Source of the DNA: a virus
Length of the DNA stretch: 64,000 nt
Reading direction: 5' to 3' (one strand)
IMG/VR virus record: IMGVR_UViG_3300045988_046531
Below the pieces are notes generated by a model. The model saw nothing but the letters and a program-made list of their open reading frames with translations. It was not told the origin of the DNA and searched no databases. Within the stretch, counting starts at the first letter, position 1; the number at the start of each line of letters is the position of its first letter. The position numbers and the translations under genes are program-made. Shown one piece after another: positions 1-64,000 of this stretch.

Positions 1-214
1 TAAAGCTGACTTATACTTCTTAGACTCGAGAATAGTCCTAAGAGTTTCTGCATTCTTAGTTCTACCTAAACCTGCTGCTTCCAACTTATCAAGCTCCTCT
101 TTGATTTGCTCGGAATTGTCAAAGTCTTGATTGCCTTCTACGTACTTCTTATAGTACTCCATAGATGCTGTTACTAAGGCTAAACGTAACGCATCTGCAC
201 TCAATTTCTCCATA

Positions 215-673
215 CTATGATAAATGTTCTTTAATATCAATCATGTATTTTATACCTTCAATTATCACACATGCTAGCCCGCCAACGAGCATAATGAAGT
301 ATAATGCAACAATTAGTGGTTCCCAACCAGTCCCATAATCACTTCTATTAAGATTAAAGCTAAGCCTATTAGGCTTGTTATTAATAAAAGCTCTATCATA
401 GGTTGGTTTGTCTACACGTAGTTTGAACTGATTGTCCCTACCGTCGGCTATTAGTGTAAGCTCATATACAGTATGCGTCTGTTGATTAACTGTTTCGGTA
501 TAACAGTCCTTAGCAACTACTGTAGTCCACACAGGTTTGTCAATACAGGTTTCTTTAACTAAGTTAGATTTACATCCTCCTAGTCCTACTAAGCACACCA
601 CCAGCCATATTACTATCAAAGTTGCATGTCTGAAAGTGTTAGCTGGTGGTCTCATATCAACAATTGTCGGCAT
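215..673 (-). CDS. putative lipoprotein / membrane protein (lipobox-like LGGC after an N-terminal hydrophobic segment, plus a C-terminal TM helix)
   Basis: ORF translation: hydrophobic N-terminus, LVGLGGC motif, C-terminal hydrophobic stretch LIVALYFIMLVGGLACVII. Confidence 0.4.
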   Translation of the reverse strand: MPTIVDMRPPANTFRHATLIVIWLVVCLVGLGGCKSNLVKETCIDKPVWTTVVAKDCYTETVNQQTHTVYELTLIADGRDNQFKLRVDKPTYDRAFINNKPNRLSFNLNRSDYGTGWEPLIVALYFIMLVGGLACVIIEGIKYMIDIKEHLS

Positions 674-852
674 CTTCTGTCAATAATTTAGTTGCCTTAT
701 CCATTCCTAACTCGTAAGCTTCAGCAATTAATACTGCCGCACTTGCTATAGAAAGCTTACCACCGTTGTCCTCTGCTACGTTAGCTGCACTTTCAAGTAG
801 CTCACTCAAAGTTTCTACCATAATTAAATACATTTAATAGTTAATAATCTAG

Positions 853-934
853 TAGGGTAGGTGAGACTCGAACTCACACGCCCGAAGGCACTTGGGCCTA
901 AACCAAGCCTGTCTGCCAATTCCAGCACTACCCC
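853..934 (-). tRNA. tRNA-Leu(UAG), class II with long variable arm
   Basis: Reverse complement folds as cloverleaf: acceptor GGGGTAG/CTACCCT, anticodon stem CTTGG/CCAAG with loop TTTAGGC, T-loop TTCGAGT. Confidence 0.7.
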
Positions 935-1204
935 ATTGTTACTTCATCAAATTGATAAATTCATCTTCATGTCCTCTATAGTATCGCTGAAGATATGCAA
1001 TATACACGGCTTCGTCCTTAACTATTTGAGGGAATTTGGATTCAAATTGTTCTACTTTCTCTTCTCCTACTATACTTACATGAAAGTCTCTAGGTGTGTT
1101 ATCCACCTTAGTTGCAGACATTAATAAGACTAATAGGAATATCAATAAATGTCTCATTTAGTTGTTAATAAAAGGAGAGCGAGATTACTCCCGCCCTCCA
1201 AGGT

Positions 1205-2662
1205 TTATTTGTTGTCCTTCTTCTCCGTAGAGTAGTCCTTACGGTCAAGGTCCCACTGATACTCACACATCTGAGTGATTGCTTCAAGCTTCTCTGTACC
1301 CAGAACGAGTTTGAGAGCATTTACCAATCTTTCAGCCGGAGTTTCCACAACAGCTTTCTTGGATGCAAGTCCAAGTTGACGTTGATAAGATTCAACGCTA
1401 GCTTTGATATGGAACGATGTTACATGGGTTTCTTCTGTAAAGATAAGTTTGGATTTGGTTGATTCAACGATTTCAGCCATAAATGCCGGAGCAATTTCAG
1501 CTTCTTGAATGTAGTTACATACTTCACTCAAATCATCGTCGATTGTATATCCTTCTTCAGCGGTGAAGGTAGAACGGATGAATTTCTCCGCAGTTTCAGC
1601 GTCCAGACAGTCCATGGTAATCACAGAGCCGATTCTTTTACCTCTTAAGAAGGTAGGTTCAATCAATTCAATGTGATTAGTAGTGAACAAGGTGATTACG
1701 TTCATGTCTTTGGTATCACCACCGTCCAGAGTATTCAGGATGTCCTGCATAGCAGCATCTCTGTTACCTCTAGTTACTTGGTCAATATCTTCAACAAATA
1801 CAACAACACCATGACCCGAACGGTCAACAACTTTACACATGCGCAGAGTTTCTGCAAGAAGAGAAGGATTCTTCAAATACACGAATGACCAGCCGTTTGT
1901 TACAGCATCTTTAGCCAGCTTAAATGCCAGCAAGGTCTTACCTGTACCATATTTACCTTCCAGCAAACAACCATACTTCAATGGAATACCTTTAGCCAGA
2001 CATTTCTCTGGATACAAGATTCTTGAGCGTAGCGGTTGCAATTCAAATTCAGTCTTCTTAGAAAGAACCATGAATTGTTTCTCAATGCCGGCAAGTGTCA
2101 TGATAGTAGGTTCAGACAGATTGCTGATTTCCAGTGCTTGATTCTTGTAGATAGACTCCGATGCTAACAGCTCTTTAGTTCTGTCAACAATATCATCAAT
2201 CAATGACTGGTATTTGAACTGGCATTGTCCTTTAATAAGGAGCAAATGACGGTCATTGTCATAGTTGATGTTGATTTCAGAATCTTCTCCCAATTCTTCA
2301 AGGCTGATTTTACCAAACGGAACCTTGGTACGAGAACCGTCTGCCAGAACAACGTCTACGGTATCAATATTGCTGTTTCCAGAAGGACTGTTATCCTCCT
2401 TACTAACGGCAGAACCGAAGATTTCATTGATTGCTCTGTTCAACTGATATACACCGTCCGGTTTCCAACAAAGCAGCGAGTATTTGAAACTTGCCATTTT
2501 CTTGGACTGTTTGATTTCACCTTCGATGAATCCCAGAGCATCAGCATACTTCACGTTGCTTTGGAGCACTTCAATCATTCTCTGTTTCTGAGTTTCCTCG
2601 TACTTGTTAACTCTCTGCTTAATAGCAGCTGTAGTTCCTTGCGGAATAATGTTCTTTGCCAT
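1205..2662 (-). CDS. classic AAA+ ATPase (Walker A GKYGTGKTLL, Walker B VVVFVEDID, second region of homology TTNHIELIEPTFLRGKR)
   Basis: Motifs read directly from the 485-aa translation; an about 230-aa N-terminal domain of unknown function precedes the AAA core. Confidence 0.75.
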   Translation of the reverse strand: MAKNIIPQGTTAAIKQRVNKYEETQKQRMIEVLQSNVKYADALGFIEGEIKQSKKMASFKYSLLCWKPDGVYQLNRAINEIFGSAVSKEDNSPSGNSNIDTVDVVLADGSRTKVPFGKISLEELGEDSEININYDNDRHLLLIKGQCQFKYQSLIDDIVDRTKELLASESIYKNQALEISNLSEPTIMTLAGIEKQFMVLSKKTEFELQPLRSRILYPEKCLAKGIPLKYGCLLEGKYGTGKTLLAFKLAKDAVTNGWSFVYLKNPSLLAETLRMCKVVDRSGHGVVVFVEDIDQVTRGNRDAAMQDILNTLDGGDTKDMNVITLFTTNHIELIEPTFLRGKRIGSVITMDCLDAETAEKFIRSTFTAEEGYTIDDDLSEVCNYIQEAEIAPAFMAEIVESTKSKLIFTEETHVTSFHIKASVESYQRQLGLASKKAVVETPAERLVNALKLVLGTEKLEAITQMCEYQWDLDRKDYSTEKKDNK

Positions 2663-2665
2663 TAC

Positions 2666-2938
2666 TTAATTAGGTTTATTAATCTTATTTACTTCTTTAA
2701 TGATTGCCTCACAATTCTCTCTTGTTGTAGTTAAACAACCAAGTTGAATAATAGAACCGTCTTGAGTGATAGTCAGGTTCTTCTCTTCGATTGTTTCCCT
2801 ACATAGACCTCCTCTGATAATTCTTTTAATGAGTGGAAAGGGTAATATAGTATTCTTACAGAATATCATATTCTTGCCTTCCACATAAATGACATCGTAG
2901 CCGTCAATGCTACCTACTACCTTACTCATTCGATTCAA
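2666..2938 (-). CDS. hypothetical protein
   Basis: 90-aa ORF tightly packed downstream of the AAA+ gene on the same strand. Confidence 0.35.
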   Translation of the reverse strand: MNRMSKVVGSIDGYDVIYVEGKNMIFCKNTILPFPLIKRIIRGGLCRETIEEKNLTITQDGSIIQLGCLTTTRENCEAIIKEVNKINKPN

Positions 2939-2950
2939 CTATTAACTGTG

Positions 2951-3024
2951 TGGGCCCGGCCGGACTTGAACCGACAACCTCCTGATTATGAGTCAGTTTC
3001 TCTAACCGATTGAGATACGGGCCC
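2951..3024 (-). tRNA. tRNA-Met/fMet/Ile2 (CAU)
   Basis: Acceptor GGGCCCG/CGGGCCC, U8A9, D-stem TCTC/GAGA, anticodon loop CTCATAA, T-loop TTCAAGT. Confidence 0.7.
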
Positions 3025-3121
3025 CGAACGCCCATGTTTACTCACAATTAACAGTTCTCAAAGAGTAGTGTTGTTAGTGACTTCATGATAAATTCTATTT
3101 TAAACTGAAATAATTAGTAGT

Positions 3122-3193
3122 TGGGCTACCAGGACTCGAACCTGGGCTACAAGAGCCAAAACCTTGTGACACCATAGCCCAGTAAAAGGAGTC
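3122..3193 (-). tRNA. tRNA-like element, probably truncated or defective (good T-arm and acceptor pairing, but only about 29 nt between acceptor and T-stem, so no D-arm; anticodon-like UUG)
   Basis: T-loop TTCGAGT flanked by CCAGG/CCTGG; acceptor TGGGCTA/TAGCCCA; spacing too short for a canonical tRNA. Confidence 0.3.
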
Positions 3194-3202
3194 CGAAGAC
3201 TC

Positions 3203-4270
3203 CTAAACTAACTTATCGAATATCATGGGCTGTATCGACATCCATAAATTTGCTAGCATTTCTCGCTCTGCGTCAGATGCTTCATCCCAATGTGATACGT
3301 ACAATTTCTCCGTTCGTTCATTCCTATAAGGAACCTTAAATGAACGGTTAATGCGTACACTGTGTGCGAATAGGTCTTTGTCGAAATCAATAGCCCTAAG
3401 CGTCTTCTGGAAATCGTTGAACTTATTATTAGGGTCATCGACATCCCTAACAGACATTCCAGAAGGAAACGGGCCGTTACCATGCCTTGTTATATAAGGA
3501 CGAGTTACATAACAAGTTTGGATTTCTTTACGTATACCTGCTTTCCGCAACAGCTCGTAAGCGTTTTGTGAAGTTGTATTAGACGGAGTACAATAAGGCA
3601 TTATGCCGAATCTTTGGTCAAGCAATATTCCCTGTGAACCTTCAAACACTAGGTTGTCATAGTTTAACAAGCAATCTTCATTAACCGTACCTGTATGTAA
3701 GAAATAAGCATGTGCTAACCTACACCAGTTGTCTAGGTCTATCGAAGGATATTTACTAGACATGTTGTAATAGTTATCCACTATGGCATTTAGTTTCTCA
3801 CGCAGTATGTAAGGATTCATACAATCTACAACTGTTAAGCTGTATCCTGCCTTAACTCGGTCCAAACAAGCTTTAAACCCTGTACCTACAGTACCATGTC
3901 GTAAGTTCTCTTCGTTATTAACTTGGGAATAGACATCGAAGGGAATTACAACTTGGCAGTGAGGGTGATACTGAACAATGGGATGAACTCCCATTTTAGC
4001 TAAGTCTGCACCCTCCAACATAGAGGTAATTGGGTCTACAGTACAGTATTCGGACCAGTACGTCGGCACTCCAAGTAAGGTTCCGCTGCCAAAGTTACTA
4101 AAGGTATGCATCATGTCTCCATGCTTTACAGTATGTCCTACTTGATGTCCACCACTAAACCTGACTACTAATACAGACTCTCGCTTACCTATGTACTTGT
4201 TACATAAGTTGTGAACTGTCTGTCCCTTACCTTCGTCTCCAAAGAATGTTCCTAATACAATACTAATCAT
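3203..4270 (-). CDS. adenylosuccinate synthetase (PurA) family protein, short form (355 aa), consistent with phage PurZ (N6-succino-2-amino-2'-deoxyadenylate synthase)
   Basis: N-terminal VLGTFFGDEGKGQ matches the PurA P-loop GxxWGDEGKGK; VTRPYITRHGNGPFPSG matches the PurA R-x-Y-x-TR-x-G-x-GPFP motif; the length is archaeal-PurA/PurZ-like rather than bacterial PurA (about 430 aa). Confidence 0.75.
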   Translation of the reverse strand: MISIVLGTFFGDEGKGQTVHNLCNKYIGKRESVLVVRFSGGHQVGHTVKHGDMMHTFSNFGSGTLLGVPTYWSEYCTVDPITSMLEGADLAKMGVHPIVQYHPHCQVVIPFDVYSQVNNEENLRHGTVGTGFKACLDRVKAGYSLTVVDCMNPYILREKLNAIVDNYYNMSSKYPSIDLDNWCRLAHAYFLHTGTVNEDCLLNYDNLVFEGSQGILLDQRFGIMPYCTPSNTTSQNAYELLRKAGIRKEIQTCYVTRPYITRHGNGPFPSGMSVRDVDDPNNKFNDFQKTLRAIDFDKDLFAHSVRINRSFKVPYRNERTEKLYVSHWDEASDAEREMLANLWMSIQPMIFDKLV

Positions 4271-4276
4271 TTCAGT

Positions 4277-5209
4277 TTAATAAAATTTGTCATTACTATC
4301 AGACGGCACATCTTGCCATTCCTGACTAACAGAAGCACTAGGAGCTAAGCCTTCAACAGGCTCCTCATAGTTCTCTTTAATTGCGGTGACAATCACCTTG
4401 TCTACTTCTCCAGATGTACATGTCAATACATTCTGTCCAAGTAAAGTCTTCCAAGATTCAGCAACCCTTGAGCCATGACTGGCATTAGTAATGTGAATGT
4501 GGAATACATGGTACTGTTCCTTTGCTTTGTCAAGAGCTTCTTGACAAGTAATGGTTTTAGCACCTTTTTGATACCCTAGAACACGTTCTAAGTAACATCC
4601 CTCTACCTTATCGAGATTTGGTTCATCTCCAATAGTAAATAAGAATCCCTTAGTGTGTCTTTCAAACCAGGAATCAGTTTCAGTATGATAACCCGCTACG
4701 ATGTGAGATAGTAGATAGCTTTCACCTCTATTACCTCCTCCTCCACCTTCAATCACGAATGACTGTAAAGTGTCAAGGATTTTAGCTGTATCAGACTCAA
4801 ACTGACCAATTTGAATTGGATATCGGTCATAAACGTGGTCCCCAACTGCCATAAACATGATTTGTGGGTCACGCACACCTAGTTGAATGAGAGAGTCCAT
4901 AATCTTAGGGAATTGGTCTCTAATCATTTCATAAGGTGTGTCCATCATTGAACCAGTAACGTCTAGCGCAATGATTATCGGAGTAGAGAAAGGATGTTCT
5001 TTAGAATCACGAGATTCACGAACACCCACGTTAACCATTTCTTGCCTTATCTGCGTGTTATACTGCCTAACATTGTTGTTAAGCGATGCAGCAGTATTAC
5101 ATGCATTAATGGCATGGCTCTTAAAGAGTTCATCCCTAGTGGAGGTATATAAACCCCTACTGCCGGCCTCTACATCATAAGCAATTCTAGAATAACTACC
5201 TGCTCCCAT
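4277..5209 (-). CDS. von Willebrand factor A (vWA) domain protein with a MIDAS-like DxTGS motif
   Basis: IIIALDVTGSM ... GGGGGNRGESY in the translation; no other domain recognised. Confidence 0.5.
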   Translation of the reverse strand: MGAGSYSRIAYDVEAGSRGLYTSTRDELFKSHAINACNTAASLNNNVRQYNTQIRQEMVNVGVRESRDSKEHPFSTPIIIALDVTGSMMDTPYEMIRDQFPKIMDSLIQLGVRDPQIMFMAVGDHVYDRYPIQIGQFESDTAKILDTLQSFVIEGGGGGNRGESYLLSHIVAGYHTETDSWFERHTKGFLFTIGDEPNLDKVEGCYLERVLGYQKGAKTITCQEALDKAKEQYHVFHIHITNASHGSRVAESWKTLLGQNVLTCTSGEVDKVIVTAIKENYEEPVEGLAPSASVSQEWQDVPSDSNDKFY

Positions 5210-5212
5210 AAA

Positions 5213-5581
5213 TTATTCATTTACAGTTGCAGCAGCGTCATCCAAATTAATGGATTCTGATGCATCAGCGGGAAATTCTTCTGCATCGACTTGCATAGCT
5301 AGAGCAAGTTCAATCTTTGCAACACGCAGTTTACGTGCCAATTCATGTCTTGTTCTTACCCATTCAGCCGGATTCAGTCCTTCTCCCGGATTCAAAGAGT
5401 CTCTTGATTTAACAGCCAGGTCATTGTGTTTGTTGATTTCTCCCTGAATGCGGAGTACTTTCAATTTACAATCCTGAACAAATCTGTCTTCCTCGATTTT
5501 AGCCAATTCATACAGATTCTGCGCTCTTGCATCAAGTACACTTTGTCCACTCTTACTTAATTTCTCTTTAAAACTGCTCAT
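5213..5581 (-). CDS. hypothetical protein (predicted coiled-coil)
   Basis: 122-aa ORF, charged and helical composition. Confidence 0.35.
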   Translation of the reverse strand: MSSFKEKLSKSGQSVLDARAQNLYELAKIEEDRFVQDCKLKVLRIQGEINKHNDLAVKSRDSLNPGEGLNPAEWVRTRHELARKLRVAKIELALAMQVDAEEFPADASESINLDDAAATVNE

Positions 5582-5668
5582 TTACACTTACATTTAACAT
5601 GTTAAATTCAATAAGCATCTCTGTGTGGTAATTTATAATCTAACTGTAATCATCTAGGATTACAATCG

Positions 5669-5741
5669 AGCCACCTTAGGGACTCGAACCCTAAACAGCC
5701 GCATTACAAGTGCGGTACTCTACCAATTGAGTTAAGGTGGC
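5669..5741 (-). tRNA. tRNA-Thr(UGU)
   Basis: Acceptor GCCACCT/AGGTGGC, D-arm ACTC..GAGT, anticodon stem CCGCA/TGCGG with loop CTTGTAA, T-loop TTCGAGT. Confidence 0.75.
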
Positions 5742-5799
5742 ATAAACAGGAGACGATGTTACCAAGTGTGCTGACATCTCCTTTGTAAATCAAAGAAAG

Positions 5800-5872
5800 C
5801 GGTGCATACGGGATTCAAACCCGTGGTCTCCTCATAGACAGTGAGGCATCCTAATCACTGAACGAATGCACC
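5800..5872 (-). tRNA. tRNA-Asp(GUC)
   Basis: Acceptor GGTGCAT/ATGCACC, anticodon stem CCTCA/TGAGG with loop CTGTCTA, T-loop TTTGAAT. Confidence 0.65.
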
Positions 5873-6140
5873 ATGAAGCTTGCTTAACCTACCCTCTAAA
5901 CCTATGCTTGGACTTGCAATCAGTTATTCAGGTATTGTCCCTTCCCGCTAGCTGAGTCATTCTCTTACTGTAACCGTGTGTCCAACTCACAATTACTATT
6001 CAGATGTGCCAAATGGGACATGGCAATTCATAGAAAGTGGGTGCTAGCTACCGTCTAAGCTTCCATCCCTTACGTTGCCTTAGAGTGTACATGATTATTA
6101 TTGCCTAACCAGTTACCTGATTGGAAGGATTATGTACGAG

Positions 6141-6214
6141 GTACTGCCAACGGGATTCGAACCCGTATTTTCAGTGTGAGAGACTGATTACCTAACCCTT
6201 AGTAGATAGCAGTA
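6141..6214 (-). tRNA. tRNA, probably Glu(CUC)
   Basis: Acceptor TACTGCT/GGCAGTA, anticodon stem TCAGT/ACTGA with loop CTCTCAC, T-loop TTCGAAT; the D-arm is irregular. Confidence 0.55.
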
Positions 6215-6485
6215 TGTTAAATAGTCGTGAGTAGTTAATTGCAACTATGACAAAATTAAGATTAAAGTCAAAGACCAGCCTATTGCTATCTAGGGCAAAG
6301 TCAAAGGAATTTTGTAACTTCGCAATAGACTGACAGGGTTTGAATTAATAATACTTAATTATGCTGGAAATCGTCCCTGTATGAAATACAGAACACGATT
6401 AATTTGTCGACTAGAGTCTTTGATGCAATTCATACTACTCACGCAAAGCTATGTTAGAATCCAATGAGATTCAAGACTATAGCAC

Positions 6486-7379
6486 CTATTTATCTGGATT
6501 GGAAATCTTAGTTAGCAATTCATAAGTTGCTTGTAACTCATTAGGAATTACTATCTTAAGTTCCAATAGTTTCTTACGTTCTTCAACTTTCCAAGTTTCA
6601 CATTGTTGAGACAGGGTTTTGGCATCCAAATTGAATCTATCAACAGCTTGTTTATAAGCCTGATTGACTTCATATTCAGAATCCTTTACCATTTTATCAA
6701 TCTTAAACTTAATCTTATTAAGTCTGGCTGATATGTCTCTGTGTTTCTGCTGTAATGCAAAGAATGTATTCTCTACCTTATCGCTACTAACAGACGGGTC
6801 ATACGAGTACACGATTGTGTCAGTACCAGAACCTTCAACTTTAGTAGGATTAGTATAGGCATCCATTAAAGCTCTACGGGCATTTGCAAACGGACGCATC
6901 GGATGAATATACTTACCAATGGCAGATGCTTCTGCTTCTAGTCTGTAATATTCCATACGTTCTGCAATGCTCAATGAAGCAATTGCTTCCTCTTCGGTAA
7001 GGATATGACCCTTAATCGGGGTGTCCAACTTGAATCCAGCTACGTCTGTAGCATATAAATCCCATGTGTACCTGTTAATAATTTCAAGTTCTTCTTCTCT
7101 AGCCTTAATAGCTTCACGAATCCATGCACAGAAGGCATTCATATTAGCAACTTCTTGAAGTAATGTGGGCACATTATCAAGATATGCCTCATTTCTACCT
7201 GTCTTCACAGTCCTAGAGTTACCTCCACTTAGCAAGCTAATATTGACATTCACAAACCCTACAGAATCTAAAGCTTGTCTATTAGATTCTACTGTTTCCT
7301 TAGCTATATTAGCCAGGTGATTGGCAGAAGTTTGGGTTAGTCCCTTCTCGCCAAAGAATACTTTGTTACATTCTTTCAT
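6486..7379 (-). CDS. hypothetical protein
   Basis: 297-aa ORF with no recognised motif. Confidence 0.4.
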   Translation of the reverse strand: MKECNKVFFGEKGLTQTSANHLANIAKETVESNRQALDSVGFVNVNISLLSGGNSRTVKTGRNEAYLDNVPTLLQEVANMNAFCAWIREAIKAREEELEIINRYTWDLYATDVAGFKLDTPIKGHILTEEEAIASLSIAERMEYYRLEAEASAIGKYIHPMRPFANARRALMDAYTNPTKVEGSGTDTIVYSYDPSVSSDKVENTFFALQQKHRDISARLNKIKFKIDKMVKDSEYEVNQAYKQAVDRFNLDAKTLSQQCETWKVEERKKLLELKIVIPNELQATYELLTKISNPDK

Positions 7380-7408
7380 AAGCTGTAATTATTAATTCAT
7401 TACTAATG

Positions 7409-7481
7409 CACTGGATAGGGGATTCGAACCCCTGTTTACGCATAGAAAGTGCGTCGACCTAAACCACTAGTCGAATCCAGT
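7409..7481 (-). tRNA. tRNA-Glu(UUC)
   Basis: Acceptor ACTGGAT/ATCCAGT, anticodon stem ACGCA/TGCGT with loop CTTTCTA, T-loop TTCGAAT. Confidence 0.7.
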
Positions 7482-7489
7482 ATACCTTA

Positions 7490-7777
7490 TTAAGCCTTCC
7501 AGAATACAAACTTATTGCCTTCTGGACATCTTACATACTTCACATCAAAACCATTCTCTCGATATAGAGGTTCTACATCTAACCAATGGTTCTTAATTAC
7601 TTCTTCTTCAGTTAGACCTTCAGATGCTACATAGGCTATTACATCTGATTGCTTAAATTCAGAAGCTTTACCACTCCAGTTCTTAACTATTAAAGTATTA
7701 AAAGCTAAGATAACTGCATCAGGAATAGATTTTAAATCTATACTCCTCAATTCTCTTGAATTTAATACCTTCACCAT
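7490..7777 (-). CDS. hypothetical protein
   Basis: 95-aa ORF. Confidence 0.35.
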   Translation of the reverse strand: MVKVLNSRELRSIDLKSIPDAVILAFNTLIVKNWSGKASEFKQSDVIAYVASEGLTEEEVIKNHWLDVEPLYRENGFDVKYVRCPEGNKFVFWKA

Positions 7778-7829
7778 AATTCTAATAATTAGGTTAATAA
7801 TGATTTTCGCAAACTCTTATTAGCCAGCG

Positions 7830-7917
7830 CGGAGAGTGCTGGATTCGAACCAGCGGAACCCTTTTGAGGTTCGGTCCCTTAGCAGGGGACTGGTTTAAGC
7901 CACTCACCCAACTCTCC
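7830..7917 (-). tRNA. tRNA-Ser(GCU), class II
   Basis: 88 nt; acceptor GGAGAGT/ACTCTCC, anticodon stem GTCCC/GGGAC with loop CTGCTAA, long variable arm, T-loop TTCGAAT. Confidence 0.75.
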
Positions 7918-8004
7918 AATCCACAGAAGACTTATTTATGCTATATCAATCGCTTATGATTACCTCAATGCTGTAAGTCTTCTTAGAAATTCACTGTAAA
8001 AGGA

Positions 8005-9966
8005 TTACTTTACAGGAGGAAAATTATCACCTTTAGCTGGTGATTCTTCTGGCTTCTTGCCAGTGATTATTTGCTTAAGCGAATCTGCAATAGGCAAATT
8101 ACGGGCAATTTCCAAACTCGGAGCAAGATTCTTAGCCATATTAGCCATGAACTGTCCAGCAGTGTTGGAATCACCATACACAGTAACATTACCAAGCTGG
8201 ATATGTTCAAATACCTTAGCGTTGGCTTCAGCAACTTCCTTCCACCTGTCGGTCATTGCATATTGAACGATTGCTTCAGGATGCATACCTGATTTAATCA
8301 TATGTTCAACTGCAAGAGCCGGAGCCATTTCCATTGCCTGTTTCTGTTCAGCTTCTGCCATTAAAGATGCTTTCTTACCTTCAGCTTCGGCAAGAAGTTT
8401 CTTCTTAGTACCTTCAGCTTCTGCTTCCAGTTGCATCTTAGTAGCATTTGCTTTAGCTTCTGCTGCTTTCAAGATTTTAGCTGCTTCCGCTTCTGCTTCA
8501 AGAATGGCTACACTCTTAACAGCTTCTGCTTCAATCTTAGCTTTCTCTTTGGCCTTCTCGGCAGGTATAATCACTTCGGCTTTAAGCTTAGCTTCTTCAG
8601 CTTTAGCTTTAGCTTCATTAACTTCTACCTGACGTTCCTGCTCTGTTTTAGCAACTGCCATTTGAGCTTCAACTTTGGAAGTACCAGCTACTCTTTCAGC
8701 TTCAGCTTTAGCTTTCTCTGCTTCTCCCTTAGCTTTGGAAACTTCAATAGTAGCTTTCTGTTCAGCTACTCCTGCTGCTTTCTCTGCTTCAGCTGCCTTT
8801 TGACGGGCTTCTGATTCATACTGTGCAGTTTTAGCTTCTTTCTCCTGCTGTGCTTTAACAGTTTCAGCTTCTTGGTTTTGTGCTGCTACTGCCATACGAA
8901 CTTCCTTCTCTGCTTCTGCTTCTGCCTTAGCGGCTTCAGCTTTGGCAGTAAATTCTGCTTCTTTAGCAGTTGCATAAGCTTGCTGCTCTGCAATCTTGGC
9001 AGCTCTCAATGCTTCTTGCTCGGCAACTTTGGAAGCTTCTTCAGTTTGGGCTGTAGCCACACCAATTTCACGTTCCTTTCTTTGCTCTGCAACAGCAATT
9101 TGTTGTTCCTTATGCTGCTCGGCCAATTGAGTTTCTTTCTCTTTAGTGGTCTTAGCAATAGCAACTTCTTTCTCCCTGTTAGTTTCAGCCACTATAGTTT
9201 CTTGCTCCTTAGTAGCTGCTGCAATTGCAATCTCCTTCTCTCTCGTAGTTTGAGCTATCTGGATTGCTCCTTTCTTCTCTTCTTCTGCGATATCAGCTTG
9301 TGATTGCGCTCTTGCTTTAGTCTCTTCTTTCTTACCAAGATTATCAATATATTGAGCAGCATCTTGAATGTCACTGATATTGATATTCATCAGATAAAGA
9401 CCAAGTTTGTTCAATTCCGTATTGATATTGTCTCTAGCTTGAGCTAGGAACTTGTCTCTGTCAGAGTTAAGCTCTTCAATAGTCATCGAAGCAATAACAA
9501 GCCTCATCTGACCATAAACAATATCTGAAATCAAACTTTCTTTAACGTCATCATCAGCACCTAGTAAGCGATTAGCAGCATTCTGCATAATCAGCGGTTC
9601 TTGGCTAATAGCAACAGTTACAGTGGTAGGGATAGTTACACGAATATTTTGAGCTGACAAAGCATTCTTCAATACAAGATTCAATTGAATCGGCTGCATT
9701 GACATTACTTCATAACCCTGTATAATCGGCCATACAAAAGCTGCACCACCATGATAAACTTTGGCAGTTTTAATTTCAACTTCTCTGTCAACCAGATTAC
9801 CTTTAGCGTCGCGTTCACTAACTTTCTCTTTGTGAGAGCCTGTTTTACCATAAACTACCAACAATTCGTCAGATTTACATTTACGGTAGCGGGATAGAAT
9901 CCCAATGATAGTGATGATTGCAACTAGTACAACTACACCAACGATAATTAATGATGTCATTTCCAT
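8005..9966 (-). CDS. flotillin (SPFH/band-7 domain plus EA-rich flotillin coiled-coil repeats), FloT/YuaG-like
   Basis: N-terminal TM helix, SPFH region, then long Glu/Ala/Lys-rich repeats (KEKEIAIAAATKEQE..., EAEAEAAKILKAAEAKANATKMQLEAEAEG) typical of the flotillin C-terminal domain. Confidence 0.8.
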   Translation of the reverse strand: MEMTSLIIVGVVVLVAIITIIGILSRYRKCKSDELLVVYGKTGSHKEKVSERDAKGNLVDREVEIKTAKVYHGGAAFVWPIIQGYEVMSMQPIQLNLVLKNALSAQNIRVTIPTTVTVAISQEPLIMQNAANRLLGADDDVKESLISDIVYGQMRLVIASMTIEELNSDRDKFLAQARDNINTELNKLGLYLMNINISDIQDAAQYIDNLGKKEETKARAQSQADIAEEEKKGAIQIAQTTREKEIAIAAATKEQETIVAETNREKEVAIAKTTKEKETQLAEQHKEQQIAVAEQRKEREIGVATAQTEEASKVAEQEALRAAKIAEQQAYATAKEAEFTAKAEAAKAEAEAEKEVRMAVAAQNQEAETVKAQQEKEAKTAQYESEARQKAAEAEKAAGVAEQKATIEVSKAKGEAEKAKAEAERVAGTSKVEAQMAVAKTEQERQVEVNEAKAKAEEAKLKAEVIIPAEKAKEKAKIEAEAVKSVAILEAEAEAAKILKAAEAKANATKMQLEAEAEGTKKKLLAEAEGKKASLMAEAEQKQAMEMAPALAVEHMIKSGMHPEAIVQYAMTDRWKEVAEANAKVFEHIQLGNVTVYGDSNTAGQFMANMAKNLAPSLEIARNLPIADSLKQIITGKKPEESPAKGDNFPPVK

Positions 9967-9979
9967 CTTGAAATTAGTA

Positions 9980-18844: not shown

Positions 18845-19185
18845 CTCTTTGTTTAAATTTATTGTTATGAGAGTCTTTCTTTATTCTAAACAATAAACAA
18901 GCGGCATTACGGCAATCGGACATACGTTAACCCGCTCGCCACTTACAGACCGTAATGCACACTTGACCAGGCAGGAAAGAGGTTTGCTTGGTTACCTGCC
19001 CCACAATATTGATTTGCATAGTGGGGCTACGAGGATTCTCTCTACTCGTGATGCTATAAATCGTCTTTTGACGCAAGCACAGGTTTCAACTCTTTAATAT
19101 AGCCTTTAAGTCACAGATGCATTCTAGACTACATCTGCTGGTTCTTCAGACCAAGTTTGCTACCACTACTCGTCAATAGTGGATT

Positions 19186-19881
19186 TTACGGTATCAGATA
19201 GTCCACACGAAGGTCTACCGTCTCTTCGTTTGCTTCTAACACCACAGTCGTCGAAAGAATGTCAGGATTGTCAGCTGTGGTTATCATACTCACAATATCA
19301 TGTGGGGATTCTAAGTATAGATAACCTCTACCGTCCCAAGCTGGAACATATCCGCCTCGTAGAATGTTTCGAGACGGAATAGACTTATAATAATAGTGTG
19401 CTGGCCGGTAGTGAGCGAATGATACGTTAATAGCTGATTGGTGTGTGCCTATGGTAAAACCACCCAGGACTGTTGCCAGTCTCATCACCTTACTAACGTA
19501 TTTTGAATCGCCTACTACATCTAGTCTTATGTTCAAGCCTGGATAGTAGAATTTAGCAACTCTCCTGCTTATATCCTTCAACGTTTGAAGAGATTGAAAT
19601 TCAGCAACATCAACATAGTCTTTCTCCGATTCAGAACTACCGAAGATACAATTGATTGGTATTGGCTGATTAGCTTCAATACATTCTTCCAAAATAGTGA
19701 TTGCTTCGGACGGAATAGCTTCATTACCAAGTCTGATTCTCTTAGTCCCATATAAGATATGAGCTATAATCTGACTAAGTGGCAATGATAATTTCTCCTT
19801 GGCAAAGTTGCTTTCCAAATCATATAGATATTGGCAAATGTGTGCACTGAATGGCGTGTTCCCTTGTACTGTAAACTTCAT
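19186..19881 (-). CDS. hypothetical protein
   Basis: 231-aa ORF. Confidence 0.4.
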   Translation of the reverse strand: MKFTVQGNTPFSAHICQYLYDLESNFAKEKLSLPLSQIIAHILYGTKRIRLGNEAIPSEAITILEECIEANQPIPINCIFGSSESEKDYVDVAEFQSLQTLKDISRRVAKFYYPGLNIRLDVVGDSKYVSKVMRLATVLGGFTIGTHQSAINVSFAHYRPAHYYYKSIPSRNILRGGYVPAWDGRGYLYLESPHDIVSMITTADNPDILSTTVVLEANEETVDLRVDYLIP

Positions 19882-20375
19882 ACTATCTGTTCAACTGTTA
19901 TTAATTTAGTGATTCTATAACCTCTCGATTTCAGGAATTTGATTGCTTCCATTTCAGCTTGTGTAATAGGAATCAGATGTTTGTCTTCTTCCGCTTCTGT
20001 AACAGCTTCCATTTCAGCTTGTGGCTTAGGTTTAGGAGGTGCTACGTAAGTGCCAGCTTTAATAGCCATTCTCTTAGCATATGCATCTCTCTGTATCTTA
20101 GCCATTTCTTTCCTACTGATAGTTATCAATTCAATGACTCTAGTCTTATACAAAGGGCCATGTTCTTTCCACATAAATCCTTTAGTATAGATAGCACCGT
20201 CAGGTTCAATCACTCCCTGCTTACGCAAAACAGCCATGAAGTTCTCTGGCATTGGGAAGCCATTCTTCTTCAAATCCTTGACTACATCTGTAATCTTAAA
20301 AGGCCCAGGATTCATTGCCTTTACCGTGTTAAAAATCCGAACGATGTCATCGTCGGATATTGACCTCTTTCCCAT
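19878..20375 (-). CDS. hypothetical protein
   Basis: 165-aa ORF overlapping the downstream gene start by 4 nt. Confidence 0.4.
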   Translation of the reverse strand: MGKRSISDDDIVRIFNTVKAMNPGPFKITDVVKDLKKNGFPMPENFMAVLRKQGVIEPDGAIYTKGFMWKEHGPLYKTRVIELITISRKEMAKIQRDAYAKRMAIKAGTYVAPPKPKPQAEMEAVTEAEEDKHLIPITQAEMEAIKFLKSRGYRITKLITVEQIV

Positions 20376-20401
20376 AATTTCAATAACTTTTAGTGAAACA
20401 A

Positions 20402-20662
20402 TTACTCTTTATATATTCTAATTCGAGATTTACACAGATGTACACGCATTCGTTTAATCTCGGACAGAATCCAATTACGTCTGCATTGATGTAACCATGC
20501 AATTACATCTTCGTCAAATAATAATTCTTGACCACAGTAGTATGTGCCACTGTAGTAAGTATCAAGCTTTGGTCTTAATATATCATGAGGACTATCAGTA
20601 ACTATGTATTGATAATCCTCACCTCTTATTAATTTCAGTTTCTTTAATAACCTTGCTTTCAT
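20402..20662 (-). CDS. hypothetical protein
   Basis: 86-aa ORF. Confidence 0.3.
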   Translation of the reverse strand: MKARLLKKLKLIRGEDYQYIVTDSPHDILRPKLDTYYSGTYYCGQELLFDEDVIAWLHQCRRNWILSEIKRMRVHLCKSRIRIYKE

Positions 20663-20711
20663 TTTAATAGTTCCAATTCAGCTAAAATTGATATTTAAAC
20701 GTTAATAATAG

Positions 20712-21254
20712 TGGACCTAGGCGGAGTCGAACCGCCGTCCAAACAACCCTCATTAATAAGATTACGTGTGTCTCTATTTTATTACATCAGCTGTTGAGTT
20801 CAGCATGTAGGTAGTTTTACTAGTCTTATCTTGGAACCAGGTAATTAGGCTGCAATAGCCAAACCAGTACACCAAAAGCTAATTTACAAACTACCAAACT
20901 TAAAGGTTCAAAAGCTGACGCTTCCAAACCTGGGCTGACCGAAGTCGCTCTTCCACCACTCCATTTACGTTGGAGAACGTTTCTATTTGTAACCCATAGA
21001 TAGGTAGTGGAGATTTCAGCTTTACTAACCTTTGGCTTTCAAGTTAAGTGGGCTGCTCTATACGCTTCTTCCCACACCTCTTCTGTTTCTAGGTCTCTCC
21101 AATTAACCCGACTTAGAGCTAAATTAATAGATAAGCCAGCAGCTTAGGCTGCCATTCTTACTTCAGTGTTTCCACTTAAATTTGTGTATCATTATTAAAG
21201 AGTTGGTACGAACTCTACACGTCTTACTAACTTGTAATCGCCTGTCAAAGCCAA
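20712..21254 (-). ncRNA. ssrA: tmRNA (SsrA), 543 nt, with candidate tag reading frame ...G-N-T-E-V-R-M-A-A-stop
   Basis: 5' end GGGCCTAGATTTGGCTTTGACAGGCG matches the E. coli tmRNA 5' end GGGGCTGATTCTGGATTCGACGGG. 3' end GGACGGCGGTTCGACTCCGCCTAGGTCCA matches GGACGCGGGTTCAACTCCCGCCAGCTCCACCA. Acceptor GGGCCTA/TAGGTCC keeps the G3-U70 alanine identity pair. An internal ORF ends GCA GCC TAA (Ala-Ala-stop) about 95 nt from the 5' end. The 650-nt region has no protein ORF. Confidence 0.75.
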
Positions 21255-21351
21255 ATCTAGGCCCATAGAACGGCACGATTATACTCTCGTGCCACATTGA
21301 GTGGCGTACCCATTATGGACTTGGCAGCTTACGAGTTATTTTTTGTTCCAT

Positions 21352-21705
21352 TTAAAATGGTAAGTTTCCTTCATGTTTCATCCAACTATAAACTACAATT
21401 TCATAATCTGGGAAATCGTTAGCAAGTTTAACACAACTGTCAAACGATAACTCTGTTATGCATATAAGAGGGTAATCATTGTCAAGCCATTCTCTAATTA
21501 CATCCTTATCAGGAATATGCTCGTCCAACGACCATTTAAGCTCACGTTCAAGTCTTTCACGTATTGTATTCAATTTAATATGGTCATGCGTTCCATATAT
21601 AACATTTAATATGTAATACAATAAATGGCTATTGAACTTATCAACATCGCTAATAAGGATATGCTTCTTAGCATTCCTTAGAGAATTAACTGCGTTTTGA
21701 TTCAT
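21352..21705 (-). CDS. hypothetical protein
   Basis: 117-aa ORF. Confidence 0.35.
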   Translation of the reverse strand: MNQNAVNSLRNAKKHILISDVDKFNSHLLYYILNVIYGTHDHIKLNTIRERLERELKWSLDEHIPDKDVIREWLDNDYPLICITELSFDSCVKLANDFPDYEIVVYSWMKHEGNLPF

Positions 21706-21787
21706 AAATTTACTAATTAAAAGCCCAAGTGTGTTTCACAACATGACTGGGGCAAGCCTAAACTATACAAAACTTTAAAATGATTGG

Positions 21788-21855
21788 GAGAGGATGGGAG
21801 ATTCGAACTCCCGCCACTAGTAACAACTAGCCTTCTACCATTGAACTAATCCTCT
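21788..21855 (-). tRNA. short (68 nt) tRNA-like gene with an abnormal anticodon arm (stem CTAG/CTAG with a 6-nt loop TTGTTA); function uncertain
   Basis: Acceptor AGAGGAT/ATCCTCT, U8A9, D-arm GTTC-AATGGTA-GAAG, T-arm GGGAG-TTCGAAT-CTCCC are canonical; the anticodon loop is too short. Confidence 0.35.
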
Positions 21856-21865
21856 TTGAACATTA

Positions 21866-22489
21866 TTAACGCTTCACAGCTTCTTCAAAGTTCTTTACAA
21901 TCTTCTCTGCCTTCTCACGGGAACAGTCAAGCATGTGCATAGTAAGATGAATGCGTTGTTCACGCATCAAATCTTCTATGGCTCCTTCATTGCCTTCTTC
22001 TCTAGCCTTGAGAGCTTTTAATAGCTCTTCTGGCGTTTCAACACCTTCGACATCAGCACCGATAGCTTTGGATACGTCCTTCAGAAACTCAAACAAAGCT
22101 TTCTTACCTTCTTCGACTTTAAATGTAGAGCCTTGTCTCTGGTCTCTCATTTTCATAAGAATGTCAAAGATTTCACGGGCAGAAGCTTCGTCATCCTCAT
22201 TCAGAGTGACAGCATGACGTTCATGAGGTTGAACACGAATAGATTCGTCTTTAACTTCCATAACGAGCAAGTCTTCACCGTCACCACGAACAATGACGAT
22301 TTCACGGTCTTTCCTTTCGTCATAACCGCCACCAACAGTGAAGTTCTTGTAAGGAACTTCTTTGCCTTCAGCGGCATCGAGCACATGCCCAAGAATAGTT
22401 TCAGCTTCTTCTACGATAGAATCATAGCATGGGTCTTTCTTTGGATTGAAATCAATACCAGCTTTCAGGCGTTCTTGTAATTTCTTCAT
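21866..22489 (-). CDS. hypothetical acidic protein
   Basis: 207-aa ORF with higher local GC than its surroundings. Confidence 0.4.
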   Translation of the reverse strand: MKKLQERLKAGIDFNPKKDPCYDSIVEEAETILGHVLDAAEGKEVPYKNFTVGGGYDERKDREIVIVRGDGEDLLVMEVKDESIRVQPHERHAVTLNEDDEASAREIFDILMKMRDQRQGSTFKVEEGKKALFEFLKDVSKAIGADVEGVETPEELLKALKAREEGNEGAIEDLMREQRIHLTMHMLDCSREKAEKIVKNFEEAVKR

Positions 22490-22801
22490 TTCCTTCTAAA
22501 TTTAAAGAGTTTGATTTATTAATTATTTGATTAATCTGGTAAGAACCAGACTCCTATAGCCGCAACAATACCTATAGCTCCGACTACATATGTAAAATCG
22601 CCAGCTGTAGGCAACATGATATTAATAATTACTAATGCTCCAATAGCAGAACTAATTATTATATTGTCTTTCTTATTCTTAGTGAGTTTCATAATTACTA
22701 ATATTGGTTAAGAGTGACTCCACCGTGACGTGCCAAATCACAGTGAAGTTTCGTCGTAATTTTCAACGACTCATCAGACTCTCTTTTAGACGGAAAGGAG
22801 A

Positions 22802-23035
22802 TTATGATATATAATTATCAATAGAATCTCCAGTTGCTGCCCTAATCTGTTCCCATGGAATGTTCTCTTCTTCGCAAAGCTGTTTAGAGGACTGTATCCA
22901 CTCTTTGGCAAAATCACCGCATTCTCTCTTATCGATTACTATAGCTTCTTTGCAGCTATAAGCGATGATTCCGGGAAGAAGAGATTTGTCATTGTTAATT
23001 GCATGTTTAACTATAGGGCTGTTCTTTATATCCAT
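22802..23035 (-). CDS. hypothetical protein
   Basis: 77-aa ORF. Confidence 0.3.
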   Translation of the reverse strand: MDIKNSPIVKHAINNDKSLLPGIIAYSCKEAIVIDKRECGDFAKEWIQSSKQLCEEENIPWEQIRAATGDSIDNYIS

Positions 23036-23045
23036 TGTTTAAAGG

Positions 23046-23279
23046 TTAGATTGTTGTTACACTGCTGATAATAGAATAATCGATAATGATTGAAAGCATG
23101 CCGTTTAAATCAGATGTCTCATAAGGAACCTGATGTTTAGCAATTTGTCTTTCGGCTTGCTGCATCATGGGCTGGTTAGTTCCAAACCCAAGAAGCAATT
23201 TACCTTCACGAGAAGTAACAGATTGATGATTGAGAGTACATGGTATTCTCTGTTTCCTAAATTGTATCTGCGATAACAT
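23046..23279 (-). CDS. hypothetical protein
   Basis: 77-aa ORF. Confidence 0.3.
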   Translation of the reverse strand: MLSQIQFRKQRIPCTLNHQSVTSREGKLLLGFGTNQPMMQQAERQIAKHQVPYETSDLNGMLSIIIDYSIISSVTTI

Positions 23280-23281
23280 TG

Positions 23282-23626
23282 TTACTTAGTTAATAAGTTA
23301 GCAAATCCTTTCCAGAAGTAGCGAGGGAAGTGTCCAGTCAGTTGTACATAATTGACTCCTGCTGACACCTTATGTCTAGCTGTAACCTTATGTCCGTCAA
23401 TGGACATTGTAATTAAGCTACCAGAAACTGTTACATCACTATCTGACATATCATACAAATCTCCCAAGTCCTTAATAGGAATCCACTTAGATGTAGTTTC
23501 ATCTTTGTAGCTATTAAGGCGAGATTGTAGTTTGGCATCAGAGGGCTGACCAGTTCTCATATCAATAATCTCACCCTCACAATCTGCAAGGATGAAGTTC
23601 TGTGTATAGTTAAAATATAGTTTCAT
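23282..23626 (-). CDS. hypothetical protein
   Basis: 114-aa ORF. Confidence 0.35.
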   Translation of the reverse strand: MKLYFNYTQNFILADCEGEIIDMRTGQPSDAKLQSRLNSYKDETTSKWIPIKDLGDLYDMSDSDVTVSGSLITMSIDGHKVTARHKVSAGVNYVQLTGHFPRYFWKGFANLLTK

Positions 23627-24162
23627 GTGTACTGAACTTTATATCTTTTAGTTCTTCTAGTTTGTAGATTAATAACATCTACCGAATCAGTACCTGCCTT
23701 TACGTAAACCTTACCAGATATCTCTTTGATAAAGTCATTCTCTGATTTACCTTCAAAAGTTCCGATAAGGCATAGTGTTACTCCATTGACAAGTACTTTG
23801 GTAAATTTATCAACCTGTATAGGAGCCAAAGGTATTCCTTCTTCTCTTACATGGTTAAATGCCTTAGTGTAGGCTCTATACCTCGCAAGACGATGTTCAT
23901 AATTAGCACCTTTAGAGGGATAGCTAGCAAGTACTGAAGTATCCTTAATTACCACATACTCTTTACCAGGCAATCCACCTTCATACCATGATTTAGATAT
24001 TACTTTGATACCGGATTTTACTAATAACCATTTGTCTACAGCATCACATAAACGCTCTTTACCACATGTCTGTAACAATATGGGTATTAAGTTACGTTTA
24101 AGCTCTCTGTATTCCTCTGCTAATTCATTAGTCATAGATAAGTTGGCAGTTAACCTACTCAC
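23623..24162 (-). CDS. hypothetical protein
   Basis: 179-aa ORF. Confidence 0.4.
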   Translation of the reverse strand: MSRLTANLSMTNELAEEYRELKRNLIPILLQTCGKERLCDAVDKWLLVKSGIKVISKSWYEGGLPGKEYVVIKDTSVLASYPSKGANYEHRLARYRAYTKAFNHVREEGIPLAPIQVDKFTKVLVNGVTLCLIGTFEGKSENDFIKEISGKVYVKAGTDSVDVINLQTRRTKRYKVQYT

Positions 24163-24201
24163 TGCCAGGTTTTAAAATATGGAAATCTCACACTCCTTTG
24201 G

Positions 24202-25008
24202 TTACTTAAAGATTATTGCAGACGTGATATTAACGCGGATGTTCTCTTTAGAAGAGATATATTTATTCCACAGGTCAGTCACAACCTTTTGTTTGTCCTG
24301 ACCACGCACAGACAGCAAACGATTACGACCACTCGTATACAACGGAAGTGTGCTTGTAGATACTTTGTTCCAGAAGTCGTCAAGAGTATCTAATTTATGC
24401 TTCTTATCAAGAACAAGATAAGCTGTCACACCACCAATCATAGATGCATGGAGTAATCCTTTAGTGTACTTCTTGTACTTGAGTGCAAGTCCTGTAACCT
24501 CATCAAAGGTAGTTTCATGTTTTCTGTACATGTTCAACAAATCTTGACGAGTCAGACCAGTCCCTCTAAGTCTGTGAAGAGCGCCAGCATCAGCCAAACC
24601 TTTCAAGCCCTTGGTCAAAGCGTAATATTTAGCCACAATGGAAGCTTTCTGGGTAGGATTAGTAATGCCCATGATTCCAAACACATCACCTGCACTTCTT
24701 GTTTTACCAGTATCTATGGTAGTCCAAGTTTCGTGTTTAACACCTTCTATGAGCACAGTTTGAAATGGAACACCTGCCTGTATACACGCTGCTAGACGAT
24801 GATAGCCGTTATCAGTAAGACCTTTATCATTTATAATGATTGCCTCACCGTTCAAATGCCATTTACCTTCAGACATTTGAATAGCATACTTGTTGATATT
24901 GTCTCTAGAAATAGGCCGATTGTGCAAATACTTTGACAATAGCACTTCTGCATCTTTCGGTGTGATTTCTACTACACTGAACTTGAGAGATGATTTTAAT
25001 GTCTTCAT
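24202..25008 (-). CDS. ParB/Srx-fold nuclease-like protein (N-terminal ParB-like domain with a GYHR motif)
   Basis: DNGYHRLAACIQAGV resembles the ParB N-terminal-domain GxxR/HR box. Confidence 0.45.
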   Translation of the reverse strand: MKTLKSSLKFSVVEITPKDAEVLLSKYLHNRPISRDNINKYAIQMSEGKWHLNGEAIIINDKGLTDNGYHRLAACIQAGVPFQTVLIEGVKHETWTTIDTGKTRSAGDVFGIMGITNPTQKASIVAKYYALTKGLKGLADAGALHRLRGTGLTRQDLLNMYRKHETTFDEVTGLALKYKKYTKGLLHASMIGGVTAYLVLDKKHKLDTLDDFWNKVSTSTLPLYTSGRNRLLSVRGQDKQKVVTDLWNKYISSKENIRVNITSAIIFK

Positions 25009-25420
25009 AATTAATCTATGAGTTACCTATACACTCACGAGGTTTTAGTGAAACGTTAATAAAGAACTAATTAGTTTCAGTCTATTGACTTACTTATAGC
25101 ATCGCCACGTAAAGGCTTAGTTATGATGCCGCTCCCGTCACGGGAGAATAGTTACATTAATTTTGTAATATTAAGCTTTATGACAAATTTCAAATCCACC
25201 TTCCTGTGCCACACTCCTTTGCCTTATCTCACGATAAGACATCTCTCCAGTATTAAAGGAGGATACTGTTTGGTATAAGAGATGCTCTGCATTAGTCTCC
25301 GGGCGTACCCATTATGGTGGAAGATTATATCATTTCTGTAAAAATATCAAACAATGGTTTTACATTTACGCACCTTTAAGATGAGTTCAGGGTCTTTCTC
25401 TAACTGACGTTCTAATCCTT

Positions 25421-25648
25421 TCATGTAATTGGAACGTTCGTAGCCAGTAAGACTGAATCCTTGCCACACCATGCTACATAGAATGGATTGAAGTAACAGA
25501 CATCTTTCACTTTCTGATTCTTATATTTGCCAATATTAAAGAATCTCCACGAGCTCATTCCTATAGCTGTGGTATATCTATTGTCAACTTTGTGATAATC
25601 ATTATATTTAGTATCCATAGCTGCAAATAATATTAATAAACTGTCCAA
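25421..25648 (-). CDS. hypothetical protein
   Basis: 75-aa ORF. Confidence 0.3.
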   Translation of the reverse strand: MDSLLILFAAMDTKYNDYHKVDNRYTTAIGMSSWRFFNIGKYKNQKVKDVCYFNPFYVAWCGKDSVLLATNVPIT

Positions 25649-25932
25649 ACAGATGAAATTCCATAGATTGCAGGTCCACCAAGAGGTTGTTGTATTTTTA
25701 TAACTCTATCAAAATAATGTCCTTTATGAACATCTTCTGATGAGATTTCCTCTACAGTAAATCCTTTAGCTTTGGCATCTTCAATTCGTCTATTTAGCGC
25801 CTTCTCTACAGCCTCTTTAGTGCCAGCAACATCAGGATACATTTCAGAAAGCTGCGTGTTGCGATGTTTGGCACTATTCTCTGATGTATAGATGCGATGT
25901 AAAATATATGTTCTATCCATAATTATATACAC
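25633..25932 (-). CDS. hypothetical protein
   Basis: 99-aa ORF. Confidence 0.35.
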   Translation of the reverse strand: MYIIMDRTYILHRIYTSENSAKHRNTQLSEMYPDVAGTKEAVEKALNRRIEDAKAKGFTVEEISSEDVHKGHYFDRVIKIQQPLGGPAIYGISSVWTVY

Positions 25933-26234
25933 TTTACCTATTCAGTGTGAGGTTTTAGTGATTGATACCTGAAACTTACGTACAGTCGGTTTCTCATGCC
26001 GAATGCTTCTCTCTTTAATCAACAGCTTGCTAACTCTGCGCACAGTGTTAGTAACCTATCTAACATACTTCTATACGTAAGAAACAGGTGTCTAAAATTA
26101 TGAAATATGTAGACTCCTGCTTTAACGCGTGAAACAGGAACGTCTTAATTTGGGCAATACATGCATTATGTCCATTTTGCACGTAAAGGATTCCAAGCAT
26201 TTGCAACTACTTAGAAGAGCTAAACCCTGTGATG

Positions 26235-26522
26235 TTATCGGTGTGAGGAATAGATGTCTATAATCTCTTTGTAAAAGTCTCTGCGACCTACGAGATAGTC
26301 ATCTCCCCAATACTCTACTACCTTCTTAAGACCTTCAATTATTTGATACATAGTAGCACCATTGCTAAAGCATGTCAATAGCTCTAGATGTCCATGTAAG
26401 TCCTCTTTACACAAATGCATCCATTTGTTGCCAATTGGATTGTAGATGCACAATATGCTGTTAGTCAAAGGTCTAGCTGGACGTAATTTAATTCCGCTCG
26501 GATGAATGTATTCGAATACCAT
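26235..26522 (-). CDS. hypothetical protein
   Basis: 95-aa ORF. Confidence 0.35.
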   Translation of the reverse strand: MVFEYIHPSGIKLRPARPLTNSILCIYNPIGNKWMHLCKEDLHGHLELLTCFSNGATMYQIIEGLKKVVEYWGDDYLVGRRDFYKEIIDIYSSHR

Positions 26523-26561
26523 AAGTACGTATGTTTTGATGATTAAACTCTGTGCCAGTCT

Positions 26562-26849
26562 TTACAGCGCTGGCTTTCTGTTTATTTCTTTATACTTTAT
26601 AGCTAATCTTTTATTCTCTTCTGGAGATAAAGATTTAATGCTGTAAGTACTAGTGACTCTACCTAAGAAATAATTATACTCTTCAATATGAATAGTAAAT
26701 TCTGTTTCTGTGCAGGTCATATCTATGAGCTTCCCATCCAAATGAGTCTTGGAATGCTCAGCAACTTGATGTAAATATGTAAGAGCTTCTTCAGAAGTGT
26801 GGAACTGCTTACCATTGTCAGTTCCATTTGAAATGAATGTGTATATCAT
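26562..26849 (-). CDS. hypothetical protein
   Basis: 95-aa ORF. Confidence 0.35.
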   Translation of the reverse strand: MIYTFISNGTDNGKQFHTSEEALTYLHQVAEHSKTHLDGKLIDMTCTETEFTIHIEEYNYFLGRVTSTYSIKSLSPEENKRLAIKYKEINRKPAL

Positions 26850-27042
26850 AATGTAAATGGTTTTAGATTTTAATTATTATTATTACTTAAGTCTTCTCCA
26901 CAAATTGCATCAATTAGAGCATCTGTGAAATCGTCTTCGATGTAGTCCATAAATATATATTATTATTGTCAACTCAAATAAAAGGTGAGTATGTATATCT
27001 ATCACAGACCTACATACTCTTAATAATATTCATTTTACACAT

Positions 27043-27240
27043 TCAAACGGTCTGAACTACGTACTTTAGTACTTTATATCTCGTCCCACTCCAAGTGGAG
27101 ATTTGTTCAAGCAAATAATAGCCTACTGCTTCCTCAAACAGAGGATTTGTCAGTTTATACATTATACCATTATTTGCATGAATTGCATCGTTCCGATTAC
27201 GTCCAAATACAGTTCTTAGTTTTGATTTCTTCGCTTTCAT
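27043..27240 (-). CDS. hypothetical protein
   Basis: 65-aa ORF. Confidence 0.25.
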   Translation of the reverse strand: MKAKKSKLRTVFGRNRNDAIHANNGIMYKLTNPLFEEAVGYYLLEQISTWSGTRYKVLKYVVQTV

Positions 27241-27347
27241 TTCACTGTTCAGCTAACTACATACTAATGAATATATCTGAATAAGCATGATAAAAAGAAA
27301 GACACAAATAGACTTTCTAAATGTGTCTTTCAATAAGAAGTACTTTG

Positions 27348-27830
27348 TTATTCCTTGCAATAAGCAATAACATTTACGTTCATTTGTGAGCCGTCTCTTG
27401 CAACGCTTTCAAACATTTCTATCGCTTTTGCGGTTACTTCCGTACCTTGTAAATCTTTAAAGCATTCAGCAATAGTTTTACTTTCAAACATATTGAAAAT
27501 ACATTTGTCTTTGTCCGCTTCTGGGAGAATATCAACCGGTGTAATACGCTTGTTGTTTTCACGGTCGTTGAAAGACCGGAACAAAGAATTGATAGACACG
27601 TTTCTTGCCGTTCCGTTAACCTCTACGGCAACTTGAAAGAATGTATTACCGTTTATAACTCTCTTTGTGATTGTTCCGTTAAATTCGTTAATTTCAGCGG
27701 GAAACTTCAATTTGTCGCCTACCTTGATAGAATCAGGACTCACACCTAAACGGTTTAAAGCTGCTGCAATTTCGTTTTTGCTTGCTTTCGGTAACTTCTT
27801 GTTAACTTCTTGTAATTCTGCTAAATTCAT
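27348..27830 (-). CDS. hypothetical protein; first gene of the leftward block
   Basis: 160-aa ORF adjacent to the divergent intergenic region. Confidence 0.4.
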   Translation of the reverse strand: MNLAELQEVNKKLPKASKNEIAAALNRLGVSPDSIKVGDKLKFPAEINEFNGTITKRVINGNTFFQVAVEVNGTARNVSINSLFRSFNDRENNKRITPVDILPEADKDKCIFNMFESKTIAECFKDLQGTEVTAKAIEMFESVARDGSQMNVNVIAYCKE

Positions 27831-28132
27831 AGTTTAATAATTTATTAGTGAAACAATATAGAACGGGCTTATTTGCCCGTTCTGATTAGCTTTTAAATTA
27901 GATTTGCTTTAATTTCTTCACGTGTGATTATACAACGCGTAGCATTAACTAAAACATAACCGTTTGAAAGATAAGTAAACATAACTCTAATAATTTTAAA
28001 ATGAATATTATAAAGCAAAACCAAATGATATAAATCTTTTGATTTCCTCCAAACATGGGTGAGGGGTGTGAAGGGTAACACGCCTGTCGTATCCGCAATA
28101 TACACAAATCTTGCAATATTCACCTAGCATCC

Positions 28133-28346
28133 GAGTTGGCAATATATAATATGACAACCCACCCCGGGAGTGGGAGGGGTGTGATTTTGAGCACCCGTAC
28201 TTGTGAGTTGGCAATATATATTAATTTCTATTCATCTTACTATTGCAAGCAAGCCCCGCAGGGGCGCAGATTGCCACAGCGCGTCATGAAGTTCCGAGTT
28301 GGCAATATACTTAATATTAACTGTGAATTTGAGTTGGCAATATATA
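28133..28346. repeat. four direct copies of GAGTTGGCAATATA(TA) at 28133, 28205, 28296 and 28331, plus two GCAATAT half-copies at 28093-28120; interleaved GC-rich hairpins at 28159-28185 and 28246-28263
   Basis: Exact 14-16-nt repeats seen in the sequence; irregular spacing (72, 91, 35 nt); lies in the 650-nt strand-switch intergenic region. Confidence 0.7.
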
Positions 28347-28423
28347 ATATATATTAATAATTATATTACCATTTGGTAATATTGAAATATATAACTAATT
28401 TTGTATTGTCAAATTAAATAATA

Positions 28424-28431
28424 ATATATTT
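28424..28431 (+). promoter_or_regulatory. candidate Bacteroides-type -7 promoter element TATATTTG about 45 nt upstream of the first rightward gene
   Basis: Matches the TAnnTTTG consensus known for Bacteroidota sigma-A promoters; a similar TAAATTTG is at 40727-40734. Confidence 0.3.
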
Positions 28432-28476
28432 GCGAACTTAAATCAGAATTATTAACAATAACTAAAATTTATACCA

Positions 28477-28731
28477 ATGGCTAAAGAAGTTAAAGACTTA
28501 ACAAGTAAAGAAGTAGATGAAGTAAAAATATTAAAGACTAGTTTGTCAGAATGTCCAGTAAATACTGATTTAGGATGTAATGAATCAAAGGCAACTAACT
28601 GGGTGAAGTTAGACAATAAAACAACAGATGTGAAATTAGAATTATTAAATAAATTGCAAGACGGACTAGCTAATGGAGCTGGTATTGAATATTTAATGCA
28701 ACTATCTTGCATTTATAATAACATTCGCTAA
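28477..28731 (+). CDS. hypothetical protein
   Basis: 84-aa ORF. Confidence 0.4.
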   Translation: MAKEVKDLTSKEVDEVKILKTSLSECPVNTDLGCNESKATNWVKLDNKTTDVKLELLNKLQDGLANGAGIEYLMQLSCIYNNIR

Positions 28732-28733
28732 TA

Positions 28734-29108
28734 ATGAGACATATTGATAGAATTAATAAGCAGTATGAAGAGAAGGAAGTTAAATTGCTATACGATAAAG
28801 CTGTAGCATTAATGAATCTTCTTAGTGATGAGGAATATGAACAAGTAATTACAGACAATGCAGATATATTTAAATTAGCATCTCATCCCGAGAAGGGTGA
28901 GTTCTATTTGCAAGATAAGCACAACTTAGTCCAGATTGTAGATATATTTAGTAAATTTATCAAAACTAAAGGTCTATCTAAGGACGAATTTAAAATAATG
29001 ACTCTAGATGAAGTTAAAGAGTATATGGTTGATGTTATTAATGATATTACGTCATTTGAACCAGATGAGCTATTCACGATAGTAAAGAACTTAGAGAAAC
29101 TTCAATGA
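28734..29108 (+). CDS. hypothetical protein
   Basis: 124-aa ORF. Confidence 0.4.
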   Translation: MRHIDRINKQYEEKEVKLLYDKAVALMNLLSDEEYEQVITDNADIFKLASHPEKGEFYLQDKHNLVQIVDIFSKFIKTKGLSKDEFKIMTLDEVKEYMVDVINDITSFEPDELFTIVKNLEKLQ

Positions 29109-29416
29109 AACTAGAACAGATACCAGGTGATTATGATAATGTAGACCAGAGAGCTCTAGAATTATTAGAGACTAATGACTATGAATTAGCAGAGTATATG
29201 AGGGATTATATAAAGGAATTATATGCTAACATACATATGAGAGACTTCTATATTAGAAACCTTAAGGATGAAATACTTCATACACTCAAACATAGAGACT
29301 CTATAAGTGGTGAGGAGCTACTACAAATACTAAATAAGGTAGCTCCATGGGATATGGAATATGATGGCAGATGGCAAACTAGAGACTATTTAGCAAGAGC
29401 AAAGGCTAATCAATGA
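29105..29416 (+). CDS. hypothetical protein
   Basis: 103-aa ORF. Confidence 0.4.
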   Translation: MKLEQIPGDYDNVDQRALELLETNDYELAEYMRDYIKELYANIHMRDFYIRNLKDEILHTLKHRDSISGEELLQILNKVAPWDMEYDGRWQTRDYLARAKANQ

Positions 29417-29477
29417 TAACACAAGAGGTAGAATTAGTGGAAGAAGCATTATATAGAAATGCATACATATATCCAGG

Positions 29478-29756
29478 TTGGAAGTATTACCTACCTGGAT
29501 TACTAAAGACAATATATTTATGAGAGGTAAAGACATAATAGTAACATTCAATGAGCCTTGGTATAATGACTATAACAAACGATTATACACTCAATTATCC
29601 GAACAAATGATTAGAGAAGAGATTGAGAGAGTGCATAAAGAACCAATCATTACTAATGCTGCATTTGATATAGCAGTAGACAAGGCTTTCCTAGAGTTAC
29701 TGCATGACAACAAGGATTTAATTAATATTACAGAACGATACAAGAACCATGAGTAA
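29478..29756 (+). CDS. hypothetical protein
   Basis: 92-aa ORF. Confidence 0.35.
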   Translation: MEVLPTWITKDNIFMRGKDIIVTFNEPWYNDYNKRLYTQLSEQMIREEIERVHKEPIITNAAFDIAVDKAFLELLHDNKDLINITERYKNHE

Positions 29757-29783
29757 AATAGCAACAGAATTAGAAGCTAAGAC

Positions 29784-30317
29784 TATGGGGGGGGGACTCT
29801 CTCGGTAATTGATAATAAGTGCTGTACTAAAGCTAGAGCACTTGAATTAGGATGTCAGATTAAAAGTGGATTTAGTTATACCGATAATCAGTTAGTGGAG
29901 TTAGAAGGTATAGAGGCAGCTATAACTGCTCCAAATGTAATCCTTCATTATGGTTGGGAGGATATGCCAATTAATAATATACAGCAATTTAGAGTACGTT
30001 TCTCATTTGTTAATCAGAGTTCAGTAGATGGAGAACCATTTAAGTATTCTGATAATACTACTTACTTTACAATTACTCCAAGATTAGAGCAGGGAGAACG
30101 AACATATACTAAAACTCTGGCAAATCCTCTTAAATATTACTTAGAGAAACTAGCACTTCCTAACCAAGACCCATATAATACACCTGTTTGGATACGCTTT
30201 GAGGGATATACGATACTTAGGCAAGTGTCTCAAATTACATTAGCAGTAGATTCTCAATCTGAGAATTGGGCAGAAGGAGCTTGCCATTGCCAACTTTATG
30301 TTAAAACTAAAGACTAA
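29784..30317 (+). CDS. hypothetical protein; the reading frame is open from an ATG at 29784 that is followed directly by a 9-nt poly-G tract (ATG GGG GGG GGG); the ORF track starts it at 29895
   Basis: In-frame extension checked codon by codon from 29784 to 29895 with no stop. Confidence 0.4.
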   Translation, partial: YGGGTLSVIDNKCCTKARALELGCQIKSGFSYTDNQLVELEGIEAAITAPNVILHYGWEDMPINNIQQFRVRFSFVNQSSVDGEPFKYSDNTTYFTITPRLEQGERTYTKTLANPLKYYLEKLALPNQDPYNTPVWIRFEGYTILRQVSQITLAVDSQSENWAEGACHCQLYVKTKD

Positions 30318-30482
30318 TAATTATGGATGAATTAAAGAACCAATTAGCACAGTATTTATGTAGCCAAATTCATAATGGTACTAAAGATTTGATTGAATTA
30401 ATTGAATCAGAAGACCTTATTAATGAACAGTGGTATAAGAACTGGAAGGAAGAGATGAGAATCTTACTACAGGAGAAGTAAT

Positions 30483-30722
30483 ATGATAATACTTAGTGGG
30501 AATTGTCCTAGGCATCATAATGCCATTATGTTGGAACTTACAGACTTTGATGATAGTAAAATTTCCTATCTAGCTAGAATATCTAGAGGACATCATGTCG
30601 ATACTCTGTTAGTTCCTAGAGAATATAAAGATACATTTGAATCTACAGAACTGCACAAAGTACTACTGCCTAATATTAGTATAGGTGATGTACAATTTGC
30701 TAAAATATACTATTATGATTGA
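30483..30722 (+). CDS. hypothetical protein
   Basis: 79-aa ORF. Confidence 0.3.
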   Translation: MIILSGNCPRHHNAIMLELTDFDDSKISYLARISRGHHVDTLLVPREYKDTFESTELHKVLLPNISIGDVQFAKIYYYD

Positions 30723-30922
30723 TGTTAGAAGGACATTAGAGAATTTACATCAGATACTTCCAAACTTATCAATAGAGGACTTATTTAGAGTTCTTGATAA
30801 TATAGTAGAGATTCCACAATTTAACGTAGGACAGACAACTACTATACGTAGAGATGATAGTGGCTGGAGACCATATGACCCAGGTACATTTATATCTTAT
30901 GCTAGTAATGGAATAACACTTA

Positions 30923-31132
30923 GTGATGAAGGAACTTGTAAATAATTGGAATGAGAAGCATCCCGAATACGTATTGGTACACGGGATGTATTCTTATGTA
31001 GACAACGGTCAGTCTAAGGATATGCACATGCTTACTATCTTTAATAAGGATAATGAATGTATATGTGAATATAAAGGAGAAGATTTTATTAAGTTGTATA
31101 ATACATTAGAAGAAGAATGGGAAGATGCTTAA
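30923..31132 (+). CDS. hypothetical protein
   Basis: 69-aa ORF. Confidence 0.3.
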   Translation: MMKELVNNWNEKHPEYVLVHGMYSYVDNGQSKDMHMLTIFNKDNECICEYKGEDFIKLYNTLEEEWEDA

Positions 31133-31156
31133 TGTTAATATAATAGTAAGTGAATT

Positions 31157-31441
31157 ATGGAGAATAAATTAAACGTGCCAAAGCTGGAATATAAAACAGG
31201 AGAACCTATGTGGGTTCATTGGGATAATAGATACGTATTGCGTGGAGGACATATACTAGGAAAATGCCCAGATGAGAATTTGATAACCACAGTGGGCTAC
31301 TTGGCATATATGGATGATAAATCAATAATATTGGGAAGAGGTATTGAGAATCATTGTAATGAGGACGGTACTCGTAGAGTAAAAGATACAGTACAAATAC
31401 CAATGAGCTTAGTAGCTAGCTATGGAAGTTTCAATCAATGA
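31157..31441 (+). CDS. hypothetical protein
   Basis: 94-aa ORF. Confidence 0.35.
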   Translation: MENKLNVPKLEYKTGEPMWVHWDNRYVLRGGHILGKCPDENLITTVGYLAYMDDKSIILGRGIENHCNEDGTRRVKDTVQIPMSLVASYGSFNQ

Positions 31442-31444
31442 ACT

Positions 31445-32299
31445 ATGACAAATGAGGAGTATAATAAATGGCTAATCCTTTACTTTGATATGCAATCTAT
31501 AAATTTACAGTTCAATTGTAATGATATAGCATCATCACTAAAGGCACAAAGAGATAAGATAAAACAATTCTGTATTGACTGTCTAACAGGAGTAAAACAT
31601 CAGGCTGACAGCTTTCTATTTGACACAAATGCTTGCATATTCTCTACTTCTGAAACTAGAGAGCTATTGTTCTCGCATGAAGAATATCTCATTCTTGAGG
31701 CTGATACTACTAAAGTAGTTGACGGAAAGTATCCCTTAGACTACGCTAATGAAATAGTAGAATCTAATTTGGACACTATTATTGACTATATAGTACAATC
31801 GGGAACAGAAACATACAATGATAGAACCAGTAGAGGATTTGGGAATAGGTGGAGTCCTTATAATGAGGAGGAACGTAAACAAGTAATTAAACTGTTTAAC
31901 TCTGGAACTTGGTATGATACACTTGGGTCCTTAAAGCATTTATATTATGAAAGAACCCCCAAAGGCTTAAGAATGTGTAACCTGACTGGCGAACCCTTAC
32001 AAGCCAATGTTCTAGAACATATAGAAGATATTATTTTGAACATAAAAGACCATTATGAAACATTTGCCGTTGTTCCTAGAGGTAAATCTAAATTACAAGT
32101 TTATATGACAATTAGCAATGGAACAAATGGGGCTGAAGGATGTATTATTAATTCTATGGAAGATGTTCTAAATGTGCTTAAAAACTTAAGGAAATATAAA
32201 GGAGTAAATTGGTCTCAATTATTAGAAGTTGGAATAGATAATGCAGATGATTTATATTGGTGGTACGTGACATTCTCTATAGACACTACAGCTATATAA
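31445..32299 (+). CDS. hypothetical protein
   Basis: 284-aa ORF. Confidence 0.45.
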   Translation: MTNEEYNKWLILYFDMQSINLQFNCNDIASSLKAQRDKIKQFCIDCLTGVKHQADSFLFDTNACIFSTSETRELLFSHEEYLILEADTTKVVDGKYPLDYANEIVESNLDTIIDYIVQSGTETYNDRTSRGFGNRWSPYNEEERKQVIKLFNSGTWYDTLGSLKHLYYERTPKGLRMCNLTGEPLQANVLEHIEDIILNIKDHYETFAVVPRGKSKLQVYMTISNGTNGAEGCIINSMEDVLNVLKNLRKYKGVNWSQLLEVGIDNADDLYWWYVTFSIDTTAI

Positions 32300-32428
32300 T
32301 AAAATTGATACCAGCCAGTAGATGCTAGGCACAAAGCCTAAGATAGTTTTTACATCTTCGTCTTGGTGGTCTACGCCAGTGCGCTCTGACGTATTCCCAC
32401 TTACCGAGACGGAATCTTATTATAAACA

Positions 32429-32472
32429 ACAAAGCCCGAACTTAGTTTAATTACTAGGCTCGGGCTTTATTA
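32429..32472. terminator. bidirectional rho-independent terminator between convergent genes
   Basis: AAAGCCCGA ... TCGGGCTTT stem with an A-run upstream and a T-run downstream. Confidence 0.6.
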
Positions 32473-32482
32473 TATCAACCTG

Positions 32483-33568
32483 TTATGTATTAATTTTAAT
32501 TACTTGTCTAGAATAGTCAGGCAAGTCAAGTATTTTATTACTTTGGTCAAATGTAGAAGCTGTATTCTGCAATAGGAGTCTTTTAGTTCCATTCGAACCA
32601 ATTGCATACCAATTTGAATCTACATATATTAAATCAGTAAGAGTATATTCACCTAGTGTAGATGTAGTCCAATTATTACCCCTATCTGTAGACACACTCT
32701 TCATATTATTTCCTATAAGCATAAATGTATTAGTCCCAGCTTCATTTGCATACAAACCTTTAGTCAAAGCAGTTAGTTGTGGTCTAGTGGTTGCAGCAGT
32801 CCATTGAGTTCCAGTTGGGTTAGTACTAACGTATGTATAATTACTTGTAGTGCTATATACTACACTTCTTGGCGAAGAATGAAACCCTTGTATTACTGCA
32901 CTTGGTGTAAACATTCCAGGAGTATAATAAGTAAGAGAATCTGGTACAGATGTAGCCAAGAAGGTATATATTCTAGCTCCTCCCTGATATGATGCCCCAA
33001 CACAGCAGTAATCATGAGGCCCAGTTGATATGCTATTGACTGGGCCTACAACACTACGCTCCTTTACTGTACCGTCATCATACACTATAATAACATAGTT
33101 CTTACCGTCTCCTTCTGCTCCCTTATAAAATACCCAGCCAGTAGAGAACCTAGCCAAGTGAGCATAACCATAAGCTCTTACAGTATCTTTGTATTTTAAT
33201 TCCCACTGTTTGGTAGACTGATTAACTACATACAATCCTCCAAGCATAGACAATGCTCCAATTGCTTCACCTCCTCCAGCTATGTATACAAAATCCTCAT
33301 GGCCGTCTATAGCTGGAATTTGAGCATAGGTACCACCGCCAGCAAAGTATAAACTACCTGTCTCCGCATTAATAAGGAATAGGTCTTTGTCTACAACTAT
33401 ATCTTCTTCTTTAACTAATTGATTTGGCTGGTAGTTACTAGACGCAACTACGCCACCCCAGAGACTAATTATGGTTTGGTAATGAGGACAATACCCCCCC
33501 CCCTTCCCGTAATCTATTGACATTCCAGTCAATTCATTCAGTTTGTCTTGTGTTACTATTTTACTCAT
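32483..33568 (-). CDS. BNR/Asp-box repeat protein (sialidase-like beta-propeller); carries a 10-nt poly-G tract (plus-strand 33494-33503) encoding GKGGGY near its N-terminus
   Basis: STDRGNNWT matches the S-x-D-x-G-x-T-W Asp-box; Gly/Thr/Ser/Tyr-rich beta composition. Confidence 0.45.
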   Translation of the reverse strand: MSKIVTQDKLNELTGMSIDYGKGGGYCPHYQTIISLWGGVVASSNYQPNQLVKEEDIVVDKDLFLINAETGSLYFAGGGTYAQIPAIDGHEDFVYIAGGGEAIGALSMLGGLYVVNQSTKQWELKYKDTVRAYGYAHLARFSTGWVFYKGAEGDGKNYVIIVYDDGTVKERSVVGPVNSISTGPHDYCCVGASYQGGARIYTFLATSVPDSLTYYTPGMFTPSAVIQGFHSSPRSVVYSTTSNYTYVSTNPTGTQWTAATTRPQLTALTKGLYANEAGTNTFMLIGNNMKSVSTDRGNNWTTSTLGEYTLTDLIYVDSNWYAIGSNGTKRLLLQNTASTFDQSNKILDLPDYSRQVIKINT

Positions 33569-34067
33569 TATATATTAATTTGCTATTGATAATTTAATAA
33601 ATATCTTTATATTTGCATCGTAAACTATTATGTCATACACCCTAGCTAAAGAGATGCTTACTATCTACAAAGATTAGTTAGTTATTAATTTAATTCAGAG
33701 TATTATGAGCAGAAATAGCTTACGAGCAAAAACTGTCTTCGTACATTCGTGTAAGATATCGCAAACTGGAACACGTTTGTAAGCATTACAGAAGACGTCC
33801 GCGTAGATAAGTTCAAAGCCAGATTGTGTACAGCAGTCTGGCTTTGTTTTATGATGTAAAGTTACTCAATATCAGTTAATTAAACAAATGGTAATATGTT
33901 AAGTATTGTTACTAGGTTGTTCACCTAGCATATCATCATCTAACTCCTCATGTATAAAAGCTAATATTTCACCTGTTATAGCGTTCTTAATACATTTGAA
34001 TCCGGGTGCAATTTCTTCAACTATCTTCTCACATTCAATAGTGCACCACTCGGGTATTGTTTTATCC

Positions 34068-37000
34068 TCACTTTCCATTGTCATAATTATTAATAGTAGC
34101 CGCAGTAGGAACTCCAACTGCTGTACCAAATCCATACTTGTTAAATCTTCTCATGAACTCATTCTTATCTTTAATTATGTAATTGAACATAATTCTAAGA
34201 TTTCTAAGCCCATTATTCTCACTAGTCCCCACATAAGGATTATTATTAATAAGTCTATCAATCTCATCAACACTCTTGAAGTTGGGAACTCCAGACTTAC
34301 CTGCTCTTTGTTCAAACTCTATTAAGGGATGCAATTGGGAGTTAAACTCTGAAGGAATGGTTAGATATTTATATTTATTTCTAACACTTACTTCGTTATA
34401 CTCTGGATGTTCTTTCATTATCCGTTTAACAAACTCATCTTCTGATACTATATTGTCCTTCATTAGAGCTTGTAGCCTAGGTCCTCCAGTCTTAGCATAT
34501 TGGTAATATTCAGCTGGAGTCATATCTTTTAACAGTGCTGCTTGGAGCAATTCTATCCCATGCTTAGCCTCGTGCCCAGGTACGTGTGAAGGGTCATTTC
34601 TAAGTATCTCGAAAGCAATTCTATCGAAGTCTTTAGTAACTAGTACGCCGTCATCTGATACAGTCCTTGATTTGTTTATTATATCGTCGTATATGCCTAT
34701 ATCTCCTTTGTTTCTAGGATATACTAATAATTCCCCGTTATTGTATCTTCTAACAAATCTCTTAGCTGCTTCGCCATACTTAGTCCCTAATTCTGCATCT
34801 ATACTAGCGATTCTCTGTTGCGTTTCAGGATTTAGTAGATATTCCACGAAATTCTGTATGTTCTTATTAATGTCTAAATCACCATTCATAGAAGTTCCTG
34901 TATCAATGAACTGGCTCTTCTCTAATGGCTTAGCTCCTTTCTTAAACACTCTACCATTCTTCAAATCATCTCTAAGACTAAAGATTACTTGGTTATTAGA
35001 ATATCCATTATCATATACATTATTAAAGATTACTCCATCTGCATTCATCTTATCAGCTGCTCGTTCTAATGCTGCCCTGTTAGGTACATCACCTACAGTA
35101 ACTATTGGTCTCTCTAACTCTAAATCACCTTCTACTCTGTAAGGTCTCTTGGCAAATCTCTCTCTAGCCTTAGCTGCTTTCTCTGCCTTACCTGGTATAG
35201 AATGATTAGCTGCTGTTCTTGGATTGCCAAATTTACCTTGATACCATATACCAACTTCAGGAGCGCCTTCATGAATAGCATCCCACCTTTCTGGAAAGTA
35301 TAATTTCGGGAGTCTAGCACTATTCTTATCATGTACTACATGTATGGATTGTCTAGGTCCCCAACCTACATTATTGGGCAATGGCTCAACTGAAGGAGTC
35401 CCTTTATCTATAGCCTTACTAATTACTCTAGCCCATTTATTACCACCAACAGCCATATCTTTTACTGGCTTTAACTTAGGTCCAAAGTTACGCATTCCAA
35501 ATCCACCTGCCAAATTACCTATGTTAAAGAAATCTGCAACTACCGGATTCATTCCTGTAGTCTTAGAAAGCATATCAGCCCAGTCTTTATATTTGTCATT
35601 ACTAGCTACATTGGTAATCTTATTAACTGCTTCATTACCTGCATATCCACCTGCTACTGATAATGGTCCAAATATTGCACCTGTTAATAATGTACTAACA
35701 TAGGGTGCGGCTTCTCTCCTTCCTCTATCTACAGCTCCTGCTAGATTAATATTCCTAGGAGTAACTGTTACTTCTGGTAAAGTTACATTATTCATACCAT
35801 TCTCATTATTAACTGGCAATACTATATTACCTCTCTTATCATAACCTCCCATATATTTAATAGGTTGTGCAGGTTCTTGATATTTAATAATACCACCTGC
35901 TTTGAAACTATTATACACGCCTCTTAATGAATTGGCATACTCCTTAGCTTCTGCATATCTTCTCTTACCTTTATTAGAACCAGTAAGCTTAGCTACAAAC
36001 TTATTAATATCATCATTCTCATCAAAGTCATATAGTCTCTTTAAGAATTGTATCTTATCTGCTGCATACTCATCCATAGAATTATAAGACCTAAACTTCT
36101 GCTTAATAGCTTCACCTTTAGCATTTTTATCATTACCAGTTACATAATCACCTTTCCATGAACTACCAGTAGTTAAATTGCCAAAGTTGTACTTACCTTG
36201 TGCAGACCTACCCCAACTAGATTCTAATGCGTCTTGTGCTAATAACATTCTAATTGCATTATCATTAGTAATACCTGCCTTCTTATAGGCATTAATAAGT
36301 TCTGTAGACCATTGTCTTCTGTTAGTATATGGACTCTTCCAAGTTGAGTTGGCAGTTTTAGTAACAGGTTTATCAGTAACAGATTTACTAGCTACTGGTT
36401 TATTAATTACTGGCTCTGCTGTAGGATTATTAGCTACTACATCAGGTTCATTAGTATCTCTTACTGGTACTACTAAAGCCTCTGGTTTATCGTAAGTTGT
36501 GTTGTAATTATATTCACTAAATGGATTAATAGGATTAGTAATATCAGTAATATCTACTCTAGGAGTTTCTACTACATTATAGCTTGCAAATCTCATTCCT
36601 TGTTGAGCTTTCTTGATTCGCTTCTTATAGGTTAGGCGACTTGATTTGATGAACTTCTTACGCATATCCCTCTTACCGCTCAACTCCTCTTGCTTCTTTA
36701 ATATAGGAGACTTCTTAAAGTCAAATCTTCCACCATGTGCCATAGTTACTAATTCCGGATTTCTAACAGACTTACCTTCAATCCATATAGGATTAGATTG
36801 CTGCAATATGAAAGGACGACCTACTTTATCCATTAATGCAGCTTGTTTAATAAGCCTAACTTGGTTAGCAGGATTAAATTTCCACATATCTTGAGAAGTC
36901 TGTCTAAGCTTACCCTTATTCATTTGAAACTTAACCAAGTGTCCAGCAACGTCATCAATAGGACCTATATAATCGGTTCCTGGCTGCCTAAAGGTCATAA

Positions 37001-38072
37001 ACTCTTTATCTCCCATACGCATTACTGGTTCAGTCTCCTTACCAACAACCTTGCCGATTGGATTCTTTCCAGCATAATCAGTAAACTCTGTAACATTCTC
37101 AAACTTAAGAGGTCTACCAGAGGGTACTACTGCACTCATTTCGTATCTTCTGTTATGAACTCCAGGATAAAGCTGCTCATATCTATCCCCATGACTAAAT
37201 CCTCTCCTTGCTTCATTACGGCTAATAGGTTTGATATTACTAGTAGCTTTATTAAAGAACATTCTTTTAACTACTGGATTCTCATCAAATATATATTTAG
37301 CTAATAGATTCCTACCTTCTAAATTTCCTCCACCTAGTATTGAAGAACCTGTGTAGTCGGCTGGCATTGTTTTTATATCTTGCAAACTTACTGATGCATT
37401 ACCGTTAGTTCTCTTGGCAGCTTTATAAGCAGCCACTTTTAATGGTAATTTCTCTACCTTAGATAGAAATGGAGTAATTCTGTTAGCTGTTGCCATTGCT
37501 ATATTAGAAGGAGTTCTTGCTTCCTTATTAAATATCCAATGATTCTTGTTAATAGGATTCCAAGCTAGGTCAGCGTCACCTTTAATTGATTTAGTTATTA
37601 ACTTGTCCTTTCCAATCTTATATCCTTTAGCACCACCATACCAAGCTCCTGGATTAGTATAAACTCCAATTTCGGACGGAATGCCAGTTTTATCTTCCAA
37701 CCAGTTACCCCAGCCCCCGGTAAGCTTATCCACAGTCATATTACCTAAAGCTCCTCCTACAACAGCGGCTGGAGTTGTTACTAATGCAGCACCAGCTGCT
37801 GAAGGAAGTATAGTTCTTTCTATTCCAACTAAAGGATTAGTCTCATTGGACATAGAAGCCCTGAATCTGGCTTTAGCTCCTTTAATAGGATGCCAATAGT
37901 CTCTATTTCTTTCAGCAGCTGACCTGGTATCATTAGAAGGTTCTCCACCTAAATCTACAATGGAATACTGTCTAGGTTTAGCTTTAATAGGTTCATGAAT
38001 TTCTGGCCTAACTACTTTAGTATTATCGGACTCTATGGTATTTCCTTGTTGTAGTTTAGGTATTACTTTCAT
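34068..38072 (-). CDS. large virion-associated (tail) protein with a glucosaminidase (FlgJ-like muramidase) motif and a separate HExxH metallopeptidase-like motif
   Basis: LAQDALESSWGRSAQGKYNFGNL matches the Glucosaminidase-family ALESGWG...NNLFG signature; HEAKH near the C-terminus; 1334 aa. Confidence 0.55.
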   Translation of the reverse strand: MKVIPKLQQGNTIESDNTKVVRPEIHEPIKAKPRQYSIVDLGGEPSNDTRSAAERNRDYWHPIKGAKARFRASMSNETNPLVGIERTILPSAAGAALVTTPAAVVGGALGNMTVDKLTGGWGNWLEDKTGIPSEIGVYTNPGAWYGGAKGYKIGKDKLITKSIKGDADLAWNPINKNHWIFNKEARTPSNIAMATANRITPFLSKVEKLPLKVAAYKAAKRTNGNASVSLQDIKTMPADYTGSSILGGGNLEGRNLLAKYIFDENPVVKRMFFNKATSNIKPISRNEARRGFSHGDRYEQLYPGVHNRRYEMSAVVPSGRPLKFENVTEFTDYAGKNPIGKVVGKETEPVMRMGDKEFMTFRQPGTDYIGPIDDVAGHLVKFQMNKGKLRQTSQDMWKFNPANQVRLIKQAALMDKVGRPFILQQSNPIWIEGKSVRNPELVTMAHGGRFDFKKSPILKKQEELSGKRDMRKKFIKSSRLTYKKRIKKAQQGMRFASYNVVETPRVDITDITNPINPFSEYNYNTTYDKPEALVVPVRDTNEPDVVANNPTAEPVINKPVASKSVTDKPVTKTANSTWKSPYTNRRQWSTELINAYKKAGITNDNAIRMLLAQDALESSWGRSAQGKYNFGNLTTGSSWKGDYVTGNDKNAKGEAIKQKFRSYNSMDEYAADKIQFLKRLYDFDENDDINKFVAKLTGSNKGKRRYAEAKEYANSLRGVYNSFKAGGIIKYQEPAQPIKYMGGYDKRGNIVLPVNNENGMNNVTLPEVTVTPRNINLAGAVDRGRREAAPYVSTLLTGAIFGPLSVAGGYAGNEAVNKITNVASNDKYKDWADMLSKTTGMNPVVADFFNIGNLAGGFGMRNFGPKLKPVKDMAVGGNKWARVISKAIDKGTPSVEPLPNNVGWGPRQSIHVVHDKNSARLPKLYFPERWDAIHEGAPEVGIWYQGKFGNPRTAANHSIPGKAEKAAKARERFAKRPYRVEGDLELERPIVTVGDVPNRAALERAADKMNADGVIFNNVYDNGYSNNQVIFSLRDDLKNGRVFKKGAKPLEKSQFIDTGTSMNGDLDINKNIQNFVEYLLNPETQQRIASIDAELGTKYGEAAKRFVRRYNNGELLVYPRNKGDIGIYDDIINKSRTVSDDGVLVTKDFDRIAFEILRNDPSHVPGHEAKHGIELLQAALLKDMTPAEYYQYAKTGGPRLQALMKDNIVSEDEFVKRIMKEHPEYNEVSVRNKYKYLTIPSEFNSQLHPLIEFEQRAGKSGVPNFKSVDEIDRLINNNPYVGTSENNGLRNLRIMFNYIIKDKNEFMRRFNKYGFGTAVGVPTAATINNYDNGK

Positions 38073-38314
38073 TATTTATTCGATTTATCGTTATTGGTGA
38101 ATCTCTTCCATATTCCTGTTACTGAATCTATACCAAGCAATCCCATACAACACAACAGGACTGTGTCTATCATTAATGGGGCTTGAATTACGTTTATTGC
38201 ACAGTATATTAACACTCCCAAGCAGACAAACCACCCTACTACTCCGCAGAGTCTCTTAGATGATATGCCAGAGTGGGATGTGAATACTTGCTTTAAGAAT
38301 GTTACAAACTTCAT
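38072..38314 (-). CDS. small two-TM membrane protein (holin-like by size and position, immediately downstream of the muralytic virion protein)
   Basis: 80 aa with two hydrophobic helices and a charged C-terminus. Confidence 0.3.
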   Translation of the reverse strand: MKFVTFLKQVFTSHSGISSKRLCGVVGWFVCLGVLIYCAINVIQAPLMIDTVLLCCMGLLGIDSVTGIWKRFTNNDKSNK

Positions 38315-39256
38315 TATATAATTACATTTATAGAAATATTAGCTGTGTCACCTCCTATATATGCCTGATTTATTGGTATTTCAGTAGTTACCCCAGATTG
38401 GCATACTGCGTTATTTGTTACACTATCTGCATCTACAGTCACCCTGTATGTACTGAAATATCCAGTGAACAATAATTTAGAGACACTAGTTAAATCAGTT
38501 GGTAAATTAAAGTGGAAGTTTCTGTCAAAGAAAGTTGCCCCTTGATAGTCTAGAGTTCCAGACCTAGGAATTGTTATAAACCCATCTGGAACTCCATCTA
38601 TGTAAACATCTGCTACAAAGTCATATTCTTTGCATTATTTAATAGGAATGCTACGTAAGTATTACTTCCAATCACACTATTGCCAAACAAAGCTACATTT
38701 CTTATAACACCTGCTATAGGGTATACCACCATGGATGAAGCAGGAATATCTGGTGTAGCCGATGTGCTTTGACCATACATATTTATGATTGATATACCCA
38801 TTGTAGTGTCTGTAGTAGTGTTATTAAAGAATATTAGGGTGCTGCCGCTTAGTGAACCGTTTAATAAATCTATAGCGTCAGCAATACCCCCCCTTGGGAA
38901 GATTATCTACAAATTGCTGTTTAGTTATGCATCTATTATTCGCAACTCCGTCTAAGCTTAAGCCTTCCGCTCTAGCTTCTGCTGCTGTTACTAATTCGTT
39001 AGTCTTCTCCATAATTAGTCTTGGTATTCTCTTAAATTGCCAATTGTTACTTCAAATTCATCTGATTTCATATAAGGAGATATATCATCATCCTTAGCGG
39101 CTTCATTCAAACAGAATAAATCTGATGGGAATGATTGAGCCTTGATTCTTATTTGCTTGAGTAGTCTGGAATGTTTATTCTTAGACCATACCCAAACATC
39201 AAATATAAAGTTTCTCATACTGCGATTACTGTACTTTAATTCTTAAATGTTAAGTA

Positions 39257-39586
39257 CTATTTAAGTGTAGAAGCAACCCACTTTTGACTAGTAGCTTTAT
39301 TAAGGCTGAAACTCTGTAAACCATTACCTGTATCTACGCGTAATGTAAATATATTGCCTACTGGGAGTCCTATTATTGCTATATTAGTACACGTTGGTAT
39401 AGAATTAGCTATTCCATAATACAGTAACTGAAACGGGACCATGTCTGTCATATTAGACTTCACAATCTCCATTACTGCACTGTCGGCACTGTTAACCTCT
39501 ACATTACTACTTCTACCAGGATAAATCAAATCTTGTGTTGTTAAAACTAGGGTCTGAACCCCCCCCCATAGACTGAAGTGCATCAT
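39257..39586 (-). CDS. hypothetical protein with a 9-nt poly-G tract (plus-strand 39559-39567) at codons 7-9 (WGG)
   Basis: 109-aa ORF. Confidence 0.35.
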   Translation of the reverse strand: MMHFSLWGGVQTLVLTTQDLIYPGRSSNVEVNSADSAVMEIVKSNMTDMVPFQLLYYGIANSIPTCTNIAIIGLPVGNIFTLRVDTGNGLQSFSLNKATSQKWVASTLK

Positions 39587-39646
39587 TCACCTGTTTAGTG
39601 GTTGGGCATTTGTTGTCGTCGTTTTGTATTAAAGCCATAATAGTTA

Positions 39647-40027
39647 TTATTTGATTATTCTACGTTTAATTTGCATACCCCTATTAGCCATTAACATACC
39701 GCTACTTCTTTTGTTATTGGTATTACTAGCGAATGTATTATGGTAAGTGGCAATTTCATCATCTGTAAGAGTGTTAAATCCCGTAGGGATAATAGCACCT
39801 TTAGCTCTCATCTCTTGTATGTCAGTACCCTTTAATTGTCTGTTGGGATCAATATAATAGTTACCATTTGCATCTTTCATGTTCACATTAGCTCCTCTAA
39901 ATCCTTGTTGTTGAACATTAACTCTGTCTGGATTGTCTTTATTCTCCTTGGGATTAGGTCTTGCTACTGTTCCTTGCTGTGCCTTAATAATCCCTCTTCC
40001 TTTAGTTGATATTCTCATAATATCCAC
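39647..40027 (-). CDS. hypothetical protein
   Basis: 126-aa ORF. Confidence 0.35.
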   Translation of the reverse strand: MDIMRISTKGRGIIKAQQGTVARPNPKENKDNPDRVNVQQQGFRGANVNMKDANGNYYIDPNRQLKGTDIQEMRAKGAIIPTGFNTLTDDEIATYHNTFASNTNNKRSSGMLMANRGMQIKRRIIK

Positions 40028-40395
40028 TTAAACCAGCCATAGCTAAACGTCTTCCTATTAAGCTCTGGATGTTCAGCTACATACCTAGCTTCCCTTTCAA
40101 ATGATATGTTTCTATAGGCAGTGTGAGCATTGCCACTAGCTAGTAATTTAATAAACCACTCTATTACATACCATAAATAGAAGAATACTATTCCCATTTC
40201 TAACATCTGCTTTGTGTGAGTCTTCTCATGTGTAACTGTAGCTTGACTCATTCTCTTTATATAATCCTCACTCCTAGTAAACATAATACCACAAATATTC
40301 ATAAATGAATATCCTTTTACTGGAAGTAATGGGTTGATAAAGAATAGCAATCCTTTAGATTTGTCGTACTTAAATTTCATAGTTAGTGCTTCCAT
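40015..40395 (-). CDS. small putative zinc metallopeptidase-like protein (HEKTH = HExxH)
   Basis: ATVTHEKTHTKQ motif followed by a hydrophobic segment. Confidence 0.3.
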   Translation of the reverse strand: MEALTMKFKYDKSKGLLFFINPLLPVKGYSFMNICGIMFTRSEDYIKRMSQATVTHEKTHTKQMLEMGIVFFYLWYVIEWFIKLLASGNAHTAYRNISFEREARYVAEHPELNRKTFSYGWFKWIL

Positions 40396-40682
40396 TTAGC
40401 GGCATTTCTAGCGAAATTAGCTCTCTTCTTCTGTAACGGAGTTGCATTAGGATTGTTAAGTACAGACCTAGCATGTTCTTGAACACTCTGTCCAGCTTTC
40501 TTAGCTGATGCCGTAAATTTGCCGCGATTCTTCTTCTTAATATGAATCTTGCTTCCACTTTTATCTTTCCTTACTAACTTGTTACCACATCTAAACATAG
40601 GAACCTCTTCTAGGTCCGCATCATCGAGTAACTCTTTCAGAGCCTCATTAATTCTTGATAATTCCTCTGCGTTAAATTCCAT
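40383..40682 (-). CDS. hypothetical basic protein
   Basis: 99-aa ORF. Confidence 0.35.
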   Translation of the reverse strand: MEFNAEELSRINEALKELLDDADLEEVPMFRCGNKLVRKDKSGSKIHIKKKNRGKFTASAKKAGQSVQEHARSVLNNPNATPLQKKRANFARNAAKWKH

Positions 40683-40843
40683 AATTAAATTACATGTTAA
40701 ATCACTTTTTTATTCACAAAGGTATTGCTAAATTTGCACATTATCAAACAAATCAGATGAATTAATGATTTAAGGTGTCAATGTAAATAAGTAATAAAGA
40801 AACTAAACTATTATTAATCTCTAACCTTTAAATCAATAGATTA

Positions 40844-41602
40844 ATGTTATTGGGCAAACTAAAAGAGGTGTACAGGTGGATTGACAGTTGGAGTTCTGGT
40901 GTTAAGACGATAATCATTATAATGCTTGCATTCTTGATGGTAGAGCTTCATTTCTCTTCACACACTAAAGCTATTTTAGAAGATTATAGACAGGCAGCTG
41001 TTACGGAGAAGGTATTAGCTGAGAAATATACAGAGATGATTACTCCACAAGTTAACGGGCACATAGAGCATATTCTTATGGAAGATAAGGATGCGTCGAA
41101 TGTCTTGTTATTGAATTACCATAATACCTTACAAAGTACACATGGTTTATCATATCGCTATTTAACAGCTCTTACAGAGAAGAGAAGAGGGTATGAAACT
41201 AAGGCAACTATTAAGATATGGAAAGAGTTGGAGTATATTAACTACAGTGATGAGCTTGAAAGGATTAATGACAATCAATTCGTCAGAATGGATACTATTG
41301 AGAACTATCGTAGAACGTTCCCTAATTTAGTAGCTTTATTAGAGGACTCTGGGGCAAAATCTGCTGCGATGTACCCGATAGTAGGTATTGATGGACCAAT
41401 AGGGTTAGTAGTAATTATCTATCCTAACGACAAGGAATACTATTTAGGATACTACAATTCTGTTATTGCTCCATGCATTCAGCCTTTATCTACATTACTA
41501 GATTATAACTCAATTAGGAAGAAATTTAAAATGGATTATGAAAGTAGACAAGAGGAACAAGGAAATATGTTACAACGATTCTTCCCATATGTATTGGAGT
41601 GA
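40844..41602 (+). CDS. hypothetical protein
   Basis: 252-aa ORF, first gene of the rightward block. Confidence 0.45.
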   Translation: MLLGKLKEVYRWIDSWSSGVKTIIIIMLAFLMVELHFSSHTKAILEDYRQAAVTEKVLAEKYTEMITPQVNGHIEHILMEDKDASNVLLLNYHNTLQSTHGLSYRYLTALTEKRRGYETKATIKIWKELEYINYSDELERINDNQFVRMDTIENYRRTFPNLVALLEDSGAKSAAMYPIVGIDGPIGLVVIIYPNDKEYYLGYYNSVIAPCIQPLSTLLDYNSIRKKFKMDYESRQEEQGNMLQRFFPYVLE

Positions 41603-42461
41603 AATTGACAATACTATATACACTTCAGTAACAACAATGATACATGAGTTCTGTCAAAAGTTCGACAGTGATTTCTGGTCGCAGTACAAAGCATTACAGA
41701 AGCTATTAAGTGCTGAACAGTTTGCCATGGAGAAGAAGAGACTATTAGAAACTAAACGTTTTGATAAGAAGTACTTCTTAGACATGTATGATTTAAATGA
41801 GACGGAGTTTAATTCTGCACAACAGGATATACTGGATGAGTGGTCTAAAACTAATGCCGATTCCAAGGAAAGAGGTACAAAGATTCATAGTGATTTGGAA
41901 CATCAATACTTAGGTAAGAGTTCATGCCAAATGAGAAGTTACGGTTTAGGCGGAACTTTTGAAGTTAATACTAATGAATCTTTAGAGAAGAATAACTTAG
42001 ACCTACTAAGCATAGAAAGAGGAGTCTTCCCTGAATATATGATATATAGAAGGTCGGACGACAATAAGTTTAGGTTGGCAGGTCAAATTGACTTACTTAT
42101 TAAGGACGGAAATGACATTTACATTGTTGACTACAAGACTAATAAAAGTATTGACGAGAAATCTTACTTTGATACCAGGACTAAGAAGAGTCAAATGATG
42201 AAGTATCCTATGAATAATTTAATGGACTGTAATAAAGTACATTATACTTTACAACTATCTACCTATGCATGGATGCTTCAGAAATTAAATCCTGATTTTG
42301 TTATTAAGAAGTTATTGCTTATACATTATGACCATAATGGTAACGTTACAGAACATGAGTTAGATTACCTTAAAGATGATGTAGAACGTATGTGTAAGCA
42401 TTGGAAGAAGCAGTGTATACTTGAGGAAATCAAGGAGAAGAGAAAGCCTATAGAGTTCTAA
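41538..42461 (+). CDS. PD-(D/E)XK nuclease-family protein (exonuclease / Cas4-RecB-like fold)
   Basis: GQIDLL ... IYIVDYKTNKS gives the D ... (D/E)xK arrangement. Confidence 0.45.
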   Translation: MKVDKRNKEICYNDSSHMYWSEIDNTIYTSVTTMIHEFCQKFDSDFWSQYKALQKLLSAEQFAMEKKRLLETKRFDKKYFLDMYDLNETEFNSAQQDILDEWSKTNADSKERGTKIHSDLEHQYLGKSSCQMRSYGLGGTFEVNTNESLEKNNLDLLSIERGVFPEYMIYRRSDDNKFRLAGQIDLLIKDGNDIYIVDYKTNKSIDEKSYFDTRTKKSQMMKYPMNNLMDCNKVHYTLQLSTYAWMLQKLNPDFVIKKLLLIHYDHNGNVTEHELDYLKDDVERMCKHWKKQCILEEIKEKRKPIEF

Positions 42462-42547
42462 TGAGCTAGTTCATAATCATAGAGTATCTTTCAAACTGGG
42501 ATTTGAGATATTAAAAGTAAAGTATAATTAAAGCTCATTAGAAATCT

Positions 42548-42817
42548 ATGGGAATTACTAATATTGTAAATGGACACTTAAATGAGTTACTAGGTAATAA
42601 CGAAGAAATAGCTAGGGCTCGTATTAGAATATGTAAGAAGTGTCCTATTATGAAGGATTCATTTATAGGGTATGTATGCAGTAGTAAACTGTGGCTGAAC
42701 CCTAAAACAGGAGATATATCAACAGAACGTAAAGATGGTTATAAACGTGGATGCGGGTGTAGACTTAATGCTAAAGTTAGAGATATTAAGTCTTCATGTC
42801 CAGCATGTAAATGGTAA
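42548..42817 (+). CDS. small zinc-ribbon protein (CxxC ... CxxC)
   Basis: CKKCP ... CGCRLN ... CPACKW. Confidence 0.4.
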   Translation: MGITNIVNGHLNELLGNNEEIARARIRICKKCPIMKDSFIGYVCSSKLWLNPKTGDISTERKDGYKRGCGCRLNAKVRDIKSSCPACKW

Positions 42818-42829
42818 ATGATTTAAATT

Positions 42830-43381
42830 ATGAGTAATAACGGAACAATGGATGTAATGTTTGGGGGTAAAGGATTAAGCTTTGCCGGTGCAGATGGATT
42901 TAAAGATTTAAAGAAAGAAGCTGCTGTGGAAGCACATAATAAAGCAGTAGATACTTACACTAAAGCACTTAATAAGAACATTAAAGATGAATTGGAGAAA
43001 GCGGAGGAAGTAACAGAGAAGATGAATAGTATGGAAATTATGCCTATTAATTCATACGTATTGGTTAGACCTTATGCTAAGAATCCGTATCAAAAGATAG
43101 AAGTGACTAAAGGCGGACTTATTATACCAGAATATGACGGAGCATTTAAGAATCCAGACACCGGAGAGAAAGATACAGAGTATCAACTTTCAGTTGTAGC
43201 TAATGTTATAGAAGTAAGTCCTTTGTGTAAGTTTATTAAACCGGGAGACGATATATATTATAGGCGTTCTTCTGGAGTACCTGTTCCGTTCTTCAGACAA
43301 GGATTTGAAGTTGTAGCTGAACAGCAAGTGCAGGTGGTTATTAATGAAGGTTTAAAAGAACGATTTAAAAGTATAGAATAA
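42830..43381 (+). CDS. hypothetical protein
   Basis: 183-aa ORF. Confidence 0.4.
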   Translation: MSNNGTMDVMFGGKGLSFAGADGFKDLKKEAAVEAHNKAVDTYTKALNKNIKDELEKAEEVTEKMNSMEIMPINSYVLVRPYAKNPYQKIEVTKGGLIIPEYDGAFKNPDTGEKDTEYQLSVVANVIEVSPLCKFIKPGDDIYYRRSSGVPVPFFRQGFEVVAEQQVQVVINEGLKERFKSIE

Positions 43382-43605
43382 TGGAAGAGAAAGTGTTTTA
43401 TCAACCAGGAGATGTAGTAACATTAAGACAAGACATCCCATATAAACCTCAGATGATTGTAGTTAAGAAAGAGACGATGACGTTTAGACCATCTAAGGAT
43501 GAGAAGAAAGATGAATATTTCAAGGGTATTAGATGTAGATGGTTCTCTACAAGAGGAGAGCTACAAGAAGCTATCTTTAATACTAAAGACTTAATTAAAC
43601 TATAA
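43381..43605 (+). CDS. hypothetical protein
   Basis: 74-aa ORF with an overlapping start/stop. Confidence 0.35.
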   Translation: MEEKVFYQPGDVVTLRQDIPYKPQMIVVKKETMTFRPSKDEKKDEYFKGIRCRWFSTRGELQEAIFNTKDLIKL

Positions 43606-44432
43606 TGGCAACTAAGTTTCAACAAGGTGGGCAGGACGACCAAGAGTTGTTCTCTGCCTACCTTATTAAGTTATTTAAGCCTAAGTCTCAGCAGGAGTTT
43701 GAGGATACTATATCCAAACTCTCAGAGAGGGAAATTAATGAAATCTATAAACAATACAAGAGTATGGAGAATAATCAAACTATCATGGCTAAGATGGGAG
43801 CCAAAATTAACTACATTAGCAGATTGCAAGGTAAGTGTCCAGAAGGTTATGAGGTAGAGAGATTCATGGCTGGAGGATGTGTTAAATGTAGAAGGAAAGC
43901 AATGGCTGAAGGCAGTAAAGCTATGGACGTATTCAAAGATAAATGTGGAGGTAAAGCCAAGAGACGCATTAAGAAGAGCGAGAATGGTGATAAAATAGCA
44001 GTTAATAAGACTGATACTGTACACACCAGTAAGGGAGTATATAATGTTAGTAATAAGAAGCTCCCTTATAAGAAGATGTCCAAAGCAGATTACAAAGGAC
44101 TACCTTTAAAAGACAAAATGAAAGTTGATATGAAAGACCAGGCCAACGGCAGAGGTGCTAGCGGAGCAGGTGCAACTAGAGGTAGTAATATAGGTAAAAA
44201 GTTAAGCGGTGGCACTATTACTTCGTTCAAGTGCGGAGGAATGGCTAAGAAGAGAATTAAGAAGAATATGGGCGGAACTGTTAGCAATAAATGGAGTATT
44301 CCTAGTAAAGCTAGTGGTGATGCTATTAAACACATTAAAGGCGGACCAGGCTCGGCAGATAGCACTAGAGAAATGAAATTTAACGGATTTCAGAAGAAAG
44401 CACTAGCTGGTAAGCCTTATAAAAGCAAATAA
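43605..44432 (+). CDS. Lys/Gly-rich basic protein (possible DNA-binding or internal virion protein)
   Basis: 275 aa with repeated GGxAKKRIKK-like basic blocks. Confidence 0.4.
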   Translation: MATKFQQGGQDDQELFSAYLIKLFKPKSQQEFEDTISKLSEREINEIYKQYKSMENNQTIMAKMGAKINYISRLQGKCPEGYEVERFMAGGCVKCRRKAMAEGSKAMDVFKDKCGGKAKRRIKKSENGDKIAVNKTDTVHTSKGVYNVSNKKLPYKKMSKADYKGLPLKDKMKVDMKDQANGRGASGAGATRGSNIGKKLSGGTITSFKCGGMAKKRIKKNMGGTVSNKWSIPSKASGDAIKHIKGGPGSADSTREMKFNGFQKKALAGKPYKSK

Positions 44433-44434
44433 GT

Positions 44435-45010
44435 ATGAAAGTATTCCTATTTGATAATGGTACTAATTCAGTGATTGTGAATGAGCCAGAGGTTCTTCTT
44501 ATTAAGGAGTTCGCAGCTCTATGGACTAATGAAAGGAATAAGACCAAAGAAGACCCTACGGGAGTTTGCAAATCAAGAGCTTATAGAGAGCTTGTTTACA
44601 TATGGCTAATGTTAGATTGGGCATCTCCATACTCTGATTATACAGAACAAGAAAGGCATCAATCATGTCTTCAGGATGCTAATTTAAGTGAAGAGGAATG
44701 GGCAGACCCAATCTTCAGAGCCGCATGTAGGAAATATAGAGATATTCAAAACGAATCTAGAGCACTTAAACTTATTAAGTCTGCTCAAAGTGTAGTTGAT
44801 AGAATTACTGATTACTTTGACACCATAGATTTATCTGAAAGAGACCCAGTTACTAATAGACCTGTTTGGAAAGTGGCTGATGTAATGAAAGAAATGCAGT
44901 CAGTTTCTAAGGTTATAGAAGAACTTAAAACTCTTGAGTATATGTACAAGAAAGAGCAAGAGGAAGAGACTGGTATCAGAGGTGAAGGTAAGAAAGGACA
45001 TTTAGATTAA
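44435..45010 (+). CDS. hypothetical protein; terminase small subunit candidate by position only
   Basis: 191-aa ORF immediately upstream of terL exon 1. Confidence 0.3.
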   Translation: MKVFLFDNGTNSVIVNEPEVLLIKEFAALWTNERNKTKEDPTGVCKSRAYRELVYIWLMLDWASPYSDYTEQERHQSCLQDANLSEEEWADPIFRAACRKYRDIQNESRALKLIKSAQSVVDRITDYFDTIDLSERDPVTNRPVWKVADVMKEMQSVSKVIEELKTLEYMYKKEQEEETGIRGEGKKGHLD

Positions 45011-45012
45011 TT

Positions 45013-45600
45013 ATGGCTGGACGTGGCAGACCTAAGAAGAAAGTCGAAATTCCAGAAACAGTTCAAGAGTTAATACAGAGAGTAGAACCAGAGCTAATAG
45101 AAGCTGTTCAACATATAAATCCTGTCATAGAGGACAATTCAATTAAAACATCTAATGTTGAATGGGATGTATCATTAGATACCGAGATTAAGCATTTCGA
45201 CCCTACTCTATCTTATGAGCTGACTGGATATCGACCAGTGGATGAAGAAAGAGGATTGGATTTTAATCCAGAGTGGTTCACTGAAGCTAGACAGATTAAA
45301 CTAAGAAACGGTAAATACTGTGCTTATCCGGAGGGAACAAAGAAGTATAATGACTTTTGGGACGAAGAGGTTAGAAGATGTAATCGAGGATATGAATCAC
45401 ATGGGTATAGAATCACAGGTGATAATTACTTCTTCCTTAATTATTATAGGTTGAAAAATACTGATGTGTCTCAAGCTGGTGCTGGTCGTGAAACTACATT
45501 CCCTTCATTCTTTAGTAAGCAGTATGAGTACTTCCATTACATAGAAATGTGTGAGAAGTTGAAGAAGGATGTGTGCGCCCTTAAAGCTCGTGGAGTCGGT
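45013..45600 (+). CDS. terL: terminase large subunit, exon 1 (N-terminal region ending in the first half of Walker A, ...ALKARGVG)
   Basis: The ORF ends with RGVG; the next 3 nt (TGA at 45601) begin the inserted element. RGVG followed by KS at 46574 gives RGVGKS, like the T4 gp17 deviant Walker A RQLGKT. Confidence 0.5.
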
Positions 45601-46573
45601 TGACACAATAAACTAAAGCCGACTATAAATTCCGCAAAATCGGTGAAGACTAACGTGATTAATCACTTATTAAATTTAATATTATGACTAAGAAGGAACA
45701 ATTAAAATTTATTGAGGATAACTATCCCTTATACAACAATCATATATCTAACAGAAGAATAAGACATACATTCTTCGATACAATCGAAACTGAACTACAA
45801 GCTTATCTGCTTGGATTTTATGCCGCTGATGGCAGTATTGATGAGAAACGCAAAACCTTAAGAGTTCATTTGCAGTCTGGAGATTCTGAAATAGTGTACT
45901 TATTTAAAGATAGTATAAGTCCAGACGCTAGAACGTTTACCGTAGCACCACATATTGTAACTGGAAGAAACGGTATGAAAGTAAATGCCCATGCATCATT
46001 TGGAGTTGACATTACTAGTTCCAAATTATGTAATGCCTTAGTAGACTTAGGGATAGGATATAATAAAAGCGTAGCAGAACTCAAAATTCCAAGCATTCCT
46101 GAGGACCTTGTGAAACATTTCATCAGAGGTTATTTTGATGGAGATGGGTGTATTACTGGATGGTTAGCTACAGAGAAGGGTAAAGCTGACAGAGTTAGAT
46201 ATAAGTTTGATATATGTAGTAAAACAATTACTATGTTGTCTGATATACAGAAGGTTCTTTCTAAGAATGATATTAATGTAAATATTAATTATCTTAAACG
46301 TGATGATATGTATAGGATATCTACTTCATCTAAAAGCGAAGTGAGTAAACTATATCATTATCTATATAATGATGCTAATTTCTATTTATCAAGAAAGTTT
46401 AATAAGTTTAGTTACTATGTTAATACCGAGGTAAGTCAGCTCATCGCTGACCACCGTAACGCGCAGGAGGTGAACGTTAATGAGAGTAATAATCCTCCCA
46501 CGAGTGCGGAACATTCTATAAAAGAATGAATATGTGCGCTGACCTTATAGGAAACTATAAGAAGTATAGGATA
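45601..46573 (+). mobile_element. intron-like insertion carrying a LAGLIDADG homing endonuclease gene (probable group I intron); the 3' boundary is approximate (46573-46597)
   Basis: The last exon nucleotides GTCGGT (45595-45600) can pair with GCCGAC (45618-45623) with a terminal U-G, as in a group I P1 helix. About 30 nt upstream and 70 nt downstream of the HEG ORF are about 85 percent identical to the flanks of the second element at 48074-49036, which is more conserved than the two HEG proteins. Confidence 0.5.
45684..46529 (+). CDS. LAGLIDADG homing endonuclease (two-motif, single-chain type)
   Basis: YLLGFYAADGSI and FIRGYFDGDGCI motifs. Confidence 0.85.
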   Translation: MTKKEQLKFIEDNYPLYNNHISNRRIRHTFFDTIETELQAYLLGFYAADGSIDEKRKTLRVHLQSGDSEIVYLFKDSISPDARTFTVAPHIVTGRNGMKVNAHASFGVDITSSKLCNALVDLGIGYNKSVAELKIPSIPEDLVKHFIRGYFDGDGCITGWLATEKGKADRVRYKFDICSKTITMLSDIQKVLSKNDINVNINYLKRDDMYRISTSSKSEVSKLYHYLYNDANFYLSRKFNKFSYYVNTEVSQLIADHRNAQEVNVNESNNPPTSAEHSIKE

Positions 46574-48076
46574 AAAAGCCTATACGGTAACAAAGTGTTT
46601 AGTGAAATTGCAGCATCTTTAGGAGTTAGGTTATATACAACTGTTAGAGGTTCACATACAGTATATGTAGCATTTACCGAGAAGTTCGTTAGTGACGTGC
46701 TTCGTAAATGCTGGGAACAACTTGAATATTTAAATGCTGATACAGAAGGTGGTATGAGACATCTAAGACAGAAGTATAATTCTGATATGCATAAGAGAGC
46801 TTCTCTTCTTACTAAGGATAGAGAAGAATTTGGATTCATGTCAGATATTATTGGCTTCGTAGTAGATGTTCCTCGTAAGCTACGTGGAGACCGTGTGGAT
46901 AGATTGTTCTTTGAAGAATCTGGTTCTAACCCAATCCTAGTAAAGACTTACTTACAGAGTACGGCTCTTGTAGAAATTCTAGGTAATAAGTTTGGAACTA
47001 GATTTGTGTGGGGAACAGGTGGAGACCAGGGACCTGCACTTGACGGACTTAGTAAGATGTTTTATAATCCAGCTGGTTATAATTTCTTACCTTACAAACA
47101 CAACCATACTAAAGACGGGTCTTATGCTTTTACCTCATTCTTTATACCTGCTTACACATTTGTAGCAGCAAATGGATATGTAGACGATAGAGGGGTTACT
47201 AATACTGCGAAGGCTAAGAAATTCTATTTAGACCAAAGAGAGGCTCTACTAGCTAACCCGAAGGAGCATTTAATTGCATGTGCAGAGTTCTGTTTTACTC
47301 CTGATGATGCTTTGGCTCTTGAAGGAGATAATCAGTTCAATACTGTATTGTTAAGTGAGCAACTTGCTAATATCAAACTACATAAACTAGGACCACATAT
47401 TGATGTAGGTCAGTTAGAGTATAACTTCACTAACAACCAGCACACAGAAGAAGCAATTGACAGTGTAAGATTTGTTAGTAACCCCAAAGGTAAAGTGAAG
47501 ATACTTGAACATCCGATTAAAGGAGAGCATGGAGCTGTGCCTAAAAATCTATATGTTGCTGGTATTGACGGCATTGATATGGGTGGTGAGGACACTTCTG
47601 ATAAGACTCAAGACCCTTCTGATTTCTGTGTAGTAGTTAAGAAGAGAGCCTATGGGTTAGATGAACCTAAAATAGTGTGCTATTATAGGGACAGACCTAA
47701 GACTTTACGTGAAGCACATATGACATGTCTTAAGATATTGCAGTATTACGATTGCCAAGCAGTTCTTGAATCTACTAGAATGTCTACTCTGCAATTCTTT
47801 AGAGAGAAACATAAAGAGAATAGACATTTGATGAGAAGACCTAGAGCTACTCAATCTGACATACAAGGAGGTCGTAGTAAACAATTCGGAGCTCCTGCTA
47901 CTGAAGTAGTAATTAGGCATCAATTAGATTTAATAGCTCAACATATAGAAGATTATTGTCATAATATATGGTTTGAAGAAATTCTAGAAGAAGCAATTAA
48001 ATACAGTTATGAAAACAAACGTAAGTTTGATATTATAGCTGCATGGGGGATAGAATGTTGTCCCTCCTCATGGTAA
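46574..48076 (+). CDS. terL: terminase large subunit, exon 2 (rest of ATPase domain with Walker B LFFEE, plus RNaseH-like nuclease domain); the ORF track starts it at 46526 but the first 48 nt belong to the conserved element flank
   Basis: VDRLFFEESG (hhhhDE Walker B) about 105 aa after the KS start; LYVAGIDGIDMGGEDTSDKTQDPSDFCVVVKKR resembles a terminase nuclease-domain acidic motif. Confidence 0.6.
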   Translation, partial: KSLYGNKVFSEIAASLGVRLYTTVRGSHTVYVAFTEKFVSDVLRKCWEQLEYLNADTEGGMRHLRQKYNSDMHKRASLLTKDREEFGFMSDIIGFVVDVPRKLRGDRVDRLFFEESGSNPILVKTYLQSTALVEILGNKFGTRFVWGTGGDQGPALDGLSKMFYNPAGYNFLPYKHNHTKDGSYAFTSFFIPAYTFVAANGYVDDRGVTNTAKAKKFYLDQREALLANPKEHLIACAEFCFTPDDALALEGDNQFNTVLLSEQLANIKLHKLGPHIDVGQLEYNFTNNQHTEEAIDSVRFVSNPKGKVKILEHPIKGEHGAVPKNLYVAGIDGIDMGGEDTSDKTQDPSDFCVVVKKRAYGLDEPKIVCYYRDRPKTLREAHMTCLKILQYYDCQAVLESTRMSTLQFFREKHKENRHLMRRPRATQSDIQGGRSKQFGAPATEVVIRHQLDLIAQHIEDYCHNIWFEEILEEAIKYSYENKRKFDIIAAWGIECCPSSW

Positions 48077-49036
48077 CATGAGGCAATAAAATAATCCCGA
48101 AATATCGGTGAAGACTAACGTAACTTAAATAAAATGATTTATCATGGATGATTTACTAAACACAATATGCCCATTAGAGAAGATGGGTAAAGGAATAAAG
48201 AATATCAGACACAGATTCTTCCATTCTATAGAAACTGAAATACAAGCCTATTTATTAGGATTTATAGCAGCAGATGGTAGCATTGACGAGAAACGTAATG
48301 CATTATCAATTCATGTTAGTGCTAAAGATATAGAAATACCACAGCTGTTTCAGAAATGGGTAAGTCCAGAGAGTAGTATAGAATCTTATGTTGGTAACAC
48401 TTTCAACTCTAGAGGTAAAACGTACACTTCTAAAGATTCCGTTAGAATTAATATTACCAGTAAGCAATTAATTTCTGATTTAAAGAATCTGGGAATTACG
48501 CAAGCTAAGACGTGGAGAGAGTTACACATTCCTAACATAGATGAGTCTTTAATAAAACATTTCATCAGAGGTTATTTTGATGGAGATGGATGTTTCTCTA
48601 TGTCGGTTAGAAAGCCTAATGCTAAGAACAGAGAGAAGAATTACAGAGTATCCGCTCAGGTAGAGATATACTGTAAAAGAGATGAAATATTGAAGGATGT
48701 CAGAGCATTTATATTAAAAGAACTGGGAGTAGAAATGAGAATATATTACATAGATAGAGATGATATGTTTAAAATACGTACCAGCAAAAGTGATGATATA
48801 AAGTCACTGTTCTCATATATATATGATGGCTCTGTCTATCTGAATAGGAAGTTTAGTAAGTTTAGTTACTATGTTAATACCGAGGTAAGTCAGATTATAT
48901 CTGATACCGTAACGCATAGAGAGTGAAATAATCTCTCCAAGAGTTTGGGACATCCTAATAAGGATGAATATGTATGCTGAACTAATAGGAAACTATTAGA
49001 GCAATAGGATAAAAAGCCTATTGGGTAACATATTGG
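48074..49036 (+). mobile_element. second, homologous intron-like or free-standing HEG element; boundaries approximate
   Basis: The 5' flank cccgaaatatcggtgaagactaacgt and the 3' flank gaatatgtatgctgaactaataggaaactattagagcaataggataaaaagcctattgggtaaca match the element-1 flanks; a GUAA-looped hairpin CCTCATG/CATGAGG spans the junction. Confidence 0.45.
48144..48926 (+). CDS. LAGLIDADG homing endonuclease (paralog of 45684-46529)
   Basis: YLLGFIAADGSI and FIRGYFDGDGCF motifs. Confidence 0.85.
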   Translation: MDDLLNTICPLEKMGKGIKNIRHRFFHSIETEIQAYLLGFIAADGSIDEKRNALSIHVSAKDIEIPQLFQKWVSPESSIESYVGNTFNSRGKTYTSKDSVRINITSKQLISDLKNLGITQAKTWRELHIPNIDESLIKHFIRGYFDGDGCFSMSVRKPNAKNREKNYRVSAQVEIYCKRDEILKDVRAFILKELGVEMRIYYIDRDDMFKIRTSKSDDIKSLFSYIYDGSVYLNRKFSKFSYYVNTEVSQIISDTVTHRE

Positions 49037-49060
49037 GCAGAACTAGGAGACGAGGAATTA

Positions 49061-49270
49061 ATGGGGGTAGTTCCTAAAGAAATGGACAGTCCTAATAACA
49101 AACTAAGACCTTTCGGTTATTGGGTTGACGAAAGAGGAATTAGACATAAAGGAGTTATTCCAGAGAAACAACAGATAGTACCTAAGTTTAATTTATGGCC
49201 TACACAATACGATGACCCTACAAGAATTAGAAGTAGCAATCAGAGATTTATTCAAACAGATTTATCATAA
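49061..49270 (+). CDS. hypothetical protein or terL C-terminal exon; the frame is open from about 49022
   Basis: 69-aa ORF; the upstream in-frame extension contains no stop back to the element boundary. Confidence 0.3.
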   Translation: MGVVPKEMDSPNNKLRPFGYWVDERGIRHKGVIPEKQQIVPKFNLWPTQYDDPTRIRSSNQRFIQTDLS

Positions 49271-49523
49271 AGAATATGTGGCTAAATTAAAGCTAGAAGA
49301 GCTACAAACTGCCGAGGGGACACATAGAGGTTATAAGTTAACACTTGGCATGAATAATATAGACAAGCCACTTATTATATCGTTTGAAGGTGGTGAAGTA
49401 GCATATCTTAAATTTCTTAGACAGGAATTAAGAGATAGAAGATTAGGCGACACACATTATTTCCTAGGATATAAACAATATAACGGATTAGAGAGTTGTA
49501 ATGAGTGCACAGAACAGGAGTGA
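49212..49523 (+). CDS. hypothetical protein
   Basis: 103-aa ORF overlapping the previous one in another frame; its stop overlaps the next gene start. Confidence 0.35.
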   Translation: MTLQELEVAIRDLFKQIYHKEYVAKLKLEELQTAEGTHRGYKLTLGMNNIDKPLIISFEGGEVAYLKFLRQELRDRRLGDTHYFLGYKQYNGLESCNECTEQE

Positions 49524-51702
49524 TGAGTACTTAATGGAGCATATTGATAAGGCAGTATCAGAATTAGTATTTCCTAAGTACAAATTACAGAAAGCATATA
49601 ATTATTATAATGGATATAGAGATGCCGAACAATATAGGTATCTAGAAGAGAATTTTGGAATAGGTAATCCTACTTCTATAGAATTTACTCCTCTTATCAG
49701 GAAGCATGTTGATGCTTTACTTGGAGAATACCTAGGTACTCCATTACTGCCTAAAGTGTCATGCAAGGATAAAGAAACTATATCTAAGATATCTAGAGAT
49801 AAGGAATTACAAATTAATAAGGAAGTATATCAATACTTACAACAACACCTTAATAATCAGATACTAGCGTTCTTAGGAGGACAAGAAGTAACTGATAAAG
49901 CCGTAGAAGCTCAACTTAATAAGTTAGTAGAAGATATTAATAATAGCTTTGTTAGTGAATATGAAATAGCTGCACAGAATGTTGTTGAGTATATAATCCA
50001 ATCTAGAGATATTAACTTACTTACTAAGTTGAAGAACCTGTTACTTGACTTACTAGTAACTGGCATGAGCTTTTACCAGGTTCATCCTAGTAGGAAGAGA
50101 ACTAATATAGAAATAGAGGTATTAGACCCACGTAATGTATTCGTTGATAGAAATCCAGAATCTGTATATGTTAGAGATAGCTACAGAGTAGTTATTAGAC
50201 GTTGGTTAACTAAGCAACAAATACTTAATAAATATGGTCCTCAATTAGATGCAAGTAGTATCAATGAATTAGAGGAGATGTTCGAGGGATATTACGATAG
50301 TAGTTATATATATGTACGCTCCATGAGCAATCAGGCTACTGGAGCTCCCATTACAGACGGACTTGAAGCAGGTAAAGAGGTAATACCTGGATTCCCCACC
50401 GACTACTATGAGACTTATAATTATAAGTTAATACCTGTGTTTGAAGTTGAGTGGATTGATGTTGATAAAGAAGGAGAAGATTATGTAGAGAATAGATATG
50501 AAGGAGTCAAAATCGGAGAATCTATTTACATTCTTACTGGTAAATCTCCTGATGTAGTTAGAACTAAAGATAATCCTACACACTGTGGATTGTCAGTTAA
50601 TGGTTTGTTCTTTGTAAACAGAAGTAATGAACCATATTCACTTGTGCTTGCATGTTCACATCTTCAAGACAAGTACGATTTGATTACTTTCTTTAGGGAC
50701 AATGTAATTGCTAATAGTGGTACTAGTGGAGACTGGGTTGACTTTAGTATGCTACCTATGGCTCTTGGTGATGATTTGACTGAAAGATTGCAGAAATTCA
50801 TTGCCTATAAGAAGACTGGTGTGGCTCCTATTGATACTTCACAAGAAGGTAGGGCATTTAATAACAATACTTCTTTTGCTGGATTCGATGACTTGTTAAA
50901 AGCTGATACTATTCAGGCATTTAATATGGCGTTGCAGATGTTAGAAGAGCAGACATCATCTATTACTGGAGTGTTTAGAGAGAGATTAAATGGAATAGAA
51001 ACTAGGGATGCTGTTAGTAATGTTAAGGCAGGTATGAGAAACTCTTATATCATTACTAAATCTTACTATCAACAAATGGATACTTTGGCAGAGGATATTC
51101 TGATTGATTCTCTTAATTGTGCTAAGAAGGTATGGAAACATAAACCACTTACTGGAACTTTAGTGCTAGGTGACAAACTACAGAAAGTATTTACTGCTCT
51201 CCCTGAACATTTTACTTTTACTGACTATGATATTCATGTAATAGCTAGTAGTAGAATTATGGAGGAAATGCAGAACATGCAACAGTTAATGATTGAGTTC
51301 ATCAAGAGTGGTCAACTAGACCCAGACATAGCTATGGAGTGCATGACTGCCAGAAGTATGACTGAACTCAAATCTAAATTGTCTAAAGCATTTCAAAAGA
51401 GAAGAGAAGAAACTCAGAACACTGCGCAGATGCAACAACAGAACGAAGAGCTACAGAAGCAACTTCAAAAGGCGGAACAAGAGAAAGAGCAGCTTAATAA
51501 TAAGATTGCATCTCTTAATGAAGCTAAGATTGCTATTGAAAGACAAAAGGTTGAATATGACTATGAGATTGGAATTATTAAGGCTAATGCTGATAGAGAT
51601 TATAAGCAGAGTACTTCTGACAATGACACCAAAAGAACAGATATTGAGATAGCCCAATTGTACGATGGGAATCAGCAGAATAACGAAGTGAAGAACGTAT
51701 AA
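49501..51702 (+). CDS. putative portal protein (by size and position after terL; C-terminal coiled coil)
   Basis: 733 aa; no diagnostic motif recognised. Confidence 0.4.
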   Translation: MSAQNRSDEYLMEHIDKAVSELVFPKYKLQKAYNYYNGYRDAEQYRYLEENFGIGNPTSIEFTPLIRKHVDALLGEYLGTPLLPKVSCKDKETISKISRDKELQINKEVYQYLQQHLNNQILAFLGGQEVTDKAVEAQLNKLVEDINNSFVSEYEIAAQNVVEYIIQSRDINLLTKLKNLLLDLLVTGMSFYQVHPSRKRTNIEIEVLDPRNVFVDRNPESVYVRDSYRVVIRRWLTKQQILNKYGPQLDASSINELEEMFEGYYDSSYIYVRSMSNQATGAPITDGLEAGKEVIPGFPTDYYETYNYKLIPVFEVEWIDVDKEGEDYVENRYEGVKIGESIYILTGKSPDVVRTKDNPTHCGLSVNGLFFVNRSNEPYSLVLACSHLQDKYDLITFFRDNVIANSGTSGDWVDFSMLPMALGDDLTERLQKFIAYKKTGVAPIDTSQEGRAFNNNTSFAGFDDLLKADTIQAFNMALQMLEEQTSSITGVFRERLNGIETRDAVSNVKAGMRNSYIITKSYYQQMDTLAEDILIDSLNCAKKVWKHKPLTGTLVLGDKLQKVFTALPEHFTFTDYDIHVIASSRIMEEMQNMQQLMIEFIKSGQLDPDIAMECMTARSMTELKSKLSKAFQKRREETQNTAQMQQQNEELQKQLQKAEQEKEQLNNKIASLNEAKIAIERQKVEYDYEIGIIKANADRDYKQSTSDNDTKRTDIEIAQLYDGNQQNNEVKNV

Positions 51703-52460
51703 TGGAATTAAAAATTAAAGTTTGCACTAACGATAGCTGTAAGGTAATCATACTTGACGATACTGGTACAGGAGAGAATGGCTATTTGCCTGAATCTTCT
51801 TCAGTTATCGTCAAGAACAGATTCAAGTACTCTGACACTGTATCTATTGATGTCTTACAACATAATAAGGCAGATGGGCCTGAAATACAACTTCCTGTTT
51901 ACACTTTACATGATGACGGTAATAAGTCAGTAACTATGCCAGTAGGGTTTGATGGGTGGTTTAATGTATATCATATAGTTCTGCCGACTAAAGATTGGTT
52001 TGATAGAGAGATGGGTAAAACGGCTGGTTCAGCTGTAACTATGTATGCCACTGTGTACTATTCGGACGGCATCTACATCTATAAGTATTTTAATGGCACA
52101 TCTACGACCGTAACTGTAGATGAGATAGTAGAGAGGAACGTAGAAGATACTACAATTTCTAGGACATATAATAATTACGTGTCTATTTGTTTTCTTAAGA
52201 AATGTTATATATCTTTGTGCCAGCAAATATTTAATAGCAGAGGTTTCAGTAAATGTTGGAGTAAGAATGCTGTAGCGGCCGAATTATCCTACAAGAGAGA
52301 TTTAGTCTGGATGGCTATTAATGTAATCAAATATATGGTTCAATCTAATCAGTTACCTGAAGCTGAACGAATCATAGAACAAATAGGAGGTTGTAATGGC
52401 TTGTGTAAATCAGAATATAGCAAATGGCCAGAGCAAGGCTGTGGATGCTCTCAAAGATAA
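51702..52460 (+). CDS. hypothetical virion protein (Cys-rich C-terminus)
   Basis: 252-aa ORF. Confidence 0.4.
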   Translation: MELKIKVCTNDSCKVIILDDTGTGENGYLPESSSVIVKNRFKYSDTVSIDVLQHNKADGPEIQLPVYTLHDDGNKSVTMPVGFDGWFNVYHIVLPTKDWFDREMGKTAGSAVTMYATVYYSDGIYIYKYFNGTSTTVTVDEIVERNVEDTTISRTYNNYVSICFLKKCYISLCQQIFNSRGFSKCWSKNAVAAELSYKRDLVWMAINVIKYMVQSNQLPEAERIIEQIGGCNGLCKSEYSKWPEQGCGCSQR

Positions 52461-52638
52461 GGTGATTTGTGAATACAAAGAACTGCTTAAGTATTTAGAA
52501 CGGGGGCATAGATATGACTACCAACTAATTCTCGAAGAGATAAGTCTCATCGAATTGCTAGAAGAGAATGAAGTTAATAGGTCTGAATTTGTAGAACAAT
52601 TTTATCTTAATAATAAATGGCAGATAACTCTATTTTAA
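52396..52638 (+). CDS. hypothetical protein
   Basis: 80-aa ORF overlapping both neighbours. Confidence 0.3.
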   Translation: MACVNQNIANGQSKAVDALKDKVICEYKELLKYLERGHRYDYQLILEEISLIELLEENEVNRSEFVEQFYLNNKWQITLF

Positions 52639-54386
52639 CACCAGGTGGTTCTGGAAATGAATGTATCAATCCTGTTAACGAACAAATTGATACTTCACAA
52701 TTTCTGAAAGTAGATTACCGCTTAGGGGAGTTTGAGAGTGAGTCCGATAAACAAATTGCTAGAATTAATATTAGAGCTGCTGGTATTGATGATGTCTATG
52801 ACAAGGCTTCAGCAGATTTAAAGACATTAGAGGCAGTTAAGACCTCAATGGATACTCACCTAGCTACTGAAGACCCACATAATATAATTCCTACTATAGA
52901 AAGTAAACTGGAGGGTTTTGTTAAAGAGGATGGAACCACACCATTCTTAGCACCTCAAACAGGTGTTGACCCGTTGACAGACTTTCATTTAACAACCAAG
53001 AGATTCGTGACTGCTTTAATGGACAGTCATTTAGCTAAAACAGACCCACATAATATAATTCCTCTTGTAGAGGAAATACTTAAAGTATATGTAACTACTG
53101 ACCAGATTTATAGGAAAGTAGAGCTATATACTAGAGAACAAGTTGATGACTTAATCAAGAATTTCGTTAGACGTGACGGAACTACTGCATTTCTAAAACC
53201 ACAGTTAGGAGTTACTCCAGTAGCTGATGGACATCTATCTACTAAGAAATATGTAGATGATGTAATGTTTAAACATTTAGTTGATGCAGACCCTCACGGA
53301 TTTGTAACGTTACTTAATCAGAGACTAAACAACTATTTCAGGAAGACTGAAACTTACTCTAGAGCAGAGACTTATTCAAGAGCTCAAATTGATGCCATTA
53401 TTAATCAATTAGTAATTGATGCAGCTAGAGGAGCTATCGAGGAACATATTAATCAATATGACCCTCACGGAACTCTTAAAGAAATCTATAGTAAGCACTA
53501 TGTACCTCGTGATGGTTCAGTCCCATTTACTGCCCCACAGAAGGGAGTAGATGCTGTAGAAGATGACGAATTAGTAACTAAGAGACAACTGGATGCTTCT
53601 ATTGTAGAAGAGCCTGTTTGGATTACTAGTGGGCCAGTTCAGACTACAGTAGGCTTCGTTGAAGATGAAACTGACCCAGGAGAGAAATTGAATCTTCAAG
53701 AAGTTATGGATGCAATCTTCTACGGTAAATCTGTAGATGTTAAAGCTCCTGCGTATGCTTTACTGGGTTCTATAGTAGACGTTGAACTATTCGTTAGAGG
53801 TTCTACTGGAGTAATATCTTATGCTGAATTATGGCAGAATGATGAACTTATTGGAACATATACTAAGGATGATTTCGAATTAGGACAATTGACTGTAAAG
53901 AGTTTACCTATTAACGAAGAAACTACTTTTACATTTAAAGTATTCTATCCTAATGGTACATATCTGGAAGCTAGTTGTACTACTAAAGTAGCATATGACA
54001 TATTTGTAGGAATCTTACCTAAATGGTATGCAGCCTCTAATGTTAATTATGATTATTTACTTCAGCTAGTTCAATCAGACCCAGAGAACAATAGCATTGA
54101 CAGTTCTGGTGACTTAGTATCAGAAATCAAACACAAATATAATTTCTCAAGTCCTAAAGAGCTTAAGCAAATATTTGTAGCAATGCCTAAGGAATATCCA
54201 GACTTAGTTCAAATGACAACGCCTTCTCAACAGTTTGGTCTTGAATCGTTTGACATTATTAGCGATATCCCATTTGAAATTCCTGGATTGTCAAATAGTA
54301 AAATATATAAGATATATGTGTTCAAGGAGTCTCTAGTAACTCTCAACTTGGAGGTAACATTTAAGTTTGACCCAGCTAACATTTAA
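52617..54386 (+). CDS. tail fibre-like protein with four tandem about 60-aa repeats centred on a DPH(N/G) motif
   Basis: TEDPHNIIPTIE, KTDPHNIIPLVE, DADPHGFVTLLN, QYDPHGTLKEIY; the DNA repeat gacccacataatataattcct is exact at 52868 and 53045. Confidence 0.5.
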   Translation: MADNSILTPGGSGNECINPVNEQIDTSQFLKVDYRLGEFESESDKQIARINIRAAGIDDVYDKASADLKTLEAVKTSMDTHLATEDPHNIIPTIESKLEGFVKEDGTTPFLAPQTGVDPLTDFHLTTKRFVTALMDSHLAKTDPHNIIPLVEEILKVYVTTDQIYRKVELYTREQVDDLIKNFVRRDGTTAFLKPQLGVTPVADGHLSTKKYVDDVMFKHLVDADPHGFVTLLNQRLNNYFRKTETYSRAETYSRAQIDAIINQLVIDAARGAIEEHINQYDPHGTLKEIYSKHYVPRDGSVPFTAPQKGVDAVEDDELVTKRQLDASIVEEPVWITSGPVQTTVGFVEDETDPGEKLNLQEVMDAIFYGKSVDVKAPAYALLGSIVDVELFVRGSTGVISYAELWQNDELIGTYTKDDFELGQLTVKSLPINEETTFTFKVFYPNGTYLEASCTTKVAYDIFVGILPKWYAASNVNYDYLLQLVQSDPENNSIDSSGDLVSEIKHKYNFSSPKELKQIFVAMPKEYPDLVQMTTPSQQFGLESFDIISDIPFEIPGLSNSKIYKIYVFKESLVTLNLEVTFKFDPANI

Positions 54387-54391
54387 TAAGT

Positions 54392-55780
54392 ATGAGAGCA
54401 TATAGTGAAATTATAGCAAGTTTTAGAAGAGGTGGTCCGTTCCCTATAGAAGCTGACTATATCTTCGAAACTGAAGCGAAACTGAAAGAATTTTATTCAT
54501 CTCCTGAAGAGAATGCTATTTTACACAAGGGATTGTTAAAGGTAGTTGAAAATGACGGAGATGGTAATCAAGCACTATATTGGGTCACTAGAAAGGAGAC
54601 TAACGATGAGTTAGAGTTTACTAAACTTATTACTTCTAAGAGTGATGAAACTATAGCTGACTTGATAACTAGATTAGAGCAGGAAATTAAAGATAGAAAG
54701 ACAGCAGACGATGCTATCTGGGGAAGTGTTGACCATACTAGTGTACCAGAGGACTTAAACAGTCTGAAGGACATTGCAGAGGAAATTACTAAAATTAGAG
54801 AGCATCTAGGTAATCTAGACAGCACTGATGAGGGATTACAGAGTAATATTGATAAGGTGCAAGCCGAACTCGATAAGACACAAGAAGGAGTAGGTTTGGG
54901 AGAAGACGGAGCTTATGTTCCTGATACTGAAACTACTTACCTTAAAGACTCTACATCTGTAATGGATTCTCTGCGCAAGCTAGACGAATTAGTGAATCAT
55001 GCTATTCACTTTAACTGGGTTACACTAGAAGATACTCCAAGCATTGAGTTAGATATTGATAGACAGATTACTGGAACTACAATATCTGGTAATGTTAAGG
55101 TATCTACTGATAGTGGTAACGGAATTACCATAAAGAATGACGGTCTATTCTATAAACTAACTACTGAATATTTAGACGGACTCTTAACTATTAAGGTTAA
55201 CGATAATGTTATAGGACAACATCAAATTGGTTTGTCAGCTATCGTAGAGGACGCTAAGTATGACCCAGATACGGAAGAGCTAGTTATAGTATTTAAACTT
55301 CTAACTGGTGATAAGCAAGTAGTTAGGATTCCAGTTGGAACTCTTATTAGAGAATGGGAAGTTGATAACTCTATTCCTGATAAGGTAGTAGAATTGGAGA
55401 AAGTGTTATCATTAGGAACTGGCGCTGATAAGCTTTCTGCTGACGTTAGGTTGCATACAGCTAAAGATAACATCTTAGTAAAGGAAGGAAATGCTCTGTA
55501 TGTTAAAGGTACTTCCGATAACATCACACATGATTCTAAAGCCTTAGATGTTGTTATTAGTGAATTACAAAGTGATATTGATAGCCACCTTAAAGATTTC
55601 AACAATCCACATAGAGTCACTCCAGCACAGATTGGAGCCATTTCTTTGCCCGAAGTTGAAATTCTACTAAAGTCTAAAGCAGATTTGGTTAGTGGTAAAG
55701 TTCCTAAAGAACAACTTCCAGATGATATTAGTGGTGTTACTTGGATTGATGTAGAAGATAATGAAGAAGCAATATCCTAA
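54392..55780 (+). CDS. tail fibre / structural protein
   Basis: 462 aa, coiled-coil N-terminal part and beta-rich C-terminal part. Confidence 0.4.
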   Translation: MRAYSEIIASFRRGGPFPIEADYIFETEAKLKEFYSSPEENAILHKGLLKVVENDGDGNQALYWVTRKETNDELEFTKLITSKSDETIADLITRLEQEIKDRKTADDAIWGSVDHTSVPEDLNSLKDIAEEITKIREHLGNLDSTDEGLQSNIDKVQAELDKTQEGVGLGEDGAYVPDTETTYLKDSTSVMDSLRKLDELVNHAIHFNWVTLEDTPSIELDIDRQITGTTISGNVKVSTDSGNGITIKNDGLFYKLTTEYLDGLLTIKVNDNVIGQHQIGLSAIVEDAKYDPDTEELVIVFKLLTGDKQVVRIPVGTLIREWEVDNSIPDKVVELEKVLSLGTGADKLSADVRLHTAKDNILVKEGNALYVKGTSDNITHDSKALDVVISELQSDIDSHLKDFNNPHRVTPAQIGAISLPEVEILLKSKADLVSGKVPKEQLPDDISGVTWIDVEDNEEAIS

Positions 55781-57362
55781 TAGACCAGCTAATATGAGCC
55801 AGTTGGACTACCTTTGGACAACATATGGCCCATATACAGTATCTGACTCACTAGACGTCGAGGACTCTATTCCTTCTTCTAAAGCCATTAAGGATGCTAT
55901 AGCTACTCAAGTAACAGGTATAGTTGAACTTGATACTAAAGAAGAAGGAGATAAAATTAGAGTCATAGGTAAAGGAGGAAGTGGTGAAGAGATTTCGTCA
56001 ATCCTTCTTGATAAAGATACTAAGATTGTCTCATTTGAGAGACATTTAATAACACAAGAGGATATAGATAACGGATTCGGTAATGCACTGAATGAGGAAT
56101 GGTTGGTTCTTGTTACCTCTAACGGAGATAGATTTGAAGTATCTCTGGAAGACTTTATAGCGAAGGGACAAATAACTAATACCATTATCACTCAAACTAA
56201 AGACGGTAAAATAGCATCAGAGCTAAAGATTAATAATCCTATCACTAATAAGTCTGTAGATTTAAAGACTTCAGAATCTGGAGTGTATGCAGACTTAGTG
56301 ATAGACACTGATGCTGATTCTAATGTAGTTATTACTAAAGGTGATAAAGGAGTTGTTTGTAAGTTTAGCTGGGAAGGTACTGAATCACCAGTAAGAATAC
56401 AGGCAGTAGATACTTATGATGAGTATTTATTATTAACTGTAAACCCTACTACTATTTATTTCATTAAGGATATTAAATCAATATACTTAAATGGAGTTAA
56501 ATATGCATCTGAAGGCGGAGGCGGATTAGATCCTTCACTTTACTACACTAAATCTGAAACTGATGCGATTATATCCAATATAGAAACTGACTTGGACAAC
56601 AAGGTTAGTTTAACTGATGGCAATATAGTATTAAAAGAAGGTAAGGGTGTTGTAATAAACAGTGTAGGTGGCACAAAGAACCTTATTACATCTAATGTGT
56701 ATGGAGGAATTAAATTAGGTAATACTAATGCTTCCTTAGAAATACATAGTAATACCAGGCCAGCAGTTGTAGTAGGAGAATCAGCTGATGAACTAGCATT
56801 AATGTCAGATGTAACTCCATATGTATGGAATGATGTAGTGACTGCTAAAGCCGCAAGACTTGCTGATTTACCAGAGAGTTATCCTGTAGGCACTTTAACA
56901 GTTAAACATGCTGGAGGAGAGATTACATACGACGGTTCTGAAGACGTATCTGTAGACCTAACACATATACAACAAGCAATTAGCGAATTAAAAGATGAGT
57001 TAGAGTATAAACTATCTACTAAGCAAGATAAACTTGTAAGTGGAACTAACATTAAGAGAATTAATGGTCAGTCTATACTCGGTAATGGAGATATACTTAT
57101 ATCTTCTGATTTTACTGCTATTAGATATAAGGGGTCAGTAGCTACCTATGCAGATTTACCTTCTGCTCCAGAAGTGGGTGATATTTACAACGTTATTCTT
57201 AATGGTGCTAATTATGCATGGAATGGAGAAGTTTGGGAAACATATGGAACTATAACTCCTGTAGGAGTAGATTTGTATAAAGAAGCCAGTGGTGAAATAA
57301 CTGGCGGGGAGGTGAGATTCAGTGATAACACTGTACTCCCTATTAACATATTTATTAAATAA
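55761..57362 (+). CDS. tail fibre / structural protein
   Basis: 533 aa, Thr/Gly/Val-rich. Confidence 0.4.
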   Translation: MKKQYPNRPANMSQLDYLWTTYGPYTVSDSLDVEDSIPSSKAIKDAIATQVTGIVELDTKEEGDKIRVIGKGGSGEEISSILLDKDTKIVSFERHLITQEDIDNGFGNALNEEWLVLVTSNGDRFEVSLEDFIAKGQITNTIITQTKDGKIASELKINNPITNKSVDLKTSESGVYADLVIDTDADSNVVITKGDKGVVCKFSWEGTESPVRIQAVDTYDEYLLLTVNPTTIYFIKDIKSIYLNGVKYASEGGGGLDPSLYYTKSETDAIISNIETDLDNKVSLTDGNIVLKEGKGVVINSVGGTKNLITSNVYGGIKLGNTNASLEIHSNTRPAVVVGESADELALMSDVTPYVWNDVVTAKAARLADLPESYPVGTLTVKHAGGEITYDGSEDVSVDLTHIQQAISELKDELEYKLSTKQDKLVSGTNIKRINGQSILGNGDILISSDFTAIRYKGSVATYADLPSAPEVGDIYNVILNGANYAWNGEVWETYGTITPVGVDLYKEASGEITGGEVRFSDNTVLPINIFIK

Positions 57363-57376
57363 CATCATTAAATTTT

Positions 57377-58453
57377 ATGGCACAATTAAAATTTTACAGA
57401 GGGTTAAAAGCCAATTATGTAGCTGAAACTACTCACAAGAATGGGATTTACTTCGCTACTGACACTAACGAAATCCTGATGAATGGTAAGGCTTATACTG
57501 GTGCTCTCGCTGCTGGTAAAGTCGTTACTAATGTTGCTCTGTCTACCGATAAAACCAAACTGATTGTTACTTATTCGGACACTACTACAACTGAAATTGA
57601 AGTAGGTAGCGGTAAGTATACATCAGCTATTGATGACAAGAATTTGGCTATGCCTAATGCTGTCGGTGGTATCGCTAAAGGAACTAAAGTTAGTGCTCTA
57701 GAAGGACAGACTTATGATTATATGTGGGATGAACTTCTGTTCCCTACTATTAATCCTACATTTACTGCTCCTACAGCAAGCATCTCACTTAAGAGTTATA
57801 CTTCTCCACAAGAAGTAGGTGCTGCTGGACCTACAGTTGCTAACTTCAACACTGCTCTTAACAAAGGAGCTATTACTCTTAACGGAGTAAAACAGAACGA
57901 TAGATCTGGTGCTCTGAATAAAGGTAGTTCATTCATCTATGTAAATGGTCAAGAATCTAACACTACTCTGCCAACTACAGTAGCATTAGGAAATACTACT
58001 TACAACTATAAGGCAGCCTATTTAACTGGACCTCAACCTAAAGATAATAAAGGTAATAATTATAGTACTCCGCTCTCAGCTGGTTCAGTTGCATCTAGTG
58101 CAGTAACAGTTAATGGTACTTATCCATGGTATGCTTCTACTAGTGCAGCTACTTCTGACAACCCGGTTGTTAAACAAACTCTTATTGCTTGGAATACTTC
58201 TACTGGAGCTATGACTACTCCTAGATTTGAATTACAACCTTCAGGAACTCTTCCTCAAGTGTTCAAATTGCCTAGAACTATCACTCAACTTCAAATGTTG
58301 AACACAGTTTCTAATCAAATGGAAACCATTGGACTTAGTGAATATACTAAGACAAAAGAAGAGATTACTATCGGAACTACACCAGTAACTTATTCAGTTT
58401 ATACTTATAATGGTTCTAATAGAGGTTCAGTAACTTTAATCGCTAAATTCTAA
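57377..58453 (+). CDS. tail fibre-like protein (shares an N-terminal motif with the next three genes)
   Basis: N-terminus KANYVAETTHKNGIYFATDTNEIL resembles KATF..IVFIKDTQEIYTHGQFYA of 59463 and 61487. Confidence 0.45.
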   Translation: MAQLKFYRGLKANYVAETTHKNGIYFATDTNEILMNGKAYTGALAAGKVVTNVALSTDKTKLIVTYSDTTTTEIEVGSGKYTSAIDDKNLAMPNAVGGIAKGTKVSALEGQTYDYMWDELLFPTINPTFTAPTASISLKSYTSPQEVGAAGPTVANFNTALNKGAITLNGVKQNDRSGALNKGSSFIYVNGQESNTTLPTTVALGNTTYNYKAAYLTGPQPKDNKGNNYSTPLSAGSVASSAVTVNGTYPWYASTSAATSDNPVVKQTLIAWNTSTGAMTTPRFELQPSGTLPQVFKLPRTITQLQMLNTVSNQMETIGLSEYTKTKEEITIGTTPVTYSVYTYNGSNRGSVTLIAKF

Positions 58454-58460
58454 TTGATAT

Positions 58461-59444
58461 ATGGCAAGAAATAAAGGTACATTCCAATTTGCAGCCAACT
58501 TTGAGGTTAAACTTCAAGGTGCTTTAGACCCAAGAATCTTAGTAGACAATAAGTCTGAACTTATTAATAAAGAAACTTGGCCGTATGATGGTGATACTAT
58601 CTACGTATATAATGGATTGCTAGTAGCTGTAGCTGCTGATAAAGCAATCTATATGCTGGTTGATAAAGATAAAATCCTAAAAGCAGACTACTCCGGATGG
58701 AAACAGATGGACGTTGCAGCTGCTCAAACTGTAGAGATTATTGATAATTTAAGTTCTAGTTCTACAACTGCTGCACTGTCAGCTAATCAAGGTCGTGTAT
58801 TAAGACAAAGAGTAACTACTCTTGAAGGCAAACTTAGTTCTGTATATTCATACAAAGGTTCCAAAGCCACTTACGCAGAATTGCCTAGTGATGCAGCAGC
58901 AGGTGATGTATGGAATGTAGAGGAAGCTCATGACAATCATCCAGCTGGTACTAACTGGGCATGGACTGGTACAGCATGGGATGCTCTTGGTGGAGCTATT
59001 GATTTGTCTGCTTACTACAATAAGACCCAAGCTGACGCTGCTATTAAAGCTGCTGTAGATGCAGAGAAGGCTCTTAGAGAAGCTGCTGACACTGCATTAG
59101 ATGGTAAGATTACTACTAACACTCGAGCTATTGCTAAAATCAATGGTGATGCTAGTACAGATGGTTCTATTGCTAATGCTATTAAGCAGGCTAAGGACTA
59201 TGCAGATACTAAAACTGGAGATATCAGCACTGAATTAGCTAATAAAGTTGATAAAGTAGAGGGAAGCTCTTTGATTCCTAATACTAAGTTGACTCTTATT
59301 GACACTAACGCTTCAAGTATTGAATCTCTAGAAGTTAGAGTTGCTGCTAACGAGGCTAAACTTGTTGGAATCACTACTACTGTAGTTTCAACAATTAACA
59401 CAGCCATTGATGCAGCTATGGCTTGGCACGAAGTAACTGAATAA
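58461..59444 (+). CDS. tail fibre-like protein
   Basis: 327 aa, Ala-rich coiled coil; N-terminus ETWPYDGDTIYVYNG is loosely similar to the neighbouring fibre N-termini. Confidence 0.4.
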   Translation: MARNKGTFQFAANFEVKLQGALDPRILVDNKSELINKETWPYDGDTIYVYNGLLVAVAADKAIYMLVDKDKILKADYSGWKQMDVAAAQTVEIIDNLSSSSTTAALSANQGRVLRQRVTTLEGKLSSVYSYKGSKATYAELPSDAAAGDVWNVEEAHDNHPAGTNWAWTGTAWDALGGAIDLSAYYNKTQADAAIKAAVDAEKALREAADTALDGKITTNTRAIAKINGDASTDGSIANAIKQAKDYADTKTGDISTELANKVDKVEGSSLIPNTKLTLIDTNASSIESLEVRVAANEAKLVGITTTVVSTINTAIDAAMAWHEVTE

Positions 59445-59462
59445 TAACTATAATACACAACG

Positions 59463-61421
59463 ATGACTAAAATGTTTGTTCATGTAGCTAAAAAGGCTAC
59501 GTTTACTGCGAAATTACAAGAGCAGTACGACAATTCCATTGTCTTTATTAAAGACACACAAGAGATTTATACTCATGGACAGTTCTATGCAATTCCTGAA
59601 GCATATAAGAACAAAATTACTTCGTTAGAGTCAGCAGTGGCAGCTTTACAGGCTGCCAAGGCTTTCTCTAAAGTATCAGACGGAAATAACATTGCAGAAG
59701 CTCCAAACCATGATGGAACATTGAAGTTCAATGCAGGAGCTAACGTTGCTGTTGCTGTAAGTGCTGACGGAGTAACTATTAGTGCAACAGATACTAAATA
59801 TACTAGTGGTACTGGTATTACAGTTAGTAGAACTACTATTAATCATAGTAATTCAATCACTGCCGGAACTGCTAGTGGAGATGCTAATAAGACTTTGACA
59901 TTTGGTGGCACATTTACTATTCCTAGCATTACTTATGATGCGCAGGGACATATTAAGTCTAAAACTGTCACTACAATGACAATGCCAGCAGCTCCTACCT
60001 TTACTAACTGGCAAGCTAAGAATATTGTTGGTGCTTCAGGTACAGCTACAGCTAATGCTGTAACTACTAATGCGACCACATTCTTGAACTTAATTGAGAA
60101 TGGCGCTGTAAGAAGCTCACATCAAATCACTGGTACTGGTAAAGTAACAGTTACAGCTGATGCTACTGGTAAAGTAACTATTAATGGCGCTGCAACTACT
60201 GCTGCTTCTGGTTCTGTTAACGGTACAATTGCTATTGATGGCAAAGATGTAGCTGTTAAGGGTCTTGGCTCTGCTGCTTATACAGCTTCATCTGCATATG
60301 CAACTGCTGCTCAAGGTACTAAGGCAGATAACGCTGTTCCTAATACTAGAACTGTAAATGGACATGCACTTAGTGCTAATGTTACTGTTACTAAAGCTGA
60401 TGTAGGTTTAGGTAACGTAACTAATGAGTCTAAGGCTACGATGTTTACTAATGCAGCTCTTACTGGAACTCCAACTGCTCCAACTGCTGCTGGTGGTACT
60501 AGTAGCACTCAAATTGCAACAACTGCATTCGTAATCAACGAGATTGGAAGCAAGATTTCTGCTGCTCAAGCACTTAGATTTAAAGGTACTATTGGTACTG
60601 ACGGAGATGTTACTGAACTTCCAGCTAACCACACTGTAGGTGATACTTACGTAGTTAAAGCCGCTGGTAATTTTGCAGGTGAAGGTTGTGAAGCAGGTGA
60701 TATGATTATCTGTGTTAAATCTGGAACTACTGCTGCAAATGCTGACTGGTCAGTAATTCAGAGAAACTTAGACGGCGCTGTTACTGGTAAGTCTCTAACT
60801 GCTAATACAGTAATTTTAGGTAATGGTGGTTCTACTGTTAAAGCTTTAGCTAATGGTACTACTGGATATGTATTGAAAGCTACTGCTAGTGGTCCTGCAT
60901 GGCAAGCAGAGAAAGACACAGTTTATACTCACCCTGCTGGAGGTGCTCCTAGTAAAACTTCTGGATTCTATAAATTCAGCACAGATTCTACTAGTCACGT
61001 TGCTTCAGTAACTGCCGTTACTAAAGCTGATATTACTGCTTTGGGTATTCCAGGGGCTAATACTAATACTACTTATACATTTGCTAATGGTACAGCTGGT
61101 AGCTTTACTGTTACTCCTTCTGGAGGAAGTGCTCAAACAGTAAGTATTGGTAAACCTGCTACTGCTGGTGCAGCTGATACTGCTGCTAAATGGGCTACCG
61201 CTCGTACTATCACAGTTAGTGGTGGTGTAACTGGAAGTGTTTCTCTAAATGGTTCTGCTAACGTTACATTAGCTACTACTCTAGCCAATCTGCCTTCTAA
61301 TAAGGTAACTGCAATGACTGGTTATACTAAACCGTCAGATACAGGTGCAATTGCTGCTGGTGATTCACTTAATGCTGCTATTGGTAAACTAGAAGCTGCA
61401 TGGGATTGGGTTGAACTATAA
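59463..61421 (+). CDS. tail fibre protein (Thr/Ala/Gly-rich repeats)
   Basis: 652 aa; the N-terminal anchor motif is shared with 61487-62935. Confidence 0.5.
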   Translation: MTKMFVHVAKKATFTAKLQEQYDNSIVFIKDTQEIYTHGQFYAIPEAYKNKITSLESAVAALQAAKAFSKVSDGNNIAEAPNHDGTLKFNAGANVAVAVSADGVTISATDTKYTSGTGITVSRTTINHSNSITAGTASGDANKTLTFGGTFTIPSITYDAQGHIKSKTVTTMTMPAAPTFTNWQAKNIVGASGTATANAVTTNATTFLNLIENGAVRSSHQITGTGKVTVTADATGKVTINGAATTAASGSVNGTIAIDGKDVAVKGLGSAAYTASSAYATAAQGTKADNAVPNTRTVNGHALSANVTVTKADVGLGNVTNESKATMFTNAALTGTPTAPTAAGGTSSTQIATTAFVINEIGSKISAAQALRFKGTIGTDGDVTELPANHTVGDTYVVKAAGNFAGEGCEAGDMIICVKSGTTAANADWSVIQRNLDGAVTGKSLTANTVILGNGGSTVKALANGTTGYVLKATASGPAWQAEKDTVYTHPAGGAPSKTSGFYKFSTDSTSHVASVTAVTKADITALGIPGANTNTTYTFANGTAGSFTVTPSGGSAQTVSIGKPATAGAADTAAKWATARTITVSGGVTGSVSLNGSANVTLATTLANLPSNKVTAMTGYTKPSDTGAIAAGDSLNAAIGKLEAAWDWVEL

Positions 61422-61432
61422 TATATGTACAA

Positions 61433-61470
61433 GAAGGAGGGAGTAGCATCCCTCCTTTATTTTATAATGA
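61433..61470 (+). terminator. rho-independent terminator
   Basis: GAAGGAGGGA gtagcat CCCTCCTT followed by TATTTTAT. Confidence 0.6.
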
Positions 61471-61486
61471 TTAAAATTTAAGTGAT

Positions 61487-62935
61487 ATGGCAATTAATAA
61501 GAAATTAATTCACTTTAATAAGAAAGCTACTTTTAACTCACAGAAGTTATCAGCCAATGATTCTAATACTCAATATCAGGTAGGAGGTACTGGAACTGTT
61601 CAGACTGGAGCTCCTGACATTAACTATCAATCTATAGTTTATATTAAAGATTCTAAAGAAATTTGGACTCATGGACAATTCTATGCTACTGCTGTAACAT
61701 GGAGTACTATTACAGGCAAGCCTAGTTTTGCTACTGTAGCTACATCGGGTAGTTATAATGACTTGAATAACAAGCCCACAATTCCTACTAAATTACCTAC
61801 CCCAAACGCATTGACCTTTACTGGTGCAGTAACAGGCACATGGGACGGTAGTTCAGCTAAAACTGTAAACATACCTTCTGGTTCTTCATACACATTACCG
61901 TTAGCATCGAACAGTACCCGTGGAGGTATCAAGTTATCAAGTAGCACACAGGGAGGAACTCCTAACGGAATTACTACAACTTCAGGCAGAACATATGCTG
62001 TTCAGGTTAATAGTAGTGAACAAGCAGTGGTAAATGTTCCTTGGACTGATACTACATACAGTTTACCAACTGCATCAGCTACTACACTTGGTGGTGTAAA
62101 AGTAGGAAGTGGTTTGGCAATTAGTAATGGTGTTCTATCTGCTACAGGTGGTGGAGAAGCCGACTCAGTTGCATGGGGCAATGTGACAGGTAAACCATCA
62201 TGGATTGGTTCTTCTAAACCTTCTTATAGCTGGCCAGAAATCACAAGCAAGCCTACCTTAGTTAAACAAGTAGAACCTGGAACTCCCAGTAGGGATTGGC
62301 AATCAGCGTATGTTCCATTAGATGTTACATACAGTGATACGTCTATTTCTCATAAAATCATTTCTTTACCTATGGCTTCTCCAGCAAGCGGTAGTAGTCA
62401 AGGTAGTGCAGGTTTAATAACTGGTGTTGATAAGAAGAAACTTGATGACTTTACAGATACAAAGAACACAGCAGGTGCAACAAATTCTACTGATAGACTA
62501 TACCTAATTGGAGCTACATCACAAGGAGCTAATCCACAAACTTACAGTAAGAGTACTGTTTACATAGGAGATGATGGAATTCTTATGTCTTTGCAAGGAT
62601 TTGAAGGTGGTGCAATTACATCAACAGCAGCTATCTATGCAGCTAATGGATTCTTTGATACATCTGATGCTAGAGTAAAAACTAACGTAGTAGAAATTGA
62701 TGCAAGTAAAGCTGATGCTGTTAGACTAGTAGAGTTTGATAGAACAGACAAAAAACATCATGGCTATGGAGTAATTGCTCAAGAGCTTGAGAAAGTATAT
62801 CCAGAAATGGTGAACACTGATAGTGAAGGATTTAAATCAGTTAACTATAACGAACTTGCTATGGTTAAAATTAAATATCTAGAGGATAAAGTTGCAAGAC
62901 TTGAAGCTCTGGTTGGAAGATTACTCGCAGAGTAA
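61487..62935 (+). CDS. tail fibre/spike protein with a C-terminal intramolecular chaperone (peptidase S74-like) autoproteolytic domain
   Basis: The C-terminus DTSDARVKTNV ... GYGVIAQELEKVYPEMV ... coiled coil matches the S74 / endosialidase-chaperone signature (SDxRxK, GxIAQEL). Confidence 0.65.
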   Translation: MAINKKLIHFNKKATFNSQKLSANDSNTQYQVGGTGTVQTGAPDINYQSIVYIKDSKEIWTHGQFYATAVTWSTITGKPSFATVATSGSYNDLNNKPTIPTKLPTPNALTFTGAVTGTWDGSSAKTVNIPSGSSYTLPLASNSTRGGIKLSSSTQGGTPNGITTTSGRTYAVQVNSSEQAVVNVPWTDTTYSLPTASATTLGGVKVGSGLAISNGVLSATGGGEADSVAWGNVTGKPSWIGSSKPSYSWPEITSKPTLVKQVEPGTPSRDWQSAYVPLDVTYSDTSISHKIISLPMASPASGSSQGSAGLITGVDKKKLDDFTDTKNTAGATNSTDRLYLIGATSQGANPQTYSKSTVYIGDDGILMSLQGFEGGAITSTAAIYAANGFFDTSDARVKTNVVEIDASKADAVRLVEFDRTDKKHHGYGVIAQELEKVYPEMVNTDSEGFKSVNYNELAMVKIKYLEDKVARLEALVGRLLAE

Positions 62936-62965
62936 TTATTATAATCTCATAACGTTTACATTAAG

Positions 62966-62997
62966 AAGGTCGCCAATAGGCGGCCTTTCTTTGTTTG
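62966..62997 (+). terminator. rho-independent terminator
   Basis: AAGGTCGCC aata GGCGGCCTT followed by TCTTTGTTTG. Confidence 0.55.
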
Positions 62998-63169
62998 TAC
63001 CTGATTACTAAAACCACCTATGCAATAAATTAATTGTTAACGAGTGTTAAATAATTTGGTAATGTCCAGAATTTAACGTAACTTTGCAACATCGAATTTG
63101 GAAGTATAGTATATTTATATATTATGCCCTCAACAGATATTGTATTATTTATCGTAAATTTATTTAATT

Positions 63170-63463
63170 ATGGCAGAATTTCTAACAATGGACGAAGCTA
63201 AGTCAAAGTTCGGTACTAAAGGAAGAACAAACGCTGGACTTACACTTGGTATTATCGGTACTGCATTAGCAGCTTTCGCTGGAAACAACGGAGGATGTGG
63301 TTGTGGTAACGGTGGCGGAATCCTTGGAAACCTCTTTGGAGGTAACAACAACTGTTGCGCTATGCAGGCAGCTGAAAATGCTAAAACCTTAGCTATGGCT
63401 CAAGGACAGCAAGCTGATAACCTATTAGCTACTATTAGAAAGAGCACATTCATGCTCAATTAA
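63170..63463 (+). CDS. small Gly-rich membrane protein
   Basis: 97 aa with one TM helix then a GGCGCGNGGG low-complexity stretch. Confidence 0.35.
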   Translation: MAEFLTMDEAKSKFGTKGRTNAGLTLGIIGTALAAFAGNNGGCGCGNGGGILGNLFGGNNNCCAMQAAENAKTLAMAQGQQADNLLATIRKSTFMLN

Positions 63464-63563
63464 AAGCTAAAGAAGATAAGGTTAACACATTATTAGAACT
63501 TGTGGAACAGGACCCAGAGATTAAGAAGAGATTAGACGAAGTTATGTTAAGTAAAAGTAAGTA

Positions 63564-63896
63564 ATGAGCGATAAAGAAATTGTATTTCAAGCTATTAATA
63601 AGTATGCTAAAGATTTGGCGAGTAACCTATTTCATTTTAATAGCGTGGCAAGTCAAGCTGTTATCACATACGTAGTTAAGAATATGGAAGATAAATATGG
63701 TAAGTATTTAGACATATTCACAGACGTGCACGGCAATATTAATCTAGAGTTGCTTGCCAATGCAGTTAAAGCAGAGATGAAAGAGAAGTCTGCTGATGGG
63801 TTTGTAGTTAACATTCTTAACAAGCCAGTAAGGTTTGGAGAGGACGACGTTAATCAATTAGTAGAAATATTTAAGACATTTAAACAGAACAATTAA
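63564..63896 (+). CDS. hypothetical protein
   Basis: 110-aa ORF. Confidence 0.35.
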   Translation: MSDKEIVFQAINKYAKDLASNLFHFNSVASQAVITYVVKNMEDKYGKYLDIFTDVHGNINLELLANAVKAEMKEKSADGFVVNILNKPVRFGEDDVNQLVEIFKTFKQNN

Positions 63897-64000
63897 TCCA
63901 AATTCGAGCCATGATTAATTTACGATTAGAGAGAATTTATAAAGGTGTGTCTTATACTATAGGGAAGCTGTACCTAAACGGTAAGTATTTCTGTGACACT

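Follow-up and report, generated by a model that had tools for sequence, protein, structure and literature searches.

The DNA analysed here, a 64,000-nucleotide stretch from a virus (IMG/VR record IMGVR_UViG_3300045988_046531; henceforth the window), carries on its minus strand, in the interval matched at 21264..20709, a real and, to judge from its sequence, very probably functional phage-encoded transfer-messenger RNA (tmRNA) gene. The gene is complete, one-piece, and intron-less, and resides on a phage genome. It belongs to a family of long tmRNAs that constitutes a previously undescribed phage lineage; phage tmRNAs as such are known, and it is the long variant which is new. The presence of a tmRNA at this locus, originally predicted from the letters of the sequence, is borne out by the Rfam tmRNA covariance model RF00023, all of whose positions (1-374) match the interval with 86.3 bits (E 4.5e-32; gathering score 47); a local search of the locus gave an E value of 5.6e-34. 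Setting the ends from acceptor pairing and from 79 relatives yields a gene (ssrA) that spans 553 nt, G1 through the discriminator A (20712..21264, minus strand, as are all features described below), or 556 nt counting the CUA that follows the discriminator in place of an encoded CCA. The original prediction had named no strand and had placed a 543-nt RNA at 20712-21254: the lower coordinate is indeed the discriminator A, whereas the upper one stops 10 nt short of the 5′-end at 21264, and the length is corrected accordingly. The region was also said to be devoid of protein ORFs, and none of 60 or more amino acids was found in 20662-21352, which contains just chance ORFs of 41-46 residues.

ARAGORN, which had been proposed as a check, calls no tmRNA in the window. 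This tool calls three of the 94 loci of the family, each with the wrong tag, and its silence is a limit of the tool and no evidence against the gene; the check is therefore a false negative.

A total of 79 distinct full-length relatives, 507-601 nt long, were recovered from 94 phage loci, and the eight that were tested score 69-86 bits against RF00023. All of the relatives sit on viral contigs of 45-270 kb, while a search of 185,579 species genomes revealed two true matches only, both on phage-like contigs within metagenome-assembled genomes (MAGs). The large terminase encoded in the window is 28-30% identical to Crassvirales terminases, and portal and tail genes are present; the carrier is apparently a human-gut phage that is distantly crAss-like. 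The host is presumably a member of the Bacteroidota, based upon this terminase similarity and upon one of the family's contigs having been binned with a Muribaculaceae MAG. No paper describing a tmRNA in Crassvirales was found in the literature. A related 117-kb scaffold (MT835470.1) shares the structural-gene half of the window only and is without the tmRNA region, and the ORFs neighbouring the tmRNA gave no Pfam matches.

The acceptor stem comprises 7 bp, formed by the 5′ strand GGGCCUA (21258..21264) and the 3′ strand UAGGUCC, which together with the discriminator A occupies 20712..20719. The G3:U70 pair, the alanine identity pair noted at the outset, is confirmed in this stem and is found in 79/79 sequences, while positions 4-7 covary with the 3′ strand in six variants (GGGCCUA/UAGGUCC, GGGCUUG/CAAGUCC, GGGCCUG/CAGGUCC, GGGCCAU/AUGGUCC, GGGGAUG/CAUCUCC, and GGGCCUU/AAGGUCC). 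This covariation of the acceptor strands among the relatives shows that both tRNA-like halves are parts of a single molecule, as had been claimed. The T-arm (GGCGG-UUCGACU-CCGCC; 20720..20736), located through the Rfam alignment, has a stem in which three of the five pairs alternate among GC, AU, and CG. The D-loop analogue GAUUUGGCUUUGAC (21244..21257) aligns to the Rfam consensus with high posterior probability, and its UGG.UUUGAC is near-invariant. In the Rfam alignment the domain shows a T-loop of the GGUUCGAnUCC form, a D-loop analogue lacking a D stem, and no anticodon arm. The tRNA-like domain is joined to the remainder of the molecule by connector helix H2, the 5′ strand of which (21217..21243) pairs with the 3′ strand (20741..20769) according to RNAalifold and, for the latter strand, Rfam as well. 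RNAalifold predicts 28 pairs, many of them compensatory, and a segment of 9-10 bp contains 5-6 compensatory (double-change) pairs.

Downstream of the 5′ strand of H2 the Rfam alignment places pseudoknot PK1 (21185..21216). Stem 1 consists of 6 bp (AGAGUU/AACUCU); stem 2, in which the loop GUA(C)C pairs with a downstream G(A)UAC, is short (3+2 bp), and at its pair 57-78, 31 sequences have U-A where 13 have C-G. PK1 is shortened in 35 of the 79 relatives. It is followed by a single-stranded leader (21174..21184) that ends in UAAGU before the resume codon; among the relatives A(-4) is present in 79/79 and U(-5) in 76/79. By their position in the sequence, these frame-setting bases correspond to E. 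coli U85 and A86, which have been found experimentally to be critical (PMC2481249). The tag reading frame (21144..21173) specifies GNTEVRMAA, with a hydrophobic residue and two alanines at its C-terminus, followed by a stop (GGA AAC ACU GAA GUA AGA AUG GCA GCC UAA), in agreement with the internal frame ending R-M-A-A-stop that had been recognized earlier. This frame is kept in 79/79 sequences as 19 variants of 9-11 amino acids, nearly all ending in RMAA, and the stop is UAA or UGA, never UAG. The stop codon lies in the loop of helix H5 (GCAGC-CUAA-GCUGC; 21139..21152), for which 100% of cells are paired and two pairs show compensatory change. Tag ends of the MAA type are also present in other tmRNAs of the same IMG/VR scan.

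As read from the sequence, every sequence and structural element needed for trans-translation is present, and these elements are upheld by compensatory and synonymous substitutions in the 79 distinct relatives on phage contigs. The tmRNA would be cut from a longer minus-strand transcript, like the neighbouring phage tRNAs, after which a host enzyme would add CCA and the host alanyl-tRNA synthetase would charge the molecule. Bound by host SmpB and EF-Tu, it could then enter ribosomes stalled on truncated mRNAs, append A-GNTEVRMAA to the nascent chain, and allow release of the ribosome at UAA. The likely benefit to the phage would be ribosome-rescue capacity supplied during infection, in parallel to the adjoining tRNA array. 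The ...MAA tag end resembles known SsrA degrons, and its role as a degron in the presumed host is putative.

All of the excess length is located in a lineage-specific expanded 3′ domain of 368 nt (20770..21137), which lies between H5 and the 3′ strand of H2, at the place of PK2-PK4 in ordinary tmRNAs. RF00023 leaves blocks of 112, 67, and 112 nt of this domain unaligned as insertions, and canonical PK2-PK4 are not identifiable in it by homology in the Rfam alignment. The unusual length relative to typical tmRNAs, pointed out in the original prediction, is genuine and characterizes the lineage as a whole (507-601 nt, about 180 nt longer), and the extra ~180 nt represent a replacement of the PK2-PK4 ring by a lineage-specific domain, not an intron or a foreign insertion. 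The accompanying suggestion of extra pseudoknot insertions holds in part: at least one extra pseudoknot is well supported, while the rest consists of conserved core blocks and exchangeable hairpin cassettes. The helices of the domain are 89.2% paired compared with 84.5% in shuffles, and 24 pairs have changed on both sides against 12.2 expected, with 0/500 shuffles reaching either value; slid controls were 29-45% paired. Because layered RNAalifold, with the first structure layer masked, returned no pseudoknot stems, pseudoknots were proposed by eye and then tested by pair counting.

Proceeding from H5, the domain starts with hairpin Ha (GGCUUA...UAAGUC; 21110..21137), which possesses a variable apical part and three compensatory pairs and which reads GGCACAU/AUGUGUC in one relative (L146). 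It is followed by conserved core 1 (21009..21109). In its helix b/b′, GGAGA (21096-21100) pairs with UCUCC (21009-21013), four of the five pairs being compensatory. Three hairpins are found inside the helix, namely Hd (21076-21094) along with He (21048-21075) and Hf′ (21027-21037), the last two of which covary among relatives. The candidate partners of GGGUUAA (21103-21109) are UUAACUU (21041-21047) and AGCCC (20932-20936); for the invariant GGGUU neither is favoured over the other (pairing reaches 92.4% and 93.8%, and all changes are one-sided), and pairing of GGGUUAA with UUAACUU would possibly make a pseudoknot (a/a′) with b/b′.

Variable cassette V1 (20981..21008), 28 nt here and up to about 63 nt in relatives, has a column conservation of 0.56 and occurs as at least seven sequence types, which reassort with the other cassettes; on manual reading the other types fold differently. 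Next to it lies a compact H-type pseudoknot, PKx (20959..20980), with compensatory changes in both stems. In the window stems 1 and 2 read ACGU/ACGU and CUCCA/UGGAG, as compared with CACC/GGUG and CUAUU/AAUAG in L146, and L093 has AGUU/AACU as stem 1. No other stretch of the RNA is as highly conserved as PKx together with the adjoining purine block (0.92). This near-invariant block, GGUGGA(A/G), is succeeded by hairpin Hh (GAC-UUCG-GUC), in which 3/3 pairs show compensatory change, and by AGCCC (together 20932..20958). No pairing partner for the near-invariant GGUGGAG was found.

The remainder of the domain begins with an optional hairpin module of 30-31 nt, GGUUUGGAAGC-GUCA-GCUUUUGAACC (20900..20930), which has a 12-bp stem and GUUUGG direct repeats on both flanks. 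By copy count it is absent from 65 sequences, single in 13 (the window included), and doubled in one. The helix GGUAGUUU/AAACUACC (20810..20895), in which GC, GU, and AU pairs alternate, is retained in all relatives; it surrounds variable cassette V3, which is 70 nt long here, has a conservation of 0.47, and comes in at least 13 types. A conserved terminal hairpin, UACAUGCUG...CAGCUGAUGUA (20783..20809), paired by RNAalifold, exhibits a conservation of 0.92 and one compensatory pair (UA 18, CG 6, AU 1). The block at tmRNA positions 443-495 likewise reaches 0.92, whereas the tRNA-like domain scores about 0.8.

Bacterial PK2-PK4 vary and can be dispensed with in vitro. The number of pseudoknots varies within the tmRNA family (PMC3985003). 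Here the core blocks are the most conserved, and the cassettes between them are swapped by recombination; on this basis the enlarged 3′ domain could conceivably be more than a scaffold, namely a phage-specific functional module with a virus-specific added activity, a proposal that we regard as rather unlikely. Were it so, a phage or host factor might dock on the domain and redirect or control trans-translation in the infected cell; alternatively, the domain might provide escape from host nucleases aimed at tRNA-like RNAs.

The window contains about 22 tRNAs, in keeping with the prediction of about 20 plus a suppressor, and among them is a tRNA with the anticodon CUA at 14794-14866, on the same strand as the tmRNA and about 6 kb from it. 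The tmRNA gene adjoins tRNA arrays in 81/94 loci, and it shares its 3′ trailer (C, no CCA) with 19/19 window tRNAs. It might be argued that the tmRNA serves amber suppression, in that tRNA(CUA) would drive readthrough of UAG to the 3′-ends of mRNAs and the phage tmRNA would rescue the ribosomes arrested there. The proximity of the two genes fits this view, as does the account of Ueda et al. 2002 given in PMC3985003, according to which nonsense suppressor tRNAs raise the demand for trans-translation; UAG is, moreover, absent as a tag stop in the 79 relatives and is a rare stop in the window (3/44 long ORFs). Yet the long ORFs of the window can be read without TAG or TGA recoding, none of them requiring an in-frame TAG, and tRNA(CUA) was present in the fetched flanks of only 5/94 family loci (3/47 among loci of at least 10 kb), a locus with 25 tRNAs having none. 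Since few family loci possess tRNA(CUA), the tmRNA is lineage-wide and the suppressor sporadic, and we consider amber suppression an improbable purpose of the gene. The connection to the suppressor tRNA that had been implied originally is weak.

SmpB is encoded by some huge phages (PMC7162821). By comparison, tblastn with a single E. coli SmpB query against the 64-kb window, MT835470.1, and the first 87 loci gave nothing significant; therefore host factors are presumably used. The lack of a phage smpB hit also counts in favour of a decoy or inhibitor, which would titrate host SmpB or compete with the host tmRNA and so alter the fate of stalled ribosomes. Such a role has been proposed for the mycobacteriophage DS6A tmRNA, which consists of the tRNA-like domain (TLD) only, and a similar molecule inhibits E. 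coli tmRNA (PMC4131195, PMC11915505); in addition, the phage tag is unlike the Bacteroides tag. A pure decoy, however, would need no tag frame, resume context, H5, or stop, all of which are conserved here by synonymous or compensatory changes, and this makes the idea very unlikely relative to a tmRNA active in trans-translation.

Less credible still is the notion that an intervening sequence, be it a group I intron or another mobile insertion, accounts for the excess length and is absent from the mature RNA. To our knowledge the T-loop is the sole site of introns in tmRNA, and the gene has no intron because this loop (UUCGACU) is uninterrupted; nor did any intron family in Rfam match at E<=1. 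For the 2025 tmRNA database, all non-intron forms were excluded by a size cut-off of 500 bp applied together with one on the bit score, the smallest known intron form being 545 bp (PMC11915505), which would favour an intron in a gene of the present size, and the 30-31-nt module with its flanking direct repeats does behave like a small insertion. Against this, relatives without the module still measure 507-562 nt, and the extra RNA holds the most conserved blocks of the molecule. A non-phage origin, in which a host tmRNA persists as an attP or integration remnant, a pseudogene, or a chimera of two tRNA-like pieces, can virtually be dismissed: temperate phages commonly integrate into ssrA, carrying its 3′-end, and many contigs of the first scan matched just the last 20-55 nt, but this copy is full length with both halves covarying, the 94 loci lie on large viral contigs and essentially none on bacterial chromosomes (the internal blocks being all but absent from the species genomes searched), and a permuted, two-piece form is rejected by a standard gene order and an RF04321 score of 16.6 bits (gathering score 47).

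The preferred interpretation, a phage tmRNA acting in trans-translation, can be set beside known systems. With bacterial one-piece SsrA (RF00023; E. coli, Bacteroides) the RNA shares the tRNA-like domain with G3:U70, the T-arm, H2, PK1, U at -5 and A at -4 to set the frame ahead of a resume codon starting with G, a tag of 9-11 residues that ends in Ala-Ala, the stop in the H5 loop, and the order of the gene. It differs in its length (553 nt, whereas the Rfam consensus has 374 positions), in the 368-nt domain that stands for PK2-PK4 and has core blocks surpassing the tRNA-like domain in conservation, in a tag ending in RMAA rather than ALAA (the Bacteroides tag is GETNYALAA), in its location on phage genomes rather than on a bacterial chromosome, and in the unencoded CCA.

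Among viruses, the documented carriers of tmRNAs include mycobacteriophages, Bacillus phage G, and some of the huge phages (PMC4131195, PMC7162821). Like those of the mycobacteriophages (Bxz1, Cali, Catera, and others), phage G, and the huge phages, the present system combines a complete ssrA and many tRNAs in a large lytic phage; unlike them, it belongs to a distantly crAss-like phage with a presumed Bacteroidota host, and it differs from huge phages possessing SmpB in that none was seen here using the E. coli query. Other phage tmRNAs in the same IMG/VR scan measure 310-446 nt and are detected by ARAGORN, whereas the lineage of the window measures 507-601 nt with 3/94 called. Intron-containing tmRNA genes, which have a group I intron in the T-loop, also exceed 500 bp, but here that loop is uninterrupted, no intron model matches, and the additional stretch, situated between H5 and H2, is conserved as an integral portion of the RNA. 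DS6A offers another phage-borne tmRNA derivative; it has neither tag nor pseudoknots and has been proposed to act as an inhibitor, whereas the window RNA has a full, conserved tag module.

Phage tmRNAs were known from a few mycobacteriophages, phage G, and some huge phages, and the lineage adds at least 94 loci with 79 distinct sequences in public viral contigs, with tmRNAs well over 500 nt without an intron. We take them to be the longest tmRNAs without an intron on the basis of the database statement concerning the 500-bp cut-off (PMC11915505) and of the length of the Rfam model rather than of a full census. The region corresponding to PK2-PK4 is the best conserved here and is interleaved with recombining cassettes, which furnishes a concrete system for probing its role. 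ARAGORN is the detector in common phage annotation pipelines; since it overlooks nearly every gene of the lineage and gives the wrong tag for the few that it calls, surveys of tmRNA-carrying phages are biased. The lineage also bears on the question of why lytic phages invest in ribosome rescue.

A scan for sigma-70 promoters and terminators beside the tmRNA gene revealed nothing above chance. A hairpin, GGCACGA-GAGUAUAA-UCGUGCC (21272..21295), lies 8 nt upstream of the 5′-end of the tmRNA, and its loop motif GAGTATAA is not enriched within the window. This hairpin, which may be a processing or transcription signal, is missing from one subgroup; in relatives it has the stem GUGCAG/CUGCAC with an identical loop.

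A match to RF00023, the Rfam tmRNA covariance model, spans the entire model and occupies 21264-20709 of the window on the minus strand, with a score of 86.3 bits (E 4.5e-32) against a gathering score of 47. With a permissive threshold, local searching recovered the same match, its only other hit being a sub-threshold one to the permuted tmRNA model (16.6 bits). ARAGORN, which had also been proposed as a check, reported no tmRNA at this locus or elsewhere in the window. The original prediction placed a gene of 543 nt at 20712-21254; its low coordinate is exact, whereas the high coordinate falls 10 nt short and would remove the 5′ acceptor strand. Pairing of GGGCCUA (21264-21258) with UAGGUCC (20719-20713), followed by the discriminator A at 20712, corrects the length to 553 nt, and the acceptor stem includes the expected G3:U70 pair. 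Since the next three bases are CUA, the terminal CCA is not encoded. The region had been described as devoid of protein ORFs, and none of at least 60 aa is found in 20662-21352. With its 5′ boundary corrected, the tmRNA observation is confirmed, and its interpretation as a phage-encoded tmRNA is supported.

Relatives were gathered by exact-pattern scans of IMG/VR, using the T-arm and three internal blocks, and then by nhmmer. Full-length copies were recovered from 94 loci (79 distinct sequences, the window included), with tmRNA lengths of 507-601 nt, on contigs of 45-270 kb; in GenBank the one full-length relative is MT837398.1, a human faecal sequence. Eight relatives were tested against Rfam, all of which exceeded the gathering score (69-86 bits). 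A survey in which one genome for each of 185,579 species was scanned with an invariant internal block revealed no more than two true relatives, each located in a MAG on a phage-like contig (29.8 kb, and 130 kb labelled Muribaculaceae), and for this reason we regard the sequence type as phage-borne and not as a bacterial chromosomal ssrA. These two loci, L090 and L092, come from GTDB species genomes labelled "uncultured Clostridium sp." and "uncultured Muribaculaceae bacterium," and are probably mis-binned or co-binned phage contigs; the latter label offers a weak hint of the host. Across the family the acceptor strands covary (GGGCCUA/UAGGUCC, GGGCUUG/CAAGUCC, GGGCCUG/CAGGUCC, GGGCCAU/AUGGUCC, GGGGAUG/CAUCUCC, and GGGCCUU/AAGGUCC), which rules out that the two tRNA-like halves belong to separate elements. 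The T stem alternates between GC, AU, and CG, and the connector helix H2 displays many compensatory pairs.

The messenger part, read from the Rfam alignment, has the codons GGA AAC ACU GAA GUA AGA AUG GCA GCC UAA, specifying GNTEVRMAA and thereby the Arg-Met-Ala-Ala-stop ending noticed at the outset. The tag frame stays open over 9-11 codons in 79/79 sequences, in 19 variants (for example AEIAPVRMAA, ATYSEVRMAA, and AERSDYRMAA), the first residue being Gly or Ala and the last four, in nearly every variant, Arg-Met-Ala-Ala; the frame closes with UAA or UGA and in no case with UAG. Immediately before the resume codon stands the pentamer UAAGU, UAAAU, UAACU, or a close variant, with A at -4 in 79/79 sequences and U at -5 in 76/79. 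In E. coli these positions are occupied by A86 and U85, by which the reading frame is set (PMC2481249). The stop codon lies inside the loop of helix H5, the stem of which covaries, and a small PK1, the pseudoknot upstream of the tag, is present, with one stem-2 pair exchanged between U-A and C-G. The native Bacteroides tag, GETNYALAA (bioRxiv 10.1101/2025.03.18.644028), is of similar length and shares the Ala-Ala end but is otherwise different.

Both ends of the molecule are of ordinary size, with 127 nt on the 5′ side, up to and including H5, and 58 nt on the 3′ side, starting with the 3′ strand of H2. Between them, in the place of PK2-PK4, the ring pseudoknots of ordinary tmRNAs, lies an expanded domain of 368 nt (positions 128-495 counted from the tmRNA 5′ end; window 20770-21137, minus strand), which RF00023 cannot align, leaving insertion blocks of 112, 67, and 112 nt. 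Helices proposed by hand were evaluated by pair counting in an alignment of 34 representatives with less than 90% identity. In these helices 89.2% of cells are paired, versus 84.5% after shuffling, and 24 pairs are changed on both sides, versus 12.2; in neither case did any of 500 shuffles reach the observed value, and slid controls gave 29-45% paired. Pair counting supports hairpins Ha, He, Hf′, and Hh, while helix b/b′ (GGAGA/UCUCC) is supported by four compensatory pairs. Also supported is a compact H-type pseudoknot, PKx, with stems ACGU/ACGU and CUCCA/UGGAG, both of which are rebuilt with other sequences in the divergent loci L146, L158, and L093. An invariant GGGUU has two candidate partners, UUAACUU and AGCCC, which the data fit alike; pairing with UUAACUU would create a second pseudoknot with b/b′. 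Further 3′, a variable cassette lies within the helix GGUAGUUU/AAACUACC, after which comes a conserved hairpin.

Column conservation is 0.92 for PKx plus GGUGGAG and for core 3 (tmRNA positions 443-495), 0.90 for core 2, and 0.84 for core 1, compared to 0.79-0.83 for the tRNA-like parts, 0.56 for cassette V1, and 0.47 for cassette V3. The cassettes comprise at least seven (V1) and at least 13 (V3) types, the combinations of which pass the four-gamete test, a result that points to recombination between phage lineages. An optional hairpin of 30-31 nt between GUUUGG direct repeats is absent from 65 sequences, present once in 13 (including the window), and present twice in one. It is the cassettes and this hairpin that produce the length spread of the family. 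An intron as the source of the length was rejected, because the T-loop is intact and copies lacking the optional hairpin still measure at least 507 nt.

The window also encodes portal, large terminase, and tail-fibre genes. Its terminase is 28-30% identical to those of Crassvirales phages of Bacteroides and human-gut "cr" phages, and 99% identical to that of MT835470.1 (117 kb, GenBank), a phage scaffold from human faeces that carries no annotation; its similarity to the window is confined to the structural half (35857-64000, 89-98% identity), and it ends short of the tRNA/tmRNA half. The original prediction of about 20 tRNAs with a suppressor holds: ARAGORN and Rfam together give about 22 tRNA genes at 852-16986, downstream of the tmRNA and on the same minus strand, among them an amber-suppressor-type tRNA with anticodon CUA (14794-14866). 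TAG is the stop codon of 3/44 long ORFs in the window. A tRNA at 16421-16491 (minus strand) is detected by Rfam (44.8 bits) but not by ARAGORN. Two overlapping ARAGORN calls on opposite strands, 7814-7890 (+) and 7829-7917 (-), for Arg(TCG) and Ser(GCT), both fall below the Rfam tRNA gathering score. Upstream of the tmRNA, at a distance of 520 nt, is a tRNA-like gene (21785-21855, minus strand; Rfam tRNA, 49.8 bits); ARAGORN assigns it no anticodon, and its anticodon loop appears abnormal in size. Arrays of tRNA genes adjoin the tmRNA in 81/94 loci.

Two small co-directional ORFs without Pfam matches flank the tmRNA, and a scan of the adjoining sequence showed no sigma-70-type promoter or terminator that stands out; the tmRNA is probably excised from a longer transcript. 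A C directly follows the discriminator in the tmRNA and in all 19 window tRNA genes checked, the tRNA-like gene at 21785-21855 alone encoding CCA. Common tRNA trailers are CAT, CTT, CAA, CAC, and CTC, that of the tmRNA is CTA, and those of its relatives likewise begin with C. From this C without CCA we infer a 3′ processing step common to tRNAs and tmRNA, followed by CCA addition. A hairpin, GGCACGA-GAGUAUAA-UCGUGCC (21272-21295, minus strand), ends 8 nt before the 5′ end of the tmRNA; relatives possess a different, compensating stem, GUGCAG/CUGCAC, with the loop unchanged, although one subgroup lacks the hairpin, and the rest of the window shows no enrichment of the loop motif. A RAGATH-34 RNA (19076-19182, minus strand; 120.6 bits versus a gathering score of 60.7) sits directly upstream of a 564-aa ORF (17150-18844, minus strand), the sole match of which is PHROG 850 ("RNA-binding protein"), with no Pfam or PDB sequence match. 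The succession of tmRNA and, about 1.4 kb downstream, RAGATH-34 recurs in one relative, L062.

The tmRNA possesses every RNA element known to be needed for charging with alanine, entry into the ribosome, frame selection, translation of the tag, and termination, and these elements are under purifying selection. Host AlaRS, SmpB, EF-Tu, and CCA-adding enzyme would presumably act on the phage tmRNA; a tblastn search with E. coli SmpB, a limited test, found no smpB in the window. The phage may thereby gain ribosome-rescue capacity in infection, in parallel with its set of tRNAs. Amber suppression offers an attractive specific link, given that suppressor tRNAs raise trans-translation (Ueda 2002, as cited in PMC3985003), but this link is not well supported: no in-frame TAG recoding is required for the window's long ORFs, and a tRNA(CUA) lies near the tmRNA in only 5/94 loci. 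Conservation of the tag module makes a decoy role, as proposed for the TLD-only RNA of DS6A, unlikely.

Phage-encoded tmRNAs are as such a known kind, having been documented in eight mycobacteriophages, Bacillus phage G, DS6A (TLD only), and huge phages (PMC4131195, PMC7162821). What is new is the phage group, with its presumed host phylum, the length class, and the enlarged 3′ domain, the strong conservation of which contrasts with bacterial PK2-PK4, which are variable and dispensable in vitro (PMC3985003). A 2025 tmRNA database applied a 500-bp size cut-off and a bit-score cut-off that excluded all non-intron forms, the smallest known intron form being 545 bp (PMC11915505). No mention of tmRNA in Crassvirales was found in the literature, probably because ARAGORN, the detector of the huge-phage study (PMC7162821) and of Pharokka-based virome surveys, calls a tmRNA in only 3/94 family loci, and then with the wrong tag. 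Other tmRNAs on IMG/VR viral contigs from the same scan measure 310-446 nt, compared to 507-601 nt here. The T-arm pattern fetched such standard tmRNAs from six loci (L034, L048, L049, L055, L060, and L083) and permuted tmRNAs from about 30 further viral contigs; both kinds may belong to the phages themselves or to host DNA flanking prophages. Tags of the former include GNKTISFARTAFMAAA and GENMPLQEAA, and tags ending in MAA also occur in other tmRNAs from the same scan.

What the first reader, a model, noticed from the sequence alone, without database searches (positions are those of the whole stretch)
29784..39586. Nine-to-ten-nt poly-G tracts at the 5' ends of three virion-module genes
Coding-strand G9 or G10 runs lie right after the start codon of the gene at 29784 (ATG GGG GGG GGG, plus-strand 29787-29795), at codons 21-24 of the BNR protein (plus-strand 33494-33503), and at codons 7-9 of the gene at 39257-39586 (plus-strand 39559-39567). 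A G7 at 38887-38893 opens a frame with no ATG. Homopolymers of this length are otherwise absent from the window and are classic slipped-strand phase-variation switches. On a phage they could create on/off heterogeneity of host-interaction proteins. Alternatively they are homopolymer sequencing errors.
Basis: seen in the sequence. Interest (0 to 1): 0.6.

Follow-up and report, generated by a model that had tools for sequence, protein, structure and literature searches.

The report
Hypermutable poly-G switches in gut phage
Four related genes of an uncultured human-gut phage each carry a run of 7-10 G's near their start whose length differs between otherwise near-identical phage genomes, putting each gene in or out of frame, so the phage probably makes mixed populations that display different surface-binding proteins.

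Summary
The tracts are real and sit at the stated coordinates. They are the only homopolymers of 7 or more bases in 64 kb (about 0.02 G/C runs of 9 or more expected), in a genome that otherwise strongly avoids homopolymers. The gene anatomy needed correcting. There are four genes, not three, and their N-termini are paralogous. In this window only one (g2, G10) is in frame; g1 (G9), g3 (G9) and g4 (G7) are out of frame relative to their conserved start codons.

In about 110 related contigs from human-gut viromes and metagenomes, all four tracts keep their position but vary from G6 to G11. Both ON and OFF states occur at every gene, and G9 is the modal length whatever frame it gives. Tract length is unrelated to how similar the genomes are: contigs 100% identical over 1.2 kb still differ at both tracts. 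GGG is the rarest glycine codon here. The open reading frames downstream of the tracts stay intact.

The proteins combine a conserved ~55-aa N-terminal module with variable C-terminal binding-type domains. A role in the virion or in host range is inferred, not shown. The closest precedent is the poly-G tracts of Campylobacter phages, so this is a new member of a known kind.

The parts
29749..30317 (+). g1: poly-G gene, OFF in this window. ATG 29749, tract at codons 13-16, stop at 30315-30317. 189 aa if G10 or G7; 215 aa in most relatives.
   Evidence: N-terminus MSKIATELEAKTMGGGTLSVIDNKCCTKARALELGC...NQLV is conserved. The C-terminal domain is a beta-sandwich (pLDDT 82).
29787..29795 (+). G9 tract of g1. 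It sits on the family-conserved Gly-Gly of the N-terminal module.
   Evidence: Lengths 6-10 in 23 contigs, 9 ON and 14 OFF.
32483..33568 (-). g2: poly-G gene, ON in this window (361 aa). N-terminal module followed by a 7-bladed beta-propeller with one Asp-box.
33494..33503 (-). G10 tract of g2 (codons 22-25, K-G-G-G).
   Evidence: Lengths 6-10 in 20 contigs, 6 ON and 12 OFF. Interrupted, locked variants such as KGEG, KGRG and KGGE occur among homologues.
38613..39012 (-). g4: poly-G gene, OFF in this window. ATG 39012. 133 aa if G6 or G9; 164 aa in relatives.
   Evidence: pN/pS is 2.2 over 65 distinct intact ORFs.
38887..38893 (-). G7 tract of g4.
   Evidence: Lengths 6-11 in 73 contigs, 33 ON and 36 OFF. 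G9 (ON) in MT835470.1.
39257..39638 (-). g3: poly-G gene, OFF in this window relative to the conserved start ATG 39638. 126 aa if G8 or G11. An internal ATG at 39586 is in frame with G9 and would give a 109-aa product without the N-terminal module.
39559..39567 (-). G9 tract of g3.
   Evidence: Lengths 6-11 in 64 contigs, 21 ON and 40 OFF.
29749..29769 (.). Left arm of a 21-nt inverted repeat (the first 7 codons of g1). Its partner is 33548-33568 (the first 7 codons of g2). The 3.8-kb segment between the arms is precisely inverted in some relatives.
33548..33568 (.). Right arm of the same inverted repeat.

Best explanation
The four tracts are hypermutable poly-G contingency loci.

Mechanism. 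During phage DNA replication, slipped-strand mispairing adds or removes G's (inferred from the established behaviour of such tracts). Each tract lies 13-40 codons into a gene, so a change of one base toggles the gene between a full-length protein and a 19-47-aa stub. That frame arithmetic is shown directly from the sequence.

The genes. The four genes are paralogues. Each encodes a conserved ~55-aa N-terminal module (consensus M.KIATE.EA..IGG...NKCCTK.RA..LGC....Y..NQLV) fused to a different C-terminal domain: a beta-propeller in g2, a beta-sandwich in g1, and small domains in g3 and g4. In g1 the tract sits on the module's conserved Gly-Gly.

Consequence. Four independent switches allow up to 16 genotypes. 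Any burst should therefore contain a mixture of phages that make different sets of these proteins.

Most likely role (inferred, not shown). The N-terminal module attaches the protein to the virion, or to some common partner. The variable domains bind host surface structures. The switches would then give bet-hedging heterogeneity in adsorption or host range. The likely host is a member of the Bacteroidota, whose own surface is phase-variable.
For: 1. The tracts are extreme outliers, in a genome that purges homopolymers even after controlling for codon usage. A runs of 5 or more: 13 observed against 105+-7 in synonymous-codon shuffles; T runs: 1 against 39.
2. GGG is the rarest glycine codon (6.7%). 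No other Gly-Gly-Gly in the window uses GGG GGG GGG.
3. Position is conserved and length varies from 6 to 11 in about 110 contigs, with ON and OFF states at every gene. ON out of classifiable contigs: g1 9/23, g2 6/18, g3 21/61, g4 33/69.
4. G9 is the modal length at all four genes, although it is ON only in g4. This indicates a mutational equilibrium. A modal length of nine, and length-dependent insertion/deletion bias, are reported for C. jejuni poly-G tracts (PMC3401435).
5. Length is independent of relatedness. L002 and L023 are 100% identical over 1.2 kb but differ at both tracts. The chance of equal length equals the random expectation (0.26-0.28) in all identity bins.
6. The length calls are reproducible. 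Three assemblies 99.98-100% identical to the window carry the same four lengths. High-coverage contigs still differ from one another.
7. The required corrections differ in sign between genes (+1/-2 for g1; -1/+2 for g3 and g4), so a single directional programmed frameshift cannot explain them.
8. The post-tract ORFs stay intact. pN/pS is 0.56-0.57 for g1 and g2, 1.2 for g3 and 2.2 for g4. OFF frames terminate within about 25 codons even if TAG is read through.
9. Locked alleles with interrupted tracts or compensating one-base insertions exist.
10. The N-terminal module heads about 290 cluster representatives of 60-1121 aa with unrelated C-termini, some with InlB B-repeat or BspA-type LRR domains. 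Chimeras that swap modules between g1 and g2 exist.
Against: No read-level data, so heterogeneity within one population and the switching rate are not shown.

The ON fraction is close to one third at three genes. That is what an unconstrained frame would give, so selection on the state is not demonstrated. Transcriptional slippage could also make OFF alleles leaky.

None of the four proteins matches any Pfam, PHROG or NCBIfam family. The g1 model has no significant PDB neighbour. Virion location and receptor binding are therefore conjecture.

Many contigs come from a few large catalogues and may not be independent. Several metagenome contigs have low coverage.

The host is inferred only from three indirect lines: TerL is about 30% identical to Crassvirales and other Bacteroidota phages; a Bacteroidota-type promoter motif is enriched; and one homologue of the module lies on a contig binned with Phocaeicola.
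Confidence: 0.78

Rival explanations
1. Expression device rather than switch. RNA polymerase (or the ribosome) slips on the G run, so every DNA allele yields some in-frame product. DNA tract length is then nearly neutral, and the tract serves to set a low expression level.
For: ON fractions of 33-39% at g1-g3 and a common G9 mode regardless of frame fit a frame that is not under selection. The ORFs nevertheless remain intact and g1 and g2 are under purifying selection. Genome-wide avoidance of homopolymers would also fit a slippage-prone polymerase.
Against: Known programmed slippage sites are fixed in length and need one defined shift. Here length ranges from 6 to 11 and the required shift differs in sign between genes. 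The DNA-level variation is directly observed, so at most this acts on top of genetic switching. Rapid ON/OFF switching explains ORF maintenance equally well. There are no transcript data.
Confidence: 0.12
2. Homopolymer sequencing or assembly errors. The true tracts are uniform and in frame.
For: Poly-G runs are error-prone for Illumina chemistry. Many metagenome contigs have k-mer coverage below 5, and G7 calls at g4 are common among those.
Against: The modal length is an OFF length in three of four genes. Differences reach 2-4 bases. High-coverage contigs (cov 82, 19 and 10.5) disagree with one another. Three independent assemblies of the same strain agree exactly with the window at all four tracts they cover. 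Gene-caller products that start downstream of the tract, as expected for OFF alleles, form clusters with hundreds to more than a thousand members. Substitution-interrupted tracts show long-term evolution of the site.
Confidence: 0.04
3. Decaying accessory genes. The G runs are neutral Gly-linker codons in pseudogenes that are being lost.
For: Three of four genes are out of frame in the window. g3 has pN/pS of about 1.2. g2 is deleted in some relatives, leaving a 7-codon remnant. g4 in the window ends early at a TAG (133 aa against 164 aa).
Against: The post-tract ORFs are intact at modal length in dozens of distinct sequences. g1 and g2 have pN/pS of 0.56. g4 has pN/pS of 2.2, which is above neutrality. 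The tract is kept at length 6 or more in almost every carrier (a few g3 tracts are interrupted by a base substitution), despite strong genome-wide selection against runs. GGG is otherwise avoided.
Confidence: 0.05

Closest known systems
Hypermutable poly-G tracts of Campylobacter phages (Fletchervirus/Firehammervirus; Sorensen et al. 2021, Cell Rep 35:109214; cited in PMC12823448 and PMC10877375; paper itself not held, details from my own knowledge)
   Same: Several poly-G tracts of about 8-11 bases inside phage genes. Length changes switch the reading frame. Proposed to create phenotypic diversity in host recognition.
   Different: Different phage lineage (TerL about 30% identical to Crassvirales) and a likely Bacteroidota rather than Campylobacter host. 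Here all tracts lie in the 5' conserved module of one paralogous, modular gene family, in a genome that otherwise purges homopolymers. No experimental evidence here.
Bacterial contingency loci, e.g. poly-G/C tracts of Campylobacter jejuni (Bayliss et al. 2012, PMC3401435)
   Same: Intragenic G runs near the 5' end. Modal length of nine repeats attributed to mutational pattern rather than to selection for a state. ON/OFF by frameshift. Surface-interaction genes.
   Different: Located on a virus, and the replication and repair context is unknown. Switching rates were measured there and not here.
Contingency loci of coliphages T2/T4 (Gomez, Barrick & Waters, bioRxiv 10.1101/2025.10.21.683753)
   Same: Phage-encoded simple-sequence tracts that give reversible frameshifts and bet-hedging.
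   Different: [quoted passage not shown] Here there are four long G tracts restricted to one gene family, in a genome depleted of all other runs.
Other phage tropism-diversifying systems: the Mu G-segment and P1 C-segment inversion, and diversity-generating retroelements (e.g. in epsilon crAss-like phages, PMC11054128)
   Same: Produce mixed phage populations with alternative receptor-binding proteins. A 21-nt inverted repeat at the 5' ends of g1 and g2 bounds a segment that is inverted in some relatives.
   Different: Different mechanism: slippage rather than site-specific inversion or mutagenic retrohoming. No invertase or reverse transcriptase was found in the window, and the inverted arrangement looks lineage-specific.
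Programmed transcriptional slippage or ribosomal frameshifting at homopolymers (e.g. dnaX, IS elements, phage tail chaperone G/GT)
   Same: A homopolymer inside an ORF links two frames.
   Different: Those sites have fixed length and one required shift, and both products are functional. Here length is polymorphic, the shift direction varies and the short product is a 19-47-aa stub.

Membership tests
SSR-mediated contingency locus (phase variation by slipped-strand mispairing) | Homopolymeric tract, inside the ORF or promoter, far longer than composition predicts | tested here: met
   G7-G10 against about 0.02 runs of 9 or more expected. These are the only runs of 7 or more in 64 kb, and the only G/C runs of 6 or more in the 117-kb relative.
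SSR-mediated contingency locus (phase variation by slipped-strand mispairing) | A change of +/-1 repeat toggles between a full-length and a truncated product | tested here: met
   Translations for every tract length.
SSR-mediated contingency locus (phase variation by slipped-strand mispairing) | Tract-length polymorphism among closely related genomes with conserved flanks, with both ON and OFF alleles | tested here: met
   Contigs with 100%-identical flanks differ in length. Sharing of length is at the random expectation.
SSR-mediated contingency locus (phase variation by slipped-strand mispairing) | The tract is maintained by selection at the nucleotide level, not for the encoded residues | tested here: met
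   GGG makes up 6.7% of Gly codons. Other GGG tripeptides use GGT/GGA/GGC. Distant module homologues keep Gly-Gly; the one whose DNA was read, L120, has no G run.
SSR-mediated contingency locus (phase variation by slipped-strand mispairing) | High-frequency, reversible switching within one population | not testable with these tools
   Needs raw reads or passage experiments.
SSR-mediated contingency locus (phase variation by slipped-strand mispairing) | The switch has a phenotypic consequence (here: adsorption or host range) | not testable with these tools
   Function is inferred only from architecture and diversifying substitution patterns.
Programmed frameshift / transcriptional slippage site | Slippery run of fixed length, conserved among relatives | tested here: not met
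   Lengths 6-11.
Programmed frameshift / transcriptional slippage site | One defined shift direction joins two functional ORFs | tested here: not met
   g1 needs +1/-2, g3 and g4 need -1/+2, and g2 needs none. The upstream products are 19-47 aa.
BNR/Asp-box (sialidase-like) repeat protein (g2) | Several S-x-D-x-G-x-T-W Asp-boxes, or a Pfam BNR match | tested here: not met
   One motif only (STDRGNNW, residue 293). No Pfam hit at E<=0.01.
BNR/Asp-box (sialidase-like) repeat protein (g2) | Beta-propeller fold | tested here: inconclusive
   AF2 model with mean pLDDT 63 (70-92 in the core). Foldseek top hits are 7-bladed propellers such as Ycf48, with sortilin Vps10p and GH74 also listed, at E about 1e-7 and TM about 0.5.
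Phage receptor-binding / tail-fibre protein | Homology to a known tail-fibre or RBP family, or presence in virions | tested here: not met
   No PHROG or Pfam hit for g1-g4. The recognisable tail-fibre genes lie elsewhere, at 54-63 kb. Virion presence is not testable.
Phage receptor-binding / tail-fibre protein | Modular build: conserved N-terminal anchor plus exchangeable, fast-evolving C-terminal domain | tested here: met
   module on about 290 representatives, 60-1121 aa; chimeras; pN/pS up to 2.2.

The most novel reading that the evidence does not exclude
A widespread, uncultured lineage of human-gut phages runs a four-gene, up-to-16-state poly-G 'phasome'. The lineage has contigs up to about 190 kb, a TerL distantly related to Crassvirales, and Bacteroidota-type promoters. 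The switches are written into the conserved N-terminal adaptor module of a modular adhesin-like protein family, in a genome that otherwise eliminates homopolymers. This would be the first contingency-locus system described for phages of gut Bacteroidota, and a plausible viral counter to the phase-variable capsules of those hosts. It would also imply unusually slippage-prone replication or transcription in this lineage.
Probability: 0.45. Interest if true: 0.7.

Novelty: new member of a known kind. Interest (0 to 1): 0.58.

Why it matters
Phase variation is well known in gut Bacteroidales as a defence against phages. The reciprocal strategy on the phage side has been shown only for Campylobacter phages and, in a recent preprint, for T-even coliphages.

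If these tracts switch as the comparative data indicate, then a common human-gut phage lineage carries heritable, reversible heterogeneity in four binding-type proteins. That would bear on how such phages persist alongside phase-variable hosts, on host-range prediction from metagenomes, and on annotation: gene callers currently report truncated or 'frameshifted' versions of these genes. It also gives a concrete target that can be tested against existing read sets.

Tried and rejected
- Pfam, PHROGs and NCBIfam gave nothing for g1-g4.
- The PDB fold search for the g1 model found only weak pilin/adhesin-like beta-sandwich hits (E>1e-3, TM 0.2-0.3). I did not use them.
- A conserved A7 in more distant relatives looked like a possible analogue. 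It lies in an intergenic promoter region and does not vary in length.
- The C9/G10 runs in the very distant loci L065-L067 are arms of an intergenic hairpin, not gene tracts.
- TAG recoding was considered because a suppressor tRNA(CTA) is present. It does not rescue any OFF frame, and TAG still ends 6 of 63 ORFs.
- Active DNA inversion of the g1-g2 segment was considered. The inverted genomes share their own junction sequence, and no recombinase was found among the window ORFs scanned, so this is a lineage-level rearrangement until shown otherwise.
- I tried to call the adenylosuccinate-synthase homologue PurZ. It scores far below the cut-offs of both the PurA and the PurZ models.
- Literature searches for poly-G or homopolymer tracts in crAss-like phages found nothing.
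- The genome-contig scan gave a single hit, a module homologue without poly-G on a contig binned as Phocaeicola.

Full report
OBSERVATION

The window (64 kb, 37% G+C) contains exactly four homopolymers of 7 or more bases: G9 at 29787-29795, C10 at 33494-33503, C7 at 38887-38893 and C9 at 39559-39567. A first-order Markov model expects about 0.01 G runs and 0.01 C runs of 9 or more.

The background makes them stand out further, because the genome avoids homopolymers. There is 1 A run of 6 or more against 31 expected, and 2 T runs against 35. When synonymous codons are shuffled within genes, keeping proteins and codon usage, A runs of 5 or more number 13 against 105+-7 and T runs 1 against 39+-4. 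In the 117-kb relative MT835470.1, the only G/C runs of 6 or more are two of these same tracts.

ANATOMY (corrected)

All four runs read as G on the coding strand, and each lies 13-40 codons into a gene.

- g1 starts at ATG 29749, overlapping the stop codon of the preceding ORF. With G9 the frame ends after 19 aa. G10 or G7 gives 189 aa.
- g2 (33568-32483) is in frame with G10 and encodes 361 aa.
- g3 starts at ATG 39638, not 39586. G9 gives 41 aa. G8 or G11 gives 126 aa.
- g4 starts at ATG 39012. G7 gives 44 aa. G6 or G9 gives 133 aa.

In this window one gene is therefore ON and three are OFF. The OFF frames stop within about 25 codons even if TAG were read through. That check was needed because the window encodes a suppressor tRNA(CTA).

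GGG is the rarest glycine codon (6.7%). None of the other Gly-Gly-Gly tripeptides in the window uses GGG GGG GGG. The runs are therefore kept as nucleotide tracts, not merely as glycine codons.

COMPARATIVE TEST

A search with the neighbouring 1334-aa protein returned 66 viral contigs. A DNA-pattern scan of metagenomes returned 47 more. Three contigs encode exactly the window's g2 protein.

- Presence. g1-g4 occur only in the close clade. Almost every carrier has a tract of 6 or more G's at each site; in a few g3 alleles the run is interrupted by a base substitution.
- Length. Lengths run from 6 to 11.
- State. Translating each gene from its homologous start gives, for ON out of classifiable contigs: g1 9/23, g2 6/18, g3 21/61 and g4 33/69.
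- Mode. G9 is the modal length at all four genes, although it is ON only in g4.
- Relatedness. Tract length does not follow relatedness. L002 and L023 are 100% identical over 1.2 kb yet differ at both g3 (10 against 9) and g4 (10 against 9). L008 and L077 (99.8% identical) differ by 3 bases and by 1 base. In every identity bin, the chance of equal length equals the random expectation of 0.26-0.28.
- Reproducibility. Three separate assemblies that are 99.98-100% identical to the window carry the same lengths as the window at every tract they cover. High-coverage contigs nevertheless disagree with one another.
- Locked alleles. Some alleles are interrupted by substitutions (G6AGGG; the KGEG, KGRG and KGGE variants) or compensated by a one-base insertion next to the tract.
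- OFF alleles in protein databases. Gene-caller products that begin downstream of the tract, as expected for OFF alleles, form clusters with hundreds to more than a thousand members, comparable in size to the full-length clusters.

INTERPRETATION OF THE VARIATION

Sequencing error does not explain these data. The mode is an OFF length in three genes, differences reach 2-4 bases, and calls for the same strain are reproducible.

A fixed programmed frameshift does not explain them either. Length is polymorphic, and the correction needed differs in sign between genes.

The pattern is that of slipped-strand contingency loci. A common modal length of nine, set by mutational bias rather than by selection for a state, is what Bayliss et al. 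reported for C. jejuni poly-G/C tracts (PMC3401435).

The genes are not decaying. The post-tract ORFs are intact in dozens of distinct sequences. pN/pS is 0.57 (g1), 0.56 (g2), 1.17 (g3) and 2.20 (g4), against 0.11 for a small neighbouring ORF. This points to purifying selection on g1 and g2, and probably to diversifying selection on g4.

One caveat remains. ON fractions near one third at g1-g3 are what an unconstrained frame would give. Transcriptional slippage that makes OFF alleles leaky therefore cannot be excluded as an additional layer.

WHAT THE PROTEINS ARE

No Pfam, PHROG or NCBIfam family matches any of the four.

An AF2 model of g2 (mean pLDDT 63, core 70-92) is a 7-bladed beta-propeller. 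Its nearest PDB folds are Ycf48-type propellers, with sortilin Vps10p and GH74 also listed. It has a single Asp-box, so 'BNR protein' is only loosely right.

The g1 family model (pLDDT 82) has a disordered first 18 residues and a small Cys-containing N-terminal unit, followed by a beta-sandwich with no significant PDB neighbour.

A profile of the g1 family, searched against 1.84 billion representatives, found 297 proteins. Nearly all match only profile positions 1 to about 65, at their own N-terminus. Their lengths range from 60 to 1121 aa. The consensus is M.KIATE.EA..IGG...NKCCTK.RA..LGC.V.G.Y..NQLV...DLS. Some of the long members carry InlB B-repeat or BspA-type LRR domains.

This is therefore a conserved N-terminal module joined to many different binding-type C-terminal domains. 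g1's tract sits on the module's conserved Gly-Gly. Distant members keep Gly-Gly, and the one whose DNA I read (L120) has no G run. g2, g3 and g4 carry divergent versions of the same motif set (C-x-T-K/Y ... NQLV). Natural chimeras exchange the g1 and g2 parts at the tract or at the NQLV motif.

This architecture, together with the substitution pattern, is what one expects of exchangeable host-binding proteins anchored by a common adaptor. Their presence in the virion is not shown. The recognisable tail-fibre genes lie elsewhere, at 54-63 kb.

g2, g3 and g4 share a minus-strand operon with an 80-aa membrane protein and the 1334-aa glucosaminidase-domain protein. g1 lies in the converging plus-strand gene string.

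THE PHAGE

TerL is 99% identical to that of MT835470.1 (human faeces) and about 30% identical to Crassvirales and other Bacteroidota phages. Related contigs reach 170-190 kb. A Bacteroidota-type promoter motif (TTTG-N17-21-TAnnTTTG) is enriched, with 8 observed against 2.1 expected, and one copy heads the minus-strand operon. The only bacterial-genome hit for the module lies on a contig binned as Phocaeicola. A Bacteroidota host is therefore likely but not shown.

COMPARISON WITH WHAT IS KNOWN, AND NOVELTY

Poly-G contingency loci in phage genes are established for Campylobacter phages (Sorensen et al. 2021, cited). Contingency loci have also been proposed for T2 and T4 (bioRxiv 10.1101/2025.10.21.683753). 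Full-text searches found nothing comparable for crAss-like or other gut Bacteroidota phages.

I therefore class this as a new member of a known kind. Its distinguishing features are four tracts confined to one paralogous, modular gene family, placement inside the shared N-terminal module, and a genome otherwise purged of homopolymers.

VERDICT

- Observation: confirmed, with corrected gene models.
- Artefact: unlikely.
- Function in host interaction: plausible but inferred.
- Decisive test: read-level counts of tract length in the named runs.

Noticed in passing
whole window (also MT835470.1, 117 kb): Genome-wide avoidance of homopolymers beyond what codon usage explains. A runs of 5 or more: 13 observed against 105+-7 in synonymous-codon shuffles. 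T runs: 1 against 39. A/T runs of 6 or more: 3 against about 66 expected. This suggests strong selection against slippage-prone sequence in this lineage. More distant relatives with 30% GC do not show it.
   Followed up: partly
window 29749-33568 (inverted-repeat arms 29749-29769 and 33548-33568): The 3.8-kb segment between the 5' ends of the convergent genes g1 and g2 is bounded by a 21-nt inverted repeat (their first 7 codons, MSKI[A/V]T[E/Q]). It is precisely inverted in L006, L027 and L090. In L005 only g2 is inverted. Several relatives keep only a 7-codon remnant (MSKIVTQEIQLL*) where g2 has been lost. The repeat looks like a recombination hotspot or cassette boundary. The inverted genomes share their own junction sequence, so active flipping is not shown, and no recombinase was found in the window.
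   Followed up: partly
window 14794-14866 (-); tRNA array 852-21855: About 22 tRNA genes, including a suppressor tRNA with anticodon CTA that reads TAG. TAG still terminates 6 of 63 ORFs and read-through adds only 5-40 codons, so any recoding is limited or stage-specific.
   Followed up: partly
window 3203-4270 (-): A short (355-aa) adenylosuccinate-synthase homologue. It hits the PHROG annotated as the PurZ-type enzyme of 2-aminoadenine DNA synthesis (E 1.6e-46), but scores far below the NCBIfam cut-offs for both PurA and PurZ. Whether the phage modifies its adenines is open.
   Followed up: partly
window 45684-46529 and 48144-48926 (+), flanking TerL 46526-48076: Two LAGLIDADG homing-endonuclease ORFs bracket the large-terminase gene. 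In some relatives the terminase match is split into two pieces.
   Followed up: no
g4 38613-39012 and g3 39257-39638 (and orthologues in L002-L114): Excess of non-synonymous change in the post-tract domains (pN/pS 2.2 for g4 and 1.2 for g3), concentrated at a few positions, with the ORFs intact. The g3 C-terminal domain is only 57-100% identical between genomes whose flanks are about 95% identical.
   Followed up: partly
proteins P0161, P0187; locus L061: Natural chimeras exist: a g2-type N-terminus on a g1 C-terminal domain, and a g2 pre-tract region joined to a g1 post-tract region exactly at the poly-G run. L061 carries further paralogues: a g4-type N-terminus with a different 172-aa C-terminus, and a 'YCPTYKEIVDNW' gene that also follows a G9.
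   Followed up: no
window 30240-30317 and 38613-38620: The window's own alleles are atypical at their 3' ends. g1 ends ...AEGACHCQLYVKTKD (189 aa) instead of the usual 215-aa C-terminus, and a minority of database homologues share this ending. g4 stops at a TAG after 133 aa where relatives continue to 164 aa.
   Followed up: no
window 40717-40748 (-) and 7 other sites: The Bacteroidota-type promoter consensus TTTG-N17-21-TAnnTTTG is enriched (8 observed against 2.1 expected). One copy lies in the divergent intergenic region ahead of the minus-strand operon that contains g3, g4 and g2. The same element, with an invariant A7, is conserved in distant relatives.
   Followed up: partly
L065 12945-13033, L066 12773-12829, L067 about 14013: Very distant, AT-rich relatives have a C9-10 / G9-10 pair that forms the arms of an intergenic hairpin next to the glucosaminidase-gene homologue. 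It is unrelated to the coding tracts.
   Followed up: partly
window 8005-9966 (-), 1205-2662 (-), 40015-40395 (-): A 653-aa SPFH/Band-7 domain protein. A 485-aa AAA+ ATPase. A 126-aa ORF with an HExxH motif (THEKTH) in the same operon as g3 and g4.
   Followed up: no

Follow-up and report, generated by a model that had tools for sequence, protein, structure and literature searches.

A terminase gene in three exons

We analyzed a 64,000-nt stretch of virus record IMGVR_UViG_3300045988_046531 (hereafter the window), in which all features described below lie on the plus strand. The virus is a crAss-like gut phage whose gene for the large terminase subunit (terL) is divided into three exons by two paralogous group I introns; the encoded protein is crAss-type, with about 30% identity to crAss-like TerL. 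Exon 1 (45013–45600; amino acids 1–196, ending in KARGVG) matches the terminase large subunit family phrog_6681 (E 8e-70) and is collinear with the uninterrupted, 758-aa terL of MT835470.1, a relative that is 95–98% identical. Comparison with this relative places exon 2 at 46598–48051 (amino acids 197–681) and exon 3 at 49036–49270 (amino acids 682–758 plus the stop codon). Between them lie intron 1 (45601–46597; 997 nt), which serves here as the comparison paralogue, and intron 2 (48052–49035; 984 nt), the element under study.

MT835470.1 aligns to window positions 44001–45599, 46604–48051, and 49040–50500, lacks both elements, and reads across the two junctions without a break (VG|FSEI and AWGM|CELG). 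Intron 1 is missing from it exactly between GGT and TTT, and the MT835470.1-type sequence that would be the target of the intron 2 endonuclease reads ...GCATGGGGTATGTGCGAACTAGG... Because this terL is uninterrupted, both junctions are fixed to the base and exon 3, whose existence the initial annotation had left undecided, is real. Exon 3 is likewise continuous with exon 2 in five further relatives (L030, L062, L107, L113, and L118). Removing both introns leaves the host reading frame intact and yields a TerL of 758 aa, of which 736 residues (97%) are identical to the open reading frame (ORF) of MT835470.1. Intron 2 splits codon 682 (AUG) as AU|G.

In the unspliced sequence, in-frame stop codons follow the ends of exon 1 (45601–45603) and exon 2 (48074–48076). 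The ORF start at 46526 and the first 24 codons of that ORF are intron 1 sequence, in agreement with the earlier view that its first codons derive from the flank, and so is the frame MNMCADLIGNYKKYRI; the corresponding frame of the second element does run into TAG after 11 codons, as had been noted. Intron sequence accounts for both the start at 46526 and the stop codon ending at 48076, which are artefacts, and terL should be annotated as a single 758-aa gene, not as separate genes of 196, 516, and 69 aa.

These boundaries revise the extent of the second element, which had been taken to span 48074–49523 and to sit at the very end of the terL frame. Its first nucleotide lies 22 nt ahead of the apparent stop, and 78 more terL codons follow it in exon 3. 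Its supposed end at 49523 belongs to a separate small gene (49212–49523; 103 aa) between terL and the portal gene, outside the intron; this gene is kept across the clade at identities down to 31% and has no match in Pfam or PHROG. A terL ending at 48073 with a separate gene after it was found in no relative: every one reads through the site.

A group I core shared by both elements

The two elements are alike far beyond chance. As the initial annotation had pointed out, their flanks are more conserved than the homing endonuclease genes (HEGs) that they enclose: an upstream block is identical at 29 of 34 positions (85%; MAFFT, pairwise counts) and the last 72 nt at 60 positions (83%), compared with 60% DNA identity across the ORF body. 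An exact 18-mer, ATCGGTGAAGACTAACGT, is common to 45639–45656 and 48104–48121. The HEG proteins share 45% identity over 247 aa (BLASTP E 2e-66) and 39.5% in a global alignment. Conservation of the 3' block, originally put at about 70 nt, stands, but the block is longer than that and starts inside the HEG 3' ends (from 46395 and 48849 onward), with 100% identity between the elements over 46406–46435. A covariance model of this block, R1, scores 209 bits on intron 1 and 180 bits on intron 2 (E about 1e-58 and 1e-50, respectively).

Both introns can be assigned splice-site helices in which the 5' splice site follows a U held in a U·G pair with the guide. P1 of intron 2 (48045–48066) pairs GGGGGAU (48045–48051) with the internal guide GUCCCUC (48060–48066); the U48051·G48060 pair is read from the sequence, and the junction itself is set by the intron-less allele. 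In intron 1, GUCGGU (45595–45600) pairs with GCCGAC (45618–45623), again with U·G at the splice site. The terminal guanosines (ωG) are 46597 and 49035. P10 of intron 1 is a perfect 6-bp helix between guide positions 45612–45617 and exon 2 (46598–46603); that of intron 2 is weak (about 4 bp, two of them G·U). The GUAA-capped hairpin already seen over the stop codon proves to be P2 of intron 2 (48066–48083; CCUCAUG-GUAA-CAUGAGG), whose GNRA loop contains the TAA (48074–48076) that ends the apparent ORF 46526–48076. P2 hairpins with a GNRA cap and other stems occupy the same place in five relatives (L014, L004, L094, L072, and L069); intron 1 is without P2.

The remaining helices join the conserved flanks across the HEG. 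Within the upstream flank (48095–48109), UCCCGA (48095–48100) is the 5' strand of P3 and pairs with 48945–48950, J3/4 is AAUA, and UCGGU (48105–48109) is the 5' strand of P4, paired with ACCGA (48879–48883). The segment 48879–48908 continues with P6 (GGU/ACC; 48884–48886 with 48906–48908) and P6a (GUCAGAU/AUCUGAU; 48889–48905), as indicated by RNAalifold, covariation, and folding. P7 (48914–48977; RNAalifold and covariation helices 3–6) pairs GCAUA (48914–48918) with UAUGC (48973–48977) and encloses P7.1 (48919–48937), the P3 3' strand UUGGGA (48945–48950), and P8 (CAUCCU/AGGAUG; 48951–48966). The conserved downstream flank ends with P9 (CUAAUAG-GAAA-CUAUUAG; 48982–48999), P9.1 (AAUAGG/CCUAUU; 49003–49022), and the 3' tail up to ωG, 48982–49035 in all, in which covariation helices 8 and 9 fall. 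The TATAGG/CCTATA hairpin reported previously lies at 46565–46584 in intron 1 and is the counterpart of P9.1 of intron 2. In sum, the downstream conserved block comprises P4', P6, P7, P7.1, P3', P8, P7', P9, and P9.1. Subgroup IA introns in the Michel–Westhof classification carry extra helices, P7.1/P7.2, between P7 and P3'; here that position is held by one covarying hairpin, P7.1. An assignment of CGGUG/CACCG as P3 and of a 3-bp CCG/CGG hairpin as P2 was dropped, because the ORF-less relative L003 shows that strands of the UUCCGC/GCGGAA type covary as P3, with UCGGU/ACCGA as P4.

This fold is strongly supported by covariation, which bears out the proposal that the flanks are functional RNA of an intron core: the group I core is complete. 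RNAalifold recovered P6, P6a, P7, P7.1, P9, and P9.1 from five sequences, and the 3' core of intron 2 folded alone recovered P6 to P9.1 (z = -4.8). For a broader comparison we used 114 R1 matches (91 distinct) from 100 sources. Across the 91 distinct sequences, 97.8% of cells were paired, compared with 68% in shuffled and 32–47% in slid controls, and double changes occurred at 34 of 37 pairs, including every pair of covariation helices 1 and 2 (P4'–P6/P6a region, 48879–48908). The long-range P3 across the ORF was complementary at 6/6 positions in 55 of the 62 family instances, which together show 30 different strand sequences. This holds for strands separated by only 12 nt as well as for strands separated by 1181 nt.

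With the Rfam group I model RF00028 (gathering threshold 50 bits), scans of window positions 44000–51000 and of the two 3' halves alone returned no group I match, and whole-locus scans of L028 and L069 returned nothing at E ≤ 0.1. The J8/7 and P7 3' segment aligns to the family consensus. A short-stretch scan of L028, an ORF-less orthologue at the intron 1 site, reached 36.1 bits (E 8e-8), and the ORF-less L003 reached 26.9 bits (E 6.6e-5), both below threshold; family member L052 exceeded it (66.9 bits; 128 bits with R1). We attribute the failure of the generic model on the window copies to the HEG insert and to the divergence of the family.

Endonuclease genes, intron occupancy, and alternative readings

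Each intron carries a double-motif LAGLIDADG gene in its P5 loop. HEG 1 (45684–46529; 281 aa) exceeds the cut-offs of the Pfam models LAGLIDADG_3 (38.5 bits) and LAGLIDADG_1 (26.5 bits) and matches phrog_4645 (E 4e-43); HEG 2 (48144–48926; 260 aa; motifs LLGFIAADGSI and IRGYFDGDGCF) scores 53.2 bits (cut-off 22.5) and 34.4 bits with the same two Pfam models and matches phrog_4645 with E 4e-40. Weak matches also extend to enzymes of known structure, I-AabMI and those of the I-OnuI type. The genes run into the ribozyme: the last ~119 nt of HEG 1 overlap P5' through P8, and the last ~62 nt of HEG 2 overlap P5', P4', P6, P7, and P7.1, so translation and folding could interfere over these 62–119 nt. 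We considered whether the HEG 1 tail through P7–P8 is a conserved dual-coding protein and rejected this: in most orthologues a TAG within P7 closes the frame, and the window copy escapes it only through a compensatory change from U-A to C-G that turned this codon into CAG.

Occupancy of the insertion sites varies among close relatives. In L001, terL has no intron; L030, L062, L107, L113, and L118 carry only the intron at site A, that of intron 1; L067 and L069 carry only that at site C, that of intron 2; and both sites are filled in the window and in L087. Intron 2 is absent from MT835470.1 and from the five relatives with intron 1 only, and site C is also empty in L001. Such optional occupancy of a fixed site among close relatives is the footprint expected of homing. 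Where alleles with and without the intron differ in their exons, the differences are concentrated in the 6 nt next to each junction. ORF-less and HEG-decayed versions occur among the relatives as well, with ORF-less family members at the same sites in L028, L069, L031, and L072. One relative, L004, has recoded stop codons.

On this basis we conclude, with a probability of roughly 0.93, that the second element (48052–49035) represents a mobile group I intron that interrupts terL and is paralogous to intron 1. The alternatives were weighed against the same data. A true group I intron might be unable to splice by itself and instead need a host factor, or its own LAGLIDADG protein as a maturase. 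For some Bastillevirinae phage introns, splicing was seen in vivo but failed in vitro (PMC11878797); Yutin et al. (PMC7886860) give LAGLIDADG ORFs in crAss-like introns the label endonuclease/maturase; the core is compact; and intron 1 lacks P2. We nonetheless regard such a non-autonomous intron as unlikely: all core helices are present and covary, and an obligatory cis-encoded maturase is hard to reconcile with the ORF-less members that persist at the same sites.

The other readings are much less likely. The flank likeness could stem from a recent duplication or gene conversion within one genome, given that the copies lie 2.4 kb apart in one gene and contain blocks of 100% identity; compensatory changes between the copies in P3, P6a, P7, P8, P9, and P9.1, and covariation of the same helices in the 91 distinct sequences from many contigs, make this very improbable. 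Two features, the separate start and stop of the HEG ORF and the in-frame stop after exon 2, would suit a free-standing HEG between a terL ending at 48076 and an independent ORF at 49061–49270, with regulatory or target sequences as flanks. That arrangement has hardly any chance of being correct, as terL is continuous over the site in relatives, 49036–49270 is the conserved TerL C-terminus in every one of them, and the two flanks form covarying base pairs with one another, those of a group I core. As for an intein, TerL of other crAss-like phages carries inteins according to the main text of PMC7886860, and terL of cr53_1 contains an in-frame insertion elsewhere in the gene; the stops after both exon ends, the HEGs' own starts, and the lack of a Hint domain speak against it here, while a group II intron is opposed by the lack of a reverse transcriptase ORF and of a group II Rfam match. 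We consider the probability of either to be practically nil.

Proposed homing cycle and relation to known introns

For the mobile group I intron, we propose the following course of events. The RNA flanking the HEG would fold back over the ~780-nt ORF, with P3 and P4 joining the upstream to the downstream flank and P6, P7, P7.1, P8, P9, and P9.1 forming within the downstream block, to give the catalytic core. An external guanosine would attack after U48051, held in P1 as a U·G pair with the guide, and the freed end of exon 2 would then attack after ωG 49035, joining AU to G and giving ...AAWG-M-AELGDEEL... in a 758-aa TerL. The most likely role of the P5-loop LAGLIDADG protein is to cut this site in the intron-less terL alleles of co-infecting phages, after which repair would copy the intron in along with a few adjacent exon bases. 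The two endonucleases may have diverged to recognize different target sites. Splicing, endonuclease activity, and homing are all inferred here. The flanks would be more conserved than the ORF because ribozyme folding constrains them, a textbook situation in which selection holds the ribozyme more tightly than the selfish endonuclease it carries and which in itself opens no new question.

Several related introns in a single phage gene are familiar from Twort orf142, and comparable introns from T4 td, nrdB, and nrdD; these have paralogous IA-type cores at varied sites, are optional among relatives, and carry HEGs looped out from peripheral helices. Their cores, host genes, and HEG families differ from those of the terL introns described here.

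The element is of a known kind, such introns having already been reported in terL of crAss-like and Bacillus phages. Its closest counterparts are the crAss-like phage introns, above all those of the Zeta group, described by Yutin et al. 2021 (PMC7886860): their carriers too are gut phages with a crAss-type TerL, in which core genes are split by several group I introns with LAGLIDADG and other HEGs. Stop-codon recoding, seen here in L004, is a further common trait. The related contigs of our set measure 129–144 kb, just under the Zeta range of 145–192 kb given there. In the main text of that study, introns are identified via protein domains and illustrated for MCP and PolB, and inteins are described as typical of TerL in Delta-group phages; that text contains neither the RNA core nor the exact junctions, nor the three positions in terL at which we map insertions.

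A second likeness is to the group I introns that Bastillevirinae and SPO1-like Bacillus phages carry in their TerL and DNA polymerase genes (I-BasI; PMC11878797), where some TerL genes hold two or three introns and splicing of the Bastille version of the I-BasI intron has been experimentally confirmed. Over 54 nt, the P9–P9.1 3' domain of intron 1 shares 92.6% identity with the 3' end of the I-BasI intron of Bacillus phage DNA polymerase genes, with the 3' splice site at an equal distance, and the Bacillus phage introns share the P7.1 hairpin and a CACGAG motif before P3'. In contrast, the rest of the core is far less alike (R1 scores only 57 bits on Eyuki), host gene and phage lineage differ, and the I-BasI HEG is an HNH nickase in P8 instead of a LAGLIDADG protein in P5. 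We considered a recent cross-phylum transfer from Bacillus phages and set it aside: the core motif occurs in the genomes of 54 bacterial species, mostly Bacillota, and shared ancestry of a broad family is therefore sufficient.

Taken further, these data would fit a single compact ribozyme chassis that occupies three terL sites in the clade (TerL amino acids 196/197, 337/338, and 681/682) and whose different loops were colonized independently by different endonuclease genes, a proposal to which we give even odds. Within the chassis, LAGLIDADG genes are found in P5 and upstream of P3, and another ORF lies downstream of P7.1; in Bacillus phages, the HNH gene of I-BasI sits in P8. The relatives display every stage of a homing cycle, namely empty site, ORF-less intron, intact HEG, and decayed HEG. 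The 5' splice junction of intron 2 is offset by 2 nt from that of the orthologous site-C introns of L067 and L069, which on this view would be a slide. With its matches in nearly every locus tested, R1 could help to correct gene calls in gut phages rich in introns, for which the generic Rfam model mostly fails. If the chassis reading is true, the clade would record, as a natural time series, how introns and HEGs are gained, decay, and are retargeted.

Exon structure of the terminase gene

The region carries ORFs of 196 aa (45013-45603) and 516 aa (46526-48076), a short open frame ending at 49270, and two homing endonuclease genes, HEG 1 (281 aa, 45684-46529) and HEG 2 (260 aa, 48144-48926). 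Both HEG products are double-motif LAGLIDADG endonucleases that exceed the cut-offs of Pfam LAGLIDADG_3 and LAGLIDADG_1 and also match phrog_4645, and they share 45% identity over 247 aa. A survey of intron-less alleles, proposed in the initial annotation, was run by megablast against phage records and returned MT835470.1 from human faeces as a three-piece match lacking both elements. In the alignment, its continuous terL, one uninterrupted 758-aa ORF, is collinear with window 44001-45599, 46604-48051 and 49040-50500. This collinearity places element 1 (intron 1) at 45601-46597 and element 2 (intron 2) at 48052-49035, rather than 48074-49523 as initially annotated, and establishes the third terL exon whose existence had been left open. 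The junctions read GTC GGT / TTT AGT (VG/FS) for element 1 and GGG AT / G GCA (G-M-A) for element 2. Joining 45013-45600, 46598-48051 and 49036-49270 gives a protein identical to the MT835470.1 product at 736 of 758 positions, which matches the large terminase phrog_6681 (E 8e-70) and is ~30% identical to crAss-like phage TerL. Both the apparent stop codon (48074-48076) and the ORF start at 46526 belong to intron sequence. A 103-aa ORF (49212-49523) overlaps the terL end and the portal start; it is conserved across the clade down to 31% identity and has no match in Pfam or PHROG.

A shared RNA core

Global alignment of the two elements with pairwise counts gave 85% identity over the upstream 34 nt, including the exact 18-mer ATCGGTGAAGACTAACGT, and 83% over the final 72 nt, versus 60% in the ORF body, confirming that the flanks are more conserved than the endonuclease genes. 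The downstream flank is conserved as described, but its extent had been underestimated: the block takes in the last ~60-120 nt of each HEG ORF, and 46406-46435 is 100% identical. The two flanks pair with each other, bridging the ORF, and this accounts for the conservation of both.

Helices were read directly from the two window copies and an ORF-less relative of the element in bajarodcaudo virus 2 (L003). P1 is GGGGGAU/GUCCCUC in intron 2, with a U.G pair at the splice site, and GUCGGU/GCCGAC in intron 1; P10 is weak (~4 bp) in intron 2 and a perfect 6 bp (UUUAGU/ACUAAA) in intron 1. The GUAA-capped hairpin noted earlier corresponds to P2 of intron 2 (CCUCAUG-GUAA-CAUGAGG), a helix that intron 1 lacks. 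P3 is UCCCGA/UUGGGA in intron 2, UUCCGC/GCGGAA in intron 1 and UCGGGC/GCCCGA in L003, while P4 (UCGGU/ACCGA) and P6 (GGU/ACC) are the same in both introns and P5 encloses the ORF in each. The remaining helices, given for intron 2 and then intron 1, are P6a (GUCAGAU/AUCUGAU; GUCAGC/GCUGAC), P7 (GCAUA/UAUGC; GCGCA/UGCGC), P7.1 (GAGAG/CUCUC; GGAGG/CCUCC), P8 (CAUCCU/AGGAUG; CAUUCU/AGAAUG), P9 (CUAAUAG-GAAA-CUAUUAG; CUUAUAG-GAAA-CUAUAAG) and P9.1 (AAUAGG/CCUAUU; UAUAGG/CCUAUA), followed by omegaG at 49035 and 46597. Compensatory changes separate the two introns in P3, P6a, P7, P8, P9 and P9.1. The HEG 1 stop, TAG in most orthologues, is CAG in the window through a compensatory U-A to C-G change in P7, and only this change gives HEG 1 its C-terminal tail (21 aa past ...HRNA; 46461-46529), which ends at a UGA in P8.

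RNAalifold, applied to five sequences, independently found P6, P6a, P7, P7.1, P9 and P9.1, and a core 15-mer occurs at at least 120 IMG/VR loci. The covariance search suggested at the outset was run with R1, a model of the 3' core built here, and gave 114 matches across 100 sources, the majority exceeding 100 bits. In the R1 alignment, which was fitted to the model and so favours structure, 97.8% of cells are paired versus 68% after shuffling and 32-47% after sliding, a very large margin over the controls. P3, which R1 does not contain, was assessed with a separate script and is complementary at 6/6 in 55 of 62 distinct instances comprising 30 different strand sequences (shuffled mean 3.7/6), at strand spacings from 12 nt to 1181 nt. 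Folding the intron 2 core alone recovered the same helices (z = -4.8). The group I helices, the compensatory changes and the covariation, with changes on both sides in 34 of 37 pairs of the R1 alignment, bear out the proposal that the flanks are functional RNA such as intron core elements.

Insertion sites and relatives

Searching TerL against all fetched loci by tblastn revealed three recurrent terL insertion sites in the clade, A (aa 196/197), B (aa 337/338) and C (aa 681/682). All are empty in L001; A alone is occupied in L030, L062, L107, L113 and L118, whose exons 2-3 run on unbroken through site C and encode protein 99-100% identical to that of L001; A and C are occupied in the window and L087, C alone in L067 and L069, B alone in several loci, and A and B in L004, L041, L070, L072 and L031. 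Introns without an ORF occur at site A in L028 (244 nt) and site C in L069 (326 nt), and HEGs are decayed in L047 and L033. Where intron-plus and intron-minus alleles differ, the changes are concentrated within 6 nt of both junctions, among them a serine switch (TCC to AGT) that creates the P10 partner; P1/P10 matching and co-conversion during homing would leave such a pattern. The intron 2 junction GGG AU/G (48045-48052, 49030-49038) lies 2 nt 3' of the orthologous site-C GGU/AUG junctions (L067, 7586/8561; L069, 1968/2295), whose guide sequences differ from that of the window to match; intron sliding or independent insertion may account for the offset.

The recoded phage MT835539.1 (L004; 1574-2639 and 3075-4177, TerL 44% identical) has in-frame TAG codons in the terL exons as well as in the intron HEG. 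Its site-A intron is orthologous, with C, not U, seemingly preceding the 5' splice site, and its site-B intron, of the same family, has a LAGLIDADG ORF upstream of P3 that reads through P3-P6. In contrast to such relatives, the window terL and portal genes contain no in-frame TAG codons; a CTA-anticodon tRNA (amber-suppressor type, 14794-14866) lies within a minus-strand array of ~22 tRNA genes (850-21900). Also on the minus strand are a phage-encoded tmRNA (20709-21264; RF00023, 86 bits, E 4.5e-32), which ARAGORN did not call as such, and a strong RAGATH-34 match (19076-19182; RF03103, 120.6 bits, threshold 60.7).

In the site-A intron of L084 (5512-6549), the core is unbroken through P7.1 with the ORF further downstream, and a partial second core copy scores 47 bits with R1 at 6320-6480. 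L003 has its ORF-less member of the family at 2815-3060, inserted in a plus-strand gene that lacks annotation; the two small minus-strand ORFs annotated there are probably spurious. In Bacillus phage Eyuki, the likely 3' splice site follows CGATAACATAG (~3055), ~167 nt ahead of 3223, where DNA polymerase exon 2 is annotated to begin; the frame at 3056-3222 is open and polymerase-like.

Group I membership and breadth of the family

RF00028, Rfam's generic group I model, gives the window copies no score. It matches the ORF-less orthologue L028 at the same terL site (36.1 bits, E 8e-8) and L003 (26.9 bits, E 6.6e-5), placing P3, P4, P6, P8 and P9 as assigned here; L052, a solid family member, reaches 66.9 bits, past the gathering threshold, and 128 bits with R1. 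In Wphvirus Bacillus phages, the DNA polymerase genes carry the I-BasI intron, whose 3' end shares 92.6% identity with the 3' domain of intron 1. This likeness, the RF00028 hits on relatives, the U.G pair and omegaG, P10 and the precise restoration of the reading frame lead us to regard group I membership as established, save for the Rfam cut-off and the biochemistry. By the position of P7.1, the window introns may be IA-like under the Michel-Westhof classification. They are predicted to splice, to encode active endonucleases and to be capable of homing.

Splicing of the Bastille version of the I-BasI intron has been shown, and some Bastillevirinae TerL genes carry two or three group I introns with experimentally demonstrated splicing (2025 study, PMC11878797). 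In the work of Yutin et al. (PMC7886860), group I introns of crAss-like phages were recognised by their endonuclease domains. Genomes of 54 bacterial species contain the core motif AATACCGAGGTAA...CCGTAACGC; most are Bacillota and a few Bacteroidota, and one Treponema contig has three copies within 4 kb. The occurrence in these 54 genomes makes the ribozyme family a broad one. Group I introns of this kind were already known, and what is added here is their exact anatomy and a working family model.
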